Positions 1 to 64,000 of a DNA stretch of 64,000 bases are shown here, one piece after another. The notes beneath the pieces were generated by a model. It did not search any database. It worked only from the letters and a program-made list of their open reading frames with translations, and was not told where the DNA came from. The position numbers and the translations under genes were made by a program. The stretch comes from a virus: positions 1 to 64,000 of the IMG/VR virus record IMGVR_UViG_3300032236_001082; one strand, given 5' to 3'. Each line of letters opens with the position of its first letter. Positions within the stretch are counted from its first letter, which is position 1.

Positions 1-276
1 ATAAAAATCTTCTTGGAAAGTCTGCTGACCGTGTGTTGTATAGGACCAAGTGATCTTTATGACACGATTTAGGGAAGTAACACTACCATTTAAGTCTAGT
101 GTATACTTCCCTATTTCTGGATCATTATATGCCAATGTAGATGGCAATAAAACTGTGTCTGGGTAATCTGCATCAACTATAACGGCATGAACATCGCCAT
201 CTGCGTTACATAGCTGCTTTTTGTAATATATCTCAAGCTCAGCTGTGGCTGTTGTACCTCTTATTATTTGATGCAT
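1..276 (-). CDS. Virion protein downstream of capsid genes (head-tail connector candidate), truncated at window edge
   Basis: Read manually: ATG at 276 after AGGGGGC RBS, MHQIIRGTTATAELEIYYKK..., open to position 1; product inferred from position only. Confidence 0.55.
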   Translation of the reverse strand, partial: MHQIIRGTTATAELEIYYKKQLCNADGDVHAVIVDADYPDTVLLPSTLAYNDPEIGKYTLDLNGSVTSLNRVIKITWSYTTHGQQTFQEDFY

Positions 277-289
277 TTCTGCCCCCTAT

Positions 290-691
290 TTAATTATAAA
301 ACTCCTGAGCTTCTCTAGGAGTTGCTGGTCTAAAGCCTGGCTCAGTGTCAAAGATTCTTGTAGCGTCATCTTCCGTCATCGCTACGAATGGATGTTCCTG
401 AGTAAAGGTATATCCATAAACTGTGTAAGAAGGATTAGCTTTGTCCATTCTTACTAAAATAGTTTTAGCTTTATCAAGCTTTACTTTCTTCTCTGTGATA
501 GGCTTTTCAATTTCAACCTTTTCAGTTCCGCTAAATTTAGCGTACATATCGTATGAAATTCCATTATCCTCAAGCTCAAGAAGGATTGACTGCTTTGTAG
601 CTTTTTCTGGCAATTCTACGCCAAAGGTCTGTGCTACCTTTTTTAATTCTGTAATTTTTAATGTATCAAATGACATATCTTTTCCTCTCAT
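290..691 (-). CDS. Hypothetical protein after major capsid gene; N-terminal HeH/Rho-N-like helix pair
   Basis: LKITELKKVAQTFGVEL...KQSILLEL motif; own TGGTATAAT promoter at ~701-709. Confidence 0.6.
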   Translation of the reverse strand: MRGKDMSFDTLKITELKKVAQTFGVELPEKATKQSILLELEDNGISYDMYAKFSGTEKVEIEKPITEKKVKLDKAKTILVRMDKANPSYTVYGYTFTQEHPFVAMTEDDATRIFDTEPGFRPATPREAQEFYN

Positions 692-724
692 GTCGTATCT
701 ATTATACCATCTATTATATAAAGT

Positions 725-758
725 ATAAGGGGGAGGATTTTAAGTCCTCCCCGCTTAT
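725..758 (-). terminator. Intrinsic terminator-like hairpin after major capsid gene
   Basis: GGGGAGGA-CTTAAAA-TCCTCCCC stem-loop ~25 nt after the stop codon. Confidence 0.7.
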
Positions 759-779
759 TTTTACCTTTAATAGGTTAGA

Positions 780-1934
780 TTAGAATGTACCACGTGTACG
801 TGTATCTGCATTAGATACGAGTGAACCGTGTGTTACTGATCCGAGTGAACCGAAGTTGGTTCCTGAGACCTTAACATTCTTGACGATAACGTGTGCATCG
901 TAGTTCTCGAAAGCGCAGCCAACACGAATGAATAGTGTATATTCAATTGTGTCTTTCTTTGGCTGGAAGAGACGGTAGACAACAACGTCACGCTTGATAC
1001 CAACGATAAAGTTCTGAGGGAATGTCAAGTGGACATCACCAAAGAGACCTGATGTTGCATCATAGCCTGAATCGCCGTAAGCCTTACCAGTTGAATCACG
1101 AGTCTCATCCATAAGAGGGACGTTGATTACTGGGATACCGAAAGCAAACGGTGTAGTGGTACCAGGACCACCATCGTTAGCAACTACGTCACCACGGATT
1201 ACGCCAGAAGCGATATCCCATGGATTCACAGAACCAGCGTTAGCTGTAAGATTATATAGATAATCCTGAACTAAGTTAGATCCTACGAAGAAACGAAGCT
1301 GATTGCGACGCTGCTTGTACTTACGTGGCAAGGTCTTAATTGCTGTATTGAATACAGCCTTGTCAAGTCCCTGTGCGTTACCATCAACAACGTGTGCGTT
1401 TGCGAGAGCGTTAGCTCTGAATCCGACGAATGCTGACATAAGTCCGCTGCCTGATCCAGTACCGTTGATAAGAGTATCTTCGATATCATTACCTGCCTGT
1501 GTTGCCATCAAGCGGGCGATATGATCTTCGAGATCTGGACCCTCAAGGTTATCTTCAAGAGCCTCTGCTGAGAGCTCCCAGTCAAGACGAAGCTTGCGAG
1601 TTGTTAGAGAAATCTTAGAAAATGTTGCACCTGCTGTTGTAAATGAAGAACCATCTGCGTTAACATAGTCACGAGGATTTTCTTCTGCTGCAACTGTCAT
1701 AAGTCTCTGGCCTACAGATACACGATCAATTTCTGTCGTGTTTGAACGCATGCGGATAGTACGTGCTGCCTTAGCAAGAATCGTAGCATCCCACATGTAG
1801 TCAAGGAATCTATTAGCCTGATCTGGGTATAGGAGACCAGTTCCAGAGTGTGTGCGACCATCACCTGAAAGGTCTGAGCCTGATGTACCAAGATTTGTTG
1901 TGTCAATTACTTTTTGTAAAAGTTCATTGCTCAT
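780..1934 (-). CDS. Major capsid protein (HK97 fold)
   Basis: 384 aa; GLLYPDQANRFLD, LDWELSAEALEDN, GNDIEDTLINGTG, FGIPV motifs; follows protease and portal. Confidence 0.93.
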   Translation of the reverse strand: MSNELLQKVIDTTNLGTSGSDLSGDGRTHSGTGLLYPDQANRFLDYMWDATILAKAARTIRMRSNTTEIDRVSVGQRLMTVAAEENPRDYVNADGSSFTTAGATFSKISLTTRKLRLDWELSAEALEDNLEGPDLEDHIARLMATQAGNDIEDTLINGTGSGSGLMSAFVGFRANALANAHVVDGNAQGLDKAVFNTAIKTLPRKYKQRRNQLRFFVGSNLVQDYLYNLTANAGSVNPWDIASGVIRGDVVANDGGPGTTTPFAFGIPVINVPLMDETRDSTGKAYGDSGYDATSGLFGDVHLTFPQNFIVGIKRDVVVYRLFQPKKDTIEYTLFIRVGCAFENYDAHVIVKNVKVSGTNFGSLGSVTHGSLVSNADTRTRGTF

Positions 1935-1966
1935 TTTTTATTTCACCACCTTTGTATTTGTTGATT

Positions 1967-3490
1967 TTATAGATTTGCGGAACCGAGGAAGGATCCTTGC
2001 CAATCGAACTCCATATTTTTCTGGAGTCTAGTACCCCTTGATGAGTTTTCTACTTCACCAATGGATTTTTGTACTGCAGTATCACTTTCGTAAGCACCAA
2101 AACGCTTTTCGAGCTCTTCAAATCGCTTGAAGAAATCAGAGATATTGTTAGTTAGATCTGTTAGATCCTTCTTCATGCCTTCTACGGCACTCATGTATTC
2201 GGCACGTGCTGCCTCAACTGTATCTACTGACTTTTGGATTTTTGCTTCTGTGTCTGCAGAATTCTGTTCTACTGCTTCGCTGAAGAGGTTACGCATTTCT
2301 GTCAACATCTTTGCAAAAGGTTCTGTTGCCTCTGCGCTTGTGACCGACTTCTCTACGGCTTCTTCTGCTGGAGCTTCTGCTGGTGCTTCTGCCTCTACTG
2401 GAGTTTCCTCTGTAGTAGGTGCATCTGCTGGTGCATCTGCTTCTGGAGCATCTGCTGGAGTTTCGACATCAGCTGCTGAATTTACAATTGCATCAATTGC
2501 GGATTCTGCTGCTTCAACAATCTGTTCGATTGCATCTGCTACTGCGTCATTGTTTGTTTCGTCTGCCATTTTATTACCTCCTTCATTAGCATACTCTGAA
2601 TCTTTTAGTGATTCAGACTTCTTTAATGTTTTTTTCTTGAGTTTTCTTCTCAGTCTTTGCTTTGCTTTATTTTGATCTGGATAAAGATTAATTGTTTCTT
2701 TTGAGTTTACAGTTCCAGCATCTCCATCTTGAGTAGTTGCTGAATGTGAAGGTCCTGGTGCATCGTCTTTCTTAAAATAAGAATCAACAACTTTGCTGAT
2801 TGCTACACCCTTTTCAATTTCTGAAGATTCAATCCAACCAACATTGTCCATGCTTTCTCCGCAGATAACGCAATCTTTTGTTACTGCTACTGTTGATGAA
2901 GCAATCTGATCTTTTTTACACCAATAAACATGCTCAATTTTAGTATCTGCTGACATGCCTTTAATAAAAGATGAACCATCAAGATTTTTTTGAATAGAAA
3001 AAATATTAGCTAGTGGATTTGCTGGTGAGTCAACTAAAGAAAGTTCCATAAGATCGTATTCTTTAATTACACGATGATCTTCTTTATCTCCTGGCATTAC
3101 TCCAGCATCAACGATATTCCCGCCAATTGAAAAACCAGTCATTGTGCCATCAAGAACTTTTTCCCAAGTATCTTGTGCGCCCTTTGATACATAAGCTTGT
3201 ACATAAATACCTTTATAAGTTTTTCCAGATTCTTTATCAAAGTAATCTTCAGGATGGAATGATAAAACTTTACCAATTGCAATTGGAGCATGCATTTCAC
3301 GGAGGTTTCCTCTAAAACGTGCAAATGCTTTTTCTGATGCTTCTGCGGTAACTATGTCACCGTGGCGATCAATATTATCTAATGTAGCGAATCCAGAGAC
3401 AGTTCTTTTTTCCTTGTCTACCTTGCTGATAGGAAAGGACATATTAATCTGTGAGCTGCTATTGTTCCACTGAACCTTTTGGATATTCAT
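1967..3490 (-). CDS. Prohead (maturation) protease fused to scaffold domain
   Basis: VSGFAT..D.HGDIV, LREMH, GFSIGG, ELSLVDSPANP protease motifs; acidic Ala/Pro-rich then coiled-coil C-terminus. Confidence 0.9.
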   Translation of the reverse strand: MNIQKVQWNNSSSQINMSFPISKVDKEKRTVSGFATLDNIDRHGDIVTAEASEKAFARFRGNLREMHAPIAIGKVLSFHPEDYFDKESGKTYKGIYVQAYVSKGAQDTWEKVLDGTMTGFSIGGNIVDAGVMPGDKEDHRVIKEYDLMELSLVDSPANPLANIFSIQKNLDGSSFIKGMSADTKIEHVYWCKKDQIASSTVAVTKDCVICGESMDNVGWIESSEIEKGVAISKVVDSYFKKDDAPGPSHSATTQDGDAGTVNSKETINLYPDQNKAKQRLRRKLKKKTLKKSESLKDSEYANEGGNKMADETNNDAVADAIEQIVEAAESAIDAIVNSAADVETPADAPEADAPADAPTTEETPVEAEAPAEAPAEEAVEKSVTSAEATEPFAKMLTEMRNLFSEAVEQNSADTEAKIQKSVDTVEAARAEYMSAVEGMKKDLTDLTNNISDFFKRFEELEKRFGAYESDTAVQKSIGEVENSSRGTRLQKNMEFDWQGSFLGSANL

Positions 3491-3542
3491 ACTAATGTAA
3501 TAATATCAACATATAAGATAAAGTCAAAATAATTCCAGTGTA

Positions 3543-5123
3543 TTATTTTACTTTTCTGCCTTCGCCTTTTCTAGCTCTACCGCTAACTGCTTCTTCTGGA
3601 GCGGCATTTCTAGTTTTATCCCTGGCTCTTGACTGAGTTGTTTGTGCCTGAATTTCGGCTGCCTTTGCTGCTGGGTCAAATACTTCGTCTCCAGAATCAA
3701 TAGGATTCATACCTAATCTCATTCTAACTTCGTTTGGCTTCAATACCTGAGTTGTCAAGTAAATCTGGTCAATTTGAGCCTGTGCCAATTCGTCAGTAAG
3801 AGTAAGTTCTTCAAACTTGAATTTAAACATATCAGTAAATTCTTTAATTATTTTATTAATTTGAATTTCTAGAGCATCTTGAGCAGGTCTTGTAACTTGC
3901 TCTTTAAAGATTTTATCGTCTAATGGGCTTGGGGTTCCATTACCTATTTTAGACAATGGGGTTCTATGTGCAATAAGGATACGATCTCTATTTTCTATAG
4001 CATAATTACTAAAGGATGAATCCTGAATTCCCGCCTCGACTGGCTCCATATTAAATTCAACACGAGCAGCATCGTTATCTGCTGGAAGGGGTATATAAAG
4101 GGTTCTATGGTTTCTGCCTTTTAAGCCAATCTGGAAGAACTCCAAAAGTTTTCTTTCTGAATCAGCGTTAAGACGTGCGCCTTTTGTTGTAATGATATAA
4201 CGAGGAACAGCCTTATTCTCAAAATAATCTAGATTATAACGTGAAGCAAATTCATCACCAGCAACTGCATTCTTTGCAGACAAGATATCTGGTACTCCAT
4301 AATATGTATTTGTTGGAGTATATTTTTTAAAATGAATAACTTCATTGGGACGAGGATCTGTGCCTATTTGGTCCTGTGTGGTCGTATCGCCAAAGTTTCT
4401 AAAGTAGGTATAGCGATTGTATACAACCTGCACGAAGCCGTCTCTATGCCGTCTTATACGCATTGTAATGGCAGGTATATGACCGATATAGCCAATCTCT
4501 CCCGCCGAAGTTCTACCAACTTCAAGATAACCGTTTCCAGTTGTTTCTAAATCTTTATAAACTTTGCGAAGAACCTCTTCAAATGAATCATCAGAGTTTA
4601 AGCTCTCTACTTTATCTCTCATCATGACTCTAGCACGTGAGATCTTTCTTCTAACCTTTTCTAATGCCTGCTCATCTTCTGAAGCATCTTCTAGTCTATC
4701 CAAAACTTTTTGAGTTTCAACAAATTTGTACCCCAGGCCAACTGTGTTAGAAACTTTTGCATCAATTGCTGCATGGTGATATGGAGAAACATCGTATAGT
4801 TGAGCCAAATACATAACGTTGTAAGGTGGCTGTACAATCTGGAATAAAGAGTAACCAGTTAAATCTAATGGGTCAAGCTTTTTTGATTTAGCATCTTCTA
4901 AGCCAGTATAAGCTTTTGCTAATTTACGAGAAGCATTTCTTTTAAAATTAGGATTAAGATTTTCAATCTTTAATAAATCTTCAGCCTTTGCTAAAAATGG
5001 ATCGTCAAAATCTGTTTCCTGAAGCTCACGAGCAGATGTGCCAAGTGCAGCACCTTCAATTTGCATTGAATAGCCTTTTGAGAAATCGTCATCATCGTCT
5101 GCTACTGTGGCTCTGTGTTCCAT
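3543..5123 (-). CDS. Portal protein (PBSX/HK97-like)
   Basis: DLETTGNGYLEV, EVIHFK..P...YYGVP, YFENKAVP, PNEVR..LG..P motifs. Confidence 0.92.
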   Translation of the reverse strand: MEHRATVADDDDDFSKGYSMQIEGAALGTSARELQETDFDDPFLAKAEDLLKIENLNPNFKRNASRKLAKAYTGLEDAKSKKLDPLDLTGYSLFQIVQPPYNVMYLAQLYDVSPYHHAAIDAKVSNTVGLGYKFVETQKVLDRLEDASEDEQALEKVRRKISRARVMMRDKVESLNSDDSFEEVLRKVYKDLETTGNGYLEVGRTSAGEIGYIGHIPAITMRIRRHRDGFVQVVYNRYTYFRNFGDTTTQDQIGTDPRPNEVIHFKKYTPTNTYYGVPDILSAKNAVAGDEFASRYNLDYFENKAVPRYIITTKGARLNADSERKLLEFFQIGLKGRNHRTLYIPLPADNDAARVEFNMEPVEAGIQDSSFSNYAIENRDRILIAHRTPLSKIGNGTPSPLDDKIFKEQVTRPAQDALEIQINKIIKEFTDMFKFKFEELTLTDELAQAQIDQIYLTTQVLKPNEVRMRLGMNPIDSGDEVFDPAAKAAEIQAQTTQSRARDKTRNAAPEEAVSGRARKGEGRKVK

Positions 5124-5453
5124 TTATATAATCCCCATTTTTTTCTTTTGCTCTAAATCTTCTTTTAGTGCTGGGATGTCCCACTCGTCTGCTACTAATC
5201 CCCAGTCCATTCTTTGTTTCTGATTTTCATATTCTTCAGCAGAGACTGGGCGGTGACCAGAAAACCATACTGGCTCTCCTTCTTCAACACCATAAGACTT
5301 AGCAAAATTTCTAAGCTCTGTAATTTTTTTTACATCACCTTTAATTGCGTAAATGCACATAAAATTACCGTCTTCATCAGACACTAATTTGCCATCTGGC
5401 ATCTGCCATAGGTAGGTTCCGTAATTAACTTCTTCAACTGGTGTGATCTTCAT
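5124..5453 (-). CDS. Hypothetical protein coupled to portal
   Basis: 109 aa ORF whose stop abuts the portal start; TGGTAAAAT -10 upstream. Confidence 0.7.
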   Translation of the reverse strand: MKITPVEEVNYGTYLWQMPDGKLVSDEDGNFMCIYAIKGDVKKITELRNFAKSYGVEEGEPVWFSGHRPVSAEEYENQKQRMDWGLVADEWDIPALKEDLEQKKKMGII

Positions 5454-5623
5454 ATGTATCTATTTTACCACTTTCTTTATCTGTAGCGAATATTTTTAAC
5501 CTAGCTCAACCAATTAATGGGAACATTTTAAGGCATCTGTCACAAAAGTTATAGGTTTTTTTAGTAAATGGGCATTTACCTGCCAAATTTAAGTTATGGC
5601 CCCTAAGTAAACAAGCTAGCTTA

Positions 5624-5821
5624 TTAAGCATTTTTAACAACATCTTTTATCCTTTTCCATTTGCCATATAGGTTTGGTTTTTCAGATCCAACATATTCTT
5701 GACCCGTTTCTAGATCAATCAATAGCCATTTCTCAGGGCATTTTGTGTGTATGGTCAAATCAACGGCAGAGTCAAATTCCTCAACTACACGTCCGTCAAG
5801 AAGTGTTCTAGTATTATTCAA
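5624..5821 (-). CDS. Small hypothetical protein
   Basis: 65 aa, co-oriented end of the oxygenase cassette; HTKCPEKWLLIDLETGQEYVG. Confidence 0.65.
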   Translation of the reverse strand: MNNTRTLLDGRVVEEFDSAVDLTIHTKCPEKWLLIDLETGQEYVGSEKPNLYGKWKRIKDVVKNA

Positions 5822-5829
5822 TTTATTAT

Positions 5830-6675
5830 TTATTCCTTCATGTCAGCAAAAAATGTAGAAGCTAATTCATAGCCTTTTAGTCCAGACTCCTGCATAATCT
5901 TTACAGCTTCTGGTGTAAACTGAGGGTTTGGCTTTAAGGGCTCTAGCCACTTTTTAACAGCAGCTTCAGACTTATCTCCAATTTGCTCATAGTACTCTGG
6001 GGTTTTATAATTATAAAAAGTGCCAGGATTGTCAATCGCTTTTAATGAAAAATTAGAAAACGCATATCTAATTCCAGAAGTAATTTCTCTTACTCCATGT
6101 GAATATGGATCAAATGCTGAATGGATTACAACGTCGCCTTTTTCTGGTTTATATTCAAAACACTCTTTATTATTTATTAACTGCCAAGCATCTTTTATTG
6201 TTCCATCTGGATTAACGTCTGGGTAAAATATTGCCCCGCCCTCATAATCTCCAAAATAAGCAACGACTCCATAATCTAATTCGCAGCAGGTCTTATAAGT
6301 ATCTGTTTGCGAAAGCAAATGGCATGCGCCCTTGCCTGGGCTATCTGAGTGAACAAACATGCCATTATCTCCAGGCTTAGTTTTTAAAATAGAAGCGGAA
6401 GGGTGAATAACCCAATCTGGCCCAATTAAATCGCCGATCTGTTCCCATACATCAATTAACTTTGGAGGAAGACCTGTTCCTTTACCCTCATACCAATCAA
6501 TTAAATTTAAAGGAGATTCTAAAATCTCTTCTTGCTCTGCGTTTAAAAAATCTTCTACAGATTTTATTAAATCTTCGCTTATAAACTTTTTAAATATAAA
6601 TATACCACTTTTTGTTCCGTAAGCATCAGTAAACGGAGATGGATTTATACAATCGGGTCTGTCGTAAAATTTCAT
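5830..6675 (-). CDS. 2OG-Fe(II) oxygenase (prolyl-4-hydroxylase-like)
   Basis: HSD...DYEGG.I.Y...P.KGD.V...H.V..I.SG.RY. Confidence 0.85.
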   Translation of the reverse strand: MKFYDRPDCINPSPFTDAYGTKSGIFIFKKFISEDLIKSVEDFLNAEQEEILESPLNLIDWYEGKGTGLPPKLIDVWEQIGDLIGPDWVIHPSASILKTKPGDNGMFVHSDSPGKGACHLLSQTDTYKTCCELDYGVVAYFGDYEGGAIFYPDVNPDGTIKDAWQLINNKECFEYKPEKGDVVIHSAFDPYSHGVREITSGIRYAFSNFSLKAIDNPGTFYNYKTPEYYEQIGDKSEAAVKKWLEPLKPNPQFTPEAVKIMQESGLKGYELASTFFADMKE

Positions 6676-6693
6676 AATTCCTCCAAAATCTAA

Positions 6694-7341
6694 TTATATC
6701 ATATTAATAGAATTGGTTGAAGTATATCTAACCCCACTCAATATTGGCTTTACCTGATGAACAAATGAAGCTGGAAACATTATTAAGCTACCAGCTTTAG
6801 GTTTTATTGTTATATTATGATCTGGGAAGTACAGCTCTCCACCTTCATAATTTTCATTTAAATAAGTTACAGTAGTAAAAGCTAGATTTGAATGCTCATA
6901 GCTGCTATCGGAATGTGGTCCCATGTAAGAGTTTGCATTCCATTTTCTGACTGGCAGATAAGAAACATCAAGTTGATACTTTGCTGGATCTAACGACGTA
7001 TGCTGATTGATATATTGGTTATAACACATTTCAGCTGCCATTTTTAATGTATTAACAGTGTACAAAACTTTTTGATTTAGCTTTGGACTGTTGCTTTTAT
7101 TTTTTACAGTTTCTGAAAGAATCATTTTTGAGTAACCGTAAAGAACTGATGGGTTGTTGCTTGCAGTCCATTCTTGCCATTTTGGAATATTAGTATGAGA
7201 GTCTGGGTCCGTGTCCAAATTTTCTATTAATTTAATTAAATCTTCTGGATAGCTAATAACATTATCCCAATACCAGATATCGTCATTTAAAACTTCAAGA
7301 TCAAACATTACATACTGCTTTTTAAACTTTACGTCTTCCAT
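6694..7341 (-). CDS. 2OG-Fe(II) oxygenase (prolyl-4-hydroxylase-like)
   Basis: HSD...YLNENYEGGELYF...KPKAGSLIMFP..FVHQV.PI.SG.RY. Confidence 0.9.
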   Translation of the reverse strand: MEDVKFKKQYVMFDLEVLNDDIWYWDNVISYPEDLIKLIENLDTDPDSHTNIPKWQEWTASNNPSVLYGYSKMILSETVKNKSNSPKLNQKVLYTVNTLKMAAEMCYNQYINQHTSLDPAKYQLDVSYLPVRKWNANSYMGPHSDSSYEHSNLAFTTVTYLNENYEGGELYFPDHNITIKPKAGSLIMFPASFVHQVKPILSGVRYTSTNSINMI

Positions 7342-7342
7342 C

Positions 7343-8086
7343 TTATCCCTCTACTTCTTGTGCTGGGTACTGATAGCCCGTAGGAGCCAATCTAAGACCC
7401 TTTTCTCTAATGTCTTCCCATTCTACCGCCTGCTCTGCTTGCATGGCTCTAACCTCTGCTAGCTCCTTTGCCCAGGCATCCCTGGTTTCTTGTGGGTAGT
7501 CTGACTCTTCACGATCATCAAAAAATGAACCTATGGTATATCTAGTTGATTTTTTAACTATGTCTACCTTGTGCATATTAGAATGACCTCCATGGAATGT
7601 TGCAAGCATTCCAGTTTCTGGGAGAATTGTTAAATTATGTTGTGGGAAAACTAATTCCCCTCCCTCAAAATCATCATTTAGATATAAGAATGTTGCGTAG
7701 CGACTTCTTGTAAATGCTCCCATGACTCCATCATTTGAACTATTGTCTGAATGTTCTGGGGCAAATGCTCCTGGCAACCAACGCTGGGTATGAAAACTAA
7801 TTCTAGATAACTGAGGTTCAGGTATCCCAGCATTTTCAGCAGTAGCAACTCTAAACCTTTGATAAAGATCTGAAAACCAATTATTAGGCAAGCCAAATTC
7901 TGCTAGTATTGGATCGTTATCTTCTGGATACCCAGATGAATAAGATTCGTAAAAAGAAATTGGTTTCCAAAAATTTCCTCTTATTTCATCTAATTTATTT
8001 AACAGATCTATAGTTTTTTTAGCTTCTTCTTTTGTAATAAAGTTTTTATAAATAGTTAAATCTGTTAATAACTTTTCTTTTTCCAT
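7343..8086 (-). CDS. 2OG-Fe(II) oxygenase (prolyl-4-hydroxylase-like)
   Basis: HSD...YLNDDFEGGELVF...H.V....STRY. Confidence 0.9.
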   Translation of the reverse strand: MEKEKLLTDLTIYKNFITKEEAKKTIDLLNKLDEIRGNFWKPISFYESYSSGYPEDNDPILAEFGLPNNWFSDLYQRFRVATAENAGIPEPQLSRISFHTQRWLPGAFAPEHSDNSSNDGVMGAFTRSRYATFLYLNDDFEGGELVFPQHNLTILPETGMLATFHGGHSNMHKVDIVKKSTRYTIGSFFDDREESDYPQETRDAWAKELAEVRAMQAEQAVEWEDIREKGLRLAPTGYQYPAQEVEG

Positions 8087-8922
8087 TACATGGCTCCTGC
8101 ATCTTGAGGATAAGCTTCTTCATAACTTACTGGTTTTCCATCTTTAAAATAAATCATAGTTCTTTTATTATCAAATTCAATTCTTTCATTTTCCATCTTA
8201 GCCCACTTATAAGCTCCGTATTTACGTTGATTTGCAATCCATTCAGGAGATCCTTCGTAAGAATGCATAACAAAGTTTCTAACAAAGAATTTGTTTCCAG
8301 TAGGAATTGTTTTAACACCATGATAGAAGGGTTCTCCAGAAGGAAATACCATTAGGTCTCCCGCTTTTGGTTTATGGTTTGTAACATCTCCGTTAACCCA
8401 AAACTCAACATCTCCTCCATCATAATTATCATTAATATAAAAAGTACAAGTAGTGTGGAATTTAGGACCTGGCATATCTTTTTCAGACACAATAAAATCT
8501 GTATGGTACTGCATTGTCATCTTGTTCTTTAAAACATCAACATCATTAAAGTATTTACAGTAAGAATGTCCACTAAAATAAGCATCTTCTGGCAATGTTC
8601 TTTCTATGCTAATATTATTAAAATAATGAGAAATAGCTTTATCATAAGCAGTTCTGATTTCTTCATCTAAATCTTTTTCATCTTTAAATTGCTGCTCTAG
8701 TACATTAGTTAAAGAATTTCCGTCTTTAGGTTGTGAGTAGGTTCCAAATGCTGACCAAGGGGTCCAAGCAGAAAGATAATAATCTCCAGATGCAAGCTCT
8801 TCTGATTTACGCATAGTCTCATAGGCTTTTGTTGGATCTTTAAGCATATTTCTATAGCATATCACTCCTGGGTATATCTCATCCCACTCTAAATCATTTA
8901 CATCTGTTCTTAAGTTAATCAT
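8086..8922 (-). CDS. 2OG-Fe(II) oxygenase (prolyl-4-hydroxylase-like)
   Basis: HTD...YINDNYDGG...KPKAGDLMVFPS...YHGV....G.K. Confidence 0.9.
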   Translation of the reverse strand: MINLRTDVNDLEWDEIYPGVICYRNMLKDPTKAYETMRKSEELASGDYYLSAWTPWSAFGTYSQPKDGNSLTNVLEQQFKDEKDLDEEIRTAYDKAISHYFNNISIERTLPEDAYFSGHSYCKYFNDVDVLKNKMTMQYHTDFIVSEKDMPGPKFHTTCTFYINDNYDGGDVEFWVNGDVTNHKPKAGDLMVFPSGEPFYHGVKTIPTGNKFFVRNFVMHSYEGSPEWIANQRKYGAYKWAKMENERIEFDNKRTMIYFKDGKPVSYEEAYPQDAGAM

Positions 8923-8924
8923 AT

Positions 8925-9671
8925 TTACTCCTGCTCCTTATTAAATAATTGCTTGTACTCTTCAGATTCAAACCCGCCACGATAACCTGGAGGTGGCTGC
9001 TTTTCTCCAGTATGCTTTTTGATATTCCAAAAAAACGGAGAAGTGAATCTATTACCAGATTTTACTGGGCGGACTCCGTGTGTATAAAATCTATCTCCTG
9101 GAAAAAAGTAAGCTGATCTTGGTGTTGGTTTAAATTCAAGTCCATGCTGAGGGAAGTATAGCTCTCCGCCTTCGTAATCATCATTAAAATAAAAAAGGCT
9201 GGCTATGTCATAGTATGGGAAATCATTAGGTCTACCCTGCTCTGCTCCGATATGAAATTCTTTATCAGCATGTGGTTCTTGTCTTGCTCCTACAGGCCAT
9301 TTTACAATTGCTGGTCCTGTTGCTTCTACCTCTACTTCAAAAAACTTTTCTACTTCTATTTTTAATCTATCTATCATTCCATAAATTAATTTAAGTATTG
9401 AAGGGTCTGACTTCATGAGAGAATCATAAGTACAAACACGATCATCCCAGATACTTGCCTGATACAAAACCAATCCATCTTCGTCGTAGCTGTCCTGGGT
9501 TACATCCCAGACTTTGTTATTCAAAGCAAAATTCATAAGCCTTTGCTGCTCTTCTTCTGTTAAAAAGTCTTCTAGCTCAACTATGTTTGCGGACGAGTTG
9601 CCAAAAAATCCAGAAGGAGTTATTGAAGTGGGTCTATTTTGCACCCAACTATTAGAATTTGTTTGATTCAT
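8925..9671 (-). CDS. 2OG-Fe(II) oxygenase (prolyl-4-hydroxylase-like)
   Basis: HAD...YFNDDYEGGELYF...HGVRPVKSGNRF. Confidence 0.9.
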   Translation of the reverse strand: MNQTNSNSWVQNRPTSITPSGFFGNSSANIVELEDFLTEEEQQRLMNFALNNKVWDVTQDSYDEDGLVLYQASIWDDRVCTYDSLMKSDPSILKLIYGMIDRLKIEVEKFFEVEVEATGPAIVKWPVGARQEPHADKEFHIGAEQGRPNDFPYYDIASLFYFNDDYEGGELYFPQHGLEFKPTPRSAYFFPGDRFYTHGVRPVKSGNRFTSPFFWNIKKHTGEKQPPPGYRGGFESEEYKQLFNKEQE

Positions 9672-10362
9672 TTTGTTTTCTTTCTATTGTAAAAGACAGG
9701 CTATCTGCTTCATGTTTGCCTATTTTATTGCCTAAATGATCTAAAGCATTTTTATACCAATGCGTCAATCTTTTATTAATTCTACCATACTCAAACATAG
9801 CATCAATATAATTAGAATCGTGGACTCTATCTATACTCTCATCTGACAGTATTATTTTAGCATTATTTAAATTAGAAACGGATATTGGCAAAACAGAAGC
9901 AATTGGGGTGCCTGCTGGGATTTTAATTATTTTGCCTGGGCTAGTTACTCTCCAAACAACATGAAGGTTGCCAGTATAAAATGATGAAGACAATATAGTT
10001 GTAAAGCATTGGGCACCATCTATAAATTGATTGGGTACTGGCATTACTAAAAGACTAGAGTCTGGGCTTGTTTTAAATACTAAATTAGTAACAAATCCAA
10101 TCACTCCACCGCCTCGACCAAAAAAACAATAATCTTTTCCCTCAAGTACCTCAATATCTCCATCTTCTCCTTGTGCAGAACTACCGTTCCAAACAAATGA
10201 AATGTCTTGATCAAAAGATATTCCATAACCAAGTTTATTAGTTAAAGTTACTGGCGGGCAATGATAGCCATCTTTATTTTGGTTCATCCAATCACGACTA
10301 ACTTCTAAAGGAAAGATATTAGTTTTTAATCCATTAATTTCATAAACATTTACAGTATTCAT
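9652..10362 (-). CDS. DUF6065-family protein
   Basis: RDWM....YHCPP....N..GY, F.T, PVPN..IDG, W..T.P, GTPIA..LP pattern; paralog of next gene. Confidence 0.7.
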   Translation of the reverse strand: MNTVNVYEINGLKTNIFPLEVSRDWMNQNKDGYHCPPVTLTNKLGYGISFDQDISFVWNGSSAQGEDGDIEVLEGKDYCFFGRGGGVIGFVTNLVFKTSPDSSLLVMPVPNQFIDGAQCFTTILSSSFYTGNLHVVWRVTSPGKIIKIPAGTPIASVLPISVSNLNNAKIILSDESIDRVHDSNYIDAMFEYGRINKRLTHWYKNALDHLGNKIGKHEADSLSFTIERKQNESNKF

Positions 10363-11051
10363 TTAACATCCAAGTCAAACTTTTTAACCTGATGGTAACC
10401 TAATTTTTGACCTAAATGATTTGTTGCATTGCGATACCAATCAGTCCATTTTCCTTGATTATTGATTTCAGCTCCAATAGCTGAGTAGTCTGAATTATCA
10501 GCATCTGGCATTTTTGCGTTAGAGATATCATCAAATAATATTTCTGAATTGTTTATTTCTGACAAATTTAAAGGAACAATTGCGATTACTGGGGTATTAG
10601 CCTTGATAGTAATTTCAACATTTGGTCGTGTTATTTGCCAAGCCACTGGTAGCTCTTTACTATAAAAAGAAGTTGTCATTAAAATAGAAAATGGAGATAC
10701 TCCATCTCTTGGGTAATTAGGTACTGGCATTTGAAACAAAGTTGTATCTTCATTTGTTCTAAACATTATTCCAGTATTAAAACTAATGGTTGCATTTGCT
10801 CTACCAGGAGATGCGTATTTATGTCCAGATAAAACTTTTACATGGCCTGGGTTGGCATCTGAAATCCCGTCCCAAATAAAAGTAATATCTTCTGGGAAAG
10901 AAATTCCCCAACCCATCTGATTAGTTAGGCTTACTGGAAAACAATGGTAGGCATGGGCATTTTGAGTATTATCCATCCATTCTCTTTTTACAGAAAGTGG
11001 TGACAAATTAGCACAAATCTCGCTAACCTTATATGCCTTAACCAAACTCAT
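10359..11051 (-). CDS. DUF6065-family protein
   Basis: REWMD....AYHCFPVSLTNQMGW, MFRT, PVPNYPRDGV, WQITRP. Confidence 0.75.
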   Translation of the reverse strand: MSLVKAYKVSEICANLSPLSVKREWMDNTQNAHAYHCFPVSLTNQMGWGISFPEDITFIWDGISDANPGHVKVLSGHKYASPGRANATISFNTGIMFRTNEDTTLFQMPVPNYPRDGVSPFSILMTTSFYSKELPVAWQITRPNVEITIKANTPVIAIVPLNLSEINNSEILFDDISNAKMPDADNSDYSAIGAEINNQGKWTDWYRNATNHLGQKLGYHQVKKFDLDVK

Positions 11052-11732
11052 CTACTTACCTTGCTCAACCCATCTTTGTCTCATCTGCATGAATTCATCA
11101 TTATGAGCATGGTCATTATAATCAAGCATTGTTACAATAGAATACTTTTGACCACTTTGGACTGGCTCAGCTACGTGAGAAAATAAATATGTTGAAGGGA
11201 ATATATAAAGATCTCCCGCTTGTGGTTTTATCTTTAGATCAAGCTTAGGGAAAGTTAGTTCCCCGCCTTCATAATCATCATTTGGATAACCAACTAAAGA
11301 AACAGTTGCACTGTAAGAAAATCCGTGGTCAGCATGCTCTTTAAAATGTTGGCCTGGGCCATACTTGATGCAATTCATGACTTCCCAATAATCCATTTTT
11401 ACAGAATACCTATTGCAGTAGTCTAAAGCTGGACCAGATTGAATATACTTTAAGTCTCTCCATAGATTAAGAACTTCTACCTGAGTATTATTAACTGGGT
11501 TTAAAACTTCATTAATTTTAATATCTTTGCAGTCTCTATAGCCTTGATTTACTGTTGAGTATCCAACAGAAGCTTCTTGCCAAAAATATCTAGCGTCATG
11601 CTCTTGTTGAGCTAATCTGCCAATGTTTTCTAGTCTATTTAAGATGTTTAATTCTTTCTTAAATACATTTCGATATACCCAAATCCCATGAAACAAATGT
11701 TCTTGAGATGTCCAAGTAGGTTGATTATTCAT
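11052..11732 (-). CDS. 2OG-Fe(II) oxygenase (prolyl-4-hydroxylase-like)
   Basis: KY.PGQHFKEHAD...NDDYEGGEL.F...FPS...SH.A.PV.SG.KY. Confidence 0.9.
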   Translation of the reverse strand: MNNQPTWTSQEHLFHGIWVYRNVFKKELNILNRLENIGRLAQQEHDARYFWQEASVGYSTVNQGYRDCKDIKINEVLNPVNNTQVEVLNLWRDLKYIQSGPALDYCNRYSVKMDYWEVMNCIKYGPGQHFKEHADHGFSYSATVSLVGYPNDDYEGGELTFPKLDLKIKPQAGDLYIFPSTYLFSHVAEPVQSGQKYSIVTMLDYNDHAHNDEFMQMRQRWVEQGK

Positions 11733-11782
11733 TTTCTCTTTCCTATCTATTATTTACAAATTATATCAATTAAAAATTTAAT

Positions 11783-12790
11783 TTAAAAGGTTACAATTCT
11801 TGGAGGTTCAAATCTAATATCATAAGCGTGTCTATAACCAATCTCTGCATCCATCTTGTCAAAGTTAGGCATATATTCACACCATTTTTTATTAAGACCA
11901 CTAAAATCACAATAAGCCAAAACTTTTTCAAGAGGAATTCCGCCACGGCCAGATAACAAATCATTTAATTTTAACATTGTTTCATCAGACTGTTTCCAAA
12001 AAGCTTCTTTATGCTGATCTGTCCATGGTCTTCTTGTTGCAGACAACATTTCAAAATTATTTTCTGGGTATTCTTTTCTTGTATCGTGTAAATACAAAAT
12101 TTTAGGTGTTGCAAACATTCTCCAACCAGAACACCAAGTCTTTACAGTAATATAAATTTCTTCAGCTTGATAGTTGATATCATCTTCAAAAGGCAACTCA
12201 TCAAAATAAGCTCTTTCACCAAAAACATAACTAGCTTGAAAATAAACAGCTTCATGAACATCTCCATCATTAGGGACTGGGACAATATCTGGCCAACCAT
12301 GTCCTGGGATATATCTATCTGCATCCAACTTTTGATGGTAAAGACTCATGGTTCTTCCAGTAGAAACATCTTCCACCTTTAAAGATCCATCTTGGTTAAA
12401 TTCAAACTCTGGTCCACAAAAAGCTAATATAGCTTTCCCGTCAGAAGTTTTAGCTTTTGCTTTGTCTAACTCTATAAAAGATTCAGCATCCCAATTTTTT
12501 GTAAACAAATTGTGTCCACAAGTTACAAGAACATGGTCATATTCAAAATCATTTTCCATAGTCCTTGCTCTTGACCACAAAACTCCTCTAAATTCGGACA
12601 AATCGTACTTCTTGTAAAGTAATTGATTTTCTGGAATAAAGCTTAAATCAGCATGAAGATCATCAGAATATTGTTCTGAGACTATAGAGAAAAATAGATT
12701 CTCTGGATTCTTAGCATTTTCATAACAGCTTCTTACAGATTCAGCAAGCTTTTTTTCTCTATACGCAACCATAGAAACTAATATTTTCAT
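11783..12790 (-). CDS. GT-A glycosyltransferase, GT60/Skp1-Hyp GlcNAc-transferase-like
   Basis: ILVSMVAYRE (cf. IFVSIASYRD), A.NPENL, GV.WSR, H..F..NWD, EEI..T...W..GW..F.......H. Confidence 0.72.
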   Translation of the reverse strand: MKILVSMVAYREKKLAESVRSCYENAKNPENLFFSIVSEQYSDDLHADLSFIPENQLLYKKYDLSEFRGVLWSRARTMENDFEYDHVLVTCGHNLFTKNWDAESFIELDKAKAKTSDGKAILAFCGPEFEFNQDGSLKVEDVSTGRTMSLYHQKLDADRYIPGHGWPDIVPVPNDGDVHEAVYFQASYVFGERAYFDELPFEDDINYQAEEIYITVKTWCSGWRMFATPKILYLHDTRKEYPENNFEMLSATRRPWTDQHKEAFWKQSDETMLKLNDLLSGRGGIPLEKVLAYCDFSGLNKKWCEYMPNFDKMDAEIGYRHAYDIRFEPPRIVTF

Positions 12791-12791
12791 T

Positions 12792-13514
12792 TTATTTATT
12801 TAACCTTTTCATAATAACAGCTTCGGTATCATACGAGCTGTGACAGTCACACATTTGATCTTTTGGGACTTCTGGTTTAGATATTGTACCAGTTTTTAAA
12901 TAATAACGAACATCCCCGTCTAAAGCATATTTCTTAAAATTATCTTCTATTTCTTTTTCATTTTTAGATTGAGCAAACCAATGGTCTGGGGTAACAAAAT
13001 GCAAGAATAATAAAGTAATATAAGAATCTTCATCATCTACAGGATATTCTGGTCTACCATGTACTTGCTGTTGACCATAAAATACTATAGCTGAATTTTC
13101 TTCTTCAGTATAAGTTTGACCATCAACAATCAATCCCCACTCTAAATTATTTTTTTCTATACAAACATCTATAGTTATTTGACAGGCATATTGATCCATA
13201 TGGGGCCACAAATTTGGAACTACCCCGTCTTTTTTTTGATATCTTGAAATAAAGTAATAAGCTTTTTGGATATCATCCCTGCCTACTATTTGTTTTGCTT
13301 TATTTAAAATAACTTGTTCCGTATCTGCATCAAACTCTATACCAGATTCCCATCTTCCTAAAGTAGTATGATATTTATGATTTTGATCTACACCTAATCC
13401 AATGGACAATACTTTATTTTTAATTAAACTAAATGTACCAAGATCAAACAAGCCATCAATTTTTGATGGCCTGTTTGGTTCTGACAATTTAAATCTTATT
13501 GGATCTAAATTCAT
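12792..13514 (-). CDS. Divergent 2OG-Fe(II) oxygenase-like protein
   Basis: Y...G..L.PHMD....T.D......W.L.V......AIVFYG....HGR; start overlaps FN3-gene stop. Confidence 0.7.
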   Translation of the reverse strand: MNLDPIRFKLSEPNRPSKIDGLFDLGTFSLIKNKVLSIGLGVDQNHKYHTTLGRWESGIEFDADTEQVILNKAKQIVGRDDIQKAYYFISRYQKKDGVVPNLWPHMDQYACQITIDVCIEKNNLEWGLIVDGQTYTEEENSAIVFYGQQQVHGRPEYPVDDEDSYITLLFLHFVTPDHWFAQSKNEKEIEDNFKKYALDGDVRYYLKTGTISKPEVPKDQMCDCHSSYDTEAVIMKRLNK

Positions 13515-14680
13515 TAATCTTGATTCTTGTCTGTAAGTTCCTCTTCAACAGCTTTTTTAATTGTTGCGCTGCCTGGTACTGGGAACACTTTGAACCCTGG
13601 TGGCGAGAAGAAGCCTGGAGGGCTGAAGAACCCTGGAGGGCTGAAGAACCCTGGAGGGCTGAAGAACCCTGGTGGCGAGAAGAAGCCTGGAGGGCTGAAG
13701 AACCCTGGAGGGCTGAAGAACCCTGGAGGGGCAAAGAACCCTGGTGGCGAGAAGAAGCCTGGAGGGCTGAAGAACCCTGGTGGGGCAAAGAAGCTTGGTG
13801 GTTGAGATGTAGCAGTGTTAGATGCTGCAGAGTAGTTACCAGTTCCATTTTGGTTAACTGCTGATATTTGATAAGTATTTGAGTTACCAGCAGTTTCTGC
13901 AAATGTGTAAGGGCTTGATGTTACTCCAGGAACTACTGTTCCTAAATTATCTTTGATATTATATGAAGTAATTGCATATCCACCATTTGCTGGAGCCGAG
14001 AATGTAACAATTTCTGAGTTTGTTCCATTAGAAGCAGTTGGTGCTGATGGTGTGTCTGGAACTGTTGTAGCGGTAATTGAATTAGATGCAGTTGAAGCTG
14101 CAGAGGTTCCATTTGCATTTGTAGCTGTCATTGTAAATGTATAGCTGGTTGCAGAGGCTAATCCAGTAACTGTGATTGGAGATGATGTTCCTGTTCCAGT
14201 TTGAGAACCGCTTGAAGTTACTGTATAACCAGTAATTGCAGATCCACCTGTTGCTCCCGCTGTAAACGGTACAGTAGCTGCTCCGTTATTAAAGGCACGG
14301 TTTAAACCAACATCGGATACTGAACCTACTACTGGGGCTTGTGGGACTGTAGTTGCTGTAATTGACCCTGATGTTGTTGATGGTCCTGAACCATATGAAT
14401 TTGAGGGGACAACTGTAAATGTATAAGAAGTTGCAGAAGCTAAACCAGTAAACTGGTAAGATGTTGATGATGTTGTTTGTGTTGTAGTTGCTGGTGTAGA
14501 AGTTATTGTATATAGTGTTGCTGCTATAGAGTTGCTTGGCAATGACCAAGATAAATTAGCTGCTCCGTTATTATAAGCTCTTCCTGTTCCTACGTCTGAT
14601 GCCGTTAATCCTGTTACTGCCAACGGCGCAACATGTTGATCTTGACCATCTGCTGAAAATCTACCTGCTTGTTTTGACAT
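13514..14680 (-). CDS. Fibronectin type III repeat virion protein with C-terminal PPGFFS tandem repeat
   Basis: Three FN3-like units (LSW, YTI/YTV, TGL.....YTF.V...N..G) followed by 12 hexapeptide repeats. Confidence 0.85.
   Translation of the reverse strand: MSKQAGRFSADGQDQHVAPLAVTGLTASDVGTGRAYNNGAANLSWSLPSNSIAATLYTITSTPATTTQTTSSTSYQFTGLASATSYTFTVVPSNSYGSGPSTTSGSITATTVPQAPVVGSVSDVGLNRAFNNGAATVPFTAGATGGSAITGYTVTSSGSQTGTGTSSPITVTGLASATSYTFTMTATNANGTSAASTASNSITATTVPDTPSAPTASNGTNSEIVTFSAPANGGYAITSYNIKDNLGTVVPGVTSSPYTFAETAGNSNTYQISAVNQNGTGNYSAASNTATSQPPSFFAPPGFFSPPGFFSPPGFFAPPGFFSPPGFFSPPGFFSPPGFFSPPGFFSPPGFFSPPGFFSPPGFKVFPVPGSATIKKAVEEELTDKNQD
13586..13801 (-). repeat. Coding 18-nt tandem repeat x12 (PP[G/S]FF[S/A], last unit PPGFKV) with 72-nt higher-order period
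   Basis: Variant GGCGAGAAGAAG recurs at 13602, 13674 and 13746. Confidence 0.95.
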
Positions 14681-14716
14681 GTTATTGTCCCCTTTTCTAT
14701 TTTAAATTATACCAGA

Positions 14717-17700
14717 TTATGCTGACAAATCACCGAAGAGTAGCCATGTGTTGGCTGCTGTCTTCATAATTGTTGCAACAGAACCTGTAGTTCTAAGCTT
14801 TAATCCTGGTGTTGACAAAATTGTTACACCAGCACCTGCTGCAAATGCTGCTCCAGTTCCTGAAGACTGATAGAAGTCAACGGATGTTCCAATTGGAGCT
14901 GTATTTGTTCCGTCTGGAGCGATTGTAAGAGTGTAAGCTCCTGCAATTGGCACCATCTGATCACGATATTGTGATGGGTAGTAAGTTCCATTTGAAGCAG
15001 CAACTGCTGTTGCAATTGTTGTAATTGATGGAACTGCTGCAACTGTCTGGATTGAACCATCTGAGAAGGTTATACCAGCAGAAGGAAGAGTAATTACTGG
15101 TGCGGTCAAAGTCTTATTTGTAAGAGTCTGTGAACCAGTTAATGTAGCTACTGTTGAATCTATAGCAATTGTAACTGCACCTGAACCATCAAATGATGAT
15201 CCTGAAAGTCCCGTTCCAATTGTAAGAGCATTTGTAGTAGATGCTTTTACAGTAATTGCTGCAGAACCATCGAATGCTACACCGTTAATATTACGAGCTG
15301 TGGCAAGCTTGGTTGCTGTGTCAGCATTACCAACTACTGCACCAGTGTGTGTTCCTGCTGTGTTGCCAGTCAAAGGACCAGTAAATGTTCCTGTAATTGT
15401 TTTATTTGTTAATGTTTGAGCTGTATTTAAGTCTACTGTTGTAGCAGTATCAATTGATAGCGTTGTTCCATTCTTTGACAAACCTGTACCAGCAAGTATT
15501 GCTTGAGCTGCGTTAAACTGAACATAGTTAATGTTATCTGTTCCAATTGCAACCGTTCCTGTGTTTGAAAGAATAAATCCTGTGCTGCCATAAAGAGTAC
15601 CAGAAGTAACAAAGTTAAAGTCTCCTCCAGCCATCTCTCCATTTGGATTGTTATCATCATCTGTTGCACGAGTTAATACCCAAGGAGCAGAAGATGAACC
15701 AACTGTTGTAAGTGTGTAAATACCATTTTGTTTTGCATCTGTCTGAGCTCTTACAAGAATTCTATCGCCTACTGAGAATCCTGAAATACCGTCTACAGTG
15801 CTAAATGCACGGTTTGTATCGGCTGTAAGGGTAGCTCCATATCCTGCTGTTCCATTTGAATATGTTGTAGAAAGATTTGCAGTTGTTGCAACTTTAGTTG
15901 CTGCGTGGAAGTTAATTCCTGAAGCTACGCCATCTACATAAAGCTTTGTTGCTGCATGTAGATCTGAAGTTGGAGCTCCAGCAAGAGTAAGTGTTCCTGT
16001 CATTGTTCCGCCAGCTAAAGATAACTTAGCATCAAGTGCTGTTTGAGTAGCTGTTGAGACTGGCTTGTTAGCATCAGATGTGTTATCTACGTTACCAAGA
16101 CCAACCATTGACTTTGTAATACCAGAAACTGTTCCAGTAAATGTTGGTGAAGCTAAAGGAGCTTTGGCAGCTAATGCTGTGTCAAGTCCTGAAATCTTAG
16201 ATGTTGCTATTGCAGCTGATGAAGAAATATCAGCGTTAACAATTGTTCCATCTGCAATCATTGTAGAAGTAACTGTTCCAGTATCTGTTGTTTTTACAAC
16301 GTTTGCTGTTGCAGTTGAAATTGCTGAGTTACGGTTGGTAACTTCTGTTGCAATCGCAGAATCTGTATAGGCTTCAGATGTGGAAATCGCTGCTGCTTTA
16401 GCAGTATCTGTATATCCTTCTGCAGTTGTTAATGATGTTGCAATTGCTGCATTTCTATTTGTAACTTCTGTTGAAATTTTACCATCAGTATAGGTTTCTG
16501 AGGTAGTGATTGCATTTGTAACGGCTGTTGCACGGTTAGTAGCTTCTGTGCTTACTGCGTTGTCTGCATATGTTTTTGTGGCAAGTGCTGATGTATCAGA
16601 AATGCCGTGAACATTTGTTGTTGCAGCAATATGATTTGAAGAAGTTGTTAATTGTGGTTGAATGCTTGCTGTTACTCCATGTACATAACCTAATTCTGTA
16701 GAAGTAGTTGTACCAATACTTGTTGTAGCTGGTAGTACCACAGTTCCGCTAAATGTTGGGCTATCTAGATTAGCTTTGAGTCCAAGAGCAGTATTTAATC
16801 CTGTTACTTGATCTTCTGTAATGCTAATAATTCTGTCTCCAGAAATACTTGCTACAGCAATTTTACTTCCGTCAACATCTGCAATCTGAAGATTGTGGAT
16901 GGTTCCGCTTGTAATCTTGGTACCGTCAACAGTTCCGTTTTTAAGAACTATACCGTCCAAAGAGCTTTCGCTTGCTGTTATTGTTCCCGTAAATGTAGGA
17001 GCAGATTTTGTTGCATATATTCCTGCTGCATTTGAAGCTGCAAGGCTAATTGCAGATGCTTTAGCTGAATCTGTGTAGGTATTTGCAGATGTAAGTGTTG
17101 TTTGATCATTTGTATCTACATAAGCTTTTGTAGCAGCATCTGTATTAAGTGTTGGGGTAGCTAAATCTTTTACTTTGTGTCCGCCCATTGCTAGGTCACC
17201 AGACATTGTATCTCCAGCCTTTGCAACTTTACCAGATACGGTAGTTGCAAGAGCGGAAGCAGTGCTTTCATCAGTAGCAAAGTGATCTGCTATCTCCCTA
17301 AGAGTATCAAGTGCAGCTGGGGCACCGTTAATAAGGTTAGAAATCGCTGTATCAGTGTAGCCTTCAGCTGTTGAAATAGCTTCTATCTTTTTAGTATCAG
17401 CATATGATTCTGATGTTGTAATAGCTTGAGATTTGGCTGTTGCAATTTCAGTTGTAATAGTTGCGTGAAGAGCAGTATCTGCTGTTGTAGCAAAATCTTC
17501 TGCTTGGCTTAAGGTATCAACGCTTTTTGAAGAAATTGCAGTATTTCTATTTGTAACTTCAGTTGATATAGCTGCATCTGTATAGTTTTCTGCAGTTGTA
17601 ATTGCATCTGATATATCTGTAGATGTTTGTGAAGCTAATCCAGATAAATCTGCAGCATCTGCTGCTGTATATCCAAGGGCATGGTTAACATCATAAGCAG

Positions 17701-17914
17701 TAAGATCTGTTCCGAGCCCAGTTGCAATTGCAGCTTGAAGCTGAGCTGGGGTAATTGTTGCATATCCTAGTGCGGTCCATGTTGATGTACCATCACCAAC
17801 TTTAATTTTCTTTGTGTCTGACTCATAGCCAGCTTCGCCTGCTGCCAGGACGGGATTTACGGAAGTCCAATCTGCTGCTGTACCTCTACGTAGTTGAATT
17901 CTTACTGTTGACAT
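14717..17914 (-). CDS. Long tail fibre / receptor-binding protein with Mtd-N-like N-terminus
   Basis: RIQLRRGTAADWTSVNPVLAAGE.GYE.DT..IK.GDG; AATK.YVD, LGNVDNTSD..KP, P.FTGTV fibre repeats. Confidence 0.85.
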   Translation of the reverse strand: MSTVRIQLRRGTAADWTSVNPVLAAGEAGYESDTKKIKVGDGTSTWTALGYATITPAQLQAAIATGLGTDLTAYDVNHALGYTAADAADLSGLASQTSTDISDAITTAENYTDAAISTEVTNRNTAISSKSVDTLSQAEDFATTADTALHATITTEIATAKSQAITTSESYADTKKIEAISTAEGYTDTAISNLINGAPAALDTLREIADHFATDESTASALATTVSGKVAKAGDTMSGDLAMGGHKVKDLATPTLNTDAATKAYVDTNDQTTLTSANTYTDSAKASAISLAASNAAGIYATKSAPTFTGTITASESSLDGIVLKNGTVDGTKITSGTIHNLQIADVDGSKIAVASISGDRIISITEDQVTGLNTALGLKANLDSPTFSGTVVLPATTSIGTTTSTELGYVHGVTASIQPQLTTSSNHIAATTNVHGISDTSALATKTYADNAVSTEATNRATAVTNAITTSETYTDGKISTEVTNRNAAIATSLTTAEGYTDTAKAAAISTSEAYTDSAIATEVTNRNSAISTATANVVKTTDTGTVTSTMIADGTIVNADISSSAAIATSKISGLDTALAAKAPLASPTFTGTVSGITKSMVGLGNVDNTSDANKPVSTATQTALDAKLSLAGGTMTGTLTLAGAPTSDLHAATKLYVDGVASGINFHAATKVATTANLSTTYSNGTAGYGATLTADTNRAFSTVDGISGFSVGDRILVRAQTDAKQNGIYTLTTVGSSSAPWVLTRATDDDNNPNGEMAGGDFNFVTSGTLYGSTGFILSNTGTVAIGTDNINYVQFNAAQAILAGTGLSKNGTTLSIDTATTVDLNTAQTLTNKTITGTFTGPLTGNTAGTHTGAVVGNADTATKLATARNINGVAFDGSAAITVKASTTNALTIGTGLSGSSFDGSGAVTIAIDSTVATLTGSQTLTNKTLTAPVITLPSAGITFSDGSIQTVAAVPSITTIATAVAASNGTYYPSQYRDQMVPIAGAYTLTIAPDGTNTAPIGTSVDFYQSSGTGAAFAAGAGVTILSTPGLKLRTTGSVATIMKTAANTWLLFGDLSA

Positions 17915-17971
17915 TTTATTACCCCTTTTTATTTTTTATTTTTTTTATTATACCAGTTACCTGGCTTAAAA

Positions 17972-18334
17972 CTAAATTACTCCTGCATCAAATACATAGT
18001 CAAAATATGAATATGGTGTAGGAGTTCCTGCGTCTACAAATTTGCTATCCCCGCTAATTACAACGCCATTTGCCTGAACAATATATGTAGGCTGACCGTT
18101 ATAATCAATTGACAAGCCAATATCCATAAATGACAAGTTTCCTCCCAAATCTGCCAGTGTGGCAATGGAGGTCCAAGAATCATTTACGTATATTTGTAAT
18201 CTATTGGATGTTGTATCAAACGCTAAAGGGGTTGATCCTAATATAACTTGTGACCCAAATGTTGCATTTCCCGCTACATTTAGCCCATTTTTAACTTTAA
18301 AGTCTTTATCTGTAGTTACACTACTTGTTGTCAT
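17972..18334 (-). CDS. Small virion/fibre-associated protein
   Basis: DKDFKVKNGL N-terminus shared with neighbour (DKNFRVKHGL); in structural run. Confidence 0.6.
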   Translation of the reverse strand: MTTSSVTTDKDFKVKNGLNVAGNATFGSQVILGSTPLAFDTTSNRLQIYVNDSWTSIATLADLGGNLSFMDIGLSIDYNGQPTYIVQANGVVISGDSKFVDAGTPTPYSYFDYVFDAGVI

Positions 18335-18370
18335 TTTCGGTTCACTGTCCCCTAGAATTTGTATTTTGTG

Positions 18371-18393
18371 TGGGGGATTTTAAGGATCCCCCA
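18371..18393 (-). terminator. Terminator-like hairpin
   Basis: TGGGGGAT-N7-ATCCCCCA after the 18406 stop. Confidence 0.55.
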
Positions 18394-18405
18394 AACCTTT
18401 TACTA

Positions 18406-19923
18406 CTACTTAATTAATGTTGCTACTACAGAAACAGTTGTTGCTGCCTGAAGTGTTGTTACTGATACTGAGACGTTTCCGCCAGAGTATGCAGCTGTAA
18501 CAGTACCCAAATCTCCGTTTGTGCCAACTTGAGCATATTCGGTAATTGCGATATTGTTTGAAGAATCAAGAGTTAAAAGAACCTCTGAAATTTGTGAATG
18601 AGTTGATGTAGCAAATTTAACCAAAACCTTTGCAGTCTTGTAATCTGCTCCCGCCCAAGTGATTGCATTTGCAGTTCCAGCTATAGAAACAGTAGATGTT
18701 GCTGCTTTTATTGTTGATATTGAATTAATATTAACTGCTGTAAATGCTGTGGTTCCACTTGTAACATTTGAAACCGCTGCATCTGTATAACCCTCTGCTG
18801 TTGATAGAGAAGTTGCAATTGCAGAGTTACGGTTTGTAACTTCAGTTGAAATTGCGGTATCTGTATAACCCTCAGATGTTGAAATTGCTTGAGATTTAGC
18901 TGTATTTATTGCAGAATTACGGTTAGTAACTTCTGTTGAAATTGCTGAGTCTGTATAGCCTTCTGCTGTTGATAGAGAAGAATCTACATAAGCCTTAGTG
19001 GCTGCATCTGTGTTTGCCGTTGGTGTTCCAAGGCCAGTAACCTTGTGAGTTCCCATTGCAAGATCGCCAGACATAGTATCGCCAGCTTTTGAAACTTTGC
19101 CAGAGACTGTTGTAGCCAAAGCTGATGCTGTGCTTTCGTCTGATGCCAAAGCTGCTGCAATCTCGCCAAGTGTGTCAAGAATTGTTGGCGCACCATTGAT
19201 GAGGTTAGAAATTGCTGTATCTGTGTAGCCTTCGGCTGTAGAAATAGCTTCTGATTTCTTTGTGTCTGCGTATGATTCTGCAGTAGAAATTGCCTGAGAT
19301 TTAGCAGTTGCAATTGCTGAGTTACGATTTGTAACTTCAGTTGAAATTGCTGAATCTGTGTAACCTTCTGCGGTTGAAATAGCCTGAGATTTAGCAGTGT
19401 CTGTGTAACCTTCTGCGGTTGATAATGCTGTTGCTATAGCTGAATTACGGTTAGTAACTTCAGTTGAAATTGCTGATGTTATAGCTGAATTTCTATTAGT
19501 GACTTCTGTTGAAATGGCGGAATCTGTGTAGGATTCTGCTGAATTTAAAGCGTTACCTGCTGCTGTGTCAGCATAAGACTCTGCAGTGCTTATAGCATTT
19601 GAGATATCTGTTGATGACTGGCTGGATAACGTGCTTGAAAGTGAAGAGATAGCTGAATCTGTATAGGAATTTGCATTTGACTCTGCAGTAGAAGCTGCTC
19701 CATATGCATCAAATACGTTTGAGTTTACTGTAAGATTGCCTGCGCCATCTACGTTAAATACTGCTGTGTCAACAGACTTAACAAGTGTAGCTCCACCAAC
19801 AAGATTAAGGATATAAGAATCACCTGATGATTCTGTAAGAATATTATTGCCATTGATTGTACCTGTGGTACCTTCAACAACTAAACCATGTTTAACTCTA
19901 AAATTTTTATCTACTGTTGCCAT
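18406..19923 (-). CDS. Coiled-coil fibre protein with AISTEVTNRNSAI / AEGYTD repeats
   Basis: Many internal peptide repeats; ~110-aa block shared with 14717..17914. Confidence 0.8.
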   Translation of the reverse strand: MATVDKNFRVKHGLVVEGTTGTINGNNILTESSGDSYILNLVGGATLVKSVDTAVFNVDGAGNLTVNSNVFDAYGAASTAESNANSYTDSAISSLSSTLSSQSSTDISNAISTAESYADTAAGNALNSAESYTDSAISTEVTNRNSAITSAISTEVTNRNSAIATALSTAEGYTDTAKSQAISTAEGYTDSAISTEVTNRNSAIATAKSQAISTAESYADTKKSEAISTAEGYTDTAISNLINGAPTILDTLGEIAAALASDESTASALATTVSGKVSKAGDTMSGDLAMGTHKVTGLGTPTANTDAATKAYVDSSLSTAEGYTDSAISTEVTNRNSAINTAKSQAISTSEGYTDTAISTEVTNRNSAIATSLSTAEGYTDAAVSNVTSGTTAFTAVNINSISTIKAATSTVSIAGTANAITWAGADYKTAKVLVKFATSTHSQISEVLLTLDSSNNIAITEYAQVGTNGDLGTVTAAYSGGNVSVSVTTLQAATTVSVVATLIK

Positions 19924-19949
19924 GTTTGGGTGTTGCTCCTTGTTTTATT

Positions 19950-20504
19950 TTATTTTTTAATAGCTGTTCTGATAAACCTTACGGATACAGATCCCGCTAT
20001 TGGGGTCACTACTAAGTTTATTATACTTTCACTTACTGTAAAATCCAAATGGGCTGGGTTTGTAAAAGAATCGCTTGTAGATATTACATTTGATTCAGTT
20101 ACTCCAATGTTTGCACCAAACAAAACTTTAATTATTGATGAATAAATTTCAGAACCCTTTGTTATTTGTATTTCGTAAGTTGCTGATCTCCACACATTAG
20201 AATCTAAAGAATCTATTGTTGTTGGATTTTCTATTTCATTAACTGTTAAATCATTATTGCCGTCTAAACCTAAAAGGTCTACAGCGTTGTTGCCTTCAAG
20301 TCCCGCCAATTGAGACTGAATGTCAGAAACTTTATAATCAAGAGAATTTACATCTGTTGATCCATCAATACCAACTTTTGCTTCAAGAGCTTCAATTGCA
20401 GTATTTGCAAGTATGTGTTGCTCCGAGTGAGATGGATTTGATAATGGATCATTTGAATTAGGATTTGTAATGCTATCTAAATTTTCGGGGAAACTACTGG
20501 CCAA
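19950..20504 (-). CDS. Virion structural protein (fibre/collar-like)
   Basis: FP..LD...NP.......H...H...N.AIEALEAKVG motif typical of phage fibre N-termini. Confidence 0.6.
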   Translation of the reverse strand: MASSFPENLDSITNPNSNDPLSNPSHSEQHILANTAIEALEAKVGIDGSTDVNSLDYKVSDIQSQLAGLEGNNAVDLLGLDGNNDLTVNEIENPTTIDSLDSNVWRSATYEIQITKGSEIYSSIIKVLFGANIGVTESNVISTSDSFTNPAHLDFTVSESIINLVVTPIAGSVSVRFIRTAIKK

Positions 20505-20865
20505 TTATGCCACCATCCAAGTTTGAAAGATTTGATTGTGATTGTCTAGTTGCTGTAGCTTCCTGACTGCCACCATCTTCTCCTATTATAACAGGGATGC
20601 TCTCTAACGCCGAACCGCCATCAACATCTCCTCCAAGAAGTATTGGATCTTGAATATTGATTGTGTGTATATCACCATCATAGGTATGAGTGTGTTCATA
20701 AAATGGAACGGGATCATCTGATTTAACAACAGTTACCCAAGTTACACCATTAAAAATTCTTATACTGCTATCTTGTGTATTAAAATAAATATCGCCTTCT
20801 GTACCAGAAGAAGGATCAGATGCTCTTGTTAAAAGATTTAATGGGGTTAACATTTTTCTTGACAT
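20494..20865 (-). CDS. Putative virion protein
   Basis: P....GDIYFNT....RIFNG.W fibre motif; DGG motifs. Confidence 0.55.
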   Translation of the reverse strand: MSRKMLTPLNLLTRASDPSSGTEGDIYFNTQDSSIRIFNGVTWVTVVKSDDPVPFYEHTHTYDGDIHTINIQDPILLGGDVDGGSALESIPVIIGEDGGSQEATATRQSQSNLSNLDGGIIGQ

Positions 20866-20888
20866 CTGATCCTCCTCTAGTTTTCCTA

Positions 20889-22676
20889 TTATCCTACGAT
20901 AATAACTTTGTAAGCGTTTGTATCTGGGGCATTTGTAAATGCTATTGTAACTGTATTGTCATCTTTCATACGAATATCAGTCTCTACAACATTATACTCT
21001 GCATTATTTTCTCTTACCATAACAGTAATGTCACGGGTTCCAAGATTGTGTACAACATCAAATGATGTATTTGATGCATCCCCAACGGTTGAAACATATT
21101 TACGAGCAATTGCATAGTAATGTGAACCATCATTTGTTAATGTCCAGTCCTTATTAGACTCAGACCAAATAATAGCTGTATCATTAGCAGTTCCACGGTG
21201 TACGATAATTCCAGCATCTTGTGTTGGAGCACCAGTCCAGTTAGTATTGAGTTTAATTGTATTATCTTCAATATTAATTTCTGTACGGTTTACCGCATTA
21301 AGTGTTCCGTTAACATTTAGATTTCCATCTACTGTTACATTTCCACCAAATTGAACTTCTTTTGTTGATCCAGTAACTGAGACAACATTTGCTCCATTTG
21401 AGTCAAGAACATTAAATGCACCATTTGTTCCGCCTCCGCCAATAGTTACATCTTCTGATGTAATCTGAATAGCTTGTGCAACAATGTTTAGTGTATTTGC
21501 TCCGCCATCTTTAGAAGCAATAGAATCTGTAATAAGATTGTTATTTATAACAACATTTCCAGAATCTGGACTTAATGTAAGGTCTAAGTTATTTGTACTT
21601 ATAGTACCTTCTGAATCAAGTCTAATCTGATCGCTGAATGTTGTATTGCCATTTTGTGGGTCAATATTAATCCCGCCATCATGTGATTCTAAATGTAACC
21701 AGCCAGTTGCAGCAACTGTTAAGCTGCCATCTGATGGATGAGCAATAATAGCACCACGGTTATTACCACCGTTGTCGCCACCTTGCCAAAGTTCTACCTT
21801 GGATGTATGTAATTCAGCACCAAGTGTTGTTACAATACCATTGTCTGGGAAGAGAGTGATTGCTCCGCTGTCAGTAGAAATCTTTCCGTCGTTACCATCA
21901 ATGTAAATATTGTTATTAATCCAAGTACGTCCTGTATTTGGATTAATCTTGATATCACCACTGTTAGTTTCAAGCTGAAGCTGTCCACTTGTTGCAGTAA
22001 GTCTTAAAGAAGAGTCAGACTGAGCAGCAATTACACCTTGAAGATCTCCATTGCGATAATATTCTGTTTTCTGAAGATGAAGTTCTCCAGAATTACCATT
22101 AATATTTACAACGTTGCTATCAGCATTAAGATTGACATCACCATTATTTGATGTTAGGTTTAAATTACCATTTGCTGTGATGCTTGCATTTGAACCATCG
22201 TTATTGATGGTAAGCATGCGTGTATCATCTTGAGCATGATTAAGTGCAATGTATTCACCAGTTGCACTAAGCATAATTGATGGATAACCATCATTGTTTT
22301 TAATATATGTGTCTGGTGCAAGAGAAATTGTTGTTGTATTATCAATATCATTGACAACAATTTGATTCTCTGTTCCAGATACGTTAAAGTGTGTACTTAA
22401 TGTAATGATTCCTGTGGCTGGGTCAACACTAGCTGTTCCCGTTACATCTCCTGTGAGTGTTACGGTTGAAGCAGATGCTCCTCCTACAGAAAGGTCATAC
22501 CATTTAGCACCTTGAAGTGAATCGTTGCGATAAACACGAAGTGTTTTTCTTGTGCTGTCGTAGTAAATTCGACCTTCCGTATTGCCACTTGACGGGGCAG
22601 TGGAAAGGTTTTGAATGACGGCATTTTGAAGCTCGTTCTGATTCAGGTCAATATTAGTTAGAAATAATCTAGCCAT
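20889..22676 (-). CDS. Tail fibre/spike-like beta-rich protein
   Basis: IDL.QNELQNAVIQNL..AP; GNVTVDGNLNVNG; IEDN.I.LN; HNLGTRD.V C-terminus. Confidence 0.75.
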   Translation of the reverse strand: MARLFLTNIDLNQNELQNAVIQNLSTAPSSGNTEGRIYYDSTRKTLRVYRNDSLQGAKWYDLSVGGASASTVTLTGDVTGTASVDPATGIITLSTHFNVSGTENQIVVNDIDNTTTISLAPDTYIKNNDGYPSIMLSATGEYIALNHAQDDTRMLTINNDGSNASITANGNLNLTSNNGDVNLNADSNVVNINGNSGELHLQKTEYYRNGDLQGVIAAQSDSSLRLTATSGQLQLETNSGDIKINPNTGRTWINNNIYIDGNDGKISTDSGAITLFPDNGIVTTLGAELHTSKVELWQGGDNGGNNRGAIIAHPSDGSLTVAATGWLHLESHDGGINIDPQNGNTTFSDQIRLDSEGTISTNNLDLTLSPDSGNVVINNNLITDSIASKDGGANTLNIVAQAIQITSEDVTIGGGGTNGAFNVLDSNGANVVSVTGSTKEVQFGGNVTVDGNLNVNGTLNAVNRTEINIEDNTIKLNTNWTGAPTQDAGIIVHRGTANDTAIIWSESNKDWTLTNDGSHYYAIARKYVSTVGDASNTSFDVVHNLGTRDITVMVRENNAEYNVVETDIRMKDDNTVTIAFTNAPDTNAYKVIIVG

Positions 22677-22709
22677 TTATATTTTACCTACCCTTTCGTT
22701 CATTTGTGT

Positions 22710-23162
22710 TTAAGAAAGATATGCTTTCCCAGACACTGCCCCGATGAATCGTAAAACGATTGTATTTTCATCAGGGTAGGATATTTCTCCTTCTATAACG
22801 GTTCCTGCAGTATCAATGCAAGTTGCGTTAGGATGATATCCAAGATCATGTTGTATATGCCACTCTGAGGCAGCATTTGGTATATTGAAAACTTGTCCTA
22901 AAAGATTATGATTAAATCCTTCAAAAAGAATATCTGTTGGCCAGCCAGTAGTAGTTTTAGGTCCATAAACAATTCTTGTATTTGTATCAACCCAAACATC
23001 TCCAACACGTCCCACCAAATTTGATGGAAGGCCTGGGCCAGTTAAAAAACTTGTTCCTGGATCGCCTTTTGCACCAGTAACAGTTGCATTTGATCTTACA
23101 ACAACTTTATCTGTATCTTTTACAGTTACTACTTTTGTTGTTTGATAATATTGTTTTGGCAT
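22710..23162 (-). CDS. Minor tail/fibre protein with short collagen-like motif
   Basis: GAKGDPG, G.G.P....G..GD.W.D......YGPK, W.I.H.LG..P. Confidence 0.6.
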   Translation of the reverse strand: MPKQYYQTTKVVTVKDTDKVVVRSNATVTGAKGDPGTSFLTGPGLPSNLVGRVGDVWVDTNTRIVYGPKTTTGWPTDILFEGFNHNLLGQVFNIPNAASEWHIQHDLGYHPNATCIDTAGTVIEGEISYPDENTIVLRFIGAVSGKAYLS

Positions 23163-23500
23163 TATATTAAACCAGCCTCTACTTCAACCCATCCATTTAA
23201 CAATGTGTCTTGAGTGTCTTGAATTTTGATTTGATAATAAGATTTAGGTAAAGCAAACTTTTTTGTTTCAGAGCCTGGGAAGGTAACAATAATTGTTGCT
23301 CCTATTCCATCGTCAACAGAAATTATTCCACCAGATGTAGTTGAAATTGAACTAATAGATTCTTTGCTACCTGGCTTGGATGCAACTTCAGCAACAATTG
23401 TCTGATTTGAAATATTAATAGGCGTACCATTTGTATCTTCATAGGTAATAGTGAGTTGCCACTTATCACCCTGAACAATTGAAAAATTAGTATTTGCCAT
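23162..23500 (-). CDS. Baseplate/fibre adaptor (BppU N-terminal-like Ig fold)
   Basis: I.QGD......Y.D..G.PI.IS pattern; first gene of the fibre operon after TGGTATAAT (~23522-23530). Confidence 0.5.
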   Translation of the reverse strand: MANTNFSIVQGDKWQLTITYEDTNGTPINISNQTIVAEVASKPGSKESISSISTTSGGIISVDDGIGATIIVTFPGSETKKFALPKSYYQIKIQDTQDTLLNGWVEVEAGLI

Positions 23501-23549
23501 GTTTACCCCTAAATATTTTTAATTATACCATTCTAACGGCTCAAAACAT

Positions 23550-23592
23550 AAGAAACCCCTGCCACGTATTCGCCGTAGAAACAGGGGTTCTT
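23550..23592 (-). terminator. Terminator-like inverted repeat after RNR gene
   Basis: AAGAAACCCCTG...CAGGGGTTCTT. Confidence 0.5.
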
Positions 23593-23605
23593 AATTTATA
23601 TTATA

Positions 23606-25540
23606 TCAGTTCTGGCCAATGTCTACAATTTCACATTCTCCAGAAACGCAAGCCAAAGCCTGAGATCCAGTTGTAGAGTCTTCAGTTTCATATAAAGAAA
23701 GGCCTTGCCACTGAATAGACTTTGGCATTTTAGCCACAAGTGCCTCATAGCCATCCTTGTCAACTTCTTGATACGGGGCTTGAACATAAGTGTGCTCTGA
23801 ATAAGGCAAGAATGAAATTCCAGAAACCTCATCAAAATGCTTGTATACCCAAGCTCCAACTTCCATCCATTCATCTTCTTTTACAGAGACTGTAATTGAT
23901 GGTTTATGCTCACACCAGTGTCTTTGATAAGTTAGCCAGATTTCTAGTTGCTGAATAGCAGTTAGCTTGTCTCTAGTAATTGCATTCTTTGGAGCTTTGA
24001 CTGGGAATGAGAAAACAGATGTTGCATCTGGCTTCATAACGTCATCCTCAGTAGGAATTCCAGAATCAATTAAGAACTTTGTAATTGGATCTTTTTTATC
24101 CCCACGAACTGTGCGAATATAATAATCTGAATGCCATGGATGCATTCCTGAACTCACCCCGACCAATTGGGACACTGTGCCTGAAGGCTTAACGCATGTT
24201 ACTGCTGCTGAGGCGGGAATCCCAATTTTCTCTGCCTCTTCAATATTAACCTGAACAGCATACTCACGAAGTCTATCAAGAGCATCAGCCAGTTTATCCA
24301 TTCCACTTTGTCCAGAAAAGAACTTATTTCCAAACTGACCAGTTAAAGAAACTCCAAGCAGTCTTTCTTCTTCTGTATTATCTTTCCAAATTTTACGAAT
24401 ATATTTAAAGTCTGTAAGGGTTGACTGCCATGTTCCAAGAATAGAAGCAAGTCTAACCTTTTTAGCAACAGTCTCTGGAGTATCGTCTTCACGAAGAACA
24501 ACTTCAGACAAGTTGCAGAACTGATAAGGACGCAAAATAATTTCAGAGCAAGGGTTTGTTCCGTAATGAATATCAGCACTACGTCTTCCATATTTTGCTG
24601 CCTGTGCTTGAGCTGCTGCTACGTTGTAGATTCCACGCTCTCCAGATTTTGAATCATACAAAGATTTCCATTCAGCAATAAATTGCTGCATCTCTGGTTT
24701 GCGAGAATAAGCTACTGAGTTGTTTGATAACGCACGTTGAGAATTCTTTTCCCACCAATTACCAGCTTTTGCTTGAGCCATTTCAATATCGTTAATATTA
24801 GACAATGAAATCATTGCTGAACGACGAACGCCTCCAACAACAACAACTTCGCCAATTTTACACATTAAATCATGACACTCAATTGGTTTTAATTGACGAC
24901 CAAGTGCGCCTTTAAAAATTTGAACACTAAAATCAAAAAGATTAACTAATGGTTGTGGACCAGAAGATCTTCCACCCATAGTTTTAAGTCTAGCTCCTGC
25001 TGGACGAACTTTGCTTACATCAATTTGTGGAATTTGTCCTGCCCAAAGCAAAGACAAAAATTCACGATAAGCTTTTGCCCAGCCTTCTTTAGAATCTCCA
25101 ACGGAAATTACTGTATTTGACTTTTCTAATGTTTCGGGAAGGGCTGGAAGTTTGTTGATGTACTTATACTCAACAGAGAATCCAACTCCAGTACCGCACA
25201 TAAGAATATACATAGCTTCATCAAATGAACGAGCATTATCTACTGGAAGAAAAGCACAGTTATATCCAGAAACATTTTCTCTTTCTAATGCAGGTCCTGC
25301 AGTCATAACAGAACGCATTGATGGCATAACATTACGGTTAAACACTGCTTCTCTTAGATCTGCTAAATCTTTATCGTTAGGAACAAAGCCATGTTTTTCA
25401 CGCAACTGAATAACCATAAAATCAAAATAACGATCTACGGTTTCTCCCCAAGTTTCTCTACGATTTTCTTTTTCTAACCATCTTGCATAGCGAGACAATG
25501 CAATAAAGTTTTCATACGGGTTTTCAATTGCTCTAGACAT
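23606..25540 (-). CDS. nrdJ: Class II (adenosylcobalamin-dependent) ribonucleotide reductase
   Basis: PSMR, YNC, CGTGVGFS, GGVRRSA, TNPCSEI, CNL, TCVKPSGT, C-terminal ACVSGEC. Confidence 0.93.
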   Translation of the reverse strand: MSRAIENPYENFIALSRYARWLEKENRRETWGETVDRYFDFMVIQLREKHGFVPNDKDLADLREAVFNRNVMPSMRSVMTAGPALERENVSGYNCAFLPVDNARSFDEAMYILMCGTGVGFSVEYKYINKLPALPETLEKSNTVISVGDSKEGWAKAYREFLSLLWAGQIPQIDVSKVRPAGARLKTMGGRSSGPQPLVNLFDFSVQIFKGALGRQLKPIECHDLMCKIGEVVVVGGVRRSAMISLSNINDIEMAQAKAGNWWEKNSQRALSNNSVAYSRKPEMQQFIAEWKSLYDSKSGERGIYNVAAAQAQAAKYGRRSADIHYGTNPCSEIILRPYQFCNLSEVVLREDDTPETVAKKVRLASILGTWQSTLTDFKYIRKIWKDNTEEERLLGVSLTGQFGNKFFSGQSGMDKLADALDRLREYAVQVNIEEAEKIGIPASAAVTCVKPSGTVSQLVGVSSGMHPWHSDYYIRTVRGDKKDPITKFLIDSGIPTEDDVMKPDATSVFSFPVKAPKNAITRDKLTAIQQLEIWLTYQRHWCEHKPSITVSVKEDEWMEVGAWVYKHFDEVSGISFLPYSEHTYVQAPYQEVDKDGYEALVAKMPKSIQWQGLSLYETEDSTTGSQALACVSGECEIVDIGQN

Positions 25541-25606
25541 TAAACTTTTCCTCTTATTCTTTAAATTTTAATAGAACTTAATTCTACCACAAACGCTTTC
25601 TAAACG

Positions 25607-26629
25607 TTAAAGTTTAAAATTTTCTTTTTCCATAAGCAATTGTGCATAAATCATTCTTAATCTTGCTACTGCAGGTTTTGTAACTTCTAACCAGTCATAC
25701 TTATGTTGTAAAATATTTGCATTCTTAAAAGATTGTGCAGCAGCTTCTTTATAGTTTTTTACACTACTTAACATTTGTCTTTTTAAATCTTCTTTTTCTG
25801 GTTTCATCATCATACCTTGATGAATATCTGGCCAAGGACTACTATGCCATCTTGCTTTTACTGGAAAAGTAATATAGTCTGCATAATCAGCCCAGCCGTC
25901 TGTTGATATGGAGGGCATGCCAGATGCTTCTGCTTGTAAAGGTTGAAATCCAAATCCTTCTCCCCAGCTTGGATAAACAAAAACATCACAAAGGTTATAT
26001 AACTCAACCATCTCATTTGGGGACAACATAGTATTTATTTCAACGATATTATCATAAACTGAAGCTGGGTTGACCAAATATCCTTGACCCACTTTAACTT
26101 TAGTAGTATTCATCTTAGTGCATTTTAAAACTAATTTATATTTAGGATCATTGCCAAACAATTCAATAAATGAATCTACAACTAGTTGCCCGTCTTTTCT
26201 TGAATAAGGCTCTCCAATATGCAAAAATGTAAATTGATCATGTGGAGCTTTTCTTAATTTTGGAATCCATATATCGTTAATTCCATGCTTATAAACAAAA
26301 ACTTTTTTATTTGGAAATGCTTCACGATATACATTTGCAACCCAATCTGATGTAGCCCATATCTCATCAGCTTTTTCCATTGTGGCTTTATACGTTGGGC
26401 TTATGTCTGTACTCTCCCACGCAGTATAACATATTTTATAACTGAGGGGATCGTTAAAATTATAATTTTTAGGATCTGCAAAACAGATTTCAATATCAGC
26501 TTGTTTAGCTTCTATTTCTACATCTATCTTTAATTTTTTAAATGAATTATATATATTCCAAGAAGCTTCACCATAGCCTACACCACGGTCCATATTTCTA
26601 AAAGCTGGGCCAGTAAACGAAATTTTCAA
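25607..26629 (-). CDS. Glycosyltransferase family 4 (GT-B)
   Basis: GYG, WES, RKDG, DVFVYPSWGEGFG..PLQA.ASG. Confidence 0.88.
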   Translation of the reverse strand: MKISFTGPAFRNMDRGVGYGEASWNIYNSFKKLKIDVEIEAKQADIEICFADPKNYNFNDPLSYKICYTAWESTDISPTYKATMEKADEIWATSDWVANVYREAFPNKKVFVYKHGINDIWIPKLRKAPHDQFTFLHIGEPYSRKDGQLVVDSFIELFGNDPKYKLVLKCTKMNTTKVKVGQGYLVNPASVYDNIVEINTMLSPNEMVELYNLCDVFVYPSWGEGFGFQPLQAEASGMPSISTDGWADYADYITFPVKARWHSSPWPDIHQGMMMKPEKEDLKRQMLSSVKNYKEAAAQSFKNANILQHKYDWLEVTKPAVARLRMIYAQLLMEKENFKL

Positions 26630-26703
26630 AATTGCTCCTTGTTTTTCTTATTATATCATGCTACACTATATATTACCTGTCAGTAAAACGAGGAGGTAAG
26701 GGA

Positions 26704-27351
26704 ATGAATCTAAAAAATAAGTTCCATCTAACACTAGTTGTATTGATAACCTTAGCAAATTCTTTGATTGGGATTTGTCAAGTTGATACAGCAAACGCTT
26801 TAACGGTTGATCCTGCATTTGCAGGTTATAATCTCAAAGTGTACAATCAAAATATATCTAATATATATAATAATATTAATATAAAATATATATCTATAAG
26901 ATTATATAATATAAATATTAATAATAATATAAATAAAAGAAAAATGAATTTGAGTAATGTACTCAGCTTCAAAGAAAAAGTTGAAATCTTGATGTATTCT
27001 ATTAAGCAAGTAGAATCTCATGGCAGGTACAAGGCTAAATCAAAATGGTCTTCAGCTTGTGGAGCATATCAATATATGCCTATAACCTGGAATAATTATC
27101 AAGGTTTCAAAACTGCTTGTCTTGCTCCAGAATCGGCGCAGGACTCTCGCATGAGAGGCGAGATAAAATATCTCTGGGCAAAGTATCATGACTGGGAAAA
27201 AGTCATTGCTAGCCATTTCTTGCCAGCCTACGCTGGTAATAAGGCTCTTTGGAATACTCGCTATTACAAAGGTCAGCCTACTATCAGAGAATATGTTCAG
27301 AATGTGCAAACAACTATGAACAGAGTAGTGTCAGGTCTGGCAACTACTTGA
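26704..27351 (+). CDS. Secreted lysozyme-like/lytic transglycosylase (SLT-like)
   Basis: Signal-like N-terminus after AGGAGG RBS (start 26704 preferred to 26632); IKQVES.G.Y, A.GAYQY...TW, QD, YV. Confidence 0.8.
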   Translation: MNLKNKFHLTLVVLITLANSLIGICQVDTANALTVDPAFAGYNLKVYNQNISNIYNNINIKYISIRLYNININNNINKRKMNLSNVLSFKEKVEILMYSIKQVESHGRYKAKSKWSSACGAYQYMPITWNNYQGFKTACLAPESAQDSRMRGEIKYLWAKYHDWEKVIASHFLPAYAGNKALWNTRYYKGQPTIREYVQNVQTTMNRVVSGLATT

Positions 27352-27356
27352 TTTAA

Positions 27357-27384
27357 AATGGGGGGATGTAAAAGTCCCCCCATT
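27357..27384 (+). terminator. Intrinsic terminator-like hairpin
   Basis: AATGGGGGGA-TGTAAAAG-TCCCCCCATT. Confidence 0.65.
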
Positions 27385-27404
27385 CTCTATCAGAAAGCTT
27401 ATTA

Positions 27405-27611
27405 ATGAGATTATCAGTATTTCAAAAATATCAAGAAGAATCACCAAAGCCTTTTATGTGCATCTACCCAGATCATGAAATGGCTTTAGTTCCTTTTATG
27501 ACAACTGATTTGGTTATAGAGCTAAGATGTTTCTTTCCAGATTGTACTTATAAAATTACACCTGGTTTGATGACATATAAAAAAATTATAGAAAAGAATT
27601 TAAATGTCTAG
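27405..27611 (+). CDS. Small Cys/His-containing hypothetical protein
   Basis: 68 aa; C...DH and C...C motifs. Confidence 0.55.
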   Translation: MRLSVFQKYQEESPKPFMCIYPDHEMALVPFMTTDLVIELRCFFPDCTYKITPGLMTYKKIIEKNLNV

Positions 27612-28044
27612 ACAATGTGGAGATTGCACAGCCTGCTGTGAAGGTTGGTTAATTGCAGATATTAACGGTGTTTACATGGAGCCTGGAACGCCATGCTATC
27701 TTTTGCAGATAGGCAAAGGTTGCTCGGACTACGAGAATCGCCCTCAGAACCCCTGTAGAGGCTTTGAATGCGAGTGGTTGAGACAACCCGACCTATACCC
27801 CGAAGAAATGCGTCCTGACAAGGCTAGAGCCATTTTTTCACTGCAGGAAGTGGACGGGGTGCAATACCTTAGAATTACTGAAATGGGAAAGCGTCTAGAT
27901 TCAGAAGTTTTATCTCATGGAATCAAAGTAACCTTATCTAATAGATTTAATTTATATTGGGAAGTTGAAGGAAAGATGCACTGGATTGGTAATAAAGATT
28001 TTGTTACAATTATGAATAGTTATAGAGACGGGCACATCAAGTAG
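27604..28044 (+). CDS. YkgJ-like CxxCxxCC cysteine-cluster protein
   Basis: CGDCTACC...C......GC..YE.RP..PC..F.C.W. Confidence 0.75.
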   Translation: MSRQCGDCTACCEGWLIADINGVYMEPGTPCYLLQIGKGCSDYENRPQNPCRGFECEWLRQPDLYPEEMRPDKARAIFSLQEVDGVQYLRITEMGKRLDSEVLSHGIKVTLSNRFNLYWEVEGKMHWIGNKDFVTIMNSYRDGHIK

Positions 28045-28083
28045 GCAATGGTATAATGTTTTATATATTAAAAGGAGATTACC

Positions 28084-28701
28084 ATGCAGCCTAAAATTAT
28101 TGAAAACTTTATAAATAAAGAAACTTGCAATTACATCATGTCTTATATGGCAAAACCTTATACGCTTGATGAAAAGGGTAAACGTATAATTCACGTAAAT
28201 GAAGAAAGTGGAGAAAATGCTGTATGTATGGGTTGGTATCCAGAGATTGAAACTTTTTTAAAAACTTTAAAAAAAGAAAATCTTCAGAATTCTTTAATTT
28301 ACGATTTATTTAATTTAATTGGTCAAAATATGTGTAGCGTTTTTGATTTTAAACAATCAGAAGTAATATACGAAACTTCTCATTATAAATATTTTGGCTC
28401 AGAGCAAATTGGCGATAGCTTTGGTTCAGAAAAAGACGGAGAAAATGGTCAGCTTCCTCACACGGATCAATATGGTATGGATGGACAAATCTATACAGCA
28501 GTATTATATTTAAATGATGAATATGTGGGCGGAGATGTAATTTTTTACGAAAATAACGATGAGTCAAAGCCAACAAGATATAGAATGAAAGCTGGTTCAT
28601 TAATGTATTTTAGTGGTCTTGACTTGCATGCGGTAGAAAATGTGACTGCTGGTAAAAGAGCGTCATTTGTTTTGCATATTAGAGTTAAAGAGAAAAATTA
28701 A
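28084..28701 (+). CDS. 2OG-Fe(II) oxygenase
   Basis: HTD...YLNDEYVGG...H.VE.VT.G.R. Confidence 0.88.
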   Translation: MQPKIIENFINKETCNYIMSYMAKPYTLDEKGKRIIHVNEESGENAVCMGWYPEIETFLKTLKKENLQNSLIYDLFNLIGQNMCSVFDFKQSEVIYETSHYKYFGSEQIGDSFGSEKDGENGQLPHTDQYGMDGQIYTAVLYLNDEYVGGDVIFYENNDESKPTRYRMKAGSLMYFSGLDLHAVENVTAGKRASFVLHIRVKEKN

Positions 28702-28890
28702 ATGAGCGACGAACAGATACAAGCATTTCAAGAAATGATTGCAGGCATCTATATTCAGCAATTAAGAATATACGATTTGCTAGCTACATTAGTAACTTTG
28801 CAGAATCCAGGCAGAATGGATGAATTAGAAAAGTTGCACACACAAGGAAAAGTTTTAGCTCCAGATCCAGCATTGACAATTGAAAATTGA
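28702..28890 (+). CDS. Hypothetical protein
   Basis: 62 aa, coupled to upstream stop. Confidence 0.55.
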   Translation: MSDEQIQAFQEMIAGIYIQQLRIYDLLATLVTLQNPGRMDELEKLHTQGKVLAPDPALTIEN

Positions 28891-29203
28891 TATAATAGAG
28901 TTATATGGGATACAACCTATGACTCCGCAAGAAATTCGGAAACGAATAGATAAAATTAAAATGACCGCAGGTTGCGAGATTTGTGGATATAACTCTCATC
29001 CAGCAGCGTTATCGTTTGATCATTTTAATCCAGAAAACAAGTATAAAACCAAATCGGGTAAAAAGGTACATGTCGCAGACATGGTTAAGGGCGGGAGATA
29101 CGCATGGAAAACAATCGCAGAGGAAATACAGAAATGCAGAGTGTTATGCATGAACTGTCACATGGAAGTAACGCACCCAAGAGCAGACTTAAAACAGACA
29201 TAA
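28880..29203 (+). CDS. HNH endonuclease (true start possibly 28919)
   Basis: GCEICGY..HP.AL.FDH...EI.KC.VLCMNCH. Confidence 0.85.
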   Translation: MKIDIIELYGIQPMTPQEIRKRIDKIKMTAGCEICGYNSHPAALSFDHFNPENKYKTKSGKKVHVADMVKGGRYAWKTIAEEIQKCRVLCMNCHMEVTHPRADLKQT

Positions 29204-29451
29204 CTTTATTTGCTATTTTAGTTCCACTAGGAATTTTCTTGCCATCTAACTATATTCAAGCATTAGGTGCAGTTACAACTATAGTATTTTTAATTCGTAA
29301 TTGGTCATTTAATCGCAAAATGAGTGAGCCGAAAAGTAAAAACCTCGATTATAACGATATAGACCGTAGCAAGGCTATGTTGGCAACTATGGGTACAAGC
29401 AGAATTGAAAGAGATAAGTTGCAAAATATTATGCTAACGAGAAGGATGTAA
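29104..29451 (+). CDS. Small membrane protein (start uncertain)
   Basis: Two hydrophobic segments; stop overlaps next ATG. Confidence 0.45.
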   Translation: MENNRRGNTEMQSVMHELSHGSNAPKSRLKTDITLFAILVPLGIFLPSNYIQALGAVTTIVFLIRNWSFNRKMSEPKSKNLDYNDIDRSKAMLATMGTSRIERDKLQNIMLTRRM

Positions 29452-30002
29452 TGTCAGAATTTTGGGAAGGGCTAACCGATACAGATGAAGCCCTAGATGC
29501 TATCCTTACAGGATATACGGGCGATGCAATCAATATGCCCATTTATAACGAAGTAGTAGATCAATTACGACATGCAGGATCTATATTAGATTTTGGATGC
29601 GGGGCGGGGCGTAATTTAAAGTACCTCATTGATCAGTATGAAGTCGTATATGGATATGATTATCCTAATATGCTTAAGTTTATACCAGATGAAACACGTG
29701 CAGCAAAGAATCTCATATTGCTGGATAATTTAGATAAGGTCTTATTGCGTAATTATGATGAAGTATTATGCTCATTGGTTCTGCAGCATATACATCCTGA
29801 TGAGCTGCATGAAATTTTAGGAGAGCTGTCGTTACACTCCCGCCGATTTATTATTCATTCAAGAACATGGGTAGATTTTACCGAAGAAGACATTATGCCT
29901 ATCTTGGAAAAATACTTTAAGGTTGATACAATAGAGTATCAGAAAGATCCTAATTCTGATGAGAATGATCATTTTATAGGAACGTTTTTACCTAGGAGTT
30001 AA
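29451..30002 (+). CDS. Class I SAM-dependent methyltransferase
   Basis: ILDFGCGAGR motif I, YGYD, VLQHI. Confidence 0.85.
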   Translation: MSEFWEGLTDTDEALDAILTGYTGDAINMPIYNEVVDQLRHAGSILDFGCGAGRNLKYLIDQYEVVYGYDYPNMLKFIPDETRAAKNLILLDNLDKVLLRNYDEVLCSLVLQHIHPDELHEILGELSLHSRRFIIHSRTWVDFTEEDIMPILEKYFKVDTIEYQKDPNSDENDHFIGTFLPRS

Positions 30003-30003
30003 T

Positions 30004-30174
30004 ATGGCAAGAGATCACTTCGCTAAACATATGATGAGTCCTCATTTTCATGGATATCAACATACTCGTCATTCTGATGGTGCTAGACCAGATCTAGATA
30101 TGGAAGCTAAAATTGAAGGTTTCTTAAAACGCATTATATGCACCCTAACGTTTCATAAATTCTTTAAGAGCTGA
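30004..30174 (+). CDS. Small His-rich hypothetical protein (56 aa)
   Basis: Read manually: AGGAG RBS, MARDHFAKHMMSPHFHG... Confidence 0.5.
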   Translation: MARDHFAKHMMSPHFHGYQHTRHSDGARPDLDMEAKIEGFLKRIICTLTFHKFFKS

Positions 30175-30289
30175 GAGATAACTCTTTAATCTTTTGTATA
30201 CATGGTAGACAATACCTTGCTTGTTCCCGCTCTTTTAATATTACATATTTAGCTACGTTAATACAATTCTCTGTTGTGCAAGTATTCAT
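30164..30289 (-). CDS. Small putative Zn-finger protein (41 aa), leaderless
   Basis: MNTCTTENC...YCLPC; TGTTATAAT ends 6 nt before the ATG. Confidence 0.4.
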   Translation of the reverse strand: MNTCTTENCINVAKYVILKEREQARYCLPCIQKIKELSLSS

Positions 30290-30439
30290 TGCATTATTAT
30301 AACATAACACAAATGTACCCCACCCGTCGTATTTCATATTGGAAAAATGTTAATAATTTTTTTTAGTGTATGATCCACGTTTTAAAACGCAAAATAAAAA
30401 AACATAGTGTGCCCATAATGTCCGATTTGTACCCATATT

Positions 30440-30455
30440 TGTGACCTATCTCACA
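30440..30455. promoter_or_regulatory. CRP/GlxR-type box
   Basis: TGTGA-CCTATC-TCACA, flanked by 16-nt direct repeat AATGTCCGATTTGTAC (30417, 30470). Confidence 0.7.
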
Positions 30456-30496
30456 AAAAAACTTTTTAAAATGTCCGATTTGTACGCATTTCTAAC

Positions 30497-30525
30497 TTGA
30501 AAATGTCAGACCCCTATGCTAGGAT
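30497..30525 (+). promoter_or_regulatory. Early promoter with -35 and PafBC-type -26 element
   Basis: TTGAAA-N17-TAGGAT containing TGTCAG-N10-TAGGAT. Confidence 0.75.
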
Positions 30526-30561
30526 TATCTTATTAGATAAACAAAAGAAAGGACATAAATT

Positions 30562-30738
30562 ATGTCACTGTATGATAGAAGAGGGTTCGCTACTGTTAGC
30601 GATTATCCTAGAGGTTTAATGAATCTCTGCGTATGTGGTCAGGTAGTCTTGGCTCCCGCCACTGTTCACGAGTCTTGCGAGTGGTGTGAGTCACACAATG
30701 ACTACCGCTCAAAGTGTGGTGTAAATCACACAGCCTAG
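30562..30738 (+). CDS. Small Cys/His-rich early protein (58 aa)
   Basis: Read manually: AGAAAGGA RBS; MSLYDRRGFATVSDYPRGLMNLCVCGQ... Confidence 0.6.
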   Translation: MSLYDRRGFATVSDYPRGLMNLCVCGQVVLAPATVHESCEWCESHNDYRSKCGVNHTA

Positions 30739-30780
30739 ACGGCGTGTCGAGTTGATTTCCTAGCAATAGTATGCTAGTAT
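30715..30780 (+). promoter_or_regulatory. Early promoter: CRP-like box, GGCGTGTCG box, TTGATT-N17-TAGTAT
   Basis: TGTGG-N6-TCACA 30715-30730; GGCGTGTCG 30741-30749; -35 at 30752, extended -10 at 30775. Confidence 0.7.
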
Positions 30781-30807
30781 TCTACTATAAAATTAAATAA
30801 AGAAAAT

Positions 30808-30881
30808 CCTAGTTGAGCCTCTGAGCCTTAGCAAATAATCCGAAAGGTGAGCCTAAGCAAATAAGAGCAAATAACACTAGG
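30808..30881 (+). ncRNA. Candidate structured leader RNA with three TGAGCCT / GCAAATAA modules
   Basis: Closing stem CCTAGT/ACTAGG; internal CC-GAAA-GG hairpin; lies between promoter and RBS. Confidence 0.5.
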
Positions 30882-30933
30882 CAAGGAAATAGATAACACA
30901 AGGTTATCGAATAAAAAGAAAGGTGGTCTTAAT

Positions 30934-31164
30934 ATGACTACACTAAATAACTACTATGAAGAAATCCGTATGGATATCGCTAAAGACTTTGGCTTAGAGG
31001 CTGGTGGATATGCTCCACGCCCTGCTATGCTACCTATCCGTATCGCTCAGCGTATTAACGCTAAGTATCCTGCTAGTGGCTCTAGTCGCTATGATATGGT
31101 TATCAACCCTAAAGCGGTTGTAATCGCTAAGCGTTATATGTCCCTATTCGGAGGTGCTAAGTAA
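30934..31164 (+). CDS. Early hypothetical protein
   Basis: AGAAAGGTGG RBS; 76 aa. Confidence 0.7.
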   Translation: MTTLNNYYEEIRMDIAKDFGLEAGGYAPRPAMLPIRIAQRINAKYPASGSSRYDMVINPKAVVIAKRYMSLFGGAK

Positions 31165-31277
31165 TGATTATCCTTACTTATGTAGTGCGTACTCTAATGC
31201 TACTTGCCTTCCCGCCCCTATGTATGCTACTATGGGCTATGTATCAAGACTTTAAAACTTTAGGAAAGGATAACTAA
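31164..31277 (+). CDS. Small membrane peptide (37 aa)
   Basis: TAATG coupling at both ends; MIILTYVVRTLMLLAFPPLCMLLWAM. Confidence 0.5.
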   Translation: MIILTYVVRTLMLLAFPPLCMLLWAMYQDFKTLGKDN

Positions 31278-31450
31278 TGACTATGACATATTCTTGGGAA
31301 AAACAATATAACCCTTGGGACACCGAGCCCGATGTATATGACTCAGTTCTAGAAGAAGAACTAGAGAACGCTAAGGTAGCGGATGAAATCTCTATCGAAG
31401 ATATAGATACAGATTCAGAAATCGAGTTTGATGAGGAGTTCGACCTATAA
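31277..31450 (+). CDS. Highly acidic small protein (57 aa)
   Basis: Read manually; GGAAAGGA RBS; 21 D/E versus 2 K. Confidence 0.6.
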   Translation: MTMTYSWEKQYNPWDTEPDVYDSVLEEELENAKVADEISIEDIDTDSEIEFDEEFDL

Positions 31451-31632
31451 TGATGAGCCGTAAAGACTATGTAATCGTAGCGGATATCTTAGCAGATAAT
31501 CGCAATTCAATGGATCGAGAAACTTTTGAAAATCTTGTAGCAGATTTTTCAGATTTCTTTTTTCAAGATAATAAAAACTTCTCGCCAAATCGTTTTGAAT
31601 TAGCGTGTTACGCAGAAACTTCAAACGTGTAA
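31450..31632 (+). CDS. Early hypothetical protein
   Basis: MSRKDYV..A..L...DN..F...RF..AC, a common phage small-protein pattern. Confidence 0.7.
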   Translation: MMSRKDYVIVADILADNRNSMDRETFENLVADFSDFFFQDNKNFSPNRFELACYAETSNV

Positions 31633-31635
31633 AAT

Positions 31636-31667
31636 AAAAAGCGGGGCTTGCAAAAGCTCCGTTTTTT
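31636..31667 (+). terminator. Intrinsic terminator
   Basis: GCGGGGCTT-GCAA-AAGCTCCGT followed by a T-tract. Confidence 0.75.
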
Positions 31668-31871
31668 GGCGCGGGCGATGTCCAAAATGTCCGATTTATC
31701 CTGTGGCGTACTTCACAAAGCCCACGCTCCAAATAGTGAGACTACTCCCTAGTATACTAGACAGTAGCACTTTTTTCTGTTATAATTCCATTATACAAAA
31801 TTAAATAAATATAAAAAATATTGGCAACACACGGCGTGTCGCCTTGATTTTCCAGCAGTTATCTGCTAGAA
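31668..31871 (+). promoter_or_regulatory. Composite regulatory block with tandem promoters
   Basis: GGCGCGGG, TGTCC-N4-TGTCCG, TGTGG-N6-TCACA (31702), TGTTATAAT, GGCGTGTCG (31833), TTGATT-N17-TAGAAT. Confidence 0.65.
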
Positions 31872-31908
31872 TACTCAGTATTAGATTAAATAAAGAAAGG
31901 TGGTCAAA

Positions 31909-32100
31909 ATGACTACACTAACAAAAACAAATATCCATACCCATAAGCCTCACCTAGAGGCTATCTCGTCTATCGTTCACGATTCTGAATTCGTAGACCA
32001 ATACACTTTCTGTGAAGATTGTGAACAAAATATTGACCGATTCTCGTTCTATGATGATGACCGAGGAATTGTCTGGTCAAAATGGTCAATAACTAAATAA
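31909..32100 (+). CDS. Early protein with CxxC motif
   Basis: AGAAAGGTGG RBS, MTTL start as in 30934; FCEDCEQNI. Confidence 0.65.
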   Translation: MTTLTKTNIHTHKPHLEAISSIVHDSEFVDQYTFCEDCEQNIDRFSFYDDDRGIVWSKWSITK

Positions 32101-32114
32101 AGAAAGGGGCTATT

Positions 32115-32276
32115 ATGTCCACTATGATAAATGAAATCTGTGTAGGCTGTGGCAAAGTAATGGGTCAAGTATCCATCTATGACGCTCAATTTATCTCAGA
32201 TCCCACCTGCTGGGATTGTGCTGATGAGGCACTATATGCTGAATATCTAAATCAATTGGCAGATATGGCTGACTAA
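32115..32276 (+). CDS. Small Zn-ribbon protein (53 aa)
   Basis: Read manually: CVGC...CWDC; AGAAAGGGG RBS. Confidence 0.6.
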   Translation: MSTMINEICVGCGKVMGQVSIYDAQFISDPTCWDCADEALYAEYLNQLADMAD

Positions 32277-32277
32277 A

Positions 32278-32299
32278 TGTCAGTGGTACCTGCTACAAT
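32278..32299 (+). promoter_or_regulatory. PafBC/RecA-NDp-type promoter
   Basis: TGTCAG-N10-TACAAT. Confidence 0.75.
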
Positions 32300-32333
32300 A
32301 TAACCCTCAAACCCGATAGAAAGAAGAAAACAA

Positions 32334-32591
32334 ATGACAGTACAACATAACTTAGAAACCTCAAACTGGTTGGCATTCCCGTTCGAAGTTGACGGCATTA
32401 ATTATGTCTCAAAAATCAAGCCTGATTCTGCTATGGCTAAGCGTGTGGCAGGTGTGCCTGCTACAGTATTCGTCTCGCTTAACGCTGATTGTGTTCGTGA
32501 ACTTATTGGCAAGGCAACTCGTGAAGAGGCTCTCTCTAAACTAGAATTTATCAACGCAGGTGCTAGTGAAGCCGTTATCGAAATTGTCTGA
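32334..32591 (+). CDS. Early hypothetical protein
   Basis: 85 aa ORF after promoter and purine-rich RBS. Confidence 0.7.
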   Translation: MTVQHNLETSNWLAFPFEVDGINYVSKIKPDSAMAKRVAGVPATVFVSLNADCVRELIGKATREEALSKLEFINAGASEAVIEIV

Positions 32592-32698
32592 GCAAGTTAG
32601 AAGAGTCCAAGAGTTGAGGCGTAGTAATGCGTCTCAACCTCTTAGGAATAAAAAGAAATATACCCGTAAACAAAAACACAAGAAAGCAGAATACTAAT

Positions 32699-32956
32699 AT
32701 GTCAAATATCTCTACCGCCCTCGAAATTCAACAAGCATGCACTCAGTCAGTCTTTAATGATGAAAATCTAATTATTGCTGCCGAAATTGCAAACGCTACA
32801 GATTTTAATCCTGAAGTGATGGCTTTGCTCCTTAAGTACTCCGCAAGTTTAACGGCGGACGTTGCAACTCGTGTAACAACAATTTTAATGCCTCATGATG
32901 AAATCCAAGCAATGATTTCAGAATTGCAAGAAGTGGAGGCATTCGATGTCAACTAA
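32699..32956 (+). CDS. Early hypothetical protein
   Basis: Start 32699 preferred (RBS present; the upstream extension covers a hairpin). Confidence 0.6.
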   Translation: MSNISTALEIQQACTQSVFNDENLIIAAEIANATDFNPEVMALLLKYSASLTADVATRVTTILMPHDEIQAMISELQEVEAFDVN

Positions 32957-33131
32957 TGTGCACACTGAATTGATCCAAAATGCATTAGGTGTCACGGAAG
33001 ACGTGGCCCTACGTGTACAGGATGAGATTAACACTTATTATAATTTAGATTGGTCCGAAGCAACTCCTGCAGAGATTAATTTTATTTCGCATGCAGCTTT
33101 TGAAAGCTTGAATGTAACGCATCAATTTTAA
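32946..33131 (+). CDS. Early hypothetical protein
   Basis: GGAGG RBS; LDWSEAT motif. Confidence 0.6.
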   Translation: MSTNVHTELIQNALGVTEDVALRVQDEINTYYNLDWSEATPAEINFISHAAFESLNVTHQF

Positions 33132-33185
33132 TTGCGACGGGTAGAGAGATGACGGTGGGTCCAGGGGTGGGCCCACCGTTCTACA

Positions 33186-33318
33186 CGACACGCCCGAGTG
33201 GGCGCGGGCTGTCCGAAATGTCCGTTTTGTCTGTGAGGTTTATCACACAGTTTGAGCGTCTCAAAATATGAAATTACTGGCTAGTAAGTAGAATAATGTC
33301 AGTGCCTTACGATATAAT
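33186..33318 (+). promoter_or_regulatory. Composite regulatory block ending in PafBC-type promoter
   Basis: CGACACGCC, GGCGCGGG, TGTCC-N4-TGTCCG, TGTGA-N6-TCACA (33232), TGTCAG-N10-TATAAT (33297). Confidence 0.75.
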
Positions 33319-33353
33319 ATCCGTATTAAGCAAAAAGAAAGAAGGTAGTCACT

Positions 33354-33575
33354 ATGGCTAATCTATATAATATCGAGTCCCTACTAATTGGTAAATCTTA
33401 CTACTCAGTTAATCGTAAAGGTTTAAGTGGAATTATCCAAGATGCTGAAAAGCGTTCAGATGTCTATTTCGACAAAGCAGATGCTTATTTAGTTCGTGTT
33501 CGCCCCGTATATAAAGGCGACGGGATTTTCCGTAACGATTTCTACGCAACAGTAGCAGTTCAGGTAGGTGAATAA
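33354..33575 (+). CDS. Early hypothetical protein (small beta-barrel-like)
   Basis: 73 aa, GAAGG RBS. Confidence 0.65.
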   Translation: MANLYNIESLLIGKSYYSVNRKGLSGIIQDAEKRSDVYFDKADAYLVRVRPVYKGDGIFRNDFYATVAVQVGE

Positions 33576-33691
33576 TGCTTAAAGAAATATTTATATGCGA
33601 TAATTGCGATACTCTCGCCACAGTGTCAGTGGTATCTGATACAATAACTATCTCACAATGTCAATGCCTTACCTTAGATTGGAATAACTAA
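33575..33691 (+). CDS. Small Cys-rich peptide (38 aa) with embedded PafBC-type promoter
   Basis: MLKEIFICDNCDTLATVSVVSDTITISQCQC...; TAATG coupling at both ends; TGTCAG-N10-TACAAT at 33624-33645. Confidence 0.5.
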   Translation: MLKEIFICDNCDTLATVSVVSDTITISQCQCLTLDWNN

Positions 33692-33906
33692 TGACTAACT
33701 ATAAAATCACAGTAACCTATGACTCTAATCCCGCTCCAGACTTTAGTTTCCAATACTCAGATGAACTACAAGCACACAAAGAGTTTGCTAAGTTTATTGA
33801 CTGGGGATTTGCTGACGAATACTCAACAGTTAATCTATACACGCCAACAGGCAAGTGTTATACTAAAATATTTTATCGTGAAGGAAGAAAGGTAGTGGAG
33901 AAATAA
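33691..33906 (+). CDS. Early hypothetical protein
   Basis: 71 aa, coupled. Confidence 0.65.
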   Translation: MTNYKITVTYDSNPAPDFSFQYSDELQAHKEFAKFIDWGFADEYSTVNLYTPTGKCYTKIFYREGRKVVEK

Positions 33907-34121
33907 TGGCTAAGCACCCACCCGTAGGATCAGCTAACTGGCATAATCTATTTATAGATGAGAAAGTGTCTGTATATCAAGATGGTAACGATGACATATT
34001 TTATAAGGTAGTTATCAAGGGTTCCCGCCCTAAGTATTTCTACAATGAAACAGCCCATAGCGATGTCTCTCGCTATTGCGCTGATGAACTGGGCATAAGT
34101 TACTGGTCAGTACTAAACTAA
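33906..34121 (+). CDS. Early hypothetical protein
   Basis: 71 aa, coupled; KYFYNETAHSDV.RY. Confidence 0.65.
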   Translation: MAKHPPVGSANWHNLFIDEKVSVYQDGNDDIFYKVVIKGSRPKYFYNETAHSDVSRYCADELGISYWSVLN

Positions 34122-34133
34122 ATAGAATTGTCG

Positions 34134-34200
34134 TGTGAGGTAAATCACACACGACACGCCCATAGTGGGTTGGACAAAGGTTGGCTCACTATGGTAAAAT
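34134..34200 (+). promoter_or_regulatory. Promoter with CRP box and CGACACGCC box
   Basis: TGTGA-GGTAAA-TCACA; CGACACGCC 34152; TGGACA-N18-TAAAAT. Confidence 0.7.
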
Positions 34201-34233
34201 ACCACCTATAACAACAACAGAAAAGGAAACAAA

Positions 34234-34404
34234 ATGACCGATACAACAGCAAAGAAGACCTACGCAGTAGGCGACCTATTCACCACTCAGAAGTCAGGTG
34301 TAACAGGCACTATCAAGGAAATCAACCCTATCAGCGCAAGCACAACCCGTGTTTTGCTTGATGTAAATGGTGAAGACCGCTGGACAACAGCAGTATTTAA
34401 CTAA
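34234..34404 (+). CDS. Small SH3/KOW-like protein (56 aa), paralog of 35009..35179
   Basis: Read manually: Y.VGDLFTTQKSGVTGTI...TRV.L. Confidence 0.7.
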   Translation: MTDTTAKKTYAVGDLFTTQKSGVTGTIKEINPISASTTRVLLDVNGEDRWTTAVFN

Positions 34405-34430
34405 TTATTAAATCGGCTACCCCTCACCAA

Positions 34431-34452
34431 TGTCGGTGGGGGGTGCTATAAT
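34431..34452 (+). promoter_or_regulatory. PafBC/RecA-NDp-type promoter
   Basis: TGTCGG-N10-TATAAT. Confidence 0.78.
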
Positions 34453-34492
34453 AACTCTCTCAAACCAACCCGAATAGAAAGAAGAAAAATAA

Positions 34493-34909
34493 ATGGCTCG
34501 TAGTATCACAGTAAAGGTGGCAACACCAAAGGTAATCGCTGCTCTCGAAGCAAAGTTAGTCCAACTTAAAACCGATAAGGACAACGAAGCAAGCAACGAA
34601 GCAAAGCATCAAGAGGCTCTAAAGAATTGGCGTAAGGAAATTGGCGAGTATGCTATTGCTAATTTTGCTAAGGCTGAAAACCTCCGTACAAATTATCGCT
34701 CTTGGAATAAAACTCTCAATGTAGATTTTGACCTCACAGTAGCAGAAGGTAATTTCCCTGCTGAACCACAGCGTGATTTCACAACTATTCACGACCACAC
34801 TTATCGTGAAATGGTAGAGGAAATTAACAACGCCCTCAACATCTTAAAGATGACCGACGAGGAAACAGTTAATGCTTCTACAATGAAGTCTATCGCTCAG
34901 TATCTCTAA
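34493..34909 (+). CDS. Early hypothetical protein
   Basis: 138 aa; ITVKVAT.KVI.ALE N-terminus. Confidence 0.75.
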   Translation: MARSITVKVATPKVIAALEAKLVQLKTDKDNEASNEAKHQEALKNWRKEIGEYAIANFAKAENLRTNYRSWNKTLNVDFDLTVAEGNFPAEPQRDFTTIHDHTYREMVEEINNALNILKMTDEETVNASTMKSIAQYL

Positions 34910-35008
34910 ATAAATAATCGAAACAGGGGCAGTTTGAGAGTGTTCTCGCCCAATGTCGTAAGTAATAACTCTCACTATAATTAAAAACCCGAACAGAAAG
35001 AAAAAGCA

Positions 35009-35179
35009 ATGACACTACAAGGATACACATATCAAATCGGCGATCTATTCACAACATCTAAAACAGGTGTAACAGGTCGCATCACTAACTTCTCGCCAAT
35101 TAACAACAAGGTAACTCGTGTTTCGTTAAAGCTGGCAAATGGCGCACATCGTTTTGCTATGGTTAAAACAACTAAGTAA
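35009..35179 (+). CDS. Small SH3/KOW-like protein (56 aa), paralog of 34234..34404
   Basis: Read manually: Y.IGDLFTTSKTGVTGRI...TRVSL. Confidence 0.7.
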   Translation: MTLQGYTYQIGDLFTTSKTGVTGRITNFSPINNKVTRVSLKLANGAHRFAMVKTTK

Positions 35180-35345
35180 ATAAATATTGTGTGGGTTCGC
35201 AATGATACCCGAGTAAGAGTGCCGTAGTCGGTACCACCCACACTATTTGCGACACGCCCGAGTGGGCGCGGGCCGCCCGAAATGTCCGTTTTGTAACGAC
35301 TCTCCCATATTGACATAACCCCTACAGATAGGCTATAATTTTCAG

Positions 35346-35447
35346 ATGATAGCAGCCCTAGTATTAGTCCCGCTTGTGATTATTCTCACACCCGCTGTAA
35401 TGCTGCTCGGAATTGTCCTATTTGTGAAGACTCTCCGTATTAAATAG
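35346..35447 (+). CDS. Leaderless hydrophobic peptide (33 aa) containing a CRP box
   Basis: TTGACA-N18-TATAAT (35310-35339) ends 6 nt before the ATG; TGTGA-TTATTC-TCACA at 35375. Confidence 0.4.
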   Translation: MIAALVLVPLVIILTPAVMLLGIVLFVKTLRIK

Positions 35448-35449
35448 AT

Positions 35450-35479
35450 TTGACTAATGTCAGTGGCATATGTTAGAAT
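35450..35479 (+). promoter_or_regulatory. Promoter with -35 and PafBC-type element
   Basis: TTGACT then TGTCAG-N10-TAGAAT. Confidence 0.75.
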
Positions 35480-35508
35480 AAGGCTTCAATAACAGAAAGT
35501 AGGTTCAT

Positions 35509-36540
35509 ATGAACAACACCGCTCATAAATCAGAAGTAGAGAATGGTTCTGTATCATTCGCTCTTGTTGATTCCCGCTCTAATCCTGCATGGCACTCTTA
35601 TGCGAATAAGATTTTTGATGCAGATACAGAAACCCCGACAGTATCAGAAATTATGGATGCTGCTAAACTATCTAATTGGAATGTATCTCTTGAGCCTGTC
35701 TCAGAATTGGTTCCAGATTATACAATGGTAACAGAATCTTATCTTGTTACACGTGACAATCCTTATACAGCAGGACAGAAAGATGTTTTGTCCGTCGTAG
35801 GCTCACGCTACAAGGCTGTACAGAATGAAGATTTGTTTGCGTTTGCACAAAATCTTCACGATTCTAACCCTGATGTCAAAATTGACAGTGCAGGTTCTTT
35901 CAAGAATGGTCGTGTAGTTTATGGCTCTTGGTCAATCCCTAATCAACTTGTGCTTGACCCACAAGGTGCTAACGATGCAACTAATTTGTATCTTGTTGTT
36001 CATACGTCACACGATGGCTCGGTAGCGATTCAAGCAGGAATTACACCTGTGCGTGTTAAGTGCCAGAATACACTTAACTTTGCAATGAAACGTGCTAAGC
36101 AATCTTTCAAGATTCGACACACCGCAACAGTGGATGGAAAAATTGCTGCTGCACGTGAGGCTCTAGGAATGTCGGTTGCGTACTTTGATGAGTTCTCTAA
36201 GCAAGCAAACGAATTGTTTGAGCGTGAGGTTACTAACTCTCAATTCTCAAAAATCATCAACACACTTTATCCTAAGCCTGAGAGTGACTCTAAGGGTGCT
36301 ATCACTAAGTGGGAAAATAAGGTTGTCCTGCTTGATGAGTTGTACCACAACTCTCCTACTAACGCTAATATCAAGGGTACAGCGTGGGGCGTTGTTAATG
36401 CTCTCACCGAACGCCTAGACTATTATCGTACAGCCCGCAAGGGTGGCGAATCACTCGCTTATTCTGCTAGCGGATTTGACCCCGTTATCACAGCAGAAAA
36501 AAATAAAATTGTTAAGCAGGTTCTTTCACTAACCGCTTAA
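35509..36540 (+). CDS. DUF932 / TIGR03299-type phage-plasmid protein
   Basis: PAWH, VVGSRY..VQN...F, SAGS...GR, SHDGS, TPVRV.CQNTL, IRHT, GTAWG..NA.TE..DY. Confidence 0.85.
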   Translation: MNNTAHKSEVENGSVSFALVDSRSNPAWHSYANKIFDADTETPTVSEIMDAAKLSNWNVSLEPVSELVPDYTMVTESYLVTRDNPYTAGQKDVLSVVGSRYKAVQNEDLFAFAQNLHDSNPDVKIDSAGSFKNGRVVYGSWSIPNQLVLDPQGANDATNLYLVVHTSHDGSVAIQAGITPVRVKCQNTLNFAMKRAKQSFKIRHTATVDGKIAAAREALGMSVAYFDEFSKQANELFEREVTNSQFSKIINTLYPKPESDSKGAITKWENKVVLLDELYHNSPTNANIKGTAWGVVNALTERLDYYRTARKGGESLAYSASGFDPVITAEKNKIVKQVLSLTA

Positions 36541-36545
36541 TAAAT

Positions 36546-36577
36546 TGGGAGGGCGAAAGCCCTCCCACTCTTTTTTT
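36546..36577 (+). terminator. Intrinsic terminator
   Basis: TGGGAGGGC-GAAA-GCCCTCCCA followed by a T-tract. Confidence 0.85.
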
Positions 36578-36822
36578 ATTTGGAGGATCATGTCAGCTCG
36601 AATTGTAATATGTAATAAATGTAAAAAAGAAATTGAAGTGCGATCAAAATTTGCACACGACACTTTAAATAATCACTTGACAAAATGCAAATAATTTGGC
36701 GCGGGTAGAGCGGTCATATCTTTTCTAAAAAGTCAATTACGATAGAGGTAAAAATCTCCCTGGAATATAGACAAAACCTGATCATATGTCCAAGCTTTAC
36801 GATCAAACAAGTATATGCTGTA

Positions 36823-36852
36823 TGGACAAATGTCAGTGGGGTATGGTATTAT
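36823..36852 (+). promoter_or_regulatory. PafBC/RecA-NDp-type promoter
   Basis: TGGACA then TGTCAG-N10-TATTAT. Confidence 0.7.
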
Positions 36853-36882
36853 ATGACCCTAATTACGAACAAAGGATATAAA

Positions 36883-37557
36883 ATGCCAAACTGGGTATAT
36901 AATGGATTAACTGCACAAGGTCCAAAAGAATCTGTGTATAAGATGAAAGAGCAATTGAATACACCTTTTGTAGACTATATAGAGGCTACAGGTGATTTGG
37001 CTTATGGTATTAAGCAGACTAAGTATTCTAATCCCGTCTTTTCTTTCCGTAACATTATCGCCCCCACCAATCTTGAAGAATATAAGAAGCAACCTTTTAC
37101 TTTTAATGGTGATGAACGTACTGAGAATCCTGATTCTTGGTATAACTTTAATATCCGTAACTGGGGTGTTAAATGGGATGTAGCCGTATCTAATGATAAC
37201 GAGCATCCTGAGACATATATGGAAGAGTTTGAGGATGAATGGACTGCATCTGTATACTATAACTTTAATACTGCTTGGGGTATTCCACTACCTGCCTTAA
37301 CTACATTGTCATCTCAGTATCCCGACCTTTTGTTTACTTTGTCTTACGAAGAAGAAACTGGTTGGGGCGGAGAAATGGAACTGCTACGAGGTGTGGTAAT
37401 CAGTGATAATCAGTATGGCTGGAAGTGTCGTGAGTGTGACCACACCGAGGAAGACACACCTTACTGCGAAGAGTGCGAATACGATATGTGTCCAAAATGT
37501 GGGTGGGGAGAACCATCAGAAACCTGTGCGGTACATAAGGAAGAGGTGAATGCATAA
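36883..37557 (+). CDS. DUF1281/YubB (Api92-like ferredoxin-fold) protein with C-terminal Zn ribbons
   Basis: MPNW..N, WY.FN..NWG.KWD, F.TAW..P, YEEE.GWGG; three CxxC. Confidence 0.8.
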   Translation: MPNWVYNGLTAQGPKESVYKMKEQLNTPFVDYIEATGDLAYGIKQTKYSNPVFSFRNIIAPTNLEEYKKQPFTFNGDERTENPDSWYNFNIRNWGVKWDVAVSNDNEHPETYMEEFEDEWTASVYYNFNTAWGIPLPALTTLSSQYPDLLFTLSYEEETGWGGEMELLRGVVISDNQYGWKCRECDHTEEDTPYCEECEYDMCPKCGWGEPSETCAVHKEEVNA

Positions 37558-38159
37558 TGGATCAAAGCTGGAATAAGTATACACACGTATGCCATACTTG
37601 TGATGCCTTAATTGAATATACCTCTACCAGAAATGTGACAGACATCACATGCGAATGTGGCGGGAATACCGTACTTTTGTCAGTGGCTGGTGCTACAATA
37701 CTCCCTATAACCGATAAGAAAGAAGAAGCAATGGAAACCACAACTACCGTCCCACAGACAATTACTCTTGACTGGGTTGAGAATGATGTCACCAAGACAA
37801 CCACATATACTGAATCAGATATTCGCAATATGGTTTGGCAGAACAAGAATCTTTATTCAAAGCAAAACGAGTACTACCGCAAGGAATCACAACTCCGTAC
37901 TTTGCTTGAAGAGGTTTATGCTGACTCATCAGAGCAGGACACACTTGCTCAGATTGCAGAAATCTTTGATGTATCATTAACTAAGGAAATCGAAGTTACT
38001 GCTTGGGTTCGTGTTGACATGGTTATCGAAGTTGACATGGCTGAAGGCGACTACGACATCGAACAGTTGGTTTCTGATAACTTGACTATTGATTCATATG
38101 GTTCAGAGATTACAGTTAACAACCACGAGATTGACCGAGTAGAGGAAGGTGCATATTAA
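37557..38159 (+). CDS. Early protein; probable second in-frame start at 37731
   Basis: N-terminal CxxC..CxC part holds TGTCAG-N10-TACAAT (37678-37699) and an RBS before ATG 37731. Confidence 0.65.
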   Translation: MDQSWNKYTHVCHTCDALIEYTSTRNVTDITCECGGNTVLLSVAGATILPITDKKEEAMETTTTVPQTITLDWVENDVTKTTTYTESDIRNMVWQNKNLYSKQNEYYRKESQLRTLLEEVYADSSEQDTLAQIAEIFDVSLTKEIEVTAWVRVDMVIEVDMAEGDYDIEQLVSDNLTIDSYGSEITVNNHEIDRVEEGAY

Positions 38160-38335
38160 TGGCACGTACTAGTTTTATCTCAGGCACGGTTTACGAAGTA
38201 AACTATCCAGATGGTCAGGAAGACCTTTTGGAACAGGCTTACAATGCATTTTGGGATTTTGGAGCAGAGATGCCAGAAGGCTTTGAAATCTACGAATCAG
38301 ATGTTACACATTTTTGGGAAGGAGAGACAGTTTAA
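38159..38335 (+). CDS. Small acidic hypothetical protein (58 aa)
   Basis: Read manually; TAATG coupling at both ends. Confidence 0.55.
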   Translation: MARTSFISGTVYEVNYPDGQEDLLEQAYNAFWDFGAEMPEGFEIYESDVTHFWEGETV

Positions 38336-38544
38336 TGTCTATTTACACAGTTGATGCTGGTTCCCGCCAAACGGCGGGAGCAATTATGATGGAGGCTTGG
38401 AAGTATGGCATAGAGGTAGAACACCTATATGGCAACCAGGTAGAACTATGTTCGGGTAATGAAGAAAAGCTGGATTTAGTTATTAATAAGTTTGCAGGTA
38501 TCAAAGTACTACATAAAGAACTAATTAAGGAGATCTTTGAGTGA
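38335..38544 (+). CDS. Early hypothetical protein
   Basis: Coupled start 38335 (MSIYTVDAG). Confidence 0.55.
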   Translation: MSIYTVDAGSRQTAGAIMMEAWKYGIEVEHLYGNQVELCSGNEEKLDLVINKFAGIKVLHKELIKEIFE

Positions 38545-38696
38545 ACGAGTTAATTGAATATATTAAGTTACATCTAATTAGTTTAGAACAAGACCTAGAT
38601 GGTGAAACAAATGACTATGACATTAGTTATATCCAAGGGGCTATAGATGCCACTGGACACATACTTGACACAGCCAAGACATATATGGTAGGATAA
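38541..38696 (+). CDS. Small hypothetical protein (51 aa)
   Basis: GTGA overlap; AAGGAG RBS; QGAIDAT.HIL. Confidence 0.5.
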   Translation: MNELIEYIKLHLISLEQDLDGETNDYDISYIQGAIDATGHILDTAKTYMVG

Positions 38697-38701
38697 CGCC
38701 C

Positions 38702-39061
38702 ATGAATATAACACCACAAGAACGTATGGACCTACTGCTAGATATCAATGTCAGTATGACTAAGTATACTGATTCCAATGGGTCAGATTGGCGTCCCGCC
38801 ATTCAAGACTATGTAACCTATCATACACTACGCAATATGTATGAGGATGACTACAGCGAACTTAAGCCGTACACACTATGGCGTAAGAAACCTGATGAGA
38901 TTATGCTTAGCATAATTAATTCCACACAACTATTCACAATTGACTTTGGGTGGGAAGACCTACACGAATCAATCCGTGAGTGGCTAATCGAAGAAGAATT
39001 CATCGTAGATGCCGATGAAGCAAGTGAAGAAGAATACAAACAACTAATGGAGGAGATGTAA
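38702..39061 (+). CDS. Early hypothetical protein; contains PafBC-type promoter for the next gene
   Basis: 119 aa; TGTCAG-N10-TATACT at 38749-38770. Confidence 0.65.
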   Translation: MNITPQERMDLLLDINVSMTKYTDSNGSDWRPAIQDYVTYHTLRNMYEDDYSELKPYTLWRKKPDEIMLSIINSTQLFTIDFGWEDLHESIREWLIEEEFIVDADEASEEEYKQLMEEM

Positions 39062-39062
39062 C

Positions 39063-39257
39063 ATGGCAGCAAAGAAGACAGCAACAGAGACAGCAGCACC
39101 AACAGTCCCAGCACGTGAGTTCCTAGTATCAAAGGGCTTTAAGCCTGGTGCACGTGGCCGCTTTAGCACTGAGATGGTAAAGGCACTGCAGGATGCAGGC
39201 TATCCAATTAAGGCACCAAAAGAGCGTTCAAAGGTTACTTCGGTCCCTTTAGCGTAA
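39063..39257 (+). CDS. Lsr2-like DNA-binding domain protein (RGR AT-hook)
   Basis: AREFL.SKG...GARGRFS.E...A resembles the Lsr2 C-terminal domain; no oligomerisation domain. Confidence 0.7.
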   Translation: MAAKKTATETAAPTVPAREFLVSKGFKPGARGRFSTEMVKALQDAGYPIKAPKERSKVTSVPLA

Positions 39258-39460
39258 ACCCTTACTTCGAACTGCCCCCGATCCGAGTATCACGTACACT
39301 GTACGGGCTCGATAGGTTGGGGGCACGTATCGGGTATGTAATGTGCGGGGATTGCAAATTGCACATGTCCTATTGCAATTGCGACGGGGGAGTAAAAGCT
39401 CCGTCTCAAATAGTGAAAGCACTTGATAATCTAGTACGACTATGATAGAATGGGGGACTT

Positions 39461-39712
39461 ATGGCTATCAGTATAAATCAGAAATATGTTAAACAGACTA
39501 ATGATATGTTGCTTAACGCAGAGGCTAATTTAGAACTAATTGCCACTCAGTTAAACACACTACCTGCCCGAGAGCAGAACAGATTGTTTAGGATTATCCT
39601 AAGTTATATAGACATTGTTTCTAATTCTAGAAACGCTGGTATGAAGGATATGATTAACCTATCTAAAGATATAATGGACACCGTAAATCTATACTATGAG
39701 GAGAATCAATAA
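39461..39712 (+). CDS. Hypothetical protein
   Basis: 83 aa; TTGATA...TAGAAT promoter upstream. Confidence 0.6.
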   Translation: MAISINQKYVKQTNDMLLNAEANLELIATQLNTLPAREQNRLFRIILSYIDIVSNSRNAGMKDMINLSKDIMDTVNLYYEENQ

Positions 39713-40098
39713 TGGGAGCCCGAGTTAACTTTGTATTTAAGACAGAATTAGATAAGCCTAACATTGTGCTATATAGCCACTGGGGTGAAACTACGTGGCG
39801 TGAGGATTTGGCTATGGCTATTGCTAAGTCACAATCCCGCCTCAAATTGGGTGATACCTCATATGCCACCCGCATTATCATGTCACAGTTGATTGGATCA
39901 GATTGGGATTCAGAGACGGGATATGGAATTCACCTAGCAACAGATGAAGAACTAAATGAAGGTATGTTTGACTTTTGGGTAGAGATTGATATGACTACTC
40001 AAATGGTTAATGATTCAGGGCATTGGCATTCATTTGAATCATTCAGGGAATATCACCTTGAAGAGATGACAGCCAACCATTCATTTGACAGCATTTAA
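39712..40098 (+). CDS. Conserved-type phage hypothetical protein
   Basis: MGAR.N...VLYSHWG...D.SYATRI...W..ETGYGI. Confidence 0.7.
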   Translation: MGARVNFVFKTELDKPNIVLYSHWGETTWREDLAMAIAKSQSRLKLGDTSYATRIIMSQLIGSDWDSETGYGIHLATDEELNEGMFDFWVEIDMTTQMVNDSGHWHSFESFREYHLEEMTANHSFDSI

Positions 40099-40159
40099 TA
40101 TGCAATGGTATAATAATAAAACGAGATAGGGCGTTCAGGCTTTCTGCCAAGTCCATTAT

Positions 40160-40200
40160 AAGACCCCTTGGGATTCGGGACCCAGGGGGTCTTTTCTTTT
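40160..40200 (+). terminator. Intrinsic terminator closing the early module
   Basis: AAGACCCCTTGGG...CCCAGGGGGTCTT followed by a T-tract. Confidence 0.75.
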
Positions 40201-40670
40201 GTCCACATATGTCCGTTATGTCCTATTTCGCGCGTATATATTTATTTTGGTAAGGATTACGAAGGGGGTCAAAAATCTCCACGACTTTTTGGGCGGGACA
40301 TTACGATGGCAGCTTAAAATCTCCAAACAAGTACTGGTATAAACACCTATATAAAATAGATCAATAATCAAACAAAACATATATAAAACTAAAGAAACAT
40401 AATCACAATTGGACAATATGGTAGACATTCTGTCTATTTTTGTCCATATTTGTGAGTGTGACCAAATATGACCATATATTGACCATATAACACTTGACAC
40501 ATATAATTTTATATGCACATGTGGATATAGGCTGTGGATAACTTTATATGGATTTGACATGCATAATATTATGTGGTTTATTACATGTATCTAATATCTG
40601 TGGATAACATGTGTATAAATTGTGGATAAGGGTGTATATATTCTCCACTATGCTCCACTATACTCCACTT
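40199..40670. other. Origin-like non-coding region with DnaA boxes and short direct repeats
   Basis: TGTGGATAA at 40533, 40599, 40621; TGTGTATAA 40610; TTGTCCACA 40199; (CTCCACT)x3 at 10-nt spacing from 40643. Confidence 0.65.
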
Positions 40671-41145
40671 TAAAAGGGTCTAGGAGCCTGTATGAGAGGT
40701 TATCTATGCGTGATTGATATAGGATATGGCGGGATTATGAACAGTCTGTGCAATAATTCTCAGCCCTAAGATGTTCTGAAACACGATATATGGCTGTACC
40801 ACAATGAGCACATCTTAATTCTATAAGGTCAGATTGCTCCAATTTAATCTTAAATGATCTGGTATAGTATAGCTTTGTTATATACCATATGGCTAGGAGT
40901 TCTAATATCATTCAATCCCCCGCCCTATTACAAGTCTTCTTTATCAATATCTTCTTCCAGATCCAGATCATATTCCCACATAGTTCCCCATCGAATATGT
41001 GGCTTTAGGAATATAGCAGATATTCTCCCGCAAATATTACCTATTATATTTAAGATCGGATTGTCCGATCCTTGTACTTTGTTCCAGTTTTCGCTCATTT
41101 TTGTGCCCCAATACGGCTTATAATTACAACTGATATAATTGTACC

Positions 41146-42210
41146 ATGACTGTAATTATACCGTTTGGTGCCAACTGCGTACCTGCTAACATATTAAAAA
41201 ATCAGAAGAATCTGAGGAATGCTCATCTACCCTTTGACTGGGTATTTGCCTATCCAGAGTATATTAAGAAAGCTTTAGATACAGACTTTGATGGTTGGTT
41301 GGACCCACAGTATATGACTCGTATAGATGATAATGCTGCAGGATATAGTACCAAACATTCCCTCTACCCGCTTAAACCTGAAAATGAACAGGGTGGACTA
41401 TCTGGTTTCTTTGAGCACTTTGATATGACTGACCCAGATAACCGTGAGAAATATGCCAGAGCAATAACTAGATTTAAGAATCTAATCCAGTCAGATGAGC
41501 ACTTGGTATTCTTCACAACAATAGATTATGAGACCCTACAGCAGTATGGGTTGGTTGATTATTTTAATAGAAACAATACGGAATTCTTGATTTTAAAGCA
41601 TATAGAATCAAATGATAATGTCATTGGATTTGAAGATAGAGGTACCCATTGTGTTATATATCAGCATACACCTAGTTGGAATGAAGAATGGGAATGGATC
41701 AGAAATATAATCAGAGATAGATATAACCTGAAGCCAGGAACATTGTTTCACTTTGTAGATGCTTGTATTAATAATAATTTAGAATACGCTGTGTATCGCA
41801 ACTGGCATCAGCCAACTCCTACTTGGGCAGAGTTTGAGAACTTATACAACACAGTTAGACAGTCTGGTCGTATATCAATTAAAGGATTAGATATAACACC
41901 AGAGATGGAATTCTTTAAAAAGGCTGCAATTGAAGTTTATCCAGAAATAGAGTATGAGTTGTTTGCTATGGAAGCTGAGTCATTTCGTAATTTAGATCCC
42001 GCCAATTCTGGTACCTATCAGCATACAGACCCGCATGATGTAATTCACTGGCAGTGCCGTGGTGCTTCGGAGTGGTTTATGGGAGAAGAGATGCAATCAT
42101 TTATATTAGAACCAGGAGATTTGATCTGGTTTAAGGCAGGAACAAAGCATAAAATTGAAAATATAACAGAAAAATATGCACTGATATTTAATTGTGGATT
42201 GCTGCCTTAA
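41146..42210 (+). CDS. DUF1796 papain-like domain fused to JmjC/cupin oxygenase domain
   Basis: PFG.NC..A..L...LR....PFDW; C-terminal HTD..DV..WQ..G...W...LEPGD..W...G..H. Confidence 0.7.
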   Translation: MTVIIPFGANCVPANILKNQKNLRNAHLPFDWVFAYPEYIKKALDTDFDGWLDPQYMTRIDDNAAGYSTKHSLYPLKPENEQGGLSGFFEHFDMTDPDNREKYARAITRFKNLIQSDEHLVFFTTIDYETLQQYGLVDYFNRNNTEFLILKHIESNDNVIGFEDRGTHCVIYQHTPSWNEEWEWIRNIIRDRYNLKPGTLFHFVDACINNNLEYAVYRNWHQPTPTWAEFENLYNTVRQSGRISIKGLDITPEMEFFKKAAIEVYPEIEYELFAMEAESFRNLDPANSGTYQHTDPHDVIHWQCRGASEWFMGEEMQSFILEPGDLIWFKAGTKHKIENITEKYALIFNCGLLP

Positions 42211-42464
42211 TCAGCAGCATAATTAGATAGATGTACTAGGCATACTGATAGCTCTTTGCCATCTTTCCATTCATTATATAACCCTGCTCTATAGCAATAG
42301 TGGCATTTGTAATTATTAAATATATCTTTAATTGATATCATCTTTGCCCTCCCGCTTTCTTAAATATCTTTGTATATAACGCTTTAGCCCCGCACGTCGC
42401 CCACTTACCTCATAAAATGCATGAATCAATGGATCGTGGTTTACCACGTGTCCTTCATTTTCGC

Positions 42465-42692
42465 TCATTTATCGCCAAAGTCGTTCTTATGTTCGTATTG
42501 CAATGGTGTTAGTTTCATTATTTCTTCTTTTAGCCGTTTGTTCTCAAGCTGTAGGTATGTGTAATGGAGTTGATTACCACTTAAAGCATCTGGAGTTTTG
42601 TCCTTCAGCTTCTCTTCATAATAATGAATCGCTGCCACAATAAACAAAGTCAAGAAAGCACAATAAACTAATAATACTGACTGCATTACCAA
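42465..42692 (-). CDS. Small membrane-anchored coiled-coil protein
   Basis: N-terminal hydrophobic helix. Confidence 0.5.
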   Translation of the reverse strand: MVMQSVLLVYCAFLTLFIVAAIHYYEEKLKDKTPDALSGNQLHYTYLQLENKRLKEEIMKLTPLQYEHKNDFGDK

Positions 42693-42931
42693 ACCTCATC
42701 AACATTAAACTCAGGCTTAGGATTATCCCTTTCGTACATAATACCTTTAAGGTATACGCAAAGGTCCAAAGCTTCCTCGTAAGCGTCCTGTAGCATGTCT
42801 CTGCCGTTGTATGCCTGCAAGCCAGTGCCATACCGCTCTATGCCCAATTCAAGGCGTTTTGCCATATCTTCTATGACCATCTTCTGCAAGATCGGATTGC
42901 CGTTTATAGTTGGAATTGGTTGCTCTGTCAT
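42686..42931 (-). CDS. Conserved phage protein (all-alpha NTP-pyrophosphatase-like)
   Basis: R...G..RYGT.L...NGRD.L.DAYEEALD...YL. Confidence 0.55.
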   Translation of the reverse strand: MTEQPIPTINGNPILQKMVIEDMAKRLELGIERYGTGLQAYNGRDMLQDAYEEALDLCVYLKGIMYERDNPKPEFNVDEVW

Positions 42932-43890
42932 ATATTTAATTCTTTTCTAGTCTTGATTACGCAAGCAATTTGTGACTCTACCACCTGTGAGTATTTTGGT
43001 GAATCTAAGTCAATTGAATCTAATGAATCAAATATAACTGGCATAACCCTATCTAGTGAATACTTTTTACGGTCTTCATCTAATGCCTTTTGGAAATCTT
43101 CTGGACTTAAAGCTTCCATCTTTTCGTAATATTCTTTTGGATGTGGGGCAGATAAGAACTGTCTGATATAGAACTTAGACTTATCTCCTGATAGTTTTCC
43201 TACGCCATGGTAGTAATCTGTGGGGAAGATCATTCCGTCTCCCGCCTCCATCTTGTATGAGAAGTAATCCTCAATTAGCCAAGCTTCTTTTTCTTTTCCA
43301 GAATAAGTGTCAATGTACTTTGCCTTCTCAACGCCTTCGTGAGTAAAGAATATAATCTCTCCACCCTCGTAATCATCATTTACATAAATATTAAAGTTGA
43401 ATATGTGGCTAGAACCGCCCCACCAATGCATTACATCTTGGTGAATCTTCATCTGATAGTCTGAATCAGCATTTAAAGATGTTTCAAATATAGGCATATC
43501 TGCCATGCTGTGGGTGAAATTACCAGCAGCCAATCTTGCTTCTAATTCTTCAAGGCTAGTAGGAAAGTCTGAACTCCAGTTGTATTTATCAAAATAGCTT
43601 TGATCCAAGAACTTATTTTTATATACCTTTAGAACGTTAAAGAATATATCCAAACACTCTTTTTGCAAATCCGCTCCCGCAGAATCACTGTCTTTATAAG
43701 ACTTATCCTCATTTGGATACATCTTTGAATAATTACCCCAAGGCAACCATGTAGTCCAAGTATCTTTATTTGCATATGGATCATCTCCAGTTTTTGAATC
43801 TAGGATGAATTGATATGTTTTCTGGGGGTCCTTGAGTACATTCTTAAACAGTACTACTCCATGACCTAAATCTATTGGGTTAAGTTCCAT
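42928..43890 (-). CDS. 2OG-Fe(II) oxygenase
   Basis: HQD...YVNDDYEGGEI...AGD..IFP..YYHGV; resembles 8086..8922. Confidence 0.85.
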   Translation of the reverse strand: MELNPIDLGHGVVLFKNVLKDPQKTYQFILDSKTGDDPYANKDTWTTWLPWGNYSKMYPNEDKSYKDSDSAGADLQKECLDIFFNVLKVYKNKFLDQSYFDKYNWSSDFPTSLEELEARLAAGNFTHSMADMPIFETSLNADSDYQMKIHQDVMHWWGGSSHIFNFNIYVNDDYEGGEIIFFTHEGVEKAKYIDTYSGKEKEAWLIEDYFSYKMEAGDGMIFPTDYYHGVGKLSGDKSKFYIRQFLSAPHPKEYYEKMEALSPEDFQKALDEDRKKYSLDRVMPVIFDSLDSIDLDSPKYSQVVESQIACVIKTRKELNI

Positions 43891-43932
43891 GTCTTGCCTT
43901 TCGGTTATACAACAATTATATCATTAATTTAA

Positions 43933-44475
43933 TTACTGGGTTACTGCATAAAACAATATTAAATTAGCACGTTCGCCATAGATAACGTCTTTAACTTCAT
44001 GGGGATGATTTTCGTCTCCCTTAAAATAAATTAAAGTTCCCTTTGTAGGCTTATATGCTGTTCCGCTTTCGGGTGTGCCAGAGTTATCATCATAAAACCA
44101 GATCTCCCCGCCTTCGTAATCATCTGTAAGGTAAAGCAAAGCCGAGTAGTAGGCATCTGTGTAGCCATCAACACCACCGTATGCATCGGTATGCCAACCA
44201 AGCCCCTCACCCTTTTGCAGCACTTGATAAAGCACTCTATCTAATTTGATAGAAGCTTTTGGGAATCCAAATTGATTTGAAATAGAATCAATAGTTAAAT
44301 TAATTAAATCATGCACCACCTTGCTGTCAAGCCCTGGATTGGAGTTTAAGTGTAATGGGTTTAAAGGTACATTTAAAACGCCTCTTGGGTTTATTTCTGC
44401 TTTAGGTCTTAAGTAATTGTTTATATACTCTGCTGTTTCTTGATTTATAAAATCATCAACTATTGTTGGTTGCAT
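43933..44475 (-). CDS. 2OG-Fe(II) oxygenase
   Basis: WHTD...YL.DDYEGGEI...HEV..V..GER. Confidence 0.88.
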   Translation of the reverse strand: MQPTIVDDFINQETAEYINNYLRPKAEINPRGVLNVPLNPLHLNSNPGLDSKVVHDLINLTIDSISNQFGFPKASIKLDRVLYQVLQKGEGLGWHTDAYGGVDGYTDAYYSALLYLTDDYEGGEIWFYDDNSGTPESGTAYKPTKGTLIYFKGDENHPHEVKDVIYGERANLILFYAVTQ

Positions 44476-44724
44476 CTACCATTCCTGCCCGTTGTTGGGT
44501 ACATCTTTGTTGTTGATAATTACCCATAAAGCTTTCTGAACACAAACTGCTACCCCGTCTCCAAATCTATGCTGGAAGGTAAGTTCTTTTTCCCAATGGA
44601 CATCATCTCTTGTTGTTACAGCATATTCTACCACATCATCTATTTCTTGAGGCCAATGGCGACTGCCTATTTGAAGATCCATTATTTCAGTTTCATTAAT
44701 CTTAACAGTTACATAAATTGACAT
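44476..44724 (-). CDS. Hypothetical protein
   Basis: 82 aa, coupled to thyX. Confidence 0.55.
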   Translation of the reverse strand: MSIYVTVKINETEIMDLQIGSRHWPQEIDDVVEYAVTTRDDVHWEKELTFQHRFGDGVAVCVQKALWVIINNKDVPNNGQEW

Positions 44725-45413
44725 TATTTAATTGCTCCCATTACATTTGGAAAAGCTGATTTAGTTAATTCATTTACAGCTTTTGCGTACTCTTGAATTT
44801 CTACCTGTGCGTCGTGTGGCAATCTTTGATCTAAGAATGTTAGTACCCCTTGTAAACTTACTGTCCACCGCCATCTTACGTACATGCCATATGCAGGTAA
44901 AAATAACCTAGCTAATTCTGGTGCTACGTTAAAATCCATAGCAGCTTGATAAAGTGCAACGCCAGAGTTAACATACTGATTTAATTTTTCAGATAAATTT
45001 TTGCCCATATCTTCATTGACTGGTAAACCTGAACCTTGTTTAGAATTTTCTGGCTTTGAACGCCAAGCGTCTGCGTCTGGTATATAGAATTCTTCCTGCT
45101 CTGTAATATATCTGCGAGATGACTCGTTCCAACCATTTTGATCATCAATATGAGTGGATGCTACTGCGTACTTCCACCATTGACGTGCCACCATGAGTGG
45201 GGCATATACCTCAAAGGTAAGGGCAGCGTGGCGGAGTGGTGATGTATGCTCTTCCCTAATTAAAAAATTAATTAGCTTAACATCTTTGTCTGTGAACTCC
45301 GCCGATTCCTTGTCATAACTGACACGGGCTGCATTTACTATAGATAAGTCGTTACCCAAAACATCCACTAGGCGAACATATCCCTTATCTAAAACTGTGA
45401 TTTTATCAGTCAA
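44724..45413 (-). CDS. thyX: Flavin-dependent thymidylate synthase
   Basis: AARVS, H.SPL.H, ARQW, NESSRRY, ELAR..LP, RL..DAQ.EI. Confidence 0.9.
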   Translation of the reverse strand: MTDKITVLDKGYVRLVDVLGNDLSIVNAARVSYDKESAEFTDKDVKLINFLIREEHTSPLRHAALTFEVYAPLMVARQWWKYAVASTHIDDQNGWNESSRRYITEQEEFYIPDADAWRSKPENSKQGSGLPVNEDMGKNLSEKLNQYVNSGVALYQAAMDFNVAPELARLFLPAYGMYVRWRWTVSLQGVLTFLDQRLPHDAQVEIQEYAKAVNELTKSAFPNVMGAIK

Positions 45414-45666
45414 TTCTTACTCCATTAATTGTAAAATGCTGTACTGTATATCCAGCATTAATTCTCTTTAATTCTTTTCTAATCGCCCGCCACATACCCC
45501 ATTTGGTAAATGCTAGACCACCGTTTCCTTGCCTAAAATAACGCTTATGCTCATCGTTCCATTTTTCAATATGCCAGAACTTTTCATACTTTGGATATTG
45601 ACCATGACCGCCTCCTGGCTCTACTACAATACGGTATAAGGGTTTATCTTTCTTACTCATGACCAA
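45406..45666 (-). CDS. Hypothetical protein
   Basis: Overlap-coupled ORF. Confidence 0.55.
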   Translation of the reverse strand: MVMSKKDKPLYRIVVEPGGGHGQYPKYEKFWHIEKWNDEHKRYFRQGNGGLAFTKWGMWRAIRKELKRINAGYTVQHFTINGVRID

Positions 45667-45902
45667 TCTCCTAAATGGCTTAAAAACTTACCACAATCAT
45701 CGCAAGTTTCATCAGAATCCCCGCATTGATCACATGTAATTCCATCCCATGATGTATTTTCATGTTTGCATAATTCTTTTTCAATAGCTTCTACAGCATC
45801 TCTAACTTTTCCCCATATTGATGAGCCATAGTTTTGATTCATATATGTGATTAATTCTTGACCAGCTTTTGTTTTAATACCTTCTAGCAGTTCGTCGCTC
45901 AT
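45657..45902 (-). CDS. Hypothetical Zn-ribbon protein
   Basis: CKH...CDQCG...CDDCG. Confidence 0.55.
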   Translation of the reverse strand: MSDELLEGIKTKAGQELITYMNQNYGSSIWGKVRDAVEAIEKELCKHENTSWDGITCDQCGDSDETCDDCGKFLSHLGDWS

Positions 45903-46486
45903 GCTAATTCCTTCTCAATGGCATTAACTGCTGCCTCAGCTATGCAAGCGATACAATTCATTTTGGTGCGTGGCGGTACTTCTTCATGTCTCATATGAGG
46001 ACATAAGCCATTCAAAATGCGAATAGATTGCTCTACCTTGCCCACTAATTCATCATGTGTCATTACTTCTTCTTTCTAGCTATATGATGATTTACATTAA
46101 TATAAGTATTGATCCATACTCCAATAGCAATCATAGCATCTAAAATATTATGAAACATTAGTAACCCCCCAAGCAATTGATAGATTTAGTGTGTCGAGTA
46201 TACTGCATCAGGTATTCAGATTTGGTAGGTGCATAAAATTCTTTTTGACACGCCCCGCAATTGCCAGACCATTCTTCTTCAAAGAAGTTGTAAGTCATAA
46301 GTTTAATTAATGGATTGGTGCTTATTGGCGGTGTCTTTTTTTGTTTCCGTATTTGTTCTCTACGTCTTGTTTGCATCTGTCTACAATCGCTTTCGTTAGT
46401 AGTTCAATACGACGGGATGCTTCAAGAGCACGGATATCATCCCAATCCATTGGATCTTCTTGCTGGTTCATACCCTATTATAGCAA

Positions 46487-47203
46487 TTATGGATATTGTT
46501 TGTCAATAGCATTAAGGATTGATTCCCTTAACTTATTTTGTTTAAATCTTTCATAGTGATCTGATAGGCGTGAAAAAGGAAATTTATAACGAGATTCTAT
46601 TGCAATACTAGAATAACTAGATAGCTCTTCATTCATTTCAAATTGAATAAAATTTATCTTTTTGTCAGTCATAAATTCAATATAAAATAATGGATCGTTT
46701 TTATTTAATTTAAATTTACCAGATTCATTCCACATTTGATACTGTGTTGGGTATGCTCTAAACCATTTGCCCACATCAAATTCTCCTGGGATTAAAGAAC
46801 AGTCGCCAGAAGTCTTATCAAAATAAGGACTTGTAAATCGTGCAACGACTGACTCATCAGCAAAGAATAAATAAAAAGACTGATAAACAAACATAGGCCC
46901 ATAACCTTTAATGTTTGGATCAACATCTTGAGATAAATTAATTACACTATTGTTTACATTAATTATTTCTTTGCTGCCATAATCATATTCGGCATCGGCT
47001 GGGCTTCGTACAATATAAACATTTTTAAATAAATCTTGAACAGCTGGACAAGAAAATAATGTTTGAGTTGTACTGTCTGGGTGCTTTGATTTGCTTAAAG
47101 TTTTAAATAAAGGTGTTGGTTCCTCAAAGGTTAGGACGGGGTTATCTTGCTCTTCCCCGTTTATTTGAACTGACCAATAAACATTTATTACATTTTTATC
47201 CAT
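46487..47203 (-). CDS. Hypothetical protein distantly resembling the DUF6065-type genes; leaderless
   Basis: CPA.....N.Y.V.SP, IPG.FD.GKWFR, DPL.YI.F; TGGTATAAT 6 nt before ATG. Confidence 0.6.
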   Translation of the reverse strand: MDKNVINVYWSVQINGEEQDNPVLTFEEPTPLFKTLSKSKHPDSTTQTLFSCPAVQDLFKNVYIVRSPADAEYDYGSKEIINVNNSVINLSQDVDPNIKGYGPMFVYQSFYLFFADESVVARFTSPYFDKTSGDCSLIPGEFDVGKWFRAYPTQYQMWNESGKFKLNKNDPLFYIEFMTDKKINFIQFEMNEELSSYSSIAIESRYKFPFSRLSDHYERFKQNKLRESILNAIDKQYP

Positions 47204-47239
47204 TAATATATTATACCAAACTAGTATTTTCTATATGAA

Positions 47240-47267
47240 CCAAAATGGTCCCGTAGGACCATTTTGG
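47240..47267. terminator. Perfect 12-bp hairpin in intergenic gap
   Basis: CCAAAATGGTCC-CGTA-GGACCATTTTGG. Confidence 0.55.
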
Positions 47268-47387
47268 CTTATCATATTTATGAGATTCGTAGTATTTATT
47301 TATCTTTTTTAAGATTTTTATATTTACAATATAATCTCATATTGGATTGTATGAGTACAATGATGATACCTAGAGGCAGGAAGTGAA

Positions 47388-47756
47388 TCATGTTTCAGAT
47401 TCCTCCCCTTCTCCTGTGACATATTCTTTGATCTGACTTAATTCCTCATGCATATGCTGTAATAACTTTTGAGTTTCCATAGAAACTCGCAAGTCTCTGT
47501 TCATGACCTTTCGATCACGCTCAGATTCCCTGTCAGTTGCAGATAAAATTAAACCAGATAGCAAGATAGCTTCTAATGAAACTATCATTGTTAAAAGCCC
47601 AAATGGAAACGGTTCAACCTTGAACACAATCCAAGATGCAAACCAGATCACATGAAATATAAGAAACCAAGGGCTTCCTGCTACATGTGCAGACCAGTCT
47701 GCTAGTGCTTCTATGCTTTTTTCTATATGTTTTATTGCTTTTTTGATATCCATCAC
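47388..47756 (-). CDS. DUF1003 membrane protein
   Basis: AD......GS.WF..FH..WF..W...PFPFGLLT.IVSLEAI.LS..IL. Confidence 0.85.
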   Translation of the reverse strand: MMDIKKAIKHIEKSIEALADWSAHVAGSPWFLIFHVIWFASWIVFKVEPFPFGLLTMIVSLEAILLSGLILSATDRESERDRKVMNRDLRVSMETQKLLQHMHEELSQIKEYVTGEGEESET

Positions 47757-47983
47757 CTCTTTGTAAGCAGTAATGAGAGATACCGCTTACAAGATAATTA
47801 TATCATTAATTAAGTTATTTATATACTTTTAAGGCCACAAGTAATAATTAAACAAATCATTACGTATCTGTCTAATCTCATACATGTTAATTATTTCTAA
47901 CAATAAAACTAATCCTGCTATTGAAACAAAAACCCAATTAAGTTTCACTGGATCTTTATGCCAAGGTTTCTTTCTTACTGCCA

Positions 47984-48211
47984 TTACTTTAAATCAATCT
48001 TTGGAGCACTAGCAAGTTTAGCTGTATCCATTAATGAATTAATGTAATACATGTAACGTTCTACAATAAAGATTACTTCATCTAATACTTCATTAGATAT
48101 TTCTTCTGTTACGTTTTCTATCTTACCGTCAATTGCACGTTGCTCAACAACATCACGTGCTACGTTATAAACTACTTCGTTTAAATCATTTGGGCTTACT
48201 GGGATTTCCAT
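47984..48211 (-). CDS. Hypothetical protein
   Basis: 75 aa with AAGGA RBS. Confidence 0.55.
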   Translation of the reverse strand: MEIPVSPNDLNEVVYNVARDVVEQRAIDGKIENVTEEISNEVLDEVIFIVERYMYYINSLMDTAKLASAPKIDLK

Positions 48212-48333
48212 TTATTCCTTGTCCAATTCTTCTCTTATTTTTCTTCTTAACAGATGCAGTGTGTATGGGGCATCATGATCATTTTCTTTTAAAAAGTCAG
48301 ATATCTCTTGATATACATTCTTTTTAATAATAT

Positions 48334-48702
48334 CTACTGCTCCCAATATGCAACACCATTCTCATCACGATCATCCCAGCCTGGTCCTGTCATGCCCTCT
48401 AAGGCACCTTCTACCAAGCTTTTGATCTGCCTTGCCCTGCGTTCTTCCTTAACCATTTGAAGGGTTTCAAAGTAACCAGCCCCATCTACGATGTTATCTC
48501 TTTTAGGGCGGTTGACTTCACGACTAATCTTTAACCCAACCATACATAAAGCAACATTTTCTGGAGTTACTTCTATGCCTAAAATAGCTGACCAAATCTG
48601 TGCCGTGCGAGAAAAATCTTCAAAAGGGTGACCGTAGTTTTCTCCACGTTCGCCATGGACAATTCTCTGAGCCTCTTCTAAAATTGATTCTTTATTAGCC
48701 AT
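48334..48702 (-). CDS. DUF6378-like phage protein
   Basis: ILEEA...V.G.R...YG.P...F...A..WS...V...M..LK.SR......DN..D.AGY. Confidence 0.8.
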   Translation of the reverse strand: MANKESILEEAQRIVHGERGENYGHPFEDFSRTAQIWSAILGIEVTPENVALCMVGLKISREVNRPKRDNIVDGAGYFETLQMVKEERRARQIKSLVEGALEGMTGPGWDDRDENGVAYWEQ

Positions 48703-48907
48703 TTAAATATGCCTTTAAATATCCTTCTCCTGCATTTGGTCTTGTCTTAAGATTTAAATCTTTTCCGTATTTAAACATAAGTCTTGAAACGTAAGCTAGA
48801 TTCTCCATCTTTCTATGCTTTCTTTCTAAATTCTTTCTTGTACGTCTATGTCCTACACGCTGTGCTTTTGCACCTAAACCCTTATGCATTGTTATCCTCA
48901 TATCCAA
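48695..48907 (-). CDS. Basic hypothetical protein
   Basis: K/R-rich, overlap-coupled; start uncertain. Confidence 0.45.
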   Translation of the reverse strand: MDMRITMHKGLGAKAQRVGHRRTRKNLERKHRKMENLAYVSRLMFKYGKDLNLKTRPNAGEGYLKAYLNG

Positions 48908-49196
48908 ATAGAACTGCGCTGTTTACAAAGTAAAACTTATCTCCCGACGCATCTTTGATTTCTGTAGCATGGTTTGGAGAGTAGTATACTACCATACCAG
49001 CTTCAATTGTGTCAACTGGGTAAAGCTGTCCATTAAATGAACTAACTTCACCTGGACCAACTTTAATTACTGTTCCTCGCTTTAGATCCTGCTCAGTGGC
49101 AGTTGCTGTTAGAACCAATCCTGAAGCGGTCTTTGATTCTGTTGTTTCAATTTCTTTAACAAGCAATAGCTTGCCTAAAGGGTTTAAATTAGTCAT
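48882..49196 (-). CDS. groES: Co-chaperonin GroES-like
   Basis: PLG...LVK.....SKTASGLVL......GTV..VGPG. Confidence 0.85.
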   Translation of the reverse strand: MTNLNPLGKLLLVKEIETTESKTASGLVLTATATEQDLKRGTVIKVGPGEVSSFNGQLYPVDTIEAGMVVYYSPNHATEIKDASGDKFYFVNSAVLFGYEDNNA

Positions 49197-49398
49197 TTTC
49201 CATATCCATTTCTATATAATCTGGGCTATCTATCGGTGTGCCTATGGTGTATTTTGTATCACAATTATAGCATTTACCATTAATTCCGTACATTCCAATT
49301 TCATAATCTTGTGGGTCAACCACAATCCAAGTTACAAATCTGCCAGAGCTACAATTAGGACATACTGGAGATGGTATGCCAGTATAATCTATACTCAT
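49189..49398 (-). CDS. Zn-ribbon hypothetical protein
   Basis: G.P..VCPNC...CYNC...TP.D. Confidence 0.6.
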   Translation of the reverse strand: MSIDYTGIPSPVCPNCSSGRFVTWIVVDPQDYEIGMYGINGKCYNCDTKYTIGTPIDSPDYIEMDMEND

Positions 49399-49574
49399 CC
49401 TAAGTAAATTACTCTAGCGACGGTCATGCAAGGATCCCCGCCGTCTTCCCATTCTTTAACTTCTTCTTCTGTCATTACATCATAACCACCGTCATGTGTT
49501 TGACAAAATGGATTACTTACATAACCCTTATTAACACCTTCGTTAAACCAATCCCAAAACTCTGTATCTGACAT
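49395..49574 (-). CDS. Small hypothetical protein (59 aa)
   Basis: Read manually: W...G...GYVS.PFCQTHDG...E.EDGGDPC; coupled at both ends. Confidence 0.55.
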   Translation of the reverse strand: MSDTEFWDWFNEGVNKGYVSNPFCQTHDGGYDVMTEEEVKEWEDGGDPCMTVARVIYLG

Positions 49575-50128
49575 TATTTGCTCCTCGCAGCCTTATTTGC
49601 TTTTTGCTGTCTTACAATTTGAAAAGGTCCAGATGTATAAATATCATTGTTAGCAGCAATCTCTAGTGCTTTTTCTACAGAAACACCAGCGTACAACGCA
49701 CCAATAGCGAATTGTGAACCATTGCCCACACCATATATGCCGTCGCTATTCAGCAAAACACTAAAATCGTTTCCGATATCAAACACTTCTCCGTTGTATG
49801 CAAACAACATGCTGAAACCAGAATCTTTATCTTCATTATCTTTCTTCCAACCATTTTCTTCTAACGCTTCTCTCATGGCTGGAATAAACTTTACAATCAT
49901 GAACTTGTAAAGGTCTTCACGTTCTTTAGCTGTAGGAACTGGGGGAACAAAGATATGCTGAAGGATATCGCATGGAGTAGAGTCACCACTACCAGCTATC
50001 AACCAGCCGTTATTCTTCGTAATCTTTTCCATTTGCGGATGCTTATTTGGTCTTGATCCATCAGAAACCTGAGAGTCAGCACCCATTGTAACGTTTCCGT
50101 TTTTTACTACCGCTACGATTGTTGTCAT
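49574..50128 (-). CDS. HslV/proteasome-beta-like Ntn peptidase
   Basis: N-terminal (M)TTIVAV, GADSQ, KI, AGSG, G.GSQFA.GAL, D.YT. Confidence 0.82.
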   Translation of the reverse strand: MTTIVAVVKNGNVTMGADSQVSDGSRPNKHPQMEKITKNNGWLIAGSGDSTPCDILQHIFVPPVPTAKEREDLYKFMIVKFIPAMREALEENGWKKDNEDKDSGFSMLFAYNGEVFDIGNDFSVLLNSDGIYGVGNGSQFAIGALYAGVSVEKALEIAANNDIYTSGPFQIVRQQKANKAARSK

Positions 50129-50421
50129 CCGTTTACCTGCTTTAAGATTTCATCTGATAACTTTGCTGTGATCTTGTCACCTAGCAGACCATCGTTTATC
50201 TTATAAACTTGGGGAATGCTTTTAATGTTGTATTGGTTTAAGTACTCAGCACCAATCTTATCAACATCAACAAAAAAGTATTCACGTGACTCGTCTTGCA
50301 TAGCAGCTTTTGCCATTTGAGGCTTTAACTGCTTGCATGGACCGCACCATTCAGCACTAAAGTAAACAACAGCATCCTTTGCTGCAATTACTTCTTCCAT
50401 ATCATTAGTTATCTTAATCAT
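50125..50421 (-). CDS. trxA: Thioredoxin
   Basis: F.AEWCGPCK, VDVD, I.SIP. Confidence 0.9.
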   Translation of the reverse strand: MIKITNDMEEVIAAKDAVVYFSAEWCGPCKQLKPQMAKAAMQDESREYFFVDVDKIGAEYLNQYNIKSIPQVYKINDGLLGDKITAKLSDEILKQVNG

Positions 50422-50429
50422 TTCTGCTC

Positions 50430-50660
50430 CTAAGCAATTAATTCGTTGGCAAGAATTTCGTTGCCAAGATACCTACGTTTAATTATAAATTCTCTAACAG
50501 AGTCTGGGCCCTTTGATCGTGCACAAAGAACTACAACCCAACGTGGCTCTAACTTAAGGTCAATACAAGATTGACACATCAGCGAAGAAACCCCATCAAT
50601 AAGTTCTGACTTCTTAGGGTGTAACTCATTCTTTTGTTTACCGCAGGAATAACATTTCAT
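50430..50660 (-). CDS. Zn-finger hypothetical protein
   Basis: CYSC...CQSC...EPRW. Confidence 0.65.
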   Translation of the reverse strand: MKCYSCGKQKNELHPKKSELIDGVSSLMCQSCIDLKLEPRWVVVLCARSKGPDSVREFIIKRRYLGNEILANELIA

Positions 50661-50830
50661 TCCTCTTCCTCCAAATCATCATAAAGCAATTCGTAATCAT
50701 CCTTTTCAACAATCACGTCGTACATAACTCCACCGTACATATATCTAACTCTAGAAGCATAAGCTCCTTCTGAAACAAGTTCAGCAAAAATGCCTTCTTT
50801 AATTAAAAGGACTTTTCGGTGCAGGGACAT
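50657..50830 (-). CDS. Small hypothetical protein (57 aa)
   Basis: Read manually: G.L.SEGAYASRVRY; ATGA overlap. Confidence 0.5.
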   Translation of the reverse strand: MSLHRKVLLIKEGIFAELVSEGAYASRVRYMYGGVMYDVIVEKDDYELLYDDLEEEE

Positions 50831-51068
50831 ATTTTATTCCTTCTATTTCACATCGAACCCCAAAGGATTCTATCAACTGTCTACAAAGTAACAAGTACTC
50901 CATGATATCTGCTCTCTTATCAATTTCGTATTGCATTATGTTTTCTTCGTATACAGTCAAAGCTAGATAGTTTGGACGTGCTCTTACGTCCATCTTAAGA
51001 TCCTTTACTGGCATCTTAACGTTTCGTATGGCTTTTGCCATAGCTACATTATAAAATATTTTTTCCAT
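50799..51068 (-). CDS. Hypothetical protein
   Basis: 89 aa directly downstream of whiB. Confidence 0.65.
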   Translation of the reverse strand: MEKIFYNVAMAKAIRNVKMPVKDLKMDVRARPNYLALTVYEENIMQYEIDKRADIMEYLLLCRQLIESFGVRCEIEGIKYVPAPKSPFN

Positions 51069-51369
51069 GGATTTTCTTTAAAGTATTCCAAGTTTCTGCG
51101 CTTTTGTGCAAATTGTTTTGCTTATCTATGCGCCCTAGATCCATGAAGATTCCTCCACGTACACCAAATTCTTTATTAGCAACGCCTTCTTTATAGCATT
51201 GCTTAATAACTGGACAACTCAAACAAACTTCGTCTGCAGTTTGTGCCATGATCTTATCGTTTTCGTAATCATCATAAAACCAATTGATGTTCATCCCAGC
51301 ACATGCTGCTAGGTGGTACCACTTTAGATCTTCCGCATCAATTCCTAATGACTTAAGTATATTTGACAT
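51049..51369 (-). CDS. whiB: WhiB-family Fe-S transcription factor
   Basis: W...AAC......F...A..VC..CPV...C...G......GV.GG: four Cys plus G[VI]xGG turn. Confidence 0.9.
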   Translation of the reverse strand: MSNILKSLGIDAEDLKWYHLAACAGMNINWFYDDYENDKIMAQTADEVCLSCPVIKQCYKEGVANKEFGVRGGIFMDLGRIDKQNNLHKSAETWNTLKKIHGKNIL

Positions 51370-51586
51370 ATTTTGATGGAATTAACCATGTACCCTTGTC
51401 TGTTAGAGGGTAATTATTTGCATATCCCCAACGATTATTTTTAAACATGCCATTTGTTTGGCTAAAACCATTATGACCTGGGGACCACTTTACAATTGTG
51501 TAACCGTCCCAATAGAACCCAGCCTTTTTGTTATCTTCAACAAACTTGTGGGCCTGGTTGTAGTTTAGTTCTTCTACGTTTTTCAT
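51353..51586 (-). CDS. Hypothetical protein
   Basis: F.WDGY.IV.W......G.F..NRWG. Confidence 0.65.
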   Translation of the reverse strand: MKNVEELNYNQAHKFVEDNKKAGFYWDGYTIVKWSPGHNGFSQTNGMFKNNRWGYANNYPLTDKGTWLIPSKYVKYT

Positions 51587-51711
51587 ATTTGTCTTGGCAA
51601 CTTGCTTTCTTTTTGTGTTTTCTGTTCTTTTAAAAGATTCTTAATTTCTTCTAAAAGGCTTACTATCTGAGTAAGCTGGTCTTCTATTATAACATTTTTA
51701 TTCATTATCTG

Positions 51712-52083
51712 TCAAGCACTTTCCACTATACGGGTGGGAATCCCATATTCTTTTAATATTTTAATAAAGGATTTAGTCCTGTTGCACCCAGTAGAAAATA
51801 CAATTGCATATTCTAAACCAGAATCCATAACTGCCATATCATTAACAACAGGAGCTTTTCCCCTGTGCAATTCTTCTTTTAATTTAAAATTCTTTTGCCT
51901 TAAAAATCTTTCGGTCTTGCCAACGTATTCAGTTACCATATTTTCGGCACCCTTAAGACCAGTATGTACTAATAGGATATTGTCATGTCCAACATCATGT
52001 GCTTCTTGAATGAACACAGTCATGTTACGCATAAGATCTGGATAGTCTACCCAGTCCTTACTACCAAATACTCCTACCTTCAT
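51712..52083 (-). CDS. SLOG/DUF2493 (YspA-like) protein
   Basis: V.VFGS..W.DY, LVH.G.KGA, GIP. Confidence 0.55.
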   Translation of the reverse strand: MKVGVFGSKDWVDYPDLMRNMTVFIQEAHDVGHDNILLVHTGLKGAENMVTEYVGKTERFLRQKNFKLKEELHRGKAPVVNDMAVMDSGLEYAIVFSTGCNRTKSFIKILKEYGIPTRIVESA

Positions 52084-52100
52084 TTTTTCTCCCTAGAAAT

Positions 52101-52131
52101 GGGACAGCGGAGGTTTTAATCCCCGCTGTCC
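52101..52131 (-). terminator. Terminator-like hairpin
   Basis: GGACAGCGG...CCGCTGTCC. Confidence 0.65.
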
Positions 52132-52148
52132 TATACTTTATAATAAGA

Positions 52149-52904
52149 TTAAAGCTTACCGTGAATTCTTGGTGCGAATGCTCCGCCCCAAACTGATTTC
52201 TTCATCTCTTTTTCTTCTTTTGCTTCGTCTTCTTTAGACTCTGAAGCTTCTTCTTCTGCTGATTCCTTTTCATCTGCTGCTTTAGCGATGCTATCGAAAC
52301 CTGCTGCTTCGTGATCTGGAGCTGTCTCTGCTGATACTACTGGAGCACCATCTACAGTCTTTTCCATAGGCATAGATTGACCACAATGTGGGCACTTCTC
52401 TGCTGCTGCTTTAGACATTCCTGAACACTCGCAAAGTGTCATAGACTTACCGCAATCTGGGCAGTCTGCTGCTTTCTCTATAGGCTCAGTAGTTTCTCCC
52501 TTTGAAGGAGCTTCTTCTGTTGTGTTTGCAGTAGTTCCAACTGTTGTGTGTGGAATCTCTGCTGACTTTGTGATAGCAATTGCACTCTGTGCATCTGGCT
52601 CAGTTGTTGCTGTACCAGGGTTTGAATAAGAATTTTCTGTTGTTGTTGATGTATTAACATCTAATGTTTTTTCTGTCATTTTTTTTTCACCACCGTTCGT
52701 AAATAAATTTGAATCAAACATTGATGCAATATCCTTATTTTCTGATACCACATGTTGTTTGACATAGTGTTCTAAGTGATTATCGCTAATCTCTTCGTGC
52801 TGACTACTAGATGAGGAAAATGGAGAAACAACGCCAGGATCTGGCTTCCACGACTTTAAAATTTCTGCAGTTAATTTTACTACTTTATCGTAGACGTTCT
52901 CCAT
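52149..52904 (-). CDS. Acidic low-complexity protein with Zn motifs; putative internal head protein
   Basis: Repeated [ILM]xK[SAT] sites, C-terminal KKSVWGGAF; possible internal start 52679. Confidence 0.6.
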   Translation of the reverse strand: MENVYDKVVKLTAEILKSWKPDPGVVSPFSSSSSQHEEISDNHLEHYVKQHVVSENKDIASMFDSNLFTNGGEKKMTEKTLDVNTSTTTENSYSNPGTATTEPDAQSAIAITKSAEIPHTTVGTTANTTEEAPSKGETTEPIEKAADCPDCGKSMTLCECSGMSKAAAEKCPHCGQSMPMEKTVDGAPVVSAETAPDHEAAGFDSIAKAADEKESAEEEASESKEDEAKEEKEMKKSVWGGAFAPRIHGKL

Positions 52905-52917
52905 TATTCCCCCTAAA

Positions 52918-53175
52918 TTAGTTAGCTGTTGGGCGTGTTGCGTTGTTTACGCTACCCTGCTCTGTTGACACGATTGGTCCACCAAATGCTGCACCTGTAG
53001 TCATTGACTCGTTTGCACCTGTAAGTGGGCTCTGTACTGAAGCTCCTGACATGATCTTTGGCTCGTGTACTCCAAGATTCGTTACAGCGTGAGCTGCTGC
53101 AGAATTTGGGGATGATGCTGATGTTACCTCTGGAGCTGTTGCTGCCTGAGATGGGGTCTGCTGATTGTTATCCAT
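52918..53175 (-). CDS. Low-complexity hypothetical protein
   Basis: GGAGG RBS, own TGCGCTATAAT promoter. Confidence 0.6.
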   Translation of the reverse strand: MDNNQQTPSQAATAPEVTSASSPNSAAAHAVTNLGVHEPKIMSGASVQSPLTGANESMTTGAAFGGPIVSTEQGSVNNATRPTAN

Positions 53176-53221
53176 ATTTCACCTCCATAGTGATTGTATC
53201 TATATTATAGCGCATTAATGA

Positions 53222-53524
53222 TTAATTTGGGAATGGAAAATCAATGCCATTGGCTTCCATCCATTCTATGCCTTTTTTAGTTGCCCTAAATCCAGCATTT
53301 AAGTTCTCGTCATATTCAATTTCTACAAAGCCCTGCTCGTATAAATTCATTAGGTCAGCGTCAATATCTAGCATAATTTCATCATACAGCTCTGGCATAA
53401 CCTCTTTAAGACGCTCAAGGTCAAATCTAAATATAGCCTCACCGTCTTCTGCCATGCCGTCCCAAATAACGGCACCCTGCTCCTCTAGCCAGCCAATAAT
53501 CTTATCATCGTCTTTATCAACCAT
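53222..53524 (-). CDS. Acidic winged-helix-like hypothetical protein
   Basis: Start 53524 preferred; L..LYE.GFVEI.YDE.L......T..G. Confidence 0.6.
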   Translation of the reverse strand: MVDKDDDKIIGWLEEQGAVIWDGMAEDGEAIFRFDLERLKEVMPELYDEIMLDIDADLMNLYEQGFVEIEYDENLNAGFRATKKGIEWMEANGIDFPFPN

Positions 53525-53528
53525 TTGA

Positions 53529-54413
53529 TTATTGTACCGCCTTTGCCATATTAATAGCAACGACATTTTGCTTTACCATAATGTTGGTATAATTTGTACC
53601 AGTTGATTTAATTAAATCGTACTCTTGGCTATAATTAATATTTTTTGAATTAGCGATCTTTAGCCAATCTGCACCGAATACAGCCACAGAAAGTGAAGTT
53701 CCGTAGTCTGACTTGAATTGGTTATTTGGAATAGCAACTGTCATATTGCCATTAGCTGCGAAGTCCACCTTTGAAGAATAGTTGGCATATAAAGCTAAAC
53801 GCCCCTTGTCATCAATAGCACTAATTGCTAGCACTCCTGGCAAACATGCGGGATTATCAACAGCAGTATAGTTAAATTCATTTCCAGTAGAAACAATTAC
53901 TGGAATGTTACTTGCAATAAGTTTATTAATAGGAGATACGTAACTGGCAGATAGGTTGCAAGAACCAGTACCACCTAATGGCATTACTACCGCTCCAATA
54001 TTATACCTGGCAGTGTTAGCAACTACCCAGTTTAATGATGTGGCAAGCATGTCAGCGTTGCAACCAATGTAGCCATTTGTACCAATTAAAGAAGCACATC
54101 GAAATTCAATAATCTTAACATTAGGATCCGTTTGAGTTGCTGCTGAGGCAACTTCTGTGCCATGGCCCCAAGAAGAATTTGAATACATTGATGGAGTAAC
54201 TGTAGCTGCGCCTGTACCTTCCATAAAGTTCTGCTTGTTTGGACAAGCGTTATAGCCAGATACGCAAACTTCGTAAACAATATTATTTTTAATGGATGAG
54301 TGCTGAATGTCAACACCAGTGTCAATAATCACCATTGTTTTTGATGCAGCAGCGTGAGCTGGGTTAACGATGGCAGCGGAAAATAACGCTAAAATTACAA
54401 TTAGCTTCTTCAT
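53529..54413 (-). CDS. Secreted subtilisin-like serine protease (S8)
   Basis: Signal peptide; IIDTG, HGT, (S)TGN, GTS catalytic motifs. Confidence 0.88.
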   Translation of the reverse strand: MKKLIVILALFSAAIVNPAHAAASKTMVIIDTGVDIQHSSIKNNIVYEVCVSGYNACPNKQNFMEGTGAATVTPSMYSNSSWGHGTEVASAATQTDPNVKIIEFRCASLIGTNGYIGCNADMLATSLNWVVANTARYNIGAVVMPLGGTGSCNLSASYVSPINKLIASNIPVIVSTGNEFNYTAVDNPACLPGVLAISAIDDKGRLALYANYSSKVDFAANGNMTVAIPNNQFKSDYGTSLSVAVFGADWLKIANSKNINYSQEYDLIKSTGTNYTNIMVKQNVVAINMAKAVQ

Positions 54414-54450
54414 TTATATTCTTTCTCTAGTAGTTATAAGGATAATACTA

Positions 54451-55167
54451 TCAGTTAGATAATATGCTGTCAAGCTTATCTATGATGCCATCCATAATTT
54501 TTTCAAATGTTTCTTTATTTGGATGGTCTAACTTAAAACCAGCATATTGAGGATCTAAGCAGTCTCTACATGTGTGGCATTCGTAAGATTCATCAAGCTT
54601 ATCAACACCTAATATATCTTCTATACTAATTGGTTTATCTAAACCTCTTGCTTCACATTCTTGCTGTAAGTATTTAATAAATGCTTTCTGGTACGGTTCC
54701 CGCTCTTCAAATGGCAATAGTGGGCTACCAAATCCTAAGATGTTAGTAAATTGTGGCAAAGGCTCTACAAATATAACCCTATTGTTTTTAAAGTAAGCTA
54801 ACGTTCTGTCTATATAAGTTTTAACTGCCACTTCTGGATTCTTAAATCCTTCTAGCGGTAAGAATTGCTTCACATCAATATAACCAAACCAAGGTACAAC
54901 AACAAACTCTTCATCTTTATATTGCTCTAAACAAGGATAGTTGTTGTCTTCATAATAAGAACCTCGGTACCCAGTCTTACCTCTGTGTCCAGAAAAATAA
55001 ATTTCTGTTGTTCCATAGTCTGGAGTTGTCTTACCCATATGGTTTTGAATACATTTTGAAGTTACTGGTATATCTCCTGGACCAAAGTAACAATCTTCTA
55101 CAATACCAGTAGGCAAAGCATTGCGTAATCGCAATGTGTGGCTATCGCCAATAATTAAGATCTTCAT
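54451..55167 (-). CDS. SGNH-hydrolase-like protein
   Basis: IIGDSH block I; G.ID; C-terminal DHP. Confidence 0.55.
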   Translation of the reverse strand: MKILIIGDSHTLRLRNALPTGIVEDCYFGPGDIPVTSKCIQNHMGKTTPDYGTTEIYFSGHRGKTGYRGSYYEDNNYPCLEQYKDEEFVVVPWFGYIDVKQFLPLEGFKNPEVAVKTYIDRTLAYFKNNRVIFVEPLPQFTNILGFGSPLLPFEEREPYQKAFIKYLQQECEARGLDKPISIEDILGVDKLDESYECHTCRDCLDPQYAGFKLDHPNKETFEKIMDGIIDKLDSILSN

Positions 55168-55610
55168 TACATAATTGATTTCTTGATAGTGCTAGAAAGC
55201 TGCCAGTTCCATTTCTGATGCATGGATTCTCTTATTTCTAAATCGCCAGCTATACCAATCTGACCAGCTTCTTCTGCTGCTTTATGTGCTACTCTTAAAT
55301 CATTAATAACTATTTCGTTAGACATCAAAAAGCTTTCAATCTGATCAAGCGGGTTATTCCCAAAATAAAATGAACTAATGTTTCTATTCTCAATAAACTG
55401 CTCTAGCATGTGTGGGGCTGGAGTATTAAGTTTACGTAACATCTCTGAAATATCATCAATAGACTCATAAACATCTTCATAGATTTCCAAGAACTTAGAA
55501 TGCATCTCTGGGAATAGCATGCCCTCTACATTCCAGTGATAGCCGTGAATTTGAAAATAAGCAGTAACTACGTCTGCTTGTAATTTCTTTAATGCCTCTG
55601 TTAATTCCAT
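55167..55610 (-). CDS. dps: Dps/ferritin-like protein
   Basis: HGYHWNVEG..F...H..F...YE.....D.I.E..R; H.K..W.L. Confidence 0.92.
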   Translation of the reverse strand: MELTEALKKLQADVVTAYFQIHGYHWNVEGMLFPEMHSKFLEIYEDVYESIDDISEMLRKLNTPAPHMLEQFIENRNISSFYFGNNPLDQIESFLMSNEIVINDLRVAHKAAEEAGQIGIAGDLEIRESMHQKWNWQLSSTIKKSIM

Positions 55611-55807
55611 TAGTTTAATCTCTCCTTAATCCATACCCACAAATGCTCGTGCCAATAATATAACGCTGTCTCAAACAACATCTCGGCAGAAGCTAATTTT
55701 AATCCTACTGTCCATTCACTAGTAATGAATGTACCCAAAAGTGTTACCATTAAAAAGTGAAATAAATACCAGCTAAATGTTTTTAGTAAGATTAGTTTAT
55801 GCTTCAT
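55610..55807 (-). CDS. DUF2061-like small membrane protein
   Basis: KT.SW.......E.....YY.HE..W. Confidence 0.7.
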   Translation of the reverse strand: MKHKLILLKTFSWYLFHFLMVTLLGTFITSEWTVGLKLASAEMLFETALYYWHEHLWVWIKERLN

Positions 55808-55939
55808 TTTGTTTTAGCGTATCCTGTCTTCTTTTTGTTCATTGATCCTGGCAACTTCCCGCCAGGTCCTTTGTGATTCTTTTGTCGAATCTCTAAAGCT
55901 TTTTTGATTTTTTCAGTCTTATTTCCCATGATTCTCCTA

Positions 55940-56773
55940 TTATATCATATTATTAATGTCTGGCTTGGTTAAAGTGGCCCAGACACCATTAAAATATCTT
56001 TCTTCTGGCTTAAATCCGCCAGTTATAGTGTGTACAAGTTTAAATAAATCGGGAATTAAGATGTCTCCCTGTTGCCATTTATGCACTATTCTAATGTCTT
56101 CATTGTTCTTCACTTGATCGTTTAAGAACATCATAATTCTATTAAATTCTTTTTCCATTGGATCGGAAGGCTCAAAACCATTATATCTTGCTAAATATTT
56201 GTACTTAGAGGGATCAGCATTGAAATCAACGTGAGCCATCAATTCGCCCGTTCTATAATGTTTAGAAGCGCAATTTGCCAATATGACATCATCAAAATAA
56301 TAAAAATAGGTTTGGGAGTCTGTAATTATCTGTTGCTCTTGAGGATTTAAAAGATTCCATAATTTGTGGGCATCTACAAAGTAAGTTTTACCGCTGTCTG
56401 GACTACAAGTAAATGTCTTCATGTTCCAAATAGCACCAGCAGTTCTATTCTTTCTATAGAAATGCTCTAGGTGCCAAGTGATTACAATATCGTCATTTCC
56501 CCACTTTTCGTTATAAGCGTGTTTGTGGTTTTCTGAATAAAAAGCATAAGCATTAAATGCTTCAAGATTTTCTGGGTCATCAAAAGACTTAGTATTAGGA
56601 AACCAGCCAGCTTTATCTCCAAATATTTTAAGTATTTCTACTTGTTCTTCTTTTGAAACATCCCCACCTCTAAAACAGATGACAGAATTTTCCTCAAATT
56701 TATCAAAATAATATTGAAGGTTATCTTTAATTCCTTCTATACCTGGATACTGTGTAATATATGGACTTAGCAT
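55940..56773 (-). CDS. TauD/TfdA-family 2OG dioxygenase
   Basis: V.CFR, WHLE, G.T.FVD, H.WQ.GD..I.D....H, R. Confidence 0.8.
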   Translation of the reverse strand: MLSPYITQYPGIEGIKDNLQYYFDKFEENSVICFRGGDVSKEEQVEILKIFGDKAGWFPNTKSFDDPENLEAFNAYAFYSENHKHAYNEKWGNDDIVITWHLEHFYRKNRTAGAIWNMKTFTCSPDSGKTYFVDAHKLWNLLNPQEQQIITDSQTYFYYFDDVILANCASKHYRTGELMAHVDFNADPSKYKYLARYNGFEPSDPMEKEFNRIMMFLNDQVKNNEDIRIVHKWQQGDILIPDLFKLVHTITGGFKPEERYFNGVWATLTKPDINNMI

Positions 56774-56998
56774 TTAGTTACTTGATTGGGATGGCTTTTG
56801 ATTGATGTACTCCCGCTCATCAATAATTTCGTATGCTTGATTATCAAGCTTTTCTTGGTTTTTATTGTAATGATGACCACAAAACATTAATTCTCCGCTT
56901 ATTAATTTAACTAAAACAAAAGCTTGAGAACCACATGCATCACATCTATCAATTACATTTAATGTACGATCTGCTTTTTCTTGTGTCATTGTCATCAT
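56774..56998 (-). CDS. Small Zn-binding protein of actinobacterial type; leaderless
   Basis: DRCDACGSQA.V......L.FCGHH; TATACT 6 nt before ATG 56998. Confidence 0.7.
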   Translation of the reverse strand: MMTMTQEKADRTLNVIDRCDACGSQAFVLVKLISGELMFCGHHYNKNQEKLDNQAYEIIDEREYINQKPSQSSN

Positions 56999-57039
56999 AG
57001 GTATAGTATATCCTTTTATATTAGTAGTTACAAGTTTAG

Positions 57040-57112
57040 TGCCTCCAGTAGGGCTCGAACCTACGACCCGCAGATTAAAAGTCTGCTGCTCTACCAACTG
57101 AGCTATAGAAGC
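57040..57112 (-). tRNA. tRNA-Lys(UUU)
   Basis: Cloverleaf; anticodon loop CTTTTAA; T-loop TTCGAGC. Confidence 0.95.
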
Positions 57113-57244
57113 AAGTGATCAATACAGGTAAAGGGAAACTACTGTATTGATCGTGATACTGCTGGTTTACCCTAGCCTTTTGCCAGCCTATTGTCCACGT
57201 CTGGAGTCGGACCCATTTTCTTCCGCCACGCAATAGTTGTATCG

Positions 57245-57317
57245 TACCCCAAGACAGATTCGAACTGTCGCTGTATGGATTTTAAGTCCACTATCTCTAC
57301 CGCTGGATTACTGGGGC
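57245..57317 (-). tRNA. tRNA-Leu(UAA), short variable loop
   Basis: GTGGA-CTTAAAA-TCCAT; T-arm GACAG-TTCGAAT-CTGTC. Confidence 0.9.
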
Positions 57318-57318
57318 T

Positions 57319-57393
57319 TGGAGCCCCCCGTCAGGATTGAACTGACGACCTTCCGCTTACAAGGCGGATGCTCTACCACTGAGCTAGGGAGGC
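57319..57393 (-). tRNA. tRNA-Thr(UGU), encoded CCA
   Basis: Anticodon loop CTTGTAA. Confidence 0.95.
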
Positions 57394-57549
57394 GGATGCC
57401 AACCGTGATAAAAAACCGTTGGCTGTAGATACCTATCTAATTCTGCAGAGCAATCTCCATCGTGCTGAACCACTTCGTATGATGCAGTTAGAACTCAATT
57501 TATCGGTATCCAACATCTCAGAATAAATTGTTCAGATTTATTCTTTGAG

Positions 57550-57622
57550 CCCCCTCGGCACGATTCGAACGTGCGACGCAGGCCTTAGAAGAGCCTCGCT
57601 CTATCCTCTGAGCTACGAAGGG
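57550..57622 (-). tRNA. tRNA-Arg(UCU)
   Basis: AGGCT-CTTCTAA-GGCCT. Confidence 0.93.
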
Positions 57623-57629
57623 AAACCTA

Positions 57630-58142
57630 TTATGCAGAAAGAATTTTACTTAAAGAATTAACTGTTGCTGCAATTCTTCCGATATCACGCAACTGTTCTA
57701 CTGTATATCCTTCTTGCTTGAGAGTCTCATAATGCGCCTTAACGCAGAAATGACACTTACCAATAATTGATGAAGCTAATGAATATGCTTCAAACTTAGC
57801 TTTTGTTGTACCGCCGTGTGATGCAATAGCATTCATTCTTAACTGTGCTGGTAAACCAGACAAAGCAGAATCATCCGCCATTTCAACGTAAGGATACCAC
57901 ACATTGTTTTGAGCCATCAAGGCACCAGCAGTCAAAGCAGCATTTTTTTCTACTTCATCCGTTGCGCCTGCAGCAATAAATGCCAAAAGCTTTCCATTTC
58001 CTGTTGCAAAAGCAGCAGCAATTGCTAAATAAGTAACTTGATCTGGGTCAATCGTAGAACGATTGACCACAGCATCTAAGTTCAACTTAATATCTTTTGC
58101 ATATTCTGGCAAAGAATCTTTTAGTTGATCAACCCAAGACAT
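57630..58142 (-). CDS. ahpD: Alkyl hydroperoxide reductase AhpD
   Basis: LPEYAKDIKLNL, M..NNV.Y, LRMN, FE...LA.S....CHFCV.AH; start overlaps ahpC stop. Confidence 0.92.
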   Translation of the reverse strand: MSWVDQLKDSLPEYAKDIKLNLDAVVNRSTIDPDQVTYLAIAAAFATGNGKLLAFIAAGATDEVEKNAALTAGALMAQNNVWYPYVEMADDSALSGLPAQLRMNAIASHGGTTKAKFEAYSLASSIIGKCHFCVKAHYETLKQEGYTVEQLRDIGRIAATVNSLSKILSA

Positions 58143-58678
58143 TAGAGAGTTGCCCCTCCAAGTGGACGATTGCAAGCACAAAGCTCACCAGTCTGAAGTG
58201 CATCCAAGACACGAAGTGCCTCATCCGCATTGCGACCAACATCTAGGTTGTTTACTGTAATATGCTGAATTACATTCTCTGGGTCAACAATAAATGTTGC
58301 ACGGAGTGTAACTCCTTGTGGGGTAATAATGCCCAAGTCTGATGAGAGTTCACGTGCTGAGTCAGCAAATGCCCATGAGTTTGTCTTAGCAAGATCTTCA
58401 TGGTTATTACGCCAAGCGACCTTACAGAACTCATTATCAACTGAACCTGTCATAAGTACCGCATCACGGTCATTAAAATCATTAACTAACTTGTCGTATG
58501 CAACAATTTCTGTTGGACATACAAACGTAAAATCTTTTGGATAAAATGCAATAATCTTCCACTTTCCAGCGAAAGAATCTTGATTCAAGTTCTCAAAAGA
58601 AGAATCATCATACGCCAATGCTCCTGGCTTAACACCAACAACATTGAAGTTTCCTAACTTATCTCCTACGGTCTTCAT
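58142..58678 (-). CDS. ahpC: Peroxiredoxin AhpC
   Basis: FYPKDFTFVCPTEI, RATFIVD, GRN.DE.LRVLDALQ..ELCACN. Confidence 0.95.
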   Translation of the reverse strand: MKTVGDKLGNFNVVGVKPGALAYDDSSFENLNQDSFAGKWKIIAFYPKDFTFVCPTEIVAYDKLVNDFNDRDAVLMTGSVDNEFCKVAWRNNHEDLAKTNSWAFADSARELSSDLGIITPQGVTLRATFIVDPENVIQHITVNNLDVGRNADEALRVLDALQTGELCACNRPLGGATL

Positions 58679-58710
58679 ATTTCTCCTTATATAAGAAGGC
58701 TTGCGCCTTG

Positions 58711-58784
58711 CGATCTCAACGGGACTTGAACCCGCAACCTCTACCGTGACAGGGTAGCGATCTAACCAATTGATCTATGAGATC
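58711..58784 (-). tRNA. tRNA-Asp(GUC)
   Basis: CTACC-CTGTCAC-GGTAG. Confidence 0.95.
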
Positions 58785-58788
58785 CTAG

Positions 58789-58862
58789 TGGAACAGCTCG
58801 GACTTGAACCGAGGATTACCGAATTATGAGTTCGGGGCTTTAACCAACTAAGCTACTGTTCC
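58789..58862 (-). tRNA. tRNA with CAU anticodon (elongator Met or Ile2)
   Basis: CCGAA-CTCATAA-TTCGG; G1-C72 pair, so not an initiator. Confidence 0.9.
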
Positions 58863-58864
58863 TT

Positions 58865-58941
58865 TGGTAGAATGTTTGCGAATTGAACGCAACTCTAGGG
58901 AGGATATAAGCCACCACCTGACCACCAGCCAGCCACATTCC
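58865..58941 (-). tRNA. tRNA-Ile(UAU), atypical, encoded CCA
   Basis: Acceptor GGAATGT/ACATTCT; anticodon arm GGTGG-CTTATAT-CCTCC (one U-U); T-arm TTGCG-TTCAATT-CGCAA. Confidence 0.75.
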
Positions 58942-58942
58942 G

Positions 58943-59015
58943 CTGGGGTGACAGGGATCGAACCTGTGACACTTCGATTAACAGTCGAATGCTCTGCCTG
59001 CTGAGCTACACCCCA
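58943..59015 (-). tRNA. tRNA-Asn(GUU)
   Basis: TTCGA-CTGTTAA-TCGAA. Confidence 0.95.
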
Positions 59016-59020
59016 AAAGG

Positions 59021-59133
59021 GTACGGTAAGCAAATCCATCTGCACAGGCGTTGGGGTCTCTTACACCGCAAACGCTATAGCCGAGTATGTAATATGTAAC
59101 TATAACATCCTAAGAAAGTGTTGCTTACCGTAC
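59021..59133 (-). ncRNA. Candidate ncRNA heading the tRNA operon
   Basis: Perfect 13-bp terminal stem GTACGGTAAGCAA/TTGCTTACCGTAC; begins at the predicted TSS. Confidence 0.55.
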
Positions 59134-59139
59134 TATCAT

Positions 59140-59169
59140 ATTATACTATTAAGGGTTATTTGATGTCAA
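59140..59169 (-). promoter_or_regulatory. Sigma-A-type promoter of the tRNA operon
   Basis: TTGACA-N18-TATAAT on the minus strand. Confidence 0.8.
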
Positions 59170-59743
59170 TAGTTTTGCCATTATAAGACGTGTCTGCATC
59201 TAATATTAAATTAGCTATATCTTCACGCATAGAATCTGTGATTGTGGCTGGGGATATTGAAAACATTGATTGATTATCTGATAATTGACTTGAAGCCGAT
59301 CTAACGAATGCTTCTACTCCCGCCTTTACAGCAGAATAGTGTGCATCTTGAATAGGGATATCAGCAGCAATTGATGATATAAATACTATTTGTCCATCAA
59401 ACTCAAGCATATGTGTTAGATTCATTATAAGTGAAATATAATTAATTAAGAATGCATCATAAAAACTTATCATTTCATCTTCAGCAACGTCTTTATAACT
59501 TCTACCCAAACCACTACCAGATAAAAATATTATCTTTGAGTAAAAATGTTTAGGAAGAAATGTAAAAAACATTTCTATAGAATGCTTATCATACAAATCA
59601 AGCTTAATCCAAGTGTAGTTATTGTATATCTTATCAACTTGTCTAAATGTCATTGCAGCGATTTCATAACCATTATTTTCTAATTTTGAAATGATAGGTT
59701 GAGCTAGGCTGGAAGTCCCGCCTATTATTAATACTTTTTTCAT
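59156..59743 (-). CDS. Short-chain dehydrogenase/reductase
   Basis: IIGGTSSLA, DL, IVFISS, YSAVK, ISP. Confidence 0.85.
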   Translation of the reverse strand: MKKVLIIGGTSSLAQPIISKLENNGYEIAAMTFRQVDKIYNNYTWIKLDLYDKHSIEMFFTFLPKHFYSKIIFLSGSGLGRSYKDVAEDEMISFYDAFLINYISLIMNLTHMLEFDGQIVFISSIAADIPIQDAHYSAVKAGVEAFVRSASSQLSDNQSMFSISPATITDSMREDIANLILDADTSYNGKTIDIK

Positions 59744-59749
59744 TTTATC

Positions 59750-60328
59750 CTATATCGTTGTATTGTTGGAAGATCGGTTTCCGTACCCCGCAGATGACTG
59801 TCCATCATTTTCATATGTCGCTCTTGACGGGAAATAATATCTTGCATCTTGCATTGTGGAATTAAATTCTGGTCCCATTTGACCTTTATTGGATGGAACA
59901 AAAACTCCATCCCAAATTGATTTTTTGATAGGAATGCAATTAGGAACTGTTTTGCCATCTTGTTCTTTTGTACCAGCATATTGATATCCTTCCCAACATG
60001 GTCCTTTACCTTTTGTAACACAATATGCACACTTTTCCGTATCAGAAATATAATGATGATCATTTCCTAAATCATCGCATCCGCATGTCATGCATTTATT
60101 AACCACGTTATTCTCCTTATACTCCTCTGGGGTTTTAGTAGTCCTAACTTCATCGCTAAGTAGGTCTATTTTGGGGTTATCTAGGCCTTTAAGGGCCTCT
60201 TCTGCCTCTTCCTTAGTAAGGTAACAACCTATTGATTGTCCCGTCCCAGACTTTAAAATAGAGTATCCGTGTTGACAATCTGGCGTACCAAACTCTATTG
60301 ACCAGCCATCTCCACCTGTAAATATCAT
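59750..60328 (-). CDS. Putative internal head protein
   Basis: CWEGY...G.K...GK.VPNC.P motif seen in phage head-internal proteins; KKSIWDGVF. Confidence 0.55.
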   Translation of the reverse strand: MIFTGGDGWSIEFGTPDCQHGYSILKSGTGQSIGCYLTKEEAEEALKGLDNPKIDLLSDEVRTTKTPEEYKENNVVNKCMTCGCDDLGNDHHYISDTEKCAYCVTKGKGPCWEGYQYAGTKEQDGKTVPNCIPIKKSIWDGVFVPSNKGQMGPEFNSTMQDARYYFPSRATYENDGQSSAGYGNRSSNNTTI

Positions 60329-61215
60329 TACCAGTTGTCTCCTGCATGATAATCAATTTTTTTCCAAATTGGTGTTGAATTGTTTACATAATCTTTTATA
60401 CATACATATAAGAAGGAAGAATCATGTGCGATCATACCCTCAACATCTCCAGATACTCCATAAGAATGTGCGGGAACAGAAGATTTTACAATAACAGATT
60501 TAATATCGCTATTGTAAGAAATTTCACCCGTTGAAGTATTATAAGATAATGGCTTTATGCCTGAAGATTGTGGTTTATAGCCTATACCATTTATATAAGT
60601 TTTACCACCATCTTGGTAGATACCATTAGATCCCCCACCAAAATAAATCTTACCTATGCCAGACTCTTCAACTAAACGCAAAACTACATTATCGTTTCCA
60701 TCATGCAATTCAATATTGTTTGCAATAATTGCGGGAAGCTGGGCTTGTGCAATACCATCAATAAAGAATACACCGTTATCAATAGTTAAAGCAACTTGCT
60801 GATTTGTTGTAGCGTCCGTAATATAGATAGTACCTTCACCGATTGAAATAGATTTCCATCTGTGTGTATCATTTCCAAGAGTGTAAGCATTGTCTGAGGC
60901 TGGGATCAGGTCTGTACCTATTACAGTTTTACCAGATCCATCTGTACCAATATTTTGTGCCATTCCCGTTCCAAAAGAAATATACCCTTTTGAAGAATCT
61001 TCAAAACCTCTTATTGAAAGTGTATTTGCAAGGTTAACATCACCAAGCCAAACATCATCACCAATTTTAACATTGGTTCCATTGCCGTTATTTGTTACAT
61101 ATAACTTATCATATGTATCTGTGGGGGTTCCATTTCCTGCTGGACCTTGTGCTCCAGTGTCACCTTTAGGCCCTGGGGCTCCTGTTCCTGGGGTGCTTAT
61201 ATGAATTCTAGACAT
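60328..61215 (-). CDS. Collagen-motif fibre-like virion protein
   Basis: GPKGDTGAQGPAG; LIP..DN.Y.LG....RW; C-terminal G..G.IA.D..YLYVC....W. Confidence 0.65.
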   Translation of the reverse strand: MSRIHISTPGTGAPGPKGDTGAQGPAGNGTPTDTYDKLYVTNNGNGTNVKIGDDVWLGDVNLANTLSIRGFEDSSKGYISFGTGMAQNIGTDGSGKTVIGTDLIPASDNAYTLGNDTHRWKSISIGEGTIYITDATTNQQVALTIDNGVFFIDGIAQAQLPAIIANNIELHDGNDNVVLRLVEESGIGKIYFGGGSNGIYQDGGKTYINGIGYKPQSSGIKPLSYNTSTGEISYNSDIKSVIVKSSVPAHSYGVSGDVEGMIAHDSSFLYVCIKDYVNNSTPIWKKIDYHAGDNW

Positions 61216-61499
61216 TAATCTTGCACCAAGATGACTGCAACTGATGGAGTACCACTTGCTGCGATTGCGTATAAGTCATCCCCTGCTGAAACATCAAGGC
61301 TAAGTGCTCCACCTGGAATTAATCTAAATCCATAAGAGCTAGAAGTTACATTAGAACCACCGATATAAATATTAATTGAAGAATCAACATTTTGCATAGA
61401 AACGGCTACATCTCTATTGTAAAATGGATCTATTGCTTCAGCAGTCAATTTGACTGGTGTAGAAGAATTAAGTGTTACTAAATTGTGTGTTAAAGACAT
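61215..61499 (-). CDS. Small beta-sandwich virion-like protein
   Basis: QN......IYIGGS.VT...YG.RL.PG........LYAI. Confidence 0.6.
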   Translation of the reverse strand: MSLTHNLVTLNSSTPVKLTAEAIDPFYNRDVAVSMQNVDSSINIYIGGSNVTSSSYGFRLIPGGALSLDVSAGDDLYAIAASGTPSVAVILVQD

Positions 61500-61532
61500 T
61501 ATTGGTACCTCCAGTACGTTTATATTATACCA

Positions 61533-61790
61533 TTATTGTTTATAAATATCACTCAAGATATCTTCATCTGGTTTAGATGGATCATTATCTGTATACAATG
61601 CCTTCAAAGCTTTTTTATTTTCCATCTTTTGTGCTGATTCTCCCATACCAATCATAAGCATGACAGAAGGAATAATTATATCAATTGGAAGGCTAGGAAA
61701 GTGTTTATTTATATATAGGATTAAAGCAGAAAGATACCCAGCTATTTTAGCTGGGTTCTTCCTAGTATAATTTGCTACTCTTGCCCACAT
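61533..61790 (-). CDS. Small membrane protein (holin-like); leaderless
   Basis: Two hydrophobic segments; TGATATAAT 6 nt before ATG. Confidence 0.5.
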   Translation of the reverse strand: MWARVANYTRKNPAKIAGYLSALILYINKHFPSLPIDIIIPSVMLMIGMGESAQKMENKKALKALYTDNDPSKPDEDILSDIYKQ

Positions 61791-61805
61791 GTATTAATTA
61801 TATCA

Positions 61806-62108
61806 TTAATTAGATGTAGGTGCTTTTTTGTCTACCGCTGCAAAAGCTGCATTAATTTCATCTACTGTAAGCTTGCCGTCATCTAGGAAACCACGTGCGA
61901 GTCTTTCGACTACAGTGGCTACGCCTAATGTGCCTGCAAGTATGACTGCTTTAGCAGTGCTTATGCCAACTACGGCACCCGCACCAATAACACTCAAACC
62001 AGAAGCAGCAAAAACAGCAACAATTCGCATGAATATGTTATTAATGCTTGCTATTGCACCAGATCCAACTTGTGTTGGCTCTTCTACAACTTTATCGTTC
62101 TTTGCCAT
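61806..62108 (-). CDS. Two-TM membrane protein with C-terminal EF-hand-like motif
   Basis: RIVAVFAASGL.VIGAG; DDGKLT.DEIN.AF. Confidence 0.7.
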   Translation of the reverse strand: MAKNDKVVEEPTQVGSGAIASINNIFMRIVAVFAASGLSVIGAGAVVGISTAKAVILAGTLGVATVVERLARGFLDDGKLTVDEINAAFAAVDKKAPTSN

Positions 62109-62112
62109 TTTG

Positions 62113-62295
62113 TTACTCCTTTCCTTTTGGATTTCTTAATCTATATGTTGCGACCCACAAGAAGATAGAGATAAGTATTGCATCTCCAACAACTGTTTTT
62201 GCAGATCCCGTCAAAACAAGCCATGCAGAGAATAGACCAACGAAAGTCCAAATCTGATTGGCTAGGTCTGACATTAAACCTTTAATTAGTTTCAT
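62113..62295 (-). CDS. Small two-TM membrane protein
   Basis: QIWTFVGLF.AW.VL.GSAK.VVG; ATGA-coupled. Confidence 0.7.
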   Translation of the reverse strand: MKLIKGLMSDLANQIWTFVGLFSAWLVLTGSAKTVVGDAILISIFLWVATYRLRNPKGKE

Positions 62296-64000
62296 TTGCC
62301 GAACCTCCTTCTAAGTGACGCTATTTGTCCTACAACAAGCGTAGTCACTAAGATTTTTTTAGCTTTCTTTCTTGTTACAGGCGACATATCGTTTCCAATA
62401 TTTGCCATCGCAACAAATGCTTGATTTACTGCTTCTATGCCAGGAACTGCAGCAAGTGCACCAGTTACTGGGGTTAAAACAACAGGGACAGCAATGTCTG
62501 GAGCATTAAAGCTAGTACCGCCTGGTTGTCCGATAAATGTATCAGCAGTTGTGATTGCATCTGCAGGTATTGGTAAACCAGATCCTGGAGGTGGGGGTGG
62601 AGGCGTAAGCTTTCCATCTTCTCCAACAACTTGAGGTGCACTCTTAGTACCAAAAAATTCAATACCACCATTTTCTACTCCTTTTACATCTTGTTGTATG
62701 TGTGGCACTAAAGCTTCTTTTGGGGCTTCCTTAACTACTGTATCTGAAAGTTGATCTGGGCTATTTGGCTTTACTCCAATAGCGTCTTGCTTTGCTTTAT
62801 CATCCGCCGCTTTTTGTGCATCAGCTTTAGCCTGTGCATCTTTTTGTGCTTGAATAGCAGCATCTGCTTGTGCCTTGGCATCTTTAGCTGCTTGATCCTT
62901 AGCTGCTTGATCCGCTGCAATTTTGTCTGCTTGGGCTTTTGCAGCATCTGCTGCAGCTTTAGCATTTGCTTCTTCTTGAGCTTTTTGAGCAGCCTCATCA
63001 GCTGCTTTTTGTGCAGCTATTGCAACATCTTGTTCTGCTTTTGCTTTTGCGTCCGCTTCAGCTTTTGCAGCATCTGCTGCTGCTTGTGCGTCTTTTGCTG
63101 CCTGAATTTTTGCATCTTCTGCAGCTTTATCTGCTGCTGCTTGAGCTTCTTTAGCTGCTTGTTCGGCAGCAATACGTGCATCTTCTGCAGCTTTAGCTTC
63201 TGCTGCAGCTTTCTCTTGTGCAGCTTTTGCATCTGCAATTGCTTGCTCAGCAGCTATTCTTGCAGCATCTGCTTTTGCTGCATTTTCTGCAGCAATTCTT
63301 GCTCTTTCTTCTGCAGCTGCCTTTTCTTGTGCAGCTTGTGTTGCTGCTTGTTCGGCAGCAATACGTGCATCTTCTGCAGCAATTCTTTGTTGCTCTGCAT
63401 AATAATCCGTTGTCACTTGAGCAGCATTTGTCATTGCAGTTACTGCTTCATTTACTTGTGTTGTTGCATTATTTGCTAAAGAGTCAGCAGTTTGCAATGC
63501 AATGGTTAGGTTTTGGTTTGCAGTTGTAAGGTTTTGCTGTTCTGTTGTGAGGTTTTGTTGAGCAATGGTTAGGTTTTGTTGAGCAGTATCATATGCTGCT
63601 TGAGCTGTATCAATAACAGACTGTTGTGCATCTACAGCATGGATAGCATCTTGCCAAGCTTGATAAGCAGCATTTCTTATTGCTAGCTGTGTGTCGTAGG
63701 CTGACTGAGTAGATATTACATTGGCTTTTGCTGAATCTGCTGCTGCAAGCTTAACTGGATCAACCGTTGTTGTATTTGTGCCAAACGCTGATGCACCAGG
63801 AGTTGTAAAATAACCAGTACCATCTGCTCTAAATATCATCCACCCAAGTGTACAGCTAGCACCCCCGCCATTTTCATAATACCAAATTACAAAGTCTTGA
63901 CTCTTATCAGTTGTAGTGTTATAAATTGGTGAATATGGACTCCAGGTTGTACCTTGATCACGCCAGTTGTTAATTGCTAATACGCCATCAACATACATTT
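62292..64000 (-). CDS. PA14-domain, Ala-rich coiled-coil, C-terminally anchored protein (5' truncated)
   Basis: YVDG.L.INNW.DQ...WYYENGGGA...L.W; AA(E/D)xA coiled coil; NIGNDMSP..R.KAK C-terminus. Confidence 0.75.
   Translation of the reverse strand, partial: MYVDGVLAINNWRDQGTTWSPYSPIYNTTTDKSQDFVIWYYENGGGASCTLGWMIFRADGTGYFTTPGASAFGTNTTTVDPVKLAAADSAKANVISTQSAYDTQLAIRNAAYQAWQDAIHAVDAQQSVIDTAQAAYDTAQQNLTIAQQNLTTEQQNLTTANQNLTIALQTADSLANNATTQVNEAVTAMTNAAQVTTDYYAEQQRIAAEDARIAAEQAATQAAQEKAAAEERARIAAENAAKADAARIAAEQAIADAKAAQEKAAAEAKAAEDARIAAEQAAKEAQAAADKAAEDAKIQAAKDAQAAADAAKAEADAKAKAEQDVAIAAQKAADEAAQKAQEEANAKAAADAAKAQADKIAADQAAKDQAAKDAKAQADAAIQAQKDAQAKADAQKAADDKAKQDAIGVKPNSPDQLSDTVVKEAPKEALVPHIQQDVKGVENGGIEFFGTKSAPQVVGEDGKLTPPPPPPGSGLPIPADAITTADTFIGQPGGTSFNAPDIAVPVVLTPVTGALAAVPGIEAVNQAFVAMANIGNDMSPVTRKKAKKILVTTLVVGQIASLRRRFGK

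Follow-up and report, generated by a model that had tools for sequence, protein, structure and literature searches.

Pro-Phe repeat tails as candidate substrates of the prolyl-hydroxylase-type oxygenases of an uncultured lake phage

The locus described here raises the question of why a phage encodes a row of predicted oxygenases directly behind a gene whose product ends in a Pro-Phe repeat, and whether that repeat is what the enzymes act on. The locus occupies positions 5830 to 14680 of the window, i.e., the whole stretch of 64,000 nucleotides that was analysed, which derives from an uncultured lake phage. The ORF map gives a minus-strand block with the repeat gene first and the enzyme genes following it, their stops and starts abutting or overlapping at the junctions listed in a preliminary description of this DNA: 13514 (1-nt overlap), 12790/12792, 11051/11052, 10359-10362 (4-nt overlap), and 8086. 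The 11 genes are the FN3-repeat gene, an ORF similar to gp54 of Synechococcus phage Syn9, a PF11397 glycosyltransferase gene, two DUF6065 genes, and six genes for P4H/P3H-like 2OG oxygenases. The placement between a fibre gene and the portal was likewise described correctly, as the upstream gene product has an Mtd_N N-terminus and the portal gene lies downstream. The context of the repeat gene is a tail-fibre module, and the earlier label "virion decoration protein" is a conjecture. The portal is ~50% identical to Streptomyces phage portals. The features are as follows:

14717-17914, minus strand: tail-fibre protein, 1065 aa (PF18454 Mtd_N, E 4e-16, at the N-terminus; PHROG tail-fibre families)
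13514-14680, minus strand: FN3 protein, 388 aa, with a C-terminal Pro-Phe tail, candidate substrate (PF00041, E 2e-16)
13586-13801, minus strand: the repeat, residues 294-365 of the FN3 protein, 11 x PP(G/S)FF(S/A) plus PPGFKV (codon-by-codon listing and TRF)
12792-13514, minus strand: Syn9-gp54-like ORF, 240 aa, probable divergent 2OG oxygenase (profile match to Syn9 gp54)
11783-12790, minus strand: PF11397 (GT60-type, "GlcNAc") glycosyltransferase (E 1.1e-15, 58.5 bits against a cut-off of 21)
11052-11732, minus strand: ox226, predicted oxygenase (PF13640, E 4e-13; H133, D135, H186, and K196 invariant in alignment A3)
10359-11051, minus strand: DUF6065 protein a (PF19541, E 1.4e-31; invariant Cys37)
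9652-10362, minus strand: DUF6065 protein b, a paralogue 37-39% identical to a (PF19541, E 1.1e-21)
8925-9671, minus strand: ox248, predicted oxygenase (PF13640, E 7e-7; H134, D136, H198, and R208 invariant)
8086-8922, minus strand: ox278, predicted oxygenase (PF13640, E 2e-8; H140, D142, H201, and K211 invariant)
7343-8086, minus strand: ox247, predicted oxygenase (PF13640, E 2e-8; H112, D114, H172, and R182 invariant)
6694-7341, minus strand: ox215, predicted oxygenase (PF13640, E 5e-12; H143, D145, and H195 invariant, R205 nearly so)
5830-6675, minus strand: ox281, oxygenase-like (PF13640, E 0.011, 17 bits, below cut-off; H109-x-D111 ... H193, R203)
3543-5123, minus strand: portal protein, the downstream border of the module (phrog_12, E 1e-52)

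The PF00041 match bears out the FN3 identity claimed for the repeat protein, which belongs to a family of FN3 proteins with PPxFFx, PPFF, or PFF repeats. Of the 12 repeats first counted in it, 11 are full hexads (residues 294-359), while the twelfth, PPGFKV, is only partial. TRF reports a period of 18 nt (10.7 copies) and, above it, a super-period of 72 nt (96% identity). Serine at hexad position 6 is written with both AGC and TCG codons, which argues that the protein sequence is being kept, beyond the DNA alone. Searching for a PPxFFxPP DNA pattern retrieved 19 occurrences in this phage's genome, all confined to its two repeat genes (the second is discussed below), and none in the sister genome or in Syn9. 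Chance does not account for the Pro-Phe repeat. Behind it in the protein come VFPVPGS and an acidic tail (13514-13585), and the second repeat protein ends in this C-terminal motif as well. A Hint/intein-like domain (~160 aa, with a Cys start and an HN-type end) comes after the repeat in 36 of 91 relatives, with sub-threshold Intein_splicing matches; this domain is absent from the FN3-repeat protein, where only 23 residues remain past the repeat. We also considered the class of collagen-like proteins, defined by Gly at every third residue, and rejected it, given that each third position of the PPGFFS hexad is Gly or Ser, and that the repeats of relatives have Leu, Val, or nothing there and run in 3- or 4-residue periods.

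Five of the ORFs (ox226, ox248, ox278, ox247, and ox215) score above the PF13640 (2OG-FeII_Oxy_3) cut-off of 27 bits, at 30.6-50.4 bits. The lower-scoring ox281 is found in only part of the clade, aligns to the ox226 profile (A3) with 87% probability in hhalign, and has its listed residues conserved across 8 orthologues. The preliminary description had listed the oxygenases and DUF6065 proteins as all having HxD...H triads; the triad is present in 7/7 oxygenase-like ORFs, the gp54-like ORF included, with conservation of 95% or more in all six orthogroups (n=60-73; ox281 n=8), but the DUF6065 proteins are without it. Ten positions past the distal His, where a 2OG-binding residue is expected, there is a basic residue (K196, R208, K211, R182, R203, and the nearly invariant R205 of ox215), which we take to be the counterpart of Lys493 of collagen P4H. 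In searches against solved structures, ox226 is nearest to the Bacillus anthracis prolyl 4-hydroxylase (E 5e-7; P4H of chlorovirus PBCV-1, PDB 5c5t, E 0.026) and ox247 to prolyl 3-hydroxylase 1 (E 7e-9). For ox248, matches were to P4H (4e-6) and P3H1 (2e-5); for ox215, to a PKHD hydroxylase (7e-8) and 5c5t (1.7e-6); and for ox278, they were weak (0.05). The nearest solved relatives are thus prolyl 4- or 3-hydroxylases for 4/5 core orthogroups, in agreement with the P4H-like label given to these enzymes earlier. The ORFs thus belong to the P4H-type Fe(II)/2OG enzymes and have intact catalytic residues, and prolyl hydroxylase activity is predicted from these matches.

The ORF at 12792-13514 had also been called an oxygenase. 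It carries H105-x-D107 ... H152-x-R154, invariant in 15 homologues, and its profile matches Syn9 gp54 (E 7.9e-8); on these two grounds it is probably a divergent 2OG oxygenase. There were zero Pfam matches, and hhalign comparisons with the other oxygenases (A3, A6) were negative. Its structure model is unusable (pLDDT 40), and its position next to the repeat gene is lineage-specific.

The two DUF6065 proteins are a different matter. The AlphaFold model of protein a (pLDDT 87) retrieved 13 chains, nearly all of them dUTPases, at VIA Z 8.1-10.3 (Foldseek E 5e-4), and the modelled fold is dUTPase-like. Together with the missing triad, this rules DUF6065 out as an oxygenase. No sequence match was found between the DUF6065 profile and solved dUTPases at E values up to 10, and the invariant residues of the family are R23, W25, Y35, C37, N44, R84, N112, and H220. 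The profile does match Syn9 gp43 (E 1.5e-6).

For the glycosyltransferase, the PF11397 domain was detected in all 70 homologues, and no solved-structure relative was found by sequence. Where a GT-A enzyme of the DxH/DxD type would have its metal motif, this protein reads C91-G92-H93 (DSH in locus L124, DSH in L029, and DAH in L130); CGH is retained in 70/71 homologues and is thus a conserved variant, not decay. Adjacency of a PF11397 glycosyltransferase to the repeat gene is confined to the window, L001/L002, L124, and L212. The enzyme is absent from most cassettes, and by this distribution we class it as a lineage-specific addition outside the conserved core.

Several hundred viral contigs contain that core (fibre, repeat protein, five oxygenase orthogroups, DUF6065, and portal), and a DUF6065 scan returned at least 593 viral stretches. 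Most related loci have a tail-fibre homologue before the repeat gene, and in most the first core enzyme, directly 3' of that gene, is ox226. Among 80 non-redundant cassettes, 63 have an ORF with a Pro-aromatic repeat no more than 3 kb upstream, 17 are cut, and none with at least 2.5 kb of upstream DNA is repeat-less, so that 63/63 testable cassettes adjoin a repeat gene. Of the portal relatives that have 9 kb or more of DNA upstream, 39 have both repeat and cassette, 17 neither, none the repeat only, and five the cassette only; four of these five are cut, and the fifth carries a short variant tail rich in Pro. The check proposed earlier, whether the enzyme set co-occurs with FN3 repeat genes of the PPxFF type, thus gives a strongly positive answer. 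On the portal tree, the distribution of repeat and cassette needs at least 7 changes; 4/5 independent contrasts point in the same direction and 0 in the opposite one (p = 0.125, underpowered). Given the physical linkage of repeat gene and cassette, a joint gain or loss could be a single recombination event.

The other proposed check, that enzyme content should track repeat type, also came out positive. Loci with PP[FHY]F-type repeats have two or three ox215 paralogues, usually three, whereas those with PPxFFx-type repeats have one (two in three loci), a pattern seen in two separate portal clades. Such oxygenases also adjoin variants of the repeat that are Pro-Tyr (L133) or NYP/collagen-like (L130). 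Some relatives have extra genes of sulfotransferase-like, carbamoyltransferase-like, or SDR-like type, and in L062 and L076 a sulfotransferase-like and an AspH-like ORF stand in front of the cassette. Across these comparative data, we consider the link between enzymes and repeat well supported.

In the sister genome G001, which is complete and collinear (79% identity in the portal, 89% in the major capsid protein), there are 0 PF13640 matches, 0 DUF6065 genes, and 0 repeats; this phage's genome has 13 PF13640 matches and encodes two repeat proteins. The second repeat protein is a 785-aa paralogue (90783-93140 of G000) that is unlinked to the first locus and contains 8 complete PPGFF(T/A/S) hexads, with a ninth that is partial. 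On the 3' side of its gene are a PF13640 ORF, a GT61 glycosyltransferase, a JmjC-like ORF (weak JmjC_2 match, E 0.0037), and a second 2OG ORF. That the sister phage lacks repeats and enzymes alike suggests that the repeats are probably targets of the phage oxygenases. About nine more oxygenase paralogues are scattered over non-structural parts of the genome, and the argument from adjacency cannot cover all oxygenases.

The array, with DUF6065, might instead make or tailor a small molecule, such as a non-ribosomal or secondary metabolite, or remodel a component of the host envelope, its adjacency to the repeat reflecting only a common hypervariable island near the fibre genes. A precedent is the tandem dioxygenase array of Syn9 (gp41-gp54), described in silico and with no substrate by Iyer, Abhiman, de Souza, and Aravind in 2010 (PMC2938197), who proposed secondary-metabolite synthesis. 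Both arrays place several classical 2OG dioxygenase families in tandem with a dUTPase-fold protein that has a conserved Cys (in the phage block, six or seven oxygenase ORFs and two DUF6065 genes with Cys37 invariant), both lie 3' of tail-fibre genes, and gp43 and gp54 are matched by the profiles of DUF6065 and of the 240-aa ORF, respectively. No Pro-Phe repeat was found across the whole Syn9 genome. The preliminary description had held that a cassette without any Pro-rich partner would refute its reading; this distant array, in which no Pro-Phe partner was found, touches on that condition, and 0 of the testable related cassettes do. The paralogues far from any repeat gene and the extra genes of some relatives also fit small-molecule chemistry. 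However, the two tryptophan halogenases and the MINA-type JmjC protein of the Syn9 array have no counterpart among the ORFs of 5830-14680, where each ORF is assigned and no peptide synthetase, halogenase, or precursor-supply gene occurs, and the operon here includes a gene for a candidate protein substrate. Among solved structures, the nearest relatives are prolyl hydroxylases that act on proteins, adjacency is strict at the 63 testable loci, the second repeat gene has an oxygenase and a glycosyltransferase of its own, and repeats and enzymes are all missing from the sister genome. We consider this explanation unlikely.

The oxygenases could also act on other proteins, such as tail fibres, host translation factors, or ribosomal proteins, leaving the Pro-Phe tail as an unmodified structural or hydrophobic element. 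Enzymes of the PHD/OGFOD1 type, bacterial and eukaryotic, hydroxylate translation factors or ribosomal proteins. PKHD/PiuC- and PHD-type enzymes are within PF13640 as well, the position behind tail-fibre genes is common to Syn9 and this block, and the dispersed paralogues are located among early and replication genes. This would leave unexplained the joint gain and loss of cassette and repeat, the tracking of repeat type by enzyme content, and the adjacent oxygenase and glycosyltransferase at each of two repeat genes, and we give it only a small chance. Modification of nucleotides or DNA, of the kind known from hypermodified phage DNA, with Tet/JBP-like base hydroxylation, nucleotide handling by a dUTPase fold, and a glycosyltransferase, seems very improbable. 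The dUTPase-like fold, a sub-cut-off Tet_JBP match of ox248 (E 0.014), and the presence of a glycosyltransferase would suit it; yet DUF6065 matches no solved dUTPase in sequence and appears to conserve different residues, with Cys37 invariant, the oxygenases match PF13640 and prolyl hydroxylases rather than Tet/JBP, the block is within a late structural operon, and most cassettes have no glycosyltransferase.

The reading that we favour, and judge somewhat more probable than its competitors taken together, is that the Pro-Phe tails of the two tail-module proteins are substrates of the phage's own prolyl-hydroxylase-type 2OG oxygenases. Late in infection, the enzymes would hydroxylate repeat prolines in the host cytoplasm, with the PPG triplet of each hexad as the presumed target; PPG is the classical target of collagen P4H. 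Some enzymes may also modify Phe, and each orthogroup would have its own position or stereochemistry, with DUF6065 (dUTPase fold, invariant Cys) as a putative obligatory partner. Two further observations speak against this reading: pure Pro/Phe repeats offer two residue types to five or six different enzymes, and the glycosyltransferase has no canonical DxH aspartate. In this phage's lineage, the GT60-type glycosyltransferase here and the GT61 enzyme at the second locus, each encoded beside its candidate substrate, may then attach sugar either to hydroxyproline or to the Ser/Thr of hexad position 6. This would yield a stiff, extensin-like tail, hydroxylated and partly glycosylated, on a tail-fibre-associated protein, probably used in adhesion or assembly.

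Plant extensins and other hydroxyproline-rich glycoproteins are repetitive, Pro-rich proteins in which hydroxylation by 2OG oxygenases and subsequent O-glycosylation yield stiff extended rods, and mimivirus collagen is modified by the virus-encoded L230 hydroxylase-glycosyltransferase. Their repeat chemistry (Ser-Pro4 in extensins; Gly-X-Y with hydroxylysine in the mimivirus) and glycosyltransferase families differ from those found here, and these systems are eukaryotic or of giant viruses. The pairing of a P4H-type oxygenase with a PF11397/GT60-type glycosyltransferase recalls the Skp1 pathway of Dictyostelium and Toxoplasma, in which PhyA (P4H) acts before Gnt1 (GT60). That pathway serves one proline of one protein and no Skp1 is encoded in the phage block, where the glycosyltransferase has CGH for DxH, is missing from most cassettes, and could equally use Ser/Thr as acceptor; we treat the analogy as a resemblance only.

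Another precedent is PBCV-1, which encodes a small monomeric P4H-type 2OG oxygenase along with proteins containing short Pro-rich tandem repeats, and whose P4H is stated in PMC3634087, citing Eriksson et al. 1999, to hydroxylate virus-type (PAPK)n repeats. It is a eukaryotic virus with one enzyme and no genetic linkage to a defined substrate gene, whereas the phage block has five to seven predicted oxygenases and DUF6065 in an operon with the candidate substrate gene, and its repeat is Pro-Phe rather than Pro-Ala-Pro-Lys. Bacterial clusters in which beta-hydroxylases and sulfotransferases accompany collagen-like or tail-collar proteins as predicted substrates (PMC2938197) are similar in that the substrate is predicted from a repetitive or phage-tail-type protein encoded beside the hydroxylases; they involve other enzyme families and other repeats, are bacterial rather than phage, and have substrates that are predicted only. 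If the reading proposed here is true, the Pro-Phe repeats would be long-sought targets of phage oxygenases.

The virus record from which the window is taken is 112,158 bp long, carries direct terminal repeats and is rated complete, the window being its first 64 kb. Between a tail-fiber gene and the portal gene lie eleven genes on the minus strand whose stops and starts abut or overlap, arranged as follows (coordinates, strand, feature).

14717-17914, minus, tail-fiber gene with an Mtd_N N-terminus (E 4e-16)
13514-14680, minus, FN3 repeat protein, first of the eleven genes (PF00041, E 2e-16)
12792-13514, minus, 240-aa ORF, second gene, without a Pfam match
11783-12790, minus, glycosyltransferase (GT), third gene (PF11397, E 1e-15)
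11052-11732, minus, oxygenase ox226, fourth gene (PF13640)
10359-11051 and 9652-10362, minus, two DUF6065 genes, fifth and sixth
8925-9671, minus, oxygenase ox248, seventh gene (PF13640)
8086-8922, minus, oxygenase ox278, eighth gene (PF13640)
7343-8086, minus, oxygenase ox247, ninth gene (PF13640)
6694-7341, minus, oxygenase ox215, tenth gene (PF13640)
5830-6675, minus, oxygenase ox281, eleventh gene (PF13640 match below threshold)
3543-5123, minus, portal gene (phrog_12 match)

The preliminary description, which read this block as a repeat substrate followed by a glycosyltransferase and a series of proteins all bearing HxD...H triads, was right overall, but the DUF6065 proteins lack the triad and the 240-aa ORF is not callable as an oxygenase by Pfam or hhalign. 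Residues 294-365 of the FN3 protein consist of eleven PP(G/S)FF(S/A) hexads and a PPGFKV, after which come VFPVPGS and an acidic end. The underlying DNA has an 18-nt period and a 72-nt super-period, and both AGC and TCG are used as serine codons. We rejected a collagen-like interpretation, since neither the repeat period nor the residue at the third position is constant. A promoter-like TTTAAA-16-TATAAT with TG upstream lies at 11760-11787 (minus strand), within the 50 nt that separate the GT gene from ox226; a promoter and terminator scan gave no excess over the shuffled expectation.

A protein search confined to the tail brought up a family of FN3 proteins whose tails are of the PPxFFx kind. 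Viral contigs were then scanned three times, the queries being the FN3 protein, an alignment of DUF6065 (at least 593 matching stretches) and an alignment of the portal, yielding 199 distinct new loci that were all annotated by one script. The conserved order is fiber gene, FN3-repeat protein, ox226, one or two DUF6065 genes, ox248, ox278, ox247, one to three ox215 copies, sometimes ox281, about 4 kb of further sequence, and portal. The repeat itself varies among loci (PPxFFx, PPFF, pure PFF, PP[HY]F, and PPVYYN in L133), and in the pure PFF proteins the last 100 residues are proline and phenylalanine only. The expectation that the enzyme set co-occurs with PPxFF-type repeat genes was borne out: a repeat ORF lies within 3 kb upstream in 63 of 80 non-redundant cassettes, the other 17 are cut by a contig end, and none of the 80 lacks the repeat where 2.5 kb or more of DNA is available upstream. 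Enzyme content also tracks repeat type, as had been proposed, since the number of ox215 copies differs: loci with PP[FHY]F-type repeats, which occur in two separate portal clades, have two or three ox215 paralogs (usually three), whereas those with PPxFFx-type repeats have one (two in three loci).

In the non-redundant set of portal relatives whose upstream sequence extends for 9 kb or more, 39 have both repeat and cassette, 17 have neither, none has the repeat alone and five have the cassette only; four of these five are cut, and the fifth is L154, whose tail is a short PPPIYTPVYIPPPVHIP. The cassette/repeat state changes at least seven times on a quick portal tree, and of five independent contrasts four run in the same direction and none in the opposite one (p = 0.125), five being too few for the sign test to reach significance. 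It counts against a functional reading of these figures that the repeat gene and the cassette are neighbors and would therefore be co-inherited in any case.

The best argument for a functional rather than merely physical link is that the pairing of repeat tail, oxygenase and GT occurs twice in this genome, with different GT families, and that both occurrences are missing from a sister genome. Outside the window, at 90783-93140 of the whole genome, a 785-aa protein carries eight complete PPGFF(T/A/S) hexads with an incomplete ninth (PPGFAV) and has the VFPVPGS-acidic tail in common with the window's FN3 protein. The second module (L209, positions 87000-98000 of the whole genome) continues after this gene with an oxygenase of PF13640 (E 3e-15) and a glycosyltransferase of GT61 (PF04577, E 3e-10), and then with two weakly matching ORFs, one JmjC-like and the other a second 2OG ORF. 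The sister genome (G001, the record behind locus L129), a terminally repeated record of 101,703 bp, is likewise rated complete. It aligns collinearly with the present genome, with portal and capsid proteins 79% and 89% identical and 81 of 175 ORFs shared. The contrast between the two is clean and all-or-none: G001 contains neither DUF6065 nor an ox226-like gene, no PF13640 match against 13 in the whole genome here, and no PPxFFxPP pattern against 19. Additional oxygenase paralogs, single or paired, are interspersed among conserved genes at the positions below, and all of them fall in gaps of the collinear map, i.e., they are absent from G001.

28084-28701 (window), plus, scattered 2OG oxygenase paralog
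42928-43890 and 43933-44475 (window), minus, pair of scattered 2OG oxygenase paralogs
66101-66793, 70317-71427, 74672-75469, 76286-77233, 88.1 kb and 90.2 kb (whole genome, beyond the window), further scattered 2OG paralogs

Profiles built from 19-25 orthologs per oxygenase orthogroup were searched against solved structures, and prolyl hydroxylases (P4H, P3H) were the top matches for four of the five core orthogroups. The ox226 profile retrieved the Bacillus anthracis P4H (E 5e-7), ox248 a P4H (4e-6) and P3H1 (2e-5), ox215 a PKHD hydroxylase (7e-8) and the viral P4H of PBCV-1 (1.7e-6), and ox247 P3H1 (7e-9), while the structure matches of ox278 were weak. The HxD...H triad is at least 95% conserved in every orthogroup (60-73 non-identical sequences each, n = 8 for ox281; median identity 45-73%). 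A lysine or arginine stands ten residues after the distal histidine in these orthogroups, a position occupied by Lys493 in collagen P4H.

The profile of the 240-aa ORF matches Syn9 gp54 (E 7.9e-8), which Iyer et al. 2010 (PMC2938197) place among the classical 2OG dioxygenases, and the residues H105-x-D107...H152-x-R154 are invariant among its homologs; these two observations are the only support for calling it a putative oxygenase. Comparison of its profile with those of ox226 and ox215 by hhalign was negative, Pfam gave no consistent family across 15 homologs, a solved-structure search gave no match, and its structure model was unusable (pLDDT 40). The ESM Atlas led to PF13640 and HalD clusters (0.90-0.91), which we treat as leads only. 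The GT has C91-G92-H93 where distant relatives have DSH or DAH; CGH is retained in 70 of 71 homologs, down to 44% identity, and we therefore regard it as a conserved variant and not the mark of a decayed gene. No solved structure matched this GT. We also asked whether having a GT goes with the Ser/Thr content of the repeat; across loci, no such link was borne out.

The DUF6065 model is a dUTPase-like barrel (pLDDT 87) that matches 13 chains, nearly all of them dUTPases, at VIA Z 8.1-10.3 (Foldseek E 5e-4); the DUF6065 sequence found no match among solved dUTPases. Cys37 is among its invariant residues, and its profile matches Syn9 gp43 (E 1.5e-6). Complex prediction of DUF6065 with the repeat tail scored 0.00, which is uninformative on binding either way, and our literature search found no publication that mentions DUF6065.

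The ends of the repeat proteins vary. Of 91 non-identical repeat proteins, 36 continue beyond the repeat into a Hint-like domain of about 160 aa. Others terminate in a short [SG]RFIR[AS]Y tail or a Cys-rich knot, and the two repeat proteins of the window's genome have their own common acidic end instead. At 2409-3323 of locus L013, and in several short tails, a Cys-rich knot-like end (e.g., GGCSGCARSYCWQACPSCCGSCGC) replaces the Hint domain. The portal relative L130 encodes, within positions 1-7600, a 739-aa protein whose Tyr-Pro repeats are of the (A)TNYP type. After it come a PF11397-like GT, a pair of DUF6065-like ORFs, an oxygenase resembling ox226 and a G-X-T/S protein of collagen-like sequence. 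Locus L133 (170-967) has an FN3 protein with a (PPVYYN)n Pro-Tyr repeat and a Cys-rich end and, beyond two unrelated ORFs, ox226- and ox248-like oxygenases without DUF6065. Two additional ORFs precede ox226 at 171-1428 of L062 and 1-1339 of L076; by eye, one is sulfotransferase-like (HLHIPRTSG) and the other an Asp/Asn beta-hydroxylase-type cupin-like protein (HVDGG...H), recalling the clusters of hydroxylases and sulfotransferases that Iyer et al. described in 2010.

The hexads contain PPG, the classical target of collagen P4H. On the sequence evidence we favor, with somewhat better than even confidence, the reading in which the repeat tails would be hydroxylated by the phage's own oxygenases and, in this lineage, subsequently glycosylated. 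A viral precedent is the P4H of PBCV-1, which hydroxylates virus-type PAPK repeats (PMC3634087). A less likely rival is a small-molecule pathway, and it draws on phage Syn9, whose distant version of the array likewise lies behind the fiber genes; in contrast to the phage studied here, Syn9 has no Pro-Phe repeat in its 177 kb, and the describers of its array proposed secondary metabolism without naming a substrate (PMC2938197, 2010). Other rivals are that the oxygenases act on other protein targets, or that they modify nucleotides; the repeated pairing of tail, oxygenase and GT described above speaks against the small-molecule and the other-target readings.

The Syn9 paper (PMC2938197) is the sole detailed account of a phage dioxygenase array. 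The enzyme array itself has been on record since 2010, and PBCV-1 is a known case of a viral P4H whose substrates are viral repeats. Our literature search found no publication linking phage oxygenases to a Pro-Phe repeat and no earlier description of hydroxyproline in phage structural proteins. We would like to note that some RefSeq labels in Syn9 (L217, NC_008296; 36054-36842 and 42602-43144) look wrong, namely "ferrochelatase" on gp54, and "DNA endonuclease V" and "minor coat protein" on dioxygenase-family genes; phrog_2954, phrog_2297 and phrog_274 seem to carry these labels, so genes in the window would be mislabeled too.

A WhiB-family gene (51148-51321, minus strand; PF02467, E 6.5e-11, above the cut-off) and a portal sharing about 50% identity with Streptomyces-phage portals point to a putative actinobacterial host. 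Some related contigs are found in Lake Mendota MAG bins, and the bins with the module have conflicting taxonomy. The short module-bearing contigs L210-L216, from MAGs labeled Bacteroidetes, Lishizhenia, Acidimicrobiaceae, Flavobacteriales, Luteolibacter and Beijerinckiaceae, probably represent phage DNA assigned to the wrong bins and therefore give no host information. Searches of cultured phages with the block (megablast) and with DUF6065 (tblastn) gave no match, and tblastn with the metagenomic repeat protein P0017 gave FN3 matches only, in Listeria phages; thus, no cultured model phage was found. A search of sequencing runs for this DNA returned no RNA run among its matches, and the single match may be the source sample itself.

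Genes for P4H-like 2OG oxygenases are widespread in aquatic phages; prolyl 4-hydroxylase-like genes were among the most abundant auxiliary metabolic genes in a Baltic Sea virome study, and the role of viral P4H has been termed "cryptic" in a virome study (PMC9301287). Here, the candidate substrate is encoded within the same operon as a simple repeat that can be synthesized as a peptide, and a sister phage without any of it offers a natural negative control, so that co-expression and mass spectrometry could address the question directly. If the favored reading is true, this would be, within the literature searched, the first phage structural protein to undergo enzymatic hydroxylation and hydroxyl-linked glycosylation, Pro-Phe would be a new repeat material, DUF6065 would gain a role, and the oxygenases would form a set of peptide hydroxylases with position specificity that might serve in biocatalysis. 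A more far-reaching picture, which we consider improbable as a whole, is that freshwater actinophages would own a dedicated multi-enzyme system of protein tailoring, in which an encoded Pro-Phe polymer on the tail fibers would become a material like extensins or mussel adhesive proteins, dense in hydroxyl groups and in some lineages also bearing sugars. It would contain 3- and 4-hydroxyproline and hydroxylated phenylalanine, a chemistry new for phages, and the picture would also name a substrate class for the prolyl 4-hydroxylase-like genes counted in the Baltic Sea study; DUF6065 would be a new cysteine-dependent tailoring enzyme or chaperone on a dUTPase fold, and the Hint domains of relatives would process or ligate the finished tail.

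Follow-up and report, generated by a model that had tools for sequence, protein, structure and literature searches.

The locus described here raises the question of why a bacteriophage would carry a gene related to the glycosyltransferases of hydroxyproline, with a cysteine at the position of the family's first metal ligand, directly beside a gene that resembles a prolyl hydroxylase. The gene belongs to IMGVR_UViG_3300032236_001082, which IMG/VR lists as a complete virus genome (112,158 bp, CheckV 100%) with direct repeats at its termini; the window, by which we mean the whole 64,000-nt stretch of DNA that was analyzed, is the first part of that genome. An earlier note, made from the letters of the window, had taken the gene to be phage-encoded, and its place inside a complete virus record with a portal bears this out. 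The phage portal is ~50% identical to portals of Streptomyces phages (~127 kb), which places the virus (G+C ~37%) among the uncultured relatives of actinophages. Megablast of positions 8900-14700 against 50,697 phage records returned no match, so that no close relative in culture is known. A search for expression found no RNA dataset listed as carrying the stretch, the probable source metagenome being its only carrier. On the minus strand the genes run in the order tail fiber, FN3 repeat protein, oxygenase, glycosyltransferase (GT), a further oxygenase, two DUF6065 genes and then a series of oxygenases (Table 1).

Table 1. Coordinates of the GT gene, of its sequence motifs and of the neighboring genes in the window.
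Feature	Position	Strand	Basis or remark
GT60-like (PF11397) GT-A glycosyltransferase, 335 aa, soluble, no lectin domain	11783..12790	-	ORF, Pfam, PHROGs, AlphaFold2, Foldseek
VSMVAYRE in the GT	12755..12778	-	First beta strand of the nucleotide-binding half; family consensus SYRD/AYRE
C91-G92-H93 of the GT, end of strand 86-91, in the columns of the GT60/GT27 Asp-x-His (Mn2+ ligands)	12512..12520	-	Alignments, model
E210-E211 of the GT, invariant, aligned with GE of WGGEN in GalNAc-transferases	12158..12163	-	Alignment
H235 of the GT, invariant, aligned with the C-terminal metal-binding His of GalNAc-transferases	12086..12088	-	Alignment
Divergent 2OG-Fe(II) oxygenase, 240 aa, invariant H105-x-D107...H152; co-inherited partner of the GT	12792..13514	-	Homologues, profile, model
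FN3-domain protein with 12 C-terminal PPGFF(S/A) repeats and acidic tail; candidate acceptor	13514..14680	-	
Tail fiber (Mtd_N domain), directly upstream of the repeat protein	14717..17914	-	
P4H-type 2OG-Fe(II) oxygenase (PF13640)	11052..11732	-	
Tandem pair of DUF6065 genes, a constant part of the oxygenase core cassette	9652..11051	-	
P4H/PKHD-type 2OG-Fe(II) oxygenase (PF13640), most conserved gene of the core cassette	8925..9671	-	
Four more PF13640-type oxygenase paralogues, one below cut-off	5830..8922	-	

The GT belongs to the GT60/GT27 lineage of transferases, has a Cys-x-His site and would form part of a putative phage hydroxylation-glycosylation module. In the reading we prefer, to which we give a probability of about 0.5, an oxygenase and the GT would hydroxylate and then glycosylate PPGFF repeat tails on proteins that the phage itself encodes. 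The GT would be an active, cytoplasmic polypeptide glycosyltransferase of retaining type with a GT-A fold, binding its nucleotide-sugar via a metal for which Cys91, His93 and His235 would take the place of the usual Asp, His and His ligands, and it would work together with the upstream oxygenase (12792-13514) as a two-gene module. Prolines in the PPGFF tails of fiber-associated phage proteins would be hydroxylated by this oxygenase and/or by the neighboring P4H-type oxygenases, and before virion assembly the GT would attach to the new hydroxyl a sugar that is most likely a HexNAc donated by a UDP-sugar.

Several lines of evidence place the GT in its family. The earlier note had called the gene GT60-like from short motifs, and the identification is borne out by PF11397, the Pfam model of CAZy family GT60 ('Glycosyltransferase (GlcNAc)'), which matches the product at E 1.1e-15 and 58.5 bits, against a cut-off of 21, in two stretches at profile positions 2-45 and 97-278. 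No other Pfam family, PF00535 included, matches at E <= 1; PHROGs assigns the product to a glycosyltransferase family, and 70 of 70 homologues carry PF11397. The strings that the earlier note had read out are present at 12755-12778 (VSMVAYRE), 12503-12532 (VLVTCGHNLF) and 12080-12169 (QAEEI...GW...LHDT). The AlphaFold2 model, built with 20 homologues, has a mean pLDDT of 92.6 and begins with a beta strand at residue 3, and all of its top 50 Foldseek matches are GT27 polypeptide GalNAc-transferases. A profile of 45 family members compared with the whole PDB likewise retrieves GT27 chains only (E 1.7e-5 and 1.9e-4); for this the family profile is needed, phmmer with the single GT sequence against the PDB giving only a chance match (E 0.66). 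The nearest folds are polypeptide O-glycosyltransferases rather than polysaccharide or DNA glycosyltransferases, and so the earlier note's reading of the gene as a protein glycosyltransferase survives.

GT27 and GT60 are sister families in both of which DxH replaces DxD (PMC7185993). The phage GT has the traits of GT60 in its GT-A fold with GT27 nearest, its C-terminal His and its acidic pair ahead of the alpha-F helix. Its identity to GT27 enzymes (human GalNAc-T2, 2ffu/4d0z; T. gondii GalNAc-T3) is only 10-13%, and it differs from them in having no ricin-type lectin domain, membrane anchor or PF00535 and in carrying Cys at the Asp position. Gnt1, the UDP-GlcNAc:hydroxyproline polypeptide alpha-GlcNAc-transferase that acts on Skp1 in Dictyostelium and Toxoplasma, shares PF11397 with the phage GT. 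Both appear as soluble, cytoplasmic proteins with no lectin domain, each paired with a prolyl-hydroxylase-like 2OG oxygenase; this likeness is one of Pfam family and features. Gnt1 acts after the prolyl hydroxylase PhyA (PMC6939170), an order of events that our proposal would share. The phage GT is unlike Gnt1 in having Cys for the Asp of DxH, in its bacteriophage host system and in its candidate acceptor, which is a repeat tail on fiber-associated proteins rather than a single Skp1 proline.

Where GT60 has Asp-x-His, the GT keeps the His (H93) and has Cys91 for the Asp, a substitution that is found clade-wide. The earlier note had seen CGH where DSH was expected, and three separate alignments agree with it. 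Homologues from the phages XacN1 and Stenotrophomonas phage RAS14 read QLDSHHRF in the columns of VTCGHNLF. In the alignment of the family profile to the PDB, 'iDsH' falls on the DAH of T. gondii GalNAc-T3 and human GalNAc-T7, 'GEEI' on 'GGEN', and 'vyH' on 'VGH', which holds the second metal-binding His. In the model C91 is the last residue of beta strand 86-91, where the DxD aspartate is classically found. In a set of the 150 best representatives, drawn from 2572 matches at E <= 1e-3 among 1.84 billion proteins, 140 domains have DSH in the DxH columns and 39 have DAH; CGH or CAH is confined to the phage clade, and QAH, HAH or HPH occurs in a few N-terminal domains of multidomain proteins. 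Against the 50,697 phage records the GT protein finds PF11397-like matches in only four, at 21-23% identity, all of them Xanthomonas/Stenotrophomonas jumbo phages whose GT60-like proteins carry DSH. The DSH-type GT60-like protein of Xanthomonas phage XacN1 (ORF334-333) is extended by 150 aa at its C terminus; a carbamoyltransferase gene comes after its gene, and the DNA polymerase and RNase H genes lie close by.

Within the clade, represented by 117 distinct sequences drawn from 70 protein clusters and 80 IMG/VR loci, CGH or CAH is present in 115, the exceptions being one GGH and one CGGH, and H93, W100-D101, E210-E211, H235 and R74 are invariant at identities down to 34%. Since the C-G/A-H triplet is so nearly universal and H93, E210, E211 and H235 do not vary, the Cys-x-His motif is selected and not decayed. 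In a quick IQ-TREE maximum-likelihood tree a branch with an SH-aLRT of 98 separates the Cys-x-His rows (n=21) from the rest, and their sister lineage (P0079, P0085) keeps DSH, a topology compatible with a single Asp-to-Cys change. The simplest reading would be a Cys/His/His metal site favoring an ion softer than Mn2+; with a thiolate in the site, the GT may run on Fe, Co or Zn rather than Mn. The Cys may not be essential, since one clade member has Gly at that position. We know of no GT-A glycosyltransferase for which a thiolate ligand has been described. The conserved Cys at the first metal-ligand position is a clean natural experiment on how enzymes of the GT27/GT60 lineage bind metal and donor.

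The loss of the first ligand of the metal motif, and the Gly of that one relative, would also suit a lectin- or chaperone-like pseudo-enzyme, comparable to COSMC with T-synthase, whose GT-A fold is catalytically dead or altered and serves to bind a nucleotide-sugar or hydroxylated repeats, and pseudo-glycosyltransferases that have no DxD are known (PMC7185993). Unlike COSMC, from which DxD and xED have both disappeared, the GT still has its EE pair. A Cys retained by all but two clade members has the pattern of a used site, and the invariance of the surrounding residues and of R74 over so wide a range of identity is likewise at odds with an inactive protein. We therefore regard a pseudo-enzyme as very improbable, and the earlier note's alternative of a 'catalytically changed reader' as unlikely: the invariant H93, W100-D101, E210-E211 and H235 fit an active enzyme.

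The stop of the upstream oxygenase abuts the start of the GT, and the triad of this oxygenase, invariant in 17 homologues, is kept in a profile-profile alignment with the cassette oxygenases (E 6.6e-4). Its model (pLDDT 91.7) matches first the PBCV-1 prolyl hydroxylase (vCPH, 5c5t) and second Dictyostelium PhyA, in a set of fold matches that does not clearly separate prolyl hydroxylases from other 2OG oxygenases (E 4e-7 to 1e-5). For the oxygenase at 11052-11732, on the other side of the GT, the best solved relatives are the Bacillus anthracis P4H, which is best by sequence, and the PBCV-1 P4H. The DUF6065 products show no relation to the oxygenase family (hhalign E 0.33); in the literature searched, DUF6065 was not mentioned and PF11397 turned up in one unrelated paper only. 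The whole genome has 13 PF13640 matches, 11 of them over the curated cut-off, and relatives have up to 12 successive paralogues.

This phage context points to the PPGFF repeat proteins, and not Skp1, as the acceptor. The overall reading of the earlier note is partly supported. The only two Pro-rich ORFs of the genome are both PPGFF proteins, and each is followed by an oxygenase and a glycosyltransferase. The second lies outside the window (genome positions 90783-93140, minus strand, 785 aa) and has nine C-terminal PPGFF(T/A/S) repeats, the FPVPGS-acidic tail of the window protein and also (VTPA/VTPS)n stretches. Behind it come genes for a PF13640 oxygenase, a GT61 (PF04577) glycosyltransferase, a JmjC-like protein and a further 2OG oxygenase. 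In the window (13514-13600) and in every homologue of the repeat protein, the repeats lead into a conserved PP-G/R-F-x-V/I-F-S/P-V/I-D/P and then an acidic tail; this terminal motif and tail could be a docking or recognition element for modifying enzymes.

The composition of the repeats bears on which atom would receive the sugar. The sixth residue of the window's PPGFF repeats is Ser, Thr or Ala, and the FN3 part of the protein is Ser/Thr-rich, so that direct glycosylation of Ser/Thr is possible in the window phage. A mucin-type O-glycosyltransferase that acts directly on the FN3/repeat proteins, the oxygenases being unrelated, would be in keeping with the GT27 enzymes as nearest structures, and GT60 itself includes a Thr-directed enzyme, in T. 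cruzi (PMC6939170). The repeat tails of close relatives, by contrast, are (PPFF/PPYF/PFF)n with an occasional Arg and no Ser/Thr at all; if the tail is the acceptor there, the sugar can sit only on hydroxyproline or Tyr. These tails of the closest subclade, and the prolyl-hydroxylase-like gene that abuts the GT, fit hydroxyproline as the acceptor. We consider direct Ser/Thr glycosylation unlikely on balance, though it is the strongest of the competing explanations, and the wider distribution of these genes contributes evidence on both sides.

A census of GT context in 80 IMG/VR loci, of which 16 distinct loci form the close subclade (GT identity at least 46%), indicates how stable the arrangement is. 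An oxygenase of the 12792-13514 type lies directly upstream of the GT in 13 of the 15 close loci with enough flank, P4H-type oxygenases and DUF6065 are present at all 16, and a Pro-rich repeat protein at 14 of 16. Such co-inheritance of the GT with the abutting prolyl-hydroxylase-like gene speaks against the oxygenases being unrelated to the GT's function. In a second GT subclade the oxygenases and DUF6065 are accompanied by (VTPP)n or (IIAVTPP)n proteins, and repeats of this kind near the GT offer Thr as a direct acceptor, as the Ser/Thr explanation would have it.

The same question can be put from the side of the oxygenases. The oxygenase at 8925-9671 has relatives in more than 571 viral stretches; almost all of the best 80 keep the order repeat protein, oxygenase, DUF6065, oxygenases, but the GT is found at just one of the 41 core loci having at least 5 kb of upstream flank. 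Several of these 80 loci have a second, (FAPPVFF)n, protein ~7.6 kb upstream, beyond the fiber gene. Given the single occurrence among 41, the GT and the 12792-13514 oxygenase are an optional two-gene insert, an add-on between the repeat-protein gene and the core cassette, and the position of the insert argues for a tailoring step on the repeat protein. The near-constant absence of the GT from the core cassette implies that hydroxylation has no need of glycosylation, which again leaves room for a Ser/Thr acceptor; if hydroxylation is independent of glycosylation, the GT could serve another acceptor.

More distant members of the clade raise a different alternative. In the largest Cys-x-His subclade, whose GTs are 39-45% identical, the GT has the terminase gene on one flank and, on the other, genes for Pol III alpha, RecA, a Cas4-like nuclease and RuvC. 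Most of these loci have no P4H-type oxygenase within 10 kb, a 12792-13514-like gene is found in some loci only, ~2.7 kb upstream of the GT, and a PEPT-rich PA14 protein is encoded 5.3 kb downstream of it. The link to a hydroxylase is strong in the window's own subclade and weak across the whole Cys-x-His clade. The setting of these distant members in a replication and packaging region, together with the proximity of the XacN1 homologue to DNA polymerase and carbamoyltransferase genes, would be expected if the target were something other than a phage protein, namely host proteins, a glycan of the cell envelope, or bases of phage DNA that an oxygenase has hydroxylated; DNA hypermodification by phage oxygenase-glycosyltransferase pairs is known. 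We think a target of this kind improbable, somewhat more so than direct Ser/Thr glycosylation, because the oxygenases of this genome are of the PF13640 (P4H) type, the nearest structures are peptide-binding GalNAc-transferases, and the window GT sits in a fiber module behind a repeat protein. DNA modification was rejected as the main explanation for the window phage, with Tet_JBP scoring 15.6 bits against a cut-off of 34.9; the whole genome has no thymidylate-synthase-like hydroxymethylase and no GT2.

Outside the clade, gene fusions connect the two enzyme types. The nearest relatives are proteins of 900-2460 aa with two to four PF11397 domains (E 1e-89 to 1e-40). Four of the five examined contain PF13640 domains, one or two per protein, and some of the fusion proteins also have an AhpC/TSA peroxiredoxin domain. 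The HMM of the phage-cassette oxygenase matches 12 of 53 long distant representatives, with E down to 7e-32, so that the oxygenase domain of the fusions and that of the phage cassette are alike. Fusion to the same oxygenase type is a Rosetta-stone pattern that implies a functional link between GT60 and these oxygenases, and it weighs against a Ser/Thr transferase to which the oxygenases are irrelevant. The phage cassette differs from these proteins in keeping its enzymes as separate genes, and most fusion domains retain DSH or DAH. The fusion set comprises P0072-P0075, P0081, P0087, P0088, P0093, P0099, P0106, P0108, P0111 and P0121; in several fusions the N-terminal GT60 domain has QAH, HAH or HPH instead of DSH.

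Hydroxyproline glycosylation is so far known from plants, algae and protist Skp1, and to our knowledge it has not been reported for the own proteins of bacterial viruses. In PBCV-1, as in the window phage, the virus itself encodes both a P4H-type enzyme (vCPH) and Pro-rich repeats, but PBCV-1 is a eukaryotic virus, and we are aware of no dedicated hydroxyproline glycosyltransferase coupled to vCPH. In mycobacteriophages, phage-encoded glycosyltransferases modify capsid and tail-tube subunits by virion O-glycosylation; no hydroxylases, as far as we know, take part there, nor do we know of a PF11397 enzyme in that system. The likeness to the window phage would lie in the relation of both to actinophages and in the glycosylation of a phage's own virion proteins by enzymes that it encodes, which for the window phage is what we propose. 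This mycobacteriophage modification is echoed in PMC11256854. In aquatic viromes few 'auxiliary' genes are as abundant as those for prolyl 4-hydroxylases, and their viral use has been called cryptic (PMC9301287). What the locus offers is a concrete, testable combination of candidate substrate and enzymes: repeat tail, hydroxylase and transferase, all of them small and soluble.

If the preferred reading, hydroxylation followed by glycosylation of the phage's own PPGFF tails, is right, hydroxyproline glycosylation would also occur in bacterial viruses and would provide a new way of tuning phage fibers. The boldest form of the proposal is bacteriophage hydroxyproline O-glycosylation as an optional module on Pro-Phe fiber tails, carried out by a Cys-His-His GT that may use a softer metal (Fe/Co/Zn, not Mn); we think this less likely than not. 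Elsewhere in the window, an ORF at 23606-25540 has matches to class II (B12-dependent) ribonucleotide reductases (PF02867, PF21995).

Follow-up and report, generated by a model that had tools for sequence, protein, structure and literature searches.

A one-strand array of PafBC-like promoters in the small-gene module of an uncultured lake actinophage

Which factor reads the promoters of small phage genes that lie together on the plus strand, when these promoters carry the hexamer TGTC(A/G)G at a constant distance from the -10 box and several of them lack a good -35? The question is raised by an uncultured phage with a complete genome of 112,158 bp, the first 64,000 nt of which (record IMGVR_UViG_3300032236_001082) constitute the window analyzed here. 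Its WhiB protein and a portal protein that is 50% identical to that of the Streptomyces Stanwilliamsviridae indicate that it is an actinophage. It is apparently lytic, and we infer that its hosts are freshwater actinobacteria. Many of its small proteins have no recognisable family.

The loose motif TGTCRG-N10-TANNNT occurs 10 times in the window against 1.03 expected matches, and none of 100 shuffles reached 10; a motif scan against shuffled controls had been proposed in an earlier note on this DNA. The strict form, TGTCRGTG-N8-TANNNT, has 7 matches in the whole genome, all on the plus strand between 32278 and 37699, versus 0 for the reversed control. Moreover, each of the 7 TGTCRGTG octamers in the window lies in the context of the strict motif. 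The nine plus-strand sites that the earlier note had listed were all recovered at their positions (Table 1). Eight of them are credible as promoters: these are intergenic, have plus-strand genes downstream, and are each followed after 29-45 nt by a purine-rich Shine-Dalgarno sequence and an ATG. The ninth is intragenic and probably matches by chance. The strict form has no match outside the module, where the earlier note had noticed none. A tenth loose match was found on the minus strand; this promoter belongs to the TGGTATAAT type, as do the others of that strand, and its TGTCAG is therefore probably coincidental. The eight intergenic sites are best explained as real promoters of the small-gene block, which is probably expressed early. 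Seven of them have the TG of an extended -10. As had been noticed before, several lack a good -35: five share no more than 3/6 positions with TTGACA at 16-18 nt, and three share 5/6.

Table 1. Promoters, terminators and other features of the small-gene module, with the tenth loose match
Feature	Position	Strand	Sequence	Remarks	Target
P1, -26 type	30504..30525	+	TGTCAG-ACCCCTATGC-TAGGAT	extended -10 TG; TTGAAA at 17 nt; ACC after TGTCAG, the second commonest subtype across the phage family	30562-30738 (58 aa)
P2, -26 type	32278..32299	+	TGTCAGTGGTACCTGCTACAAT	no -35 (2/6)	32334-32591 (85 aa); probably also 32627-33131
P3, -26 type	33297..33318	+	TGTCAGTGCCTTACGATATAAT	no TG, no -35	33354-33575 (73 aa)
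P4, -26 type	33624..33645	+	TGTCAGTGGTATCTGATACAAT		33691-33906 and 33906-34121 (71 aa each)
P5, -26 type	34431..34452	+	TGTCGGTGGGGGGTGCTATAAT	sole TGTCGG form	34493-34909 (138 aa)
P6, -26 type	35458..35479	+	TGTCAGTGGCATATGTTAGAAT	also TTGACT at 18 nt; perfect canonical promoter (35310-35339) in tandem upstream	DUF932 gene, 35509-36540, ending at terminator 36546-36567
P7, -26 type	36831..36852	+	TGTCAGTGGGGTATGGTATTAT	also TGGACA at 18 nt	36883-37557 (224 aa)
P8, -26 type	37678..37699	+	TGTCAGTGGCTGGTGCTACAAT	no -35	37731-38159 (142 aa) and small-gene run up to 39257
Doubtful ninth site	38749..38770	+	TGTCAGTATGACTAAGTATACT	inside ORF 38702-39061; no extended -10, no start signal behind	
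Tenth loose match	14706-14727	-		upstream of gene 13514-14680	
Sister class of canonical promoters, same module	26639..40114	+	TTGnnn-N17/18-(TGn)TAnnnT	at least 8 sites: 26639-26667, 30752-30780, 31204-31233, 31844-31872, 34171-34200, 35310-35339, 39423-39451, 40085-40114	
Gene of 56-aa beta-barrel protein	34234-34404				
Intrinsic terminator	36546..36567	+		3' of DUF932 gene	
Strong intrinsic terminator	40160..40193	+		end of plus-strand small-gene block	

The motif published for PafBC-dependent promoters is tGTCgg(N10)tA(N3)T, with the element at -23 to -28 and without a -35, and its GTC bases are read by R46 and R50 of PafB (PMC8635444). Promoters of this class (RecA-NDp, recA P1-type) are found in Mycobacterium and other Actinobacteria and operate through sigma adaptation (PMC8635444, PMC6789036, PMC11804915). 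All eight credible phage sites agree with this motif in hexamer, in the 10-nt distance to TANNNT and in position, so that the resemblance proposed in the earlier note proves to be exact, beyond what was stated there. In addition, the -10 is that of a canonical sigma-A promoter (TANNNT), and the GTC bases are nearly invariant throughout the phage family. Near-invariance of TGTC is what would be expected from readout by the PafB helix-turn-helix. A literature search yielded no paper that describes PafBC-type promoters in phages.

The arrangement is conserved in related phages. In 48 IMG/VR loci that encode a homologue of the DUF932 protein (50-94% identity), the gene strand carries 287 strict sites and the opposite strand 0; site counts of 11 and 25, again confined to one strand, were obtained for distant relatives, and the extended consensus is present in more than 119 further IMG/VR stretches. 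Unbiased anchoring on TGnTAnnnT was used to recover the upstream box in the family and gave TGTCAG without mismatch 331 times, always at the same distance, 60 one-mismatch sites at that spacing and 1 site at another. The one-mismatch variants are mainly changed at positions 5-6 (TGTCGG 40, TGTCTG 8, TGTCAT 5 and TGTCAC 4), and only 3 of the 60 within TGTC. The dominant -10 in the family is TAnAAT, preceded by TG in 91% of the first 453 sites and, depending on subtype, in 67-79% of all 955 unique sites. Around 63% of these 955 have no -35 and 37% have one with at least 4/6 matches at 17-18 nt. About 30% of the family sites continue with (A/T)CC instead of TGG. The box is retained while flanks and genes diverge. 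A likeness due to chance, or to inherited repeat DNA without a function, would suit the intragenic site at 38749 only; for the array such a reading is refuted by the shuffles and by the strand split, and can practically be dismissed.

Nearly all core genes of the relatives sit behind -26 promoters; in 44 of 50 relatives the DUF932 gene has such a promoter in front of it, and in 29 of 33 so does the ortholog of the P3 target. Within the lake family orthologous genes swap between -26-type and canonical promoters. Because of this exchange, and because the Streptomyces relatives use canonical promoters, the -26 element appears to stand in for the -35. All motif-bearing phages that were found belong to one deep family, and an independent phage lineage that confirms the element as dictated by the host is not among them.

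The host side was surveyed in 301 sampled Actinomycetia genomes. Of these, 271 contain the strict motif, a frequency well in excess of the reversed control, and its continuation is mostly TGG, in agreement with the phage continuation TGTCAGTGG; HTH_PafC was found in 284 of the 301. Five complete streamlined Actinomycetia genomes (1.4-1.5 Mb, 46-49% GC), selected by size and class and not by a demonstrated link to the phage, were used as stand-ins for the host. They have 7-9 motif sites each, and in all five the motif precedes recA, where it adjoins an SOS box; other genes preceded by it include a LysM gene, DUF6504 and an OGG-like glycosylase. At recA of three other small genomes, TGTCGGAGG/TGTCGGAAG sites were found. 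An A at position 7 is thus seen in host-type recA sites, but the CC continuation was not seen there. The streamlined genomes carry a tandem pafB-pafC-tatC, and their PafB matches that of M. smegmatis (7p5x) with an E-value of 4e-39 and conserved R46, R50, A43, K52 and R56. The suggestion made before, to check the predicted host for pafBC, is therefore answered positively for these freshwater-type stand-ins, which combine pafB-pafC with the same promoter at recA.

In the phage itself, the complete genome was searched for WYL, HTH_PafC, PafB/PafC-like and sigma-70 region 2 proteins, and all were absent; the WYL protein that the earlier note had considered was thus looked for and not found. Among the proteins of the module no recognisable DNA-binding or sigma-binding family was found, and what remains are small proteins of no known family. 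The promoters do not qualify as controlled by LexA and the SOS response: a search of the window that tolerated up to 2 mismatches gave 0 matches to the actinobacterial SOS box TCGAAC-N4-GTTCGA.

The likeliest reading, to which we assign a probability of about 0.6 on the basis of sequence comparisons, is that the -26 promoters of the phage are served by sigma adaptation through host PafBC. The housekeeping RNA polymerase of the host (sigma-A) would read the -10 box (TAnAAT, in most cases extended by TG), and the upstream contact would be made by the PafBC heterodimer of the host and not by sigma region 4 on a -35. The helix-turn-helix of PafB would read TGTC(A/G)G at -28 to -23, while PafC would hold sigma region 4. 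PafBC is activated on binding single-stranded DNA, and the block would accordingly be switched on or boosted when such DNA appears in the cell, which could happen when the host is damaged or when the phage's own DNA is injected, processed at its ends or replicated. Dependence of nearly all core early genes on PafBC would require that single-stranded DNA is reliably present at the start of infection. Boosting by UV and titration of PafBC, both raised in the earlier note, are speculation.

Two other readings deserve consideration. The box at about -26 might be bound by a factor that the phage makes or delivers with the virion and that bridges to sigma-A like MotA/AsiA of T4; the canonical promoters would then fire first to produce it, and the likeness to the PafBC box would be convergence or mimicry. 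Such an unrecognised factor is conceivable because so many of the small phage proteins cannot be assigned to a family; at least eight canonical promoters in the module could provide a first wave, and the fixed spacing to the -10 suits any polymerase-bound activator. A candidate is the 56-aa beta-barrel protein, which 48 of 50 relatives share, even the most remote of them, and which cultured phages lack. However, its model is a generic SH3-like barrel for which no significant structural match was found, and its gene lies behind a -26 promoter in 37 of 48 relatives. Together with the position of nearly all core genes behind such promoters, this would leave little for a first wave. Moreover, the box and the host motif are the same in sequence, in spacing and in which positions stay invariant, and the genome has none of the protein families searched for. 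We therefore consider a phage factor unlikely.

Alternatively, the sites could be self-sufficient extended -10 promoters of sigma-A, with TGTCAG as a sink for PafBC that blunts the damage and defence response of the host, or as a shut-off operator. An extended -10 can free a promoter from the need for an upstream contact. Since it is present in seven of the eight promoters, and a -35 with 5/6 matches in three, PafBC is possibly dispensable and the promoters may fire without any activator. The high frequency of TG in the family and the presence of a -35 in about a third of its sites point in the same direction, and the many copies per genome, which would multiply during replication, would suit a decoy. 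Nevertheless, in some relatives many sites without TG still keep TGTCAGTGG, and at orthologous positions the box is found in place of the -35. A single invariant distance to the -10 would be needless for a decoy or an operator, and the box is asymmetric, unlike typical repressor operators. This reading, too, has in our view a low probability.

Control by host PafBC can be extended to a scheme, possible rather than probable, in which the single-stranded DNA sensor of the host serves as clock and sink: a few canonical promoters would act on entry, PafBC activated by single-stranded DNA of the injected or replicating phage genome would then fire the -26 array, and the growing number of box copies would draw PafBC away from the repair and defence genes of the host. 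Such a phage regulon, under a WYL-type activator that works by sigma adaptation and with no transcription factor encoded by the phage, would be the first of its kind; to our knowledge, the only role known for PafBC is that of master activator of the DNA-damage response in actinobacteria. If PafBC control is correct, phages can take over transcription by copying the promoter class of a host activator, without a factor of their own, and infection by this large and abundant family of lake phages would be tied to DNA damage (e.g. by sunlight) or to the single-stranded DNA of the phage itself. The existing assay with mycobacterial RNA polymerase and PafBC would then offer a direct test system. In addition, one-strand arrays of TGTCAG-N10-TAnAAT are a practical metagenome marker for the phage family and its early region.

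A comparison with known systems places the phage promoters closest to those that depend on PafBC. Both have TGTC(A/G)G 10 nt before TANNNT, an invariant GTC and a canonical -10, and most sites of the phage family lack a -35; the TGG continuation is that of most sampled Actinomycetia, and the box is the one at recA of the streamlined genomes that carry pafBC. The phage differs in its arrays of 8-25 sites per genome, which precede small genes of no known function and not repair genes, and which have no SOS box nearby. Its sites mostly have the TG of an extended -10, a third of them add a -35, position 5 is more often A than G, (A/T)CC follows in a second subtype, and dependence on PafBC is putative.

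The Stanwilliamsviridae phages of Streptomyces (Samisti12, Coruscant and Muntaha) share a portal protein of about 50% identity and DUF932 proteins of 34-49% identity. Samisti12 has a similar series of small genes, which includes DUF932 and in which every gene has a promoter to itself; its record annotates an Lsr2-like protein there. However, its promoters in this homologous region are canonical (gcTTGc-N17-TAGACT), and a search for the PafBC-type motif revealed no enrichment in Samisti12, Muntaha or Coruscant.

In the middle promoters of T4 a different box (the MotA box at -30) likewise replaces the -35 at a constant spacing to an ordinary -10, and is read by an adaptor between the DNA and sigma region 4 (sigma appropriation by AsiA/MotA), as is proposed for the lake phage. 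Nevertheless, T4 encodes its own adaptors and remodels sigma, whereas the lake phage has no recognisable adaptor and its box is identical to that of a host activator. Phage promoters under LexA control, known mostly from temperate phages, are de-repressed by cleavage of LexA. The apparently lytic lake phage, which lacks the SOS box, would instead rely on putative activation by a WYL-type sensor of single-stranded DNA; in both cases the expression of phage genes would be tied to the DNA-damage signalling of the host.

Sites that resemble the promoters of PafBC, the actinobacterial DNA-damage activator composed of PafB and PafC, are concentrated in one block of the phage genome (around 26.6-42.2 kb), which is the sole exception to a gene direction that is otherwise minus throughout. 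A scan of the window for TGTCRG-N10-TANNNT against shuffled controls, as suggested by an earlier note, returned 10 matches where 1.03 were expected, and none of 100 shuffles reached that number. Nine of the matches are on the plus strand inside the block, and the nine positions claimed in that note are all correct; only eight of these sites (P1-P8, see the table) are good. The eight are intergenic and lie 29-45 nt 5' of a purine-rich ribosome-binding site and an ATG, whereas the ninth is located within an ORF, has neither TG nor start signal and is regarded as a chance match. The tenth match belongs among the TGGTATAAT-type promoters of the remaining genome. The strict form, TGTCRGTG-N8-TANNNT, has seven occurrences in the whole genome, every one of them on the plus strand within 32278-37699 (reversed control: 0). 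An extended -10 TG is present in seven of the eight promoters. As had been remarked, several are devoid of a good -35: five, among them P2, P3 and P8, have at most 3/6 matches, and three, P6 and P7 included, have 5/6.

Coordinates of the predicted promoters and other features (window positions unless an accession is given)
Feature	Position	Strand	Remark
P1	30504	+	gene 30562
P2	32278	+	gene 32334
P3	33297	+	gene 33354
P4	33624	+	gene 33691
P5	34431	+	gene 34493
P6	35458	+	DUF932 gene at 35509
P7	36831	+	gene 36883
P8	37678	+	gene 37731
Ninth site	38749	+	within ORF
Tenth match	14706-14727	-	
Canonical promoters	26639, 30752, 31204, 31844, 34171, 35310, 39423, 40085		module
Perfect consensus promoter	35310-35339		upstream of P6
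Promoter with terminator	40085-40200		terminator 40160-40193
CRP/GlxR-like palindromes	30440-30455, 33232-33247, 34134-34149, 35375-35390, 37634-37649		
ATGTCCG(A/T)TTTGT	30418, 30471, 31687, 33218, 35282, 40209	+	
(T/A)TGGTATAAT promoters (examples)	692-779, 23501-23605, 47204-47387, 59046-59155	-	intergenic regions
56-aa protein	34234-34404		
Mtd_N protein	14717-17914		1065 aa
tRNA cluster	57039-59015	-	eight genes
MenE strict sites	PQ362677.1 23095-23116, 28571-28592	coding	pattern match

The module contains at least eight canonical promoters beside the eight of the -26 type, and two terminators, one after the DUF932 gene and one closing the block. A perfect consensus promoter (TTGACA-18-TATAAT) is found in tandem with P6, 148 nt upstream of it, and both face the DUF932 gene. 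Another perfect promoter, TTGACA-18-(TGG)TATAAT, is followed after some 45 nt by a 13-bp GC-rich terminator and could produce a small RNA, some 80 nt long, where the block ends; an Rfam scan of the module, this candidate included, matched no family. Moreover, TGTGA-N6-TCACA palindromes, which are CRP/GlxR-like, occur five times in exact form in the module, where 0.10 are expected, and each of them is intergenic. Their centres precede the predicted starts by about 64.5, 65.5, 84.5, 85.5 and 103.5 nt, so that they are stepped by about two helical turns, like class I activator sites. A third repeated element, ATGTCCG(A/T)TTTGT (six copies, 0.26 expected), often occurs just 5' of these palindromes. 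The promoters of the remaining genome are (T/A)TGGTATAAT extended -10 boxes, which have neither a -35 nor a -26 box and constitute a third promoter class of the phage. The SOS box is absent from the window.

The complete virus record measures 112,158 bp with 37.7% GC, and its initial 64 kb form the window; its ends overlap by 123 bp, so that it was assembled as a circle. Judged by its gene content the phage is an actinophage: a WhiB protein is encoded, and Streptomyces phages of the Stanwilliamsviridae have portals about 50% and DUF932 proteins 34-49% identical to its own. A megablast of the module against cultured phages gave no match, and a search of the protein atlas with the WhiB protein returned viral clusters only. 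The loci of the Streptomyces Stanwilliamsviridae phages have a GC content of 52-57%, far under the ~72% of Streptomyces itself, and the low GC content of the phage is therefore hardly informative on its host. A search with the phage ribonucleotide reductase yielded only phage-like contigs in unrelated MAGs, plus one Aquiluna MAG, which is used as a handle into its class and nothing more. The close homologues (loci L057-L072) reside in MAGs labelled cyanobacterium, Saccharibacteria, Bacteroidia, Brevundimonas and others, and their contigs are most likely phage contigs that were mis-binned. Elsewhere in the window, eight tRNA genes (Lys, Leu, Thr, Arg, Asp, Met, Ile, Asn) are clustered, and a protein that carries the Mtd_N (major tropism determinant) domain at its N-terminus is probably a receptor-binding tail protein.

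In 48 related IMG/VR loci, collected by a DUF932 protein search (50-94% identity), strict sites occur 287 times on the gene strand and never on the opposite one. A logo built on 453 unique sites gives AA-TGTCAG-T-(G/C)-(C/G)-N4-TG-N-TA-t-AAT and shows hardly any information at the -35 position. An unbiased anchoring on TGnTAnnnT alone, in which the box was not required, recovered exact TGTCAG 331 times at a single spacing, together with 60 one-mismatch variants (TGTCGG 40, TGTCTG 8, TGTCAT 5, TGTCAC 4, and three with the change within TGTC). A single site was shifted to a neighbouring spacing, and the opposite strand had none. A -35 (at least 4/6 of TTGACA at 17-18 nt) accompanies 37% of the 955 unique sites, against some 4-5% at control positions; the remaining sites have none. 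After TGTCAG two subtypes can be distinguished, TGG/TGC (56%) and (A/T/C)CC (30%). Of two distant relatives, whose portals are about 50% identical, one has 11 sites and the other 25, all on a single strand and many without the TG. At least 119 stretches in IMG/VR match AATGTCAGTGG-N4-TGNTANAAT, and nearly all of the 80 that were compared have proteins in common with this phage; among these 80 no motif-bearing lineage outside the family was established, and two higher-GC contigs were of no help, one (G304) being a distant relative and the other (G303) uninformative, with no Pfam match. Given the conservation, the strand bias and the fixed spacing across relatives, the box is strongly selected for as a component of the promoter throughout a large and deep lake phage family. 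In fact, orthologous genes switch between -26 and canonical promoters among relatives, which indicates that the box does the work of a -35. More specifically, 44 of 50 loci have a -26 promoter before the DUF932 gene, and a conserved 56-aa gene has a canonical promoter here and a -26 promoter in 37 of 48 relatives.

The earlier note had proposed to look for pafBC in the host and for a WYL protein in the phage. Plausible host lineages possess both the factor and the box: pafB-pafC tandems and boxes at recA are found in streamlined actinobacterial genomes. Five of these (G141, G182, G070, G119 and G162) are complete single-contig genomes of 1.4-1.5 Mb with 46-49% GC, and each carries tandem WYL genes and 7-9 strict sites (control 0-1), too small a number for a general sigma-A element. 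In all five a strict site followed by an SOS box lies close upstream of recA. Other sites are close upstream of the genes for a LysM protein, where there is again an SOS box, for DUF6504, for an OGG-like glycosylase and for a C5 DNA methylase, and of a CarD-like ORF; in G182 and G162 (loci L082/L083) a strict site precedes an ORF of 160 aa that starts with MTFKVGETVVYP and looks CarD-like. In G141, eight of whose nine sites share TGTCAG with the phage, the gene order is PafB, PafC (HTH_PafC+WYL+WCX) and tatC, and PafB matches that of M. smegmatis (7p5x) with E 4e-39 and conserves R46, R50, A43, K52 and R56. Three more small genomes of higher GC have TGTCGGAGG/TGTCGGAAG sites and an SOS box at recA. 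On a wider scale, the strict motif occurs far over the reversed control in 271 of 301 sampled Actinomycetia genomes, mostly continuing TGG as in the phage, and HTH_PafC in 284; both tallies take in eight unpublished genomes (G264, G008, G037, G031, G044, G033, G025 and G016), on which no individual conclusion depends. The motif is lacking in 8 of the 17 genomes without an HTH_PafC match versus 22 of the 284 with one (Fisher p = 5e-5), an association that is given little weight because many of these genomes are incomplete MAGs.

Control by PafBC, as advanced in the earlier note, is the best available reading, though unproven: we put the probability that sigma adaptation by the host PafBC reads the eight predicted promoters at roughly 0.6. 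That a phage factor of unrecognised type reads the box seems improbable to us. The complete phage genome gave no match to WYL, HTH_PafC, PafB-like or sigma-70 region 2 sequences, and no DNA-binding family came up when some 30 small proteins of the module were scanned with Pfam and PHROG. The switching of promoter type, to which the 56-aa gene is itself subject, moreover speaks against a simple scheme in which a conserved and canonically transcribed phage gene makes the activator. The product of the 56-aa gene (YxVGDLFTTQKSKVTGTIKEI...) is conserved in 48 of 50 relatives, even in the most distant ones, and was not found in cultured phages. Its model is a small SH3-like beta-barrel (pLDDT 79) for which the PDB holds no significant match, and its candidacy as a CarD/TRCF-like polymerase-binding barrel was dropped as unsupported. 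Similarly doubtful is the view that the promoters are self-sufficient and that the box serves as a PafBC sink or as an operator; in its favour, the extended -10 could render an activator dispensable.

Ten cultured actinophages with Streptomyces, Gordonia, Arthrobacter, Mycobacterium and Microbacterium hosts were compared; nine of them have a DUF932 homologue, and Muntaha came from the portal search. The PafBC-type pattern was not enriched and formed no array in Samisti12, Muntaha, Coruscant and the seven others, and no tractable model was found among the ten. In the 38-kb cultured Microbacterium phage MenE (PQ362677.1, locus L248) the strict pattern TGTCGGTG-N8-TANNNT occurs twice on the coding strand, once 160 nt before a RecE-like exonuclease gene and once 20 nt ahead of gene 46, after which comes SSB; the two sites are possible internal promoters of the PafBC type in a tractable system. 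The homologous region of Samisti12 is likewise an array of small genes, each with its own promoter, but there the promoters are canonical (gcTTGc-N17-TAGACT), in contrast to the eight -26 promoters of the lake phage. In vivo the PafBC motif is tGTCgg(N10)tA(N3)T, with its 5' part at -23 to -28 (the '-26 element') and no -35; PafB R46 and R50 read the GTC, PafC contacts sigma region 4, and the activator responds to single-stranded DNA (PMC8635444; PMC6789036; PMC11804915). As the earlier note had claimed, the phage sites agree with these promoters; the agreement extends to sequence, spacing and the pattern of invariance.
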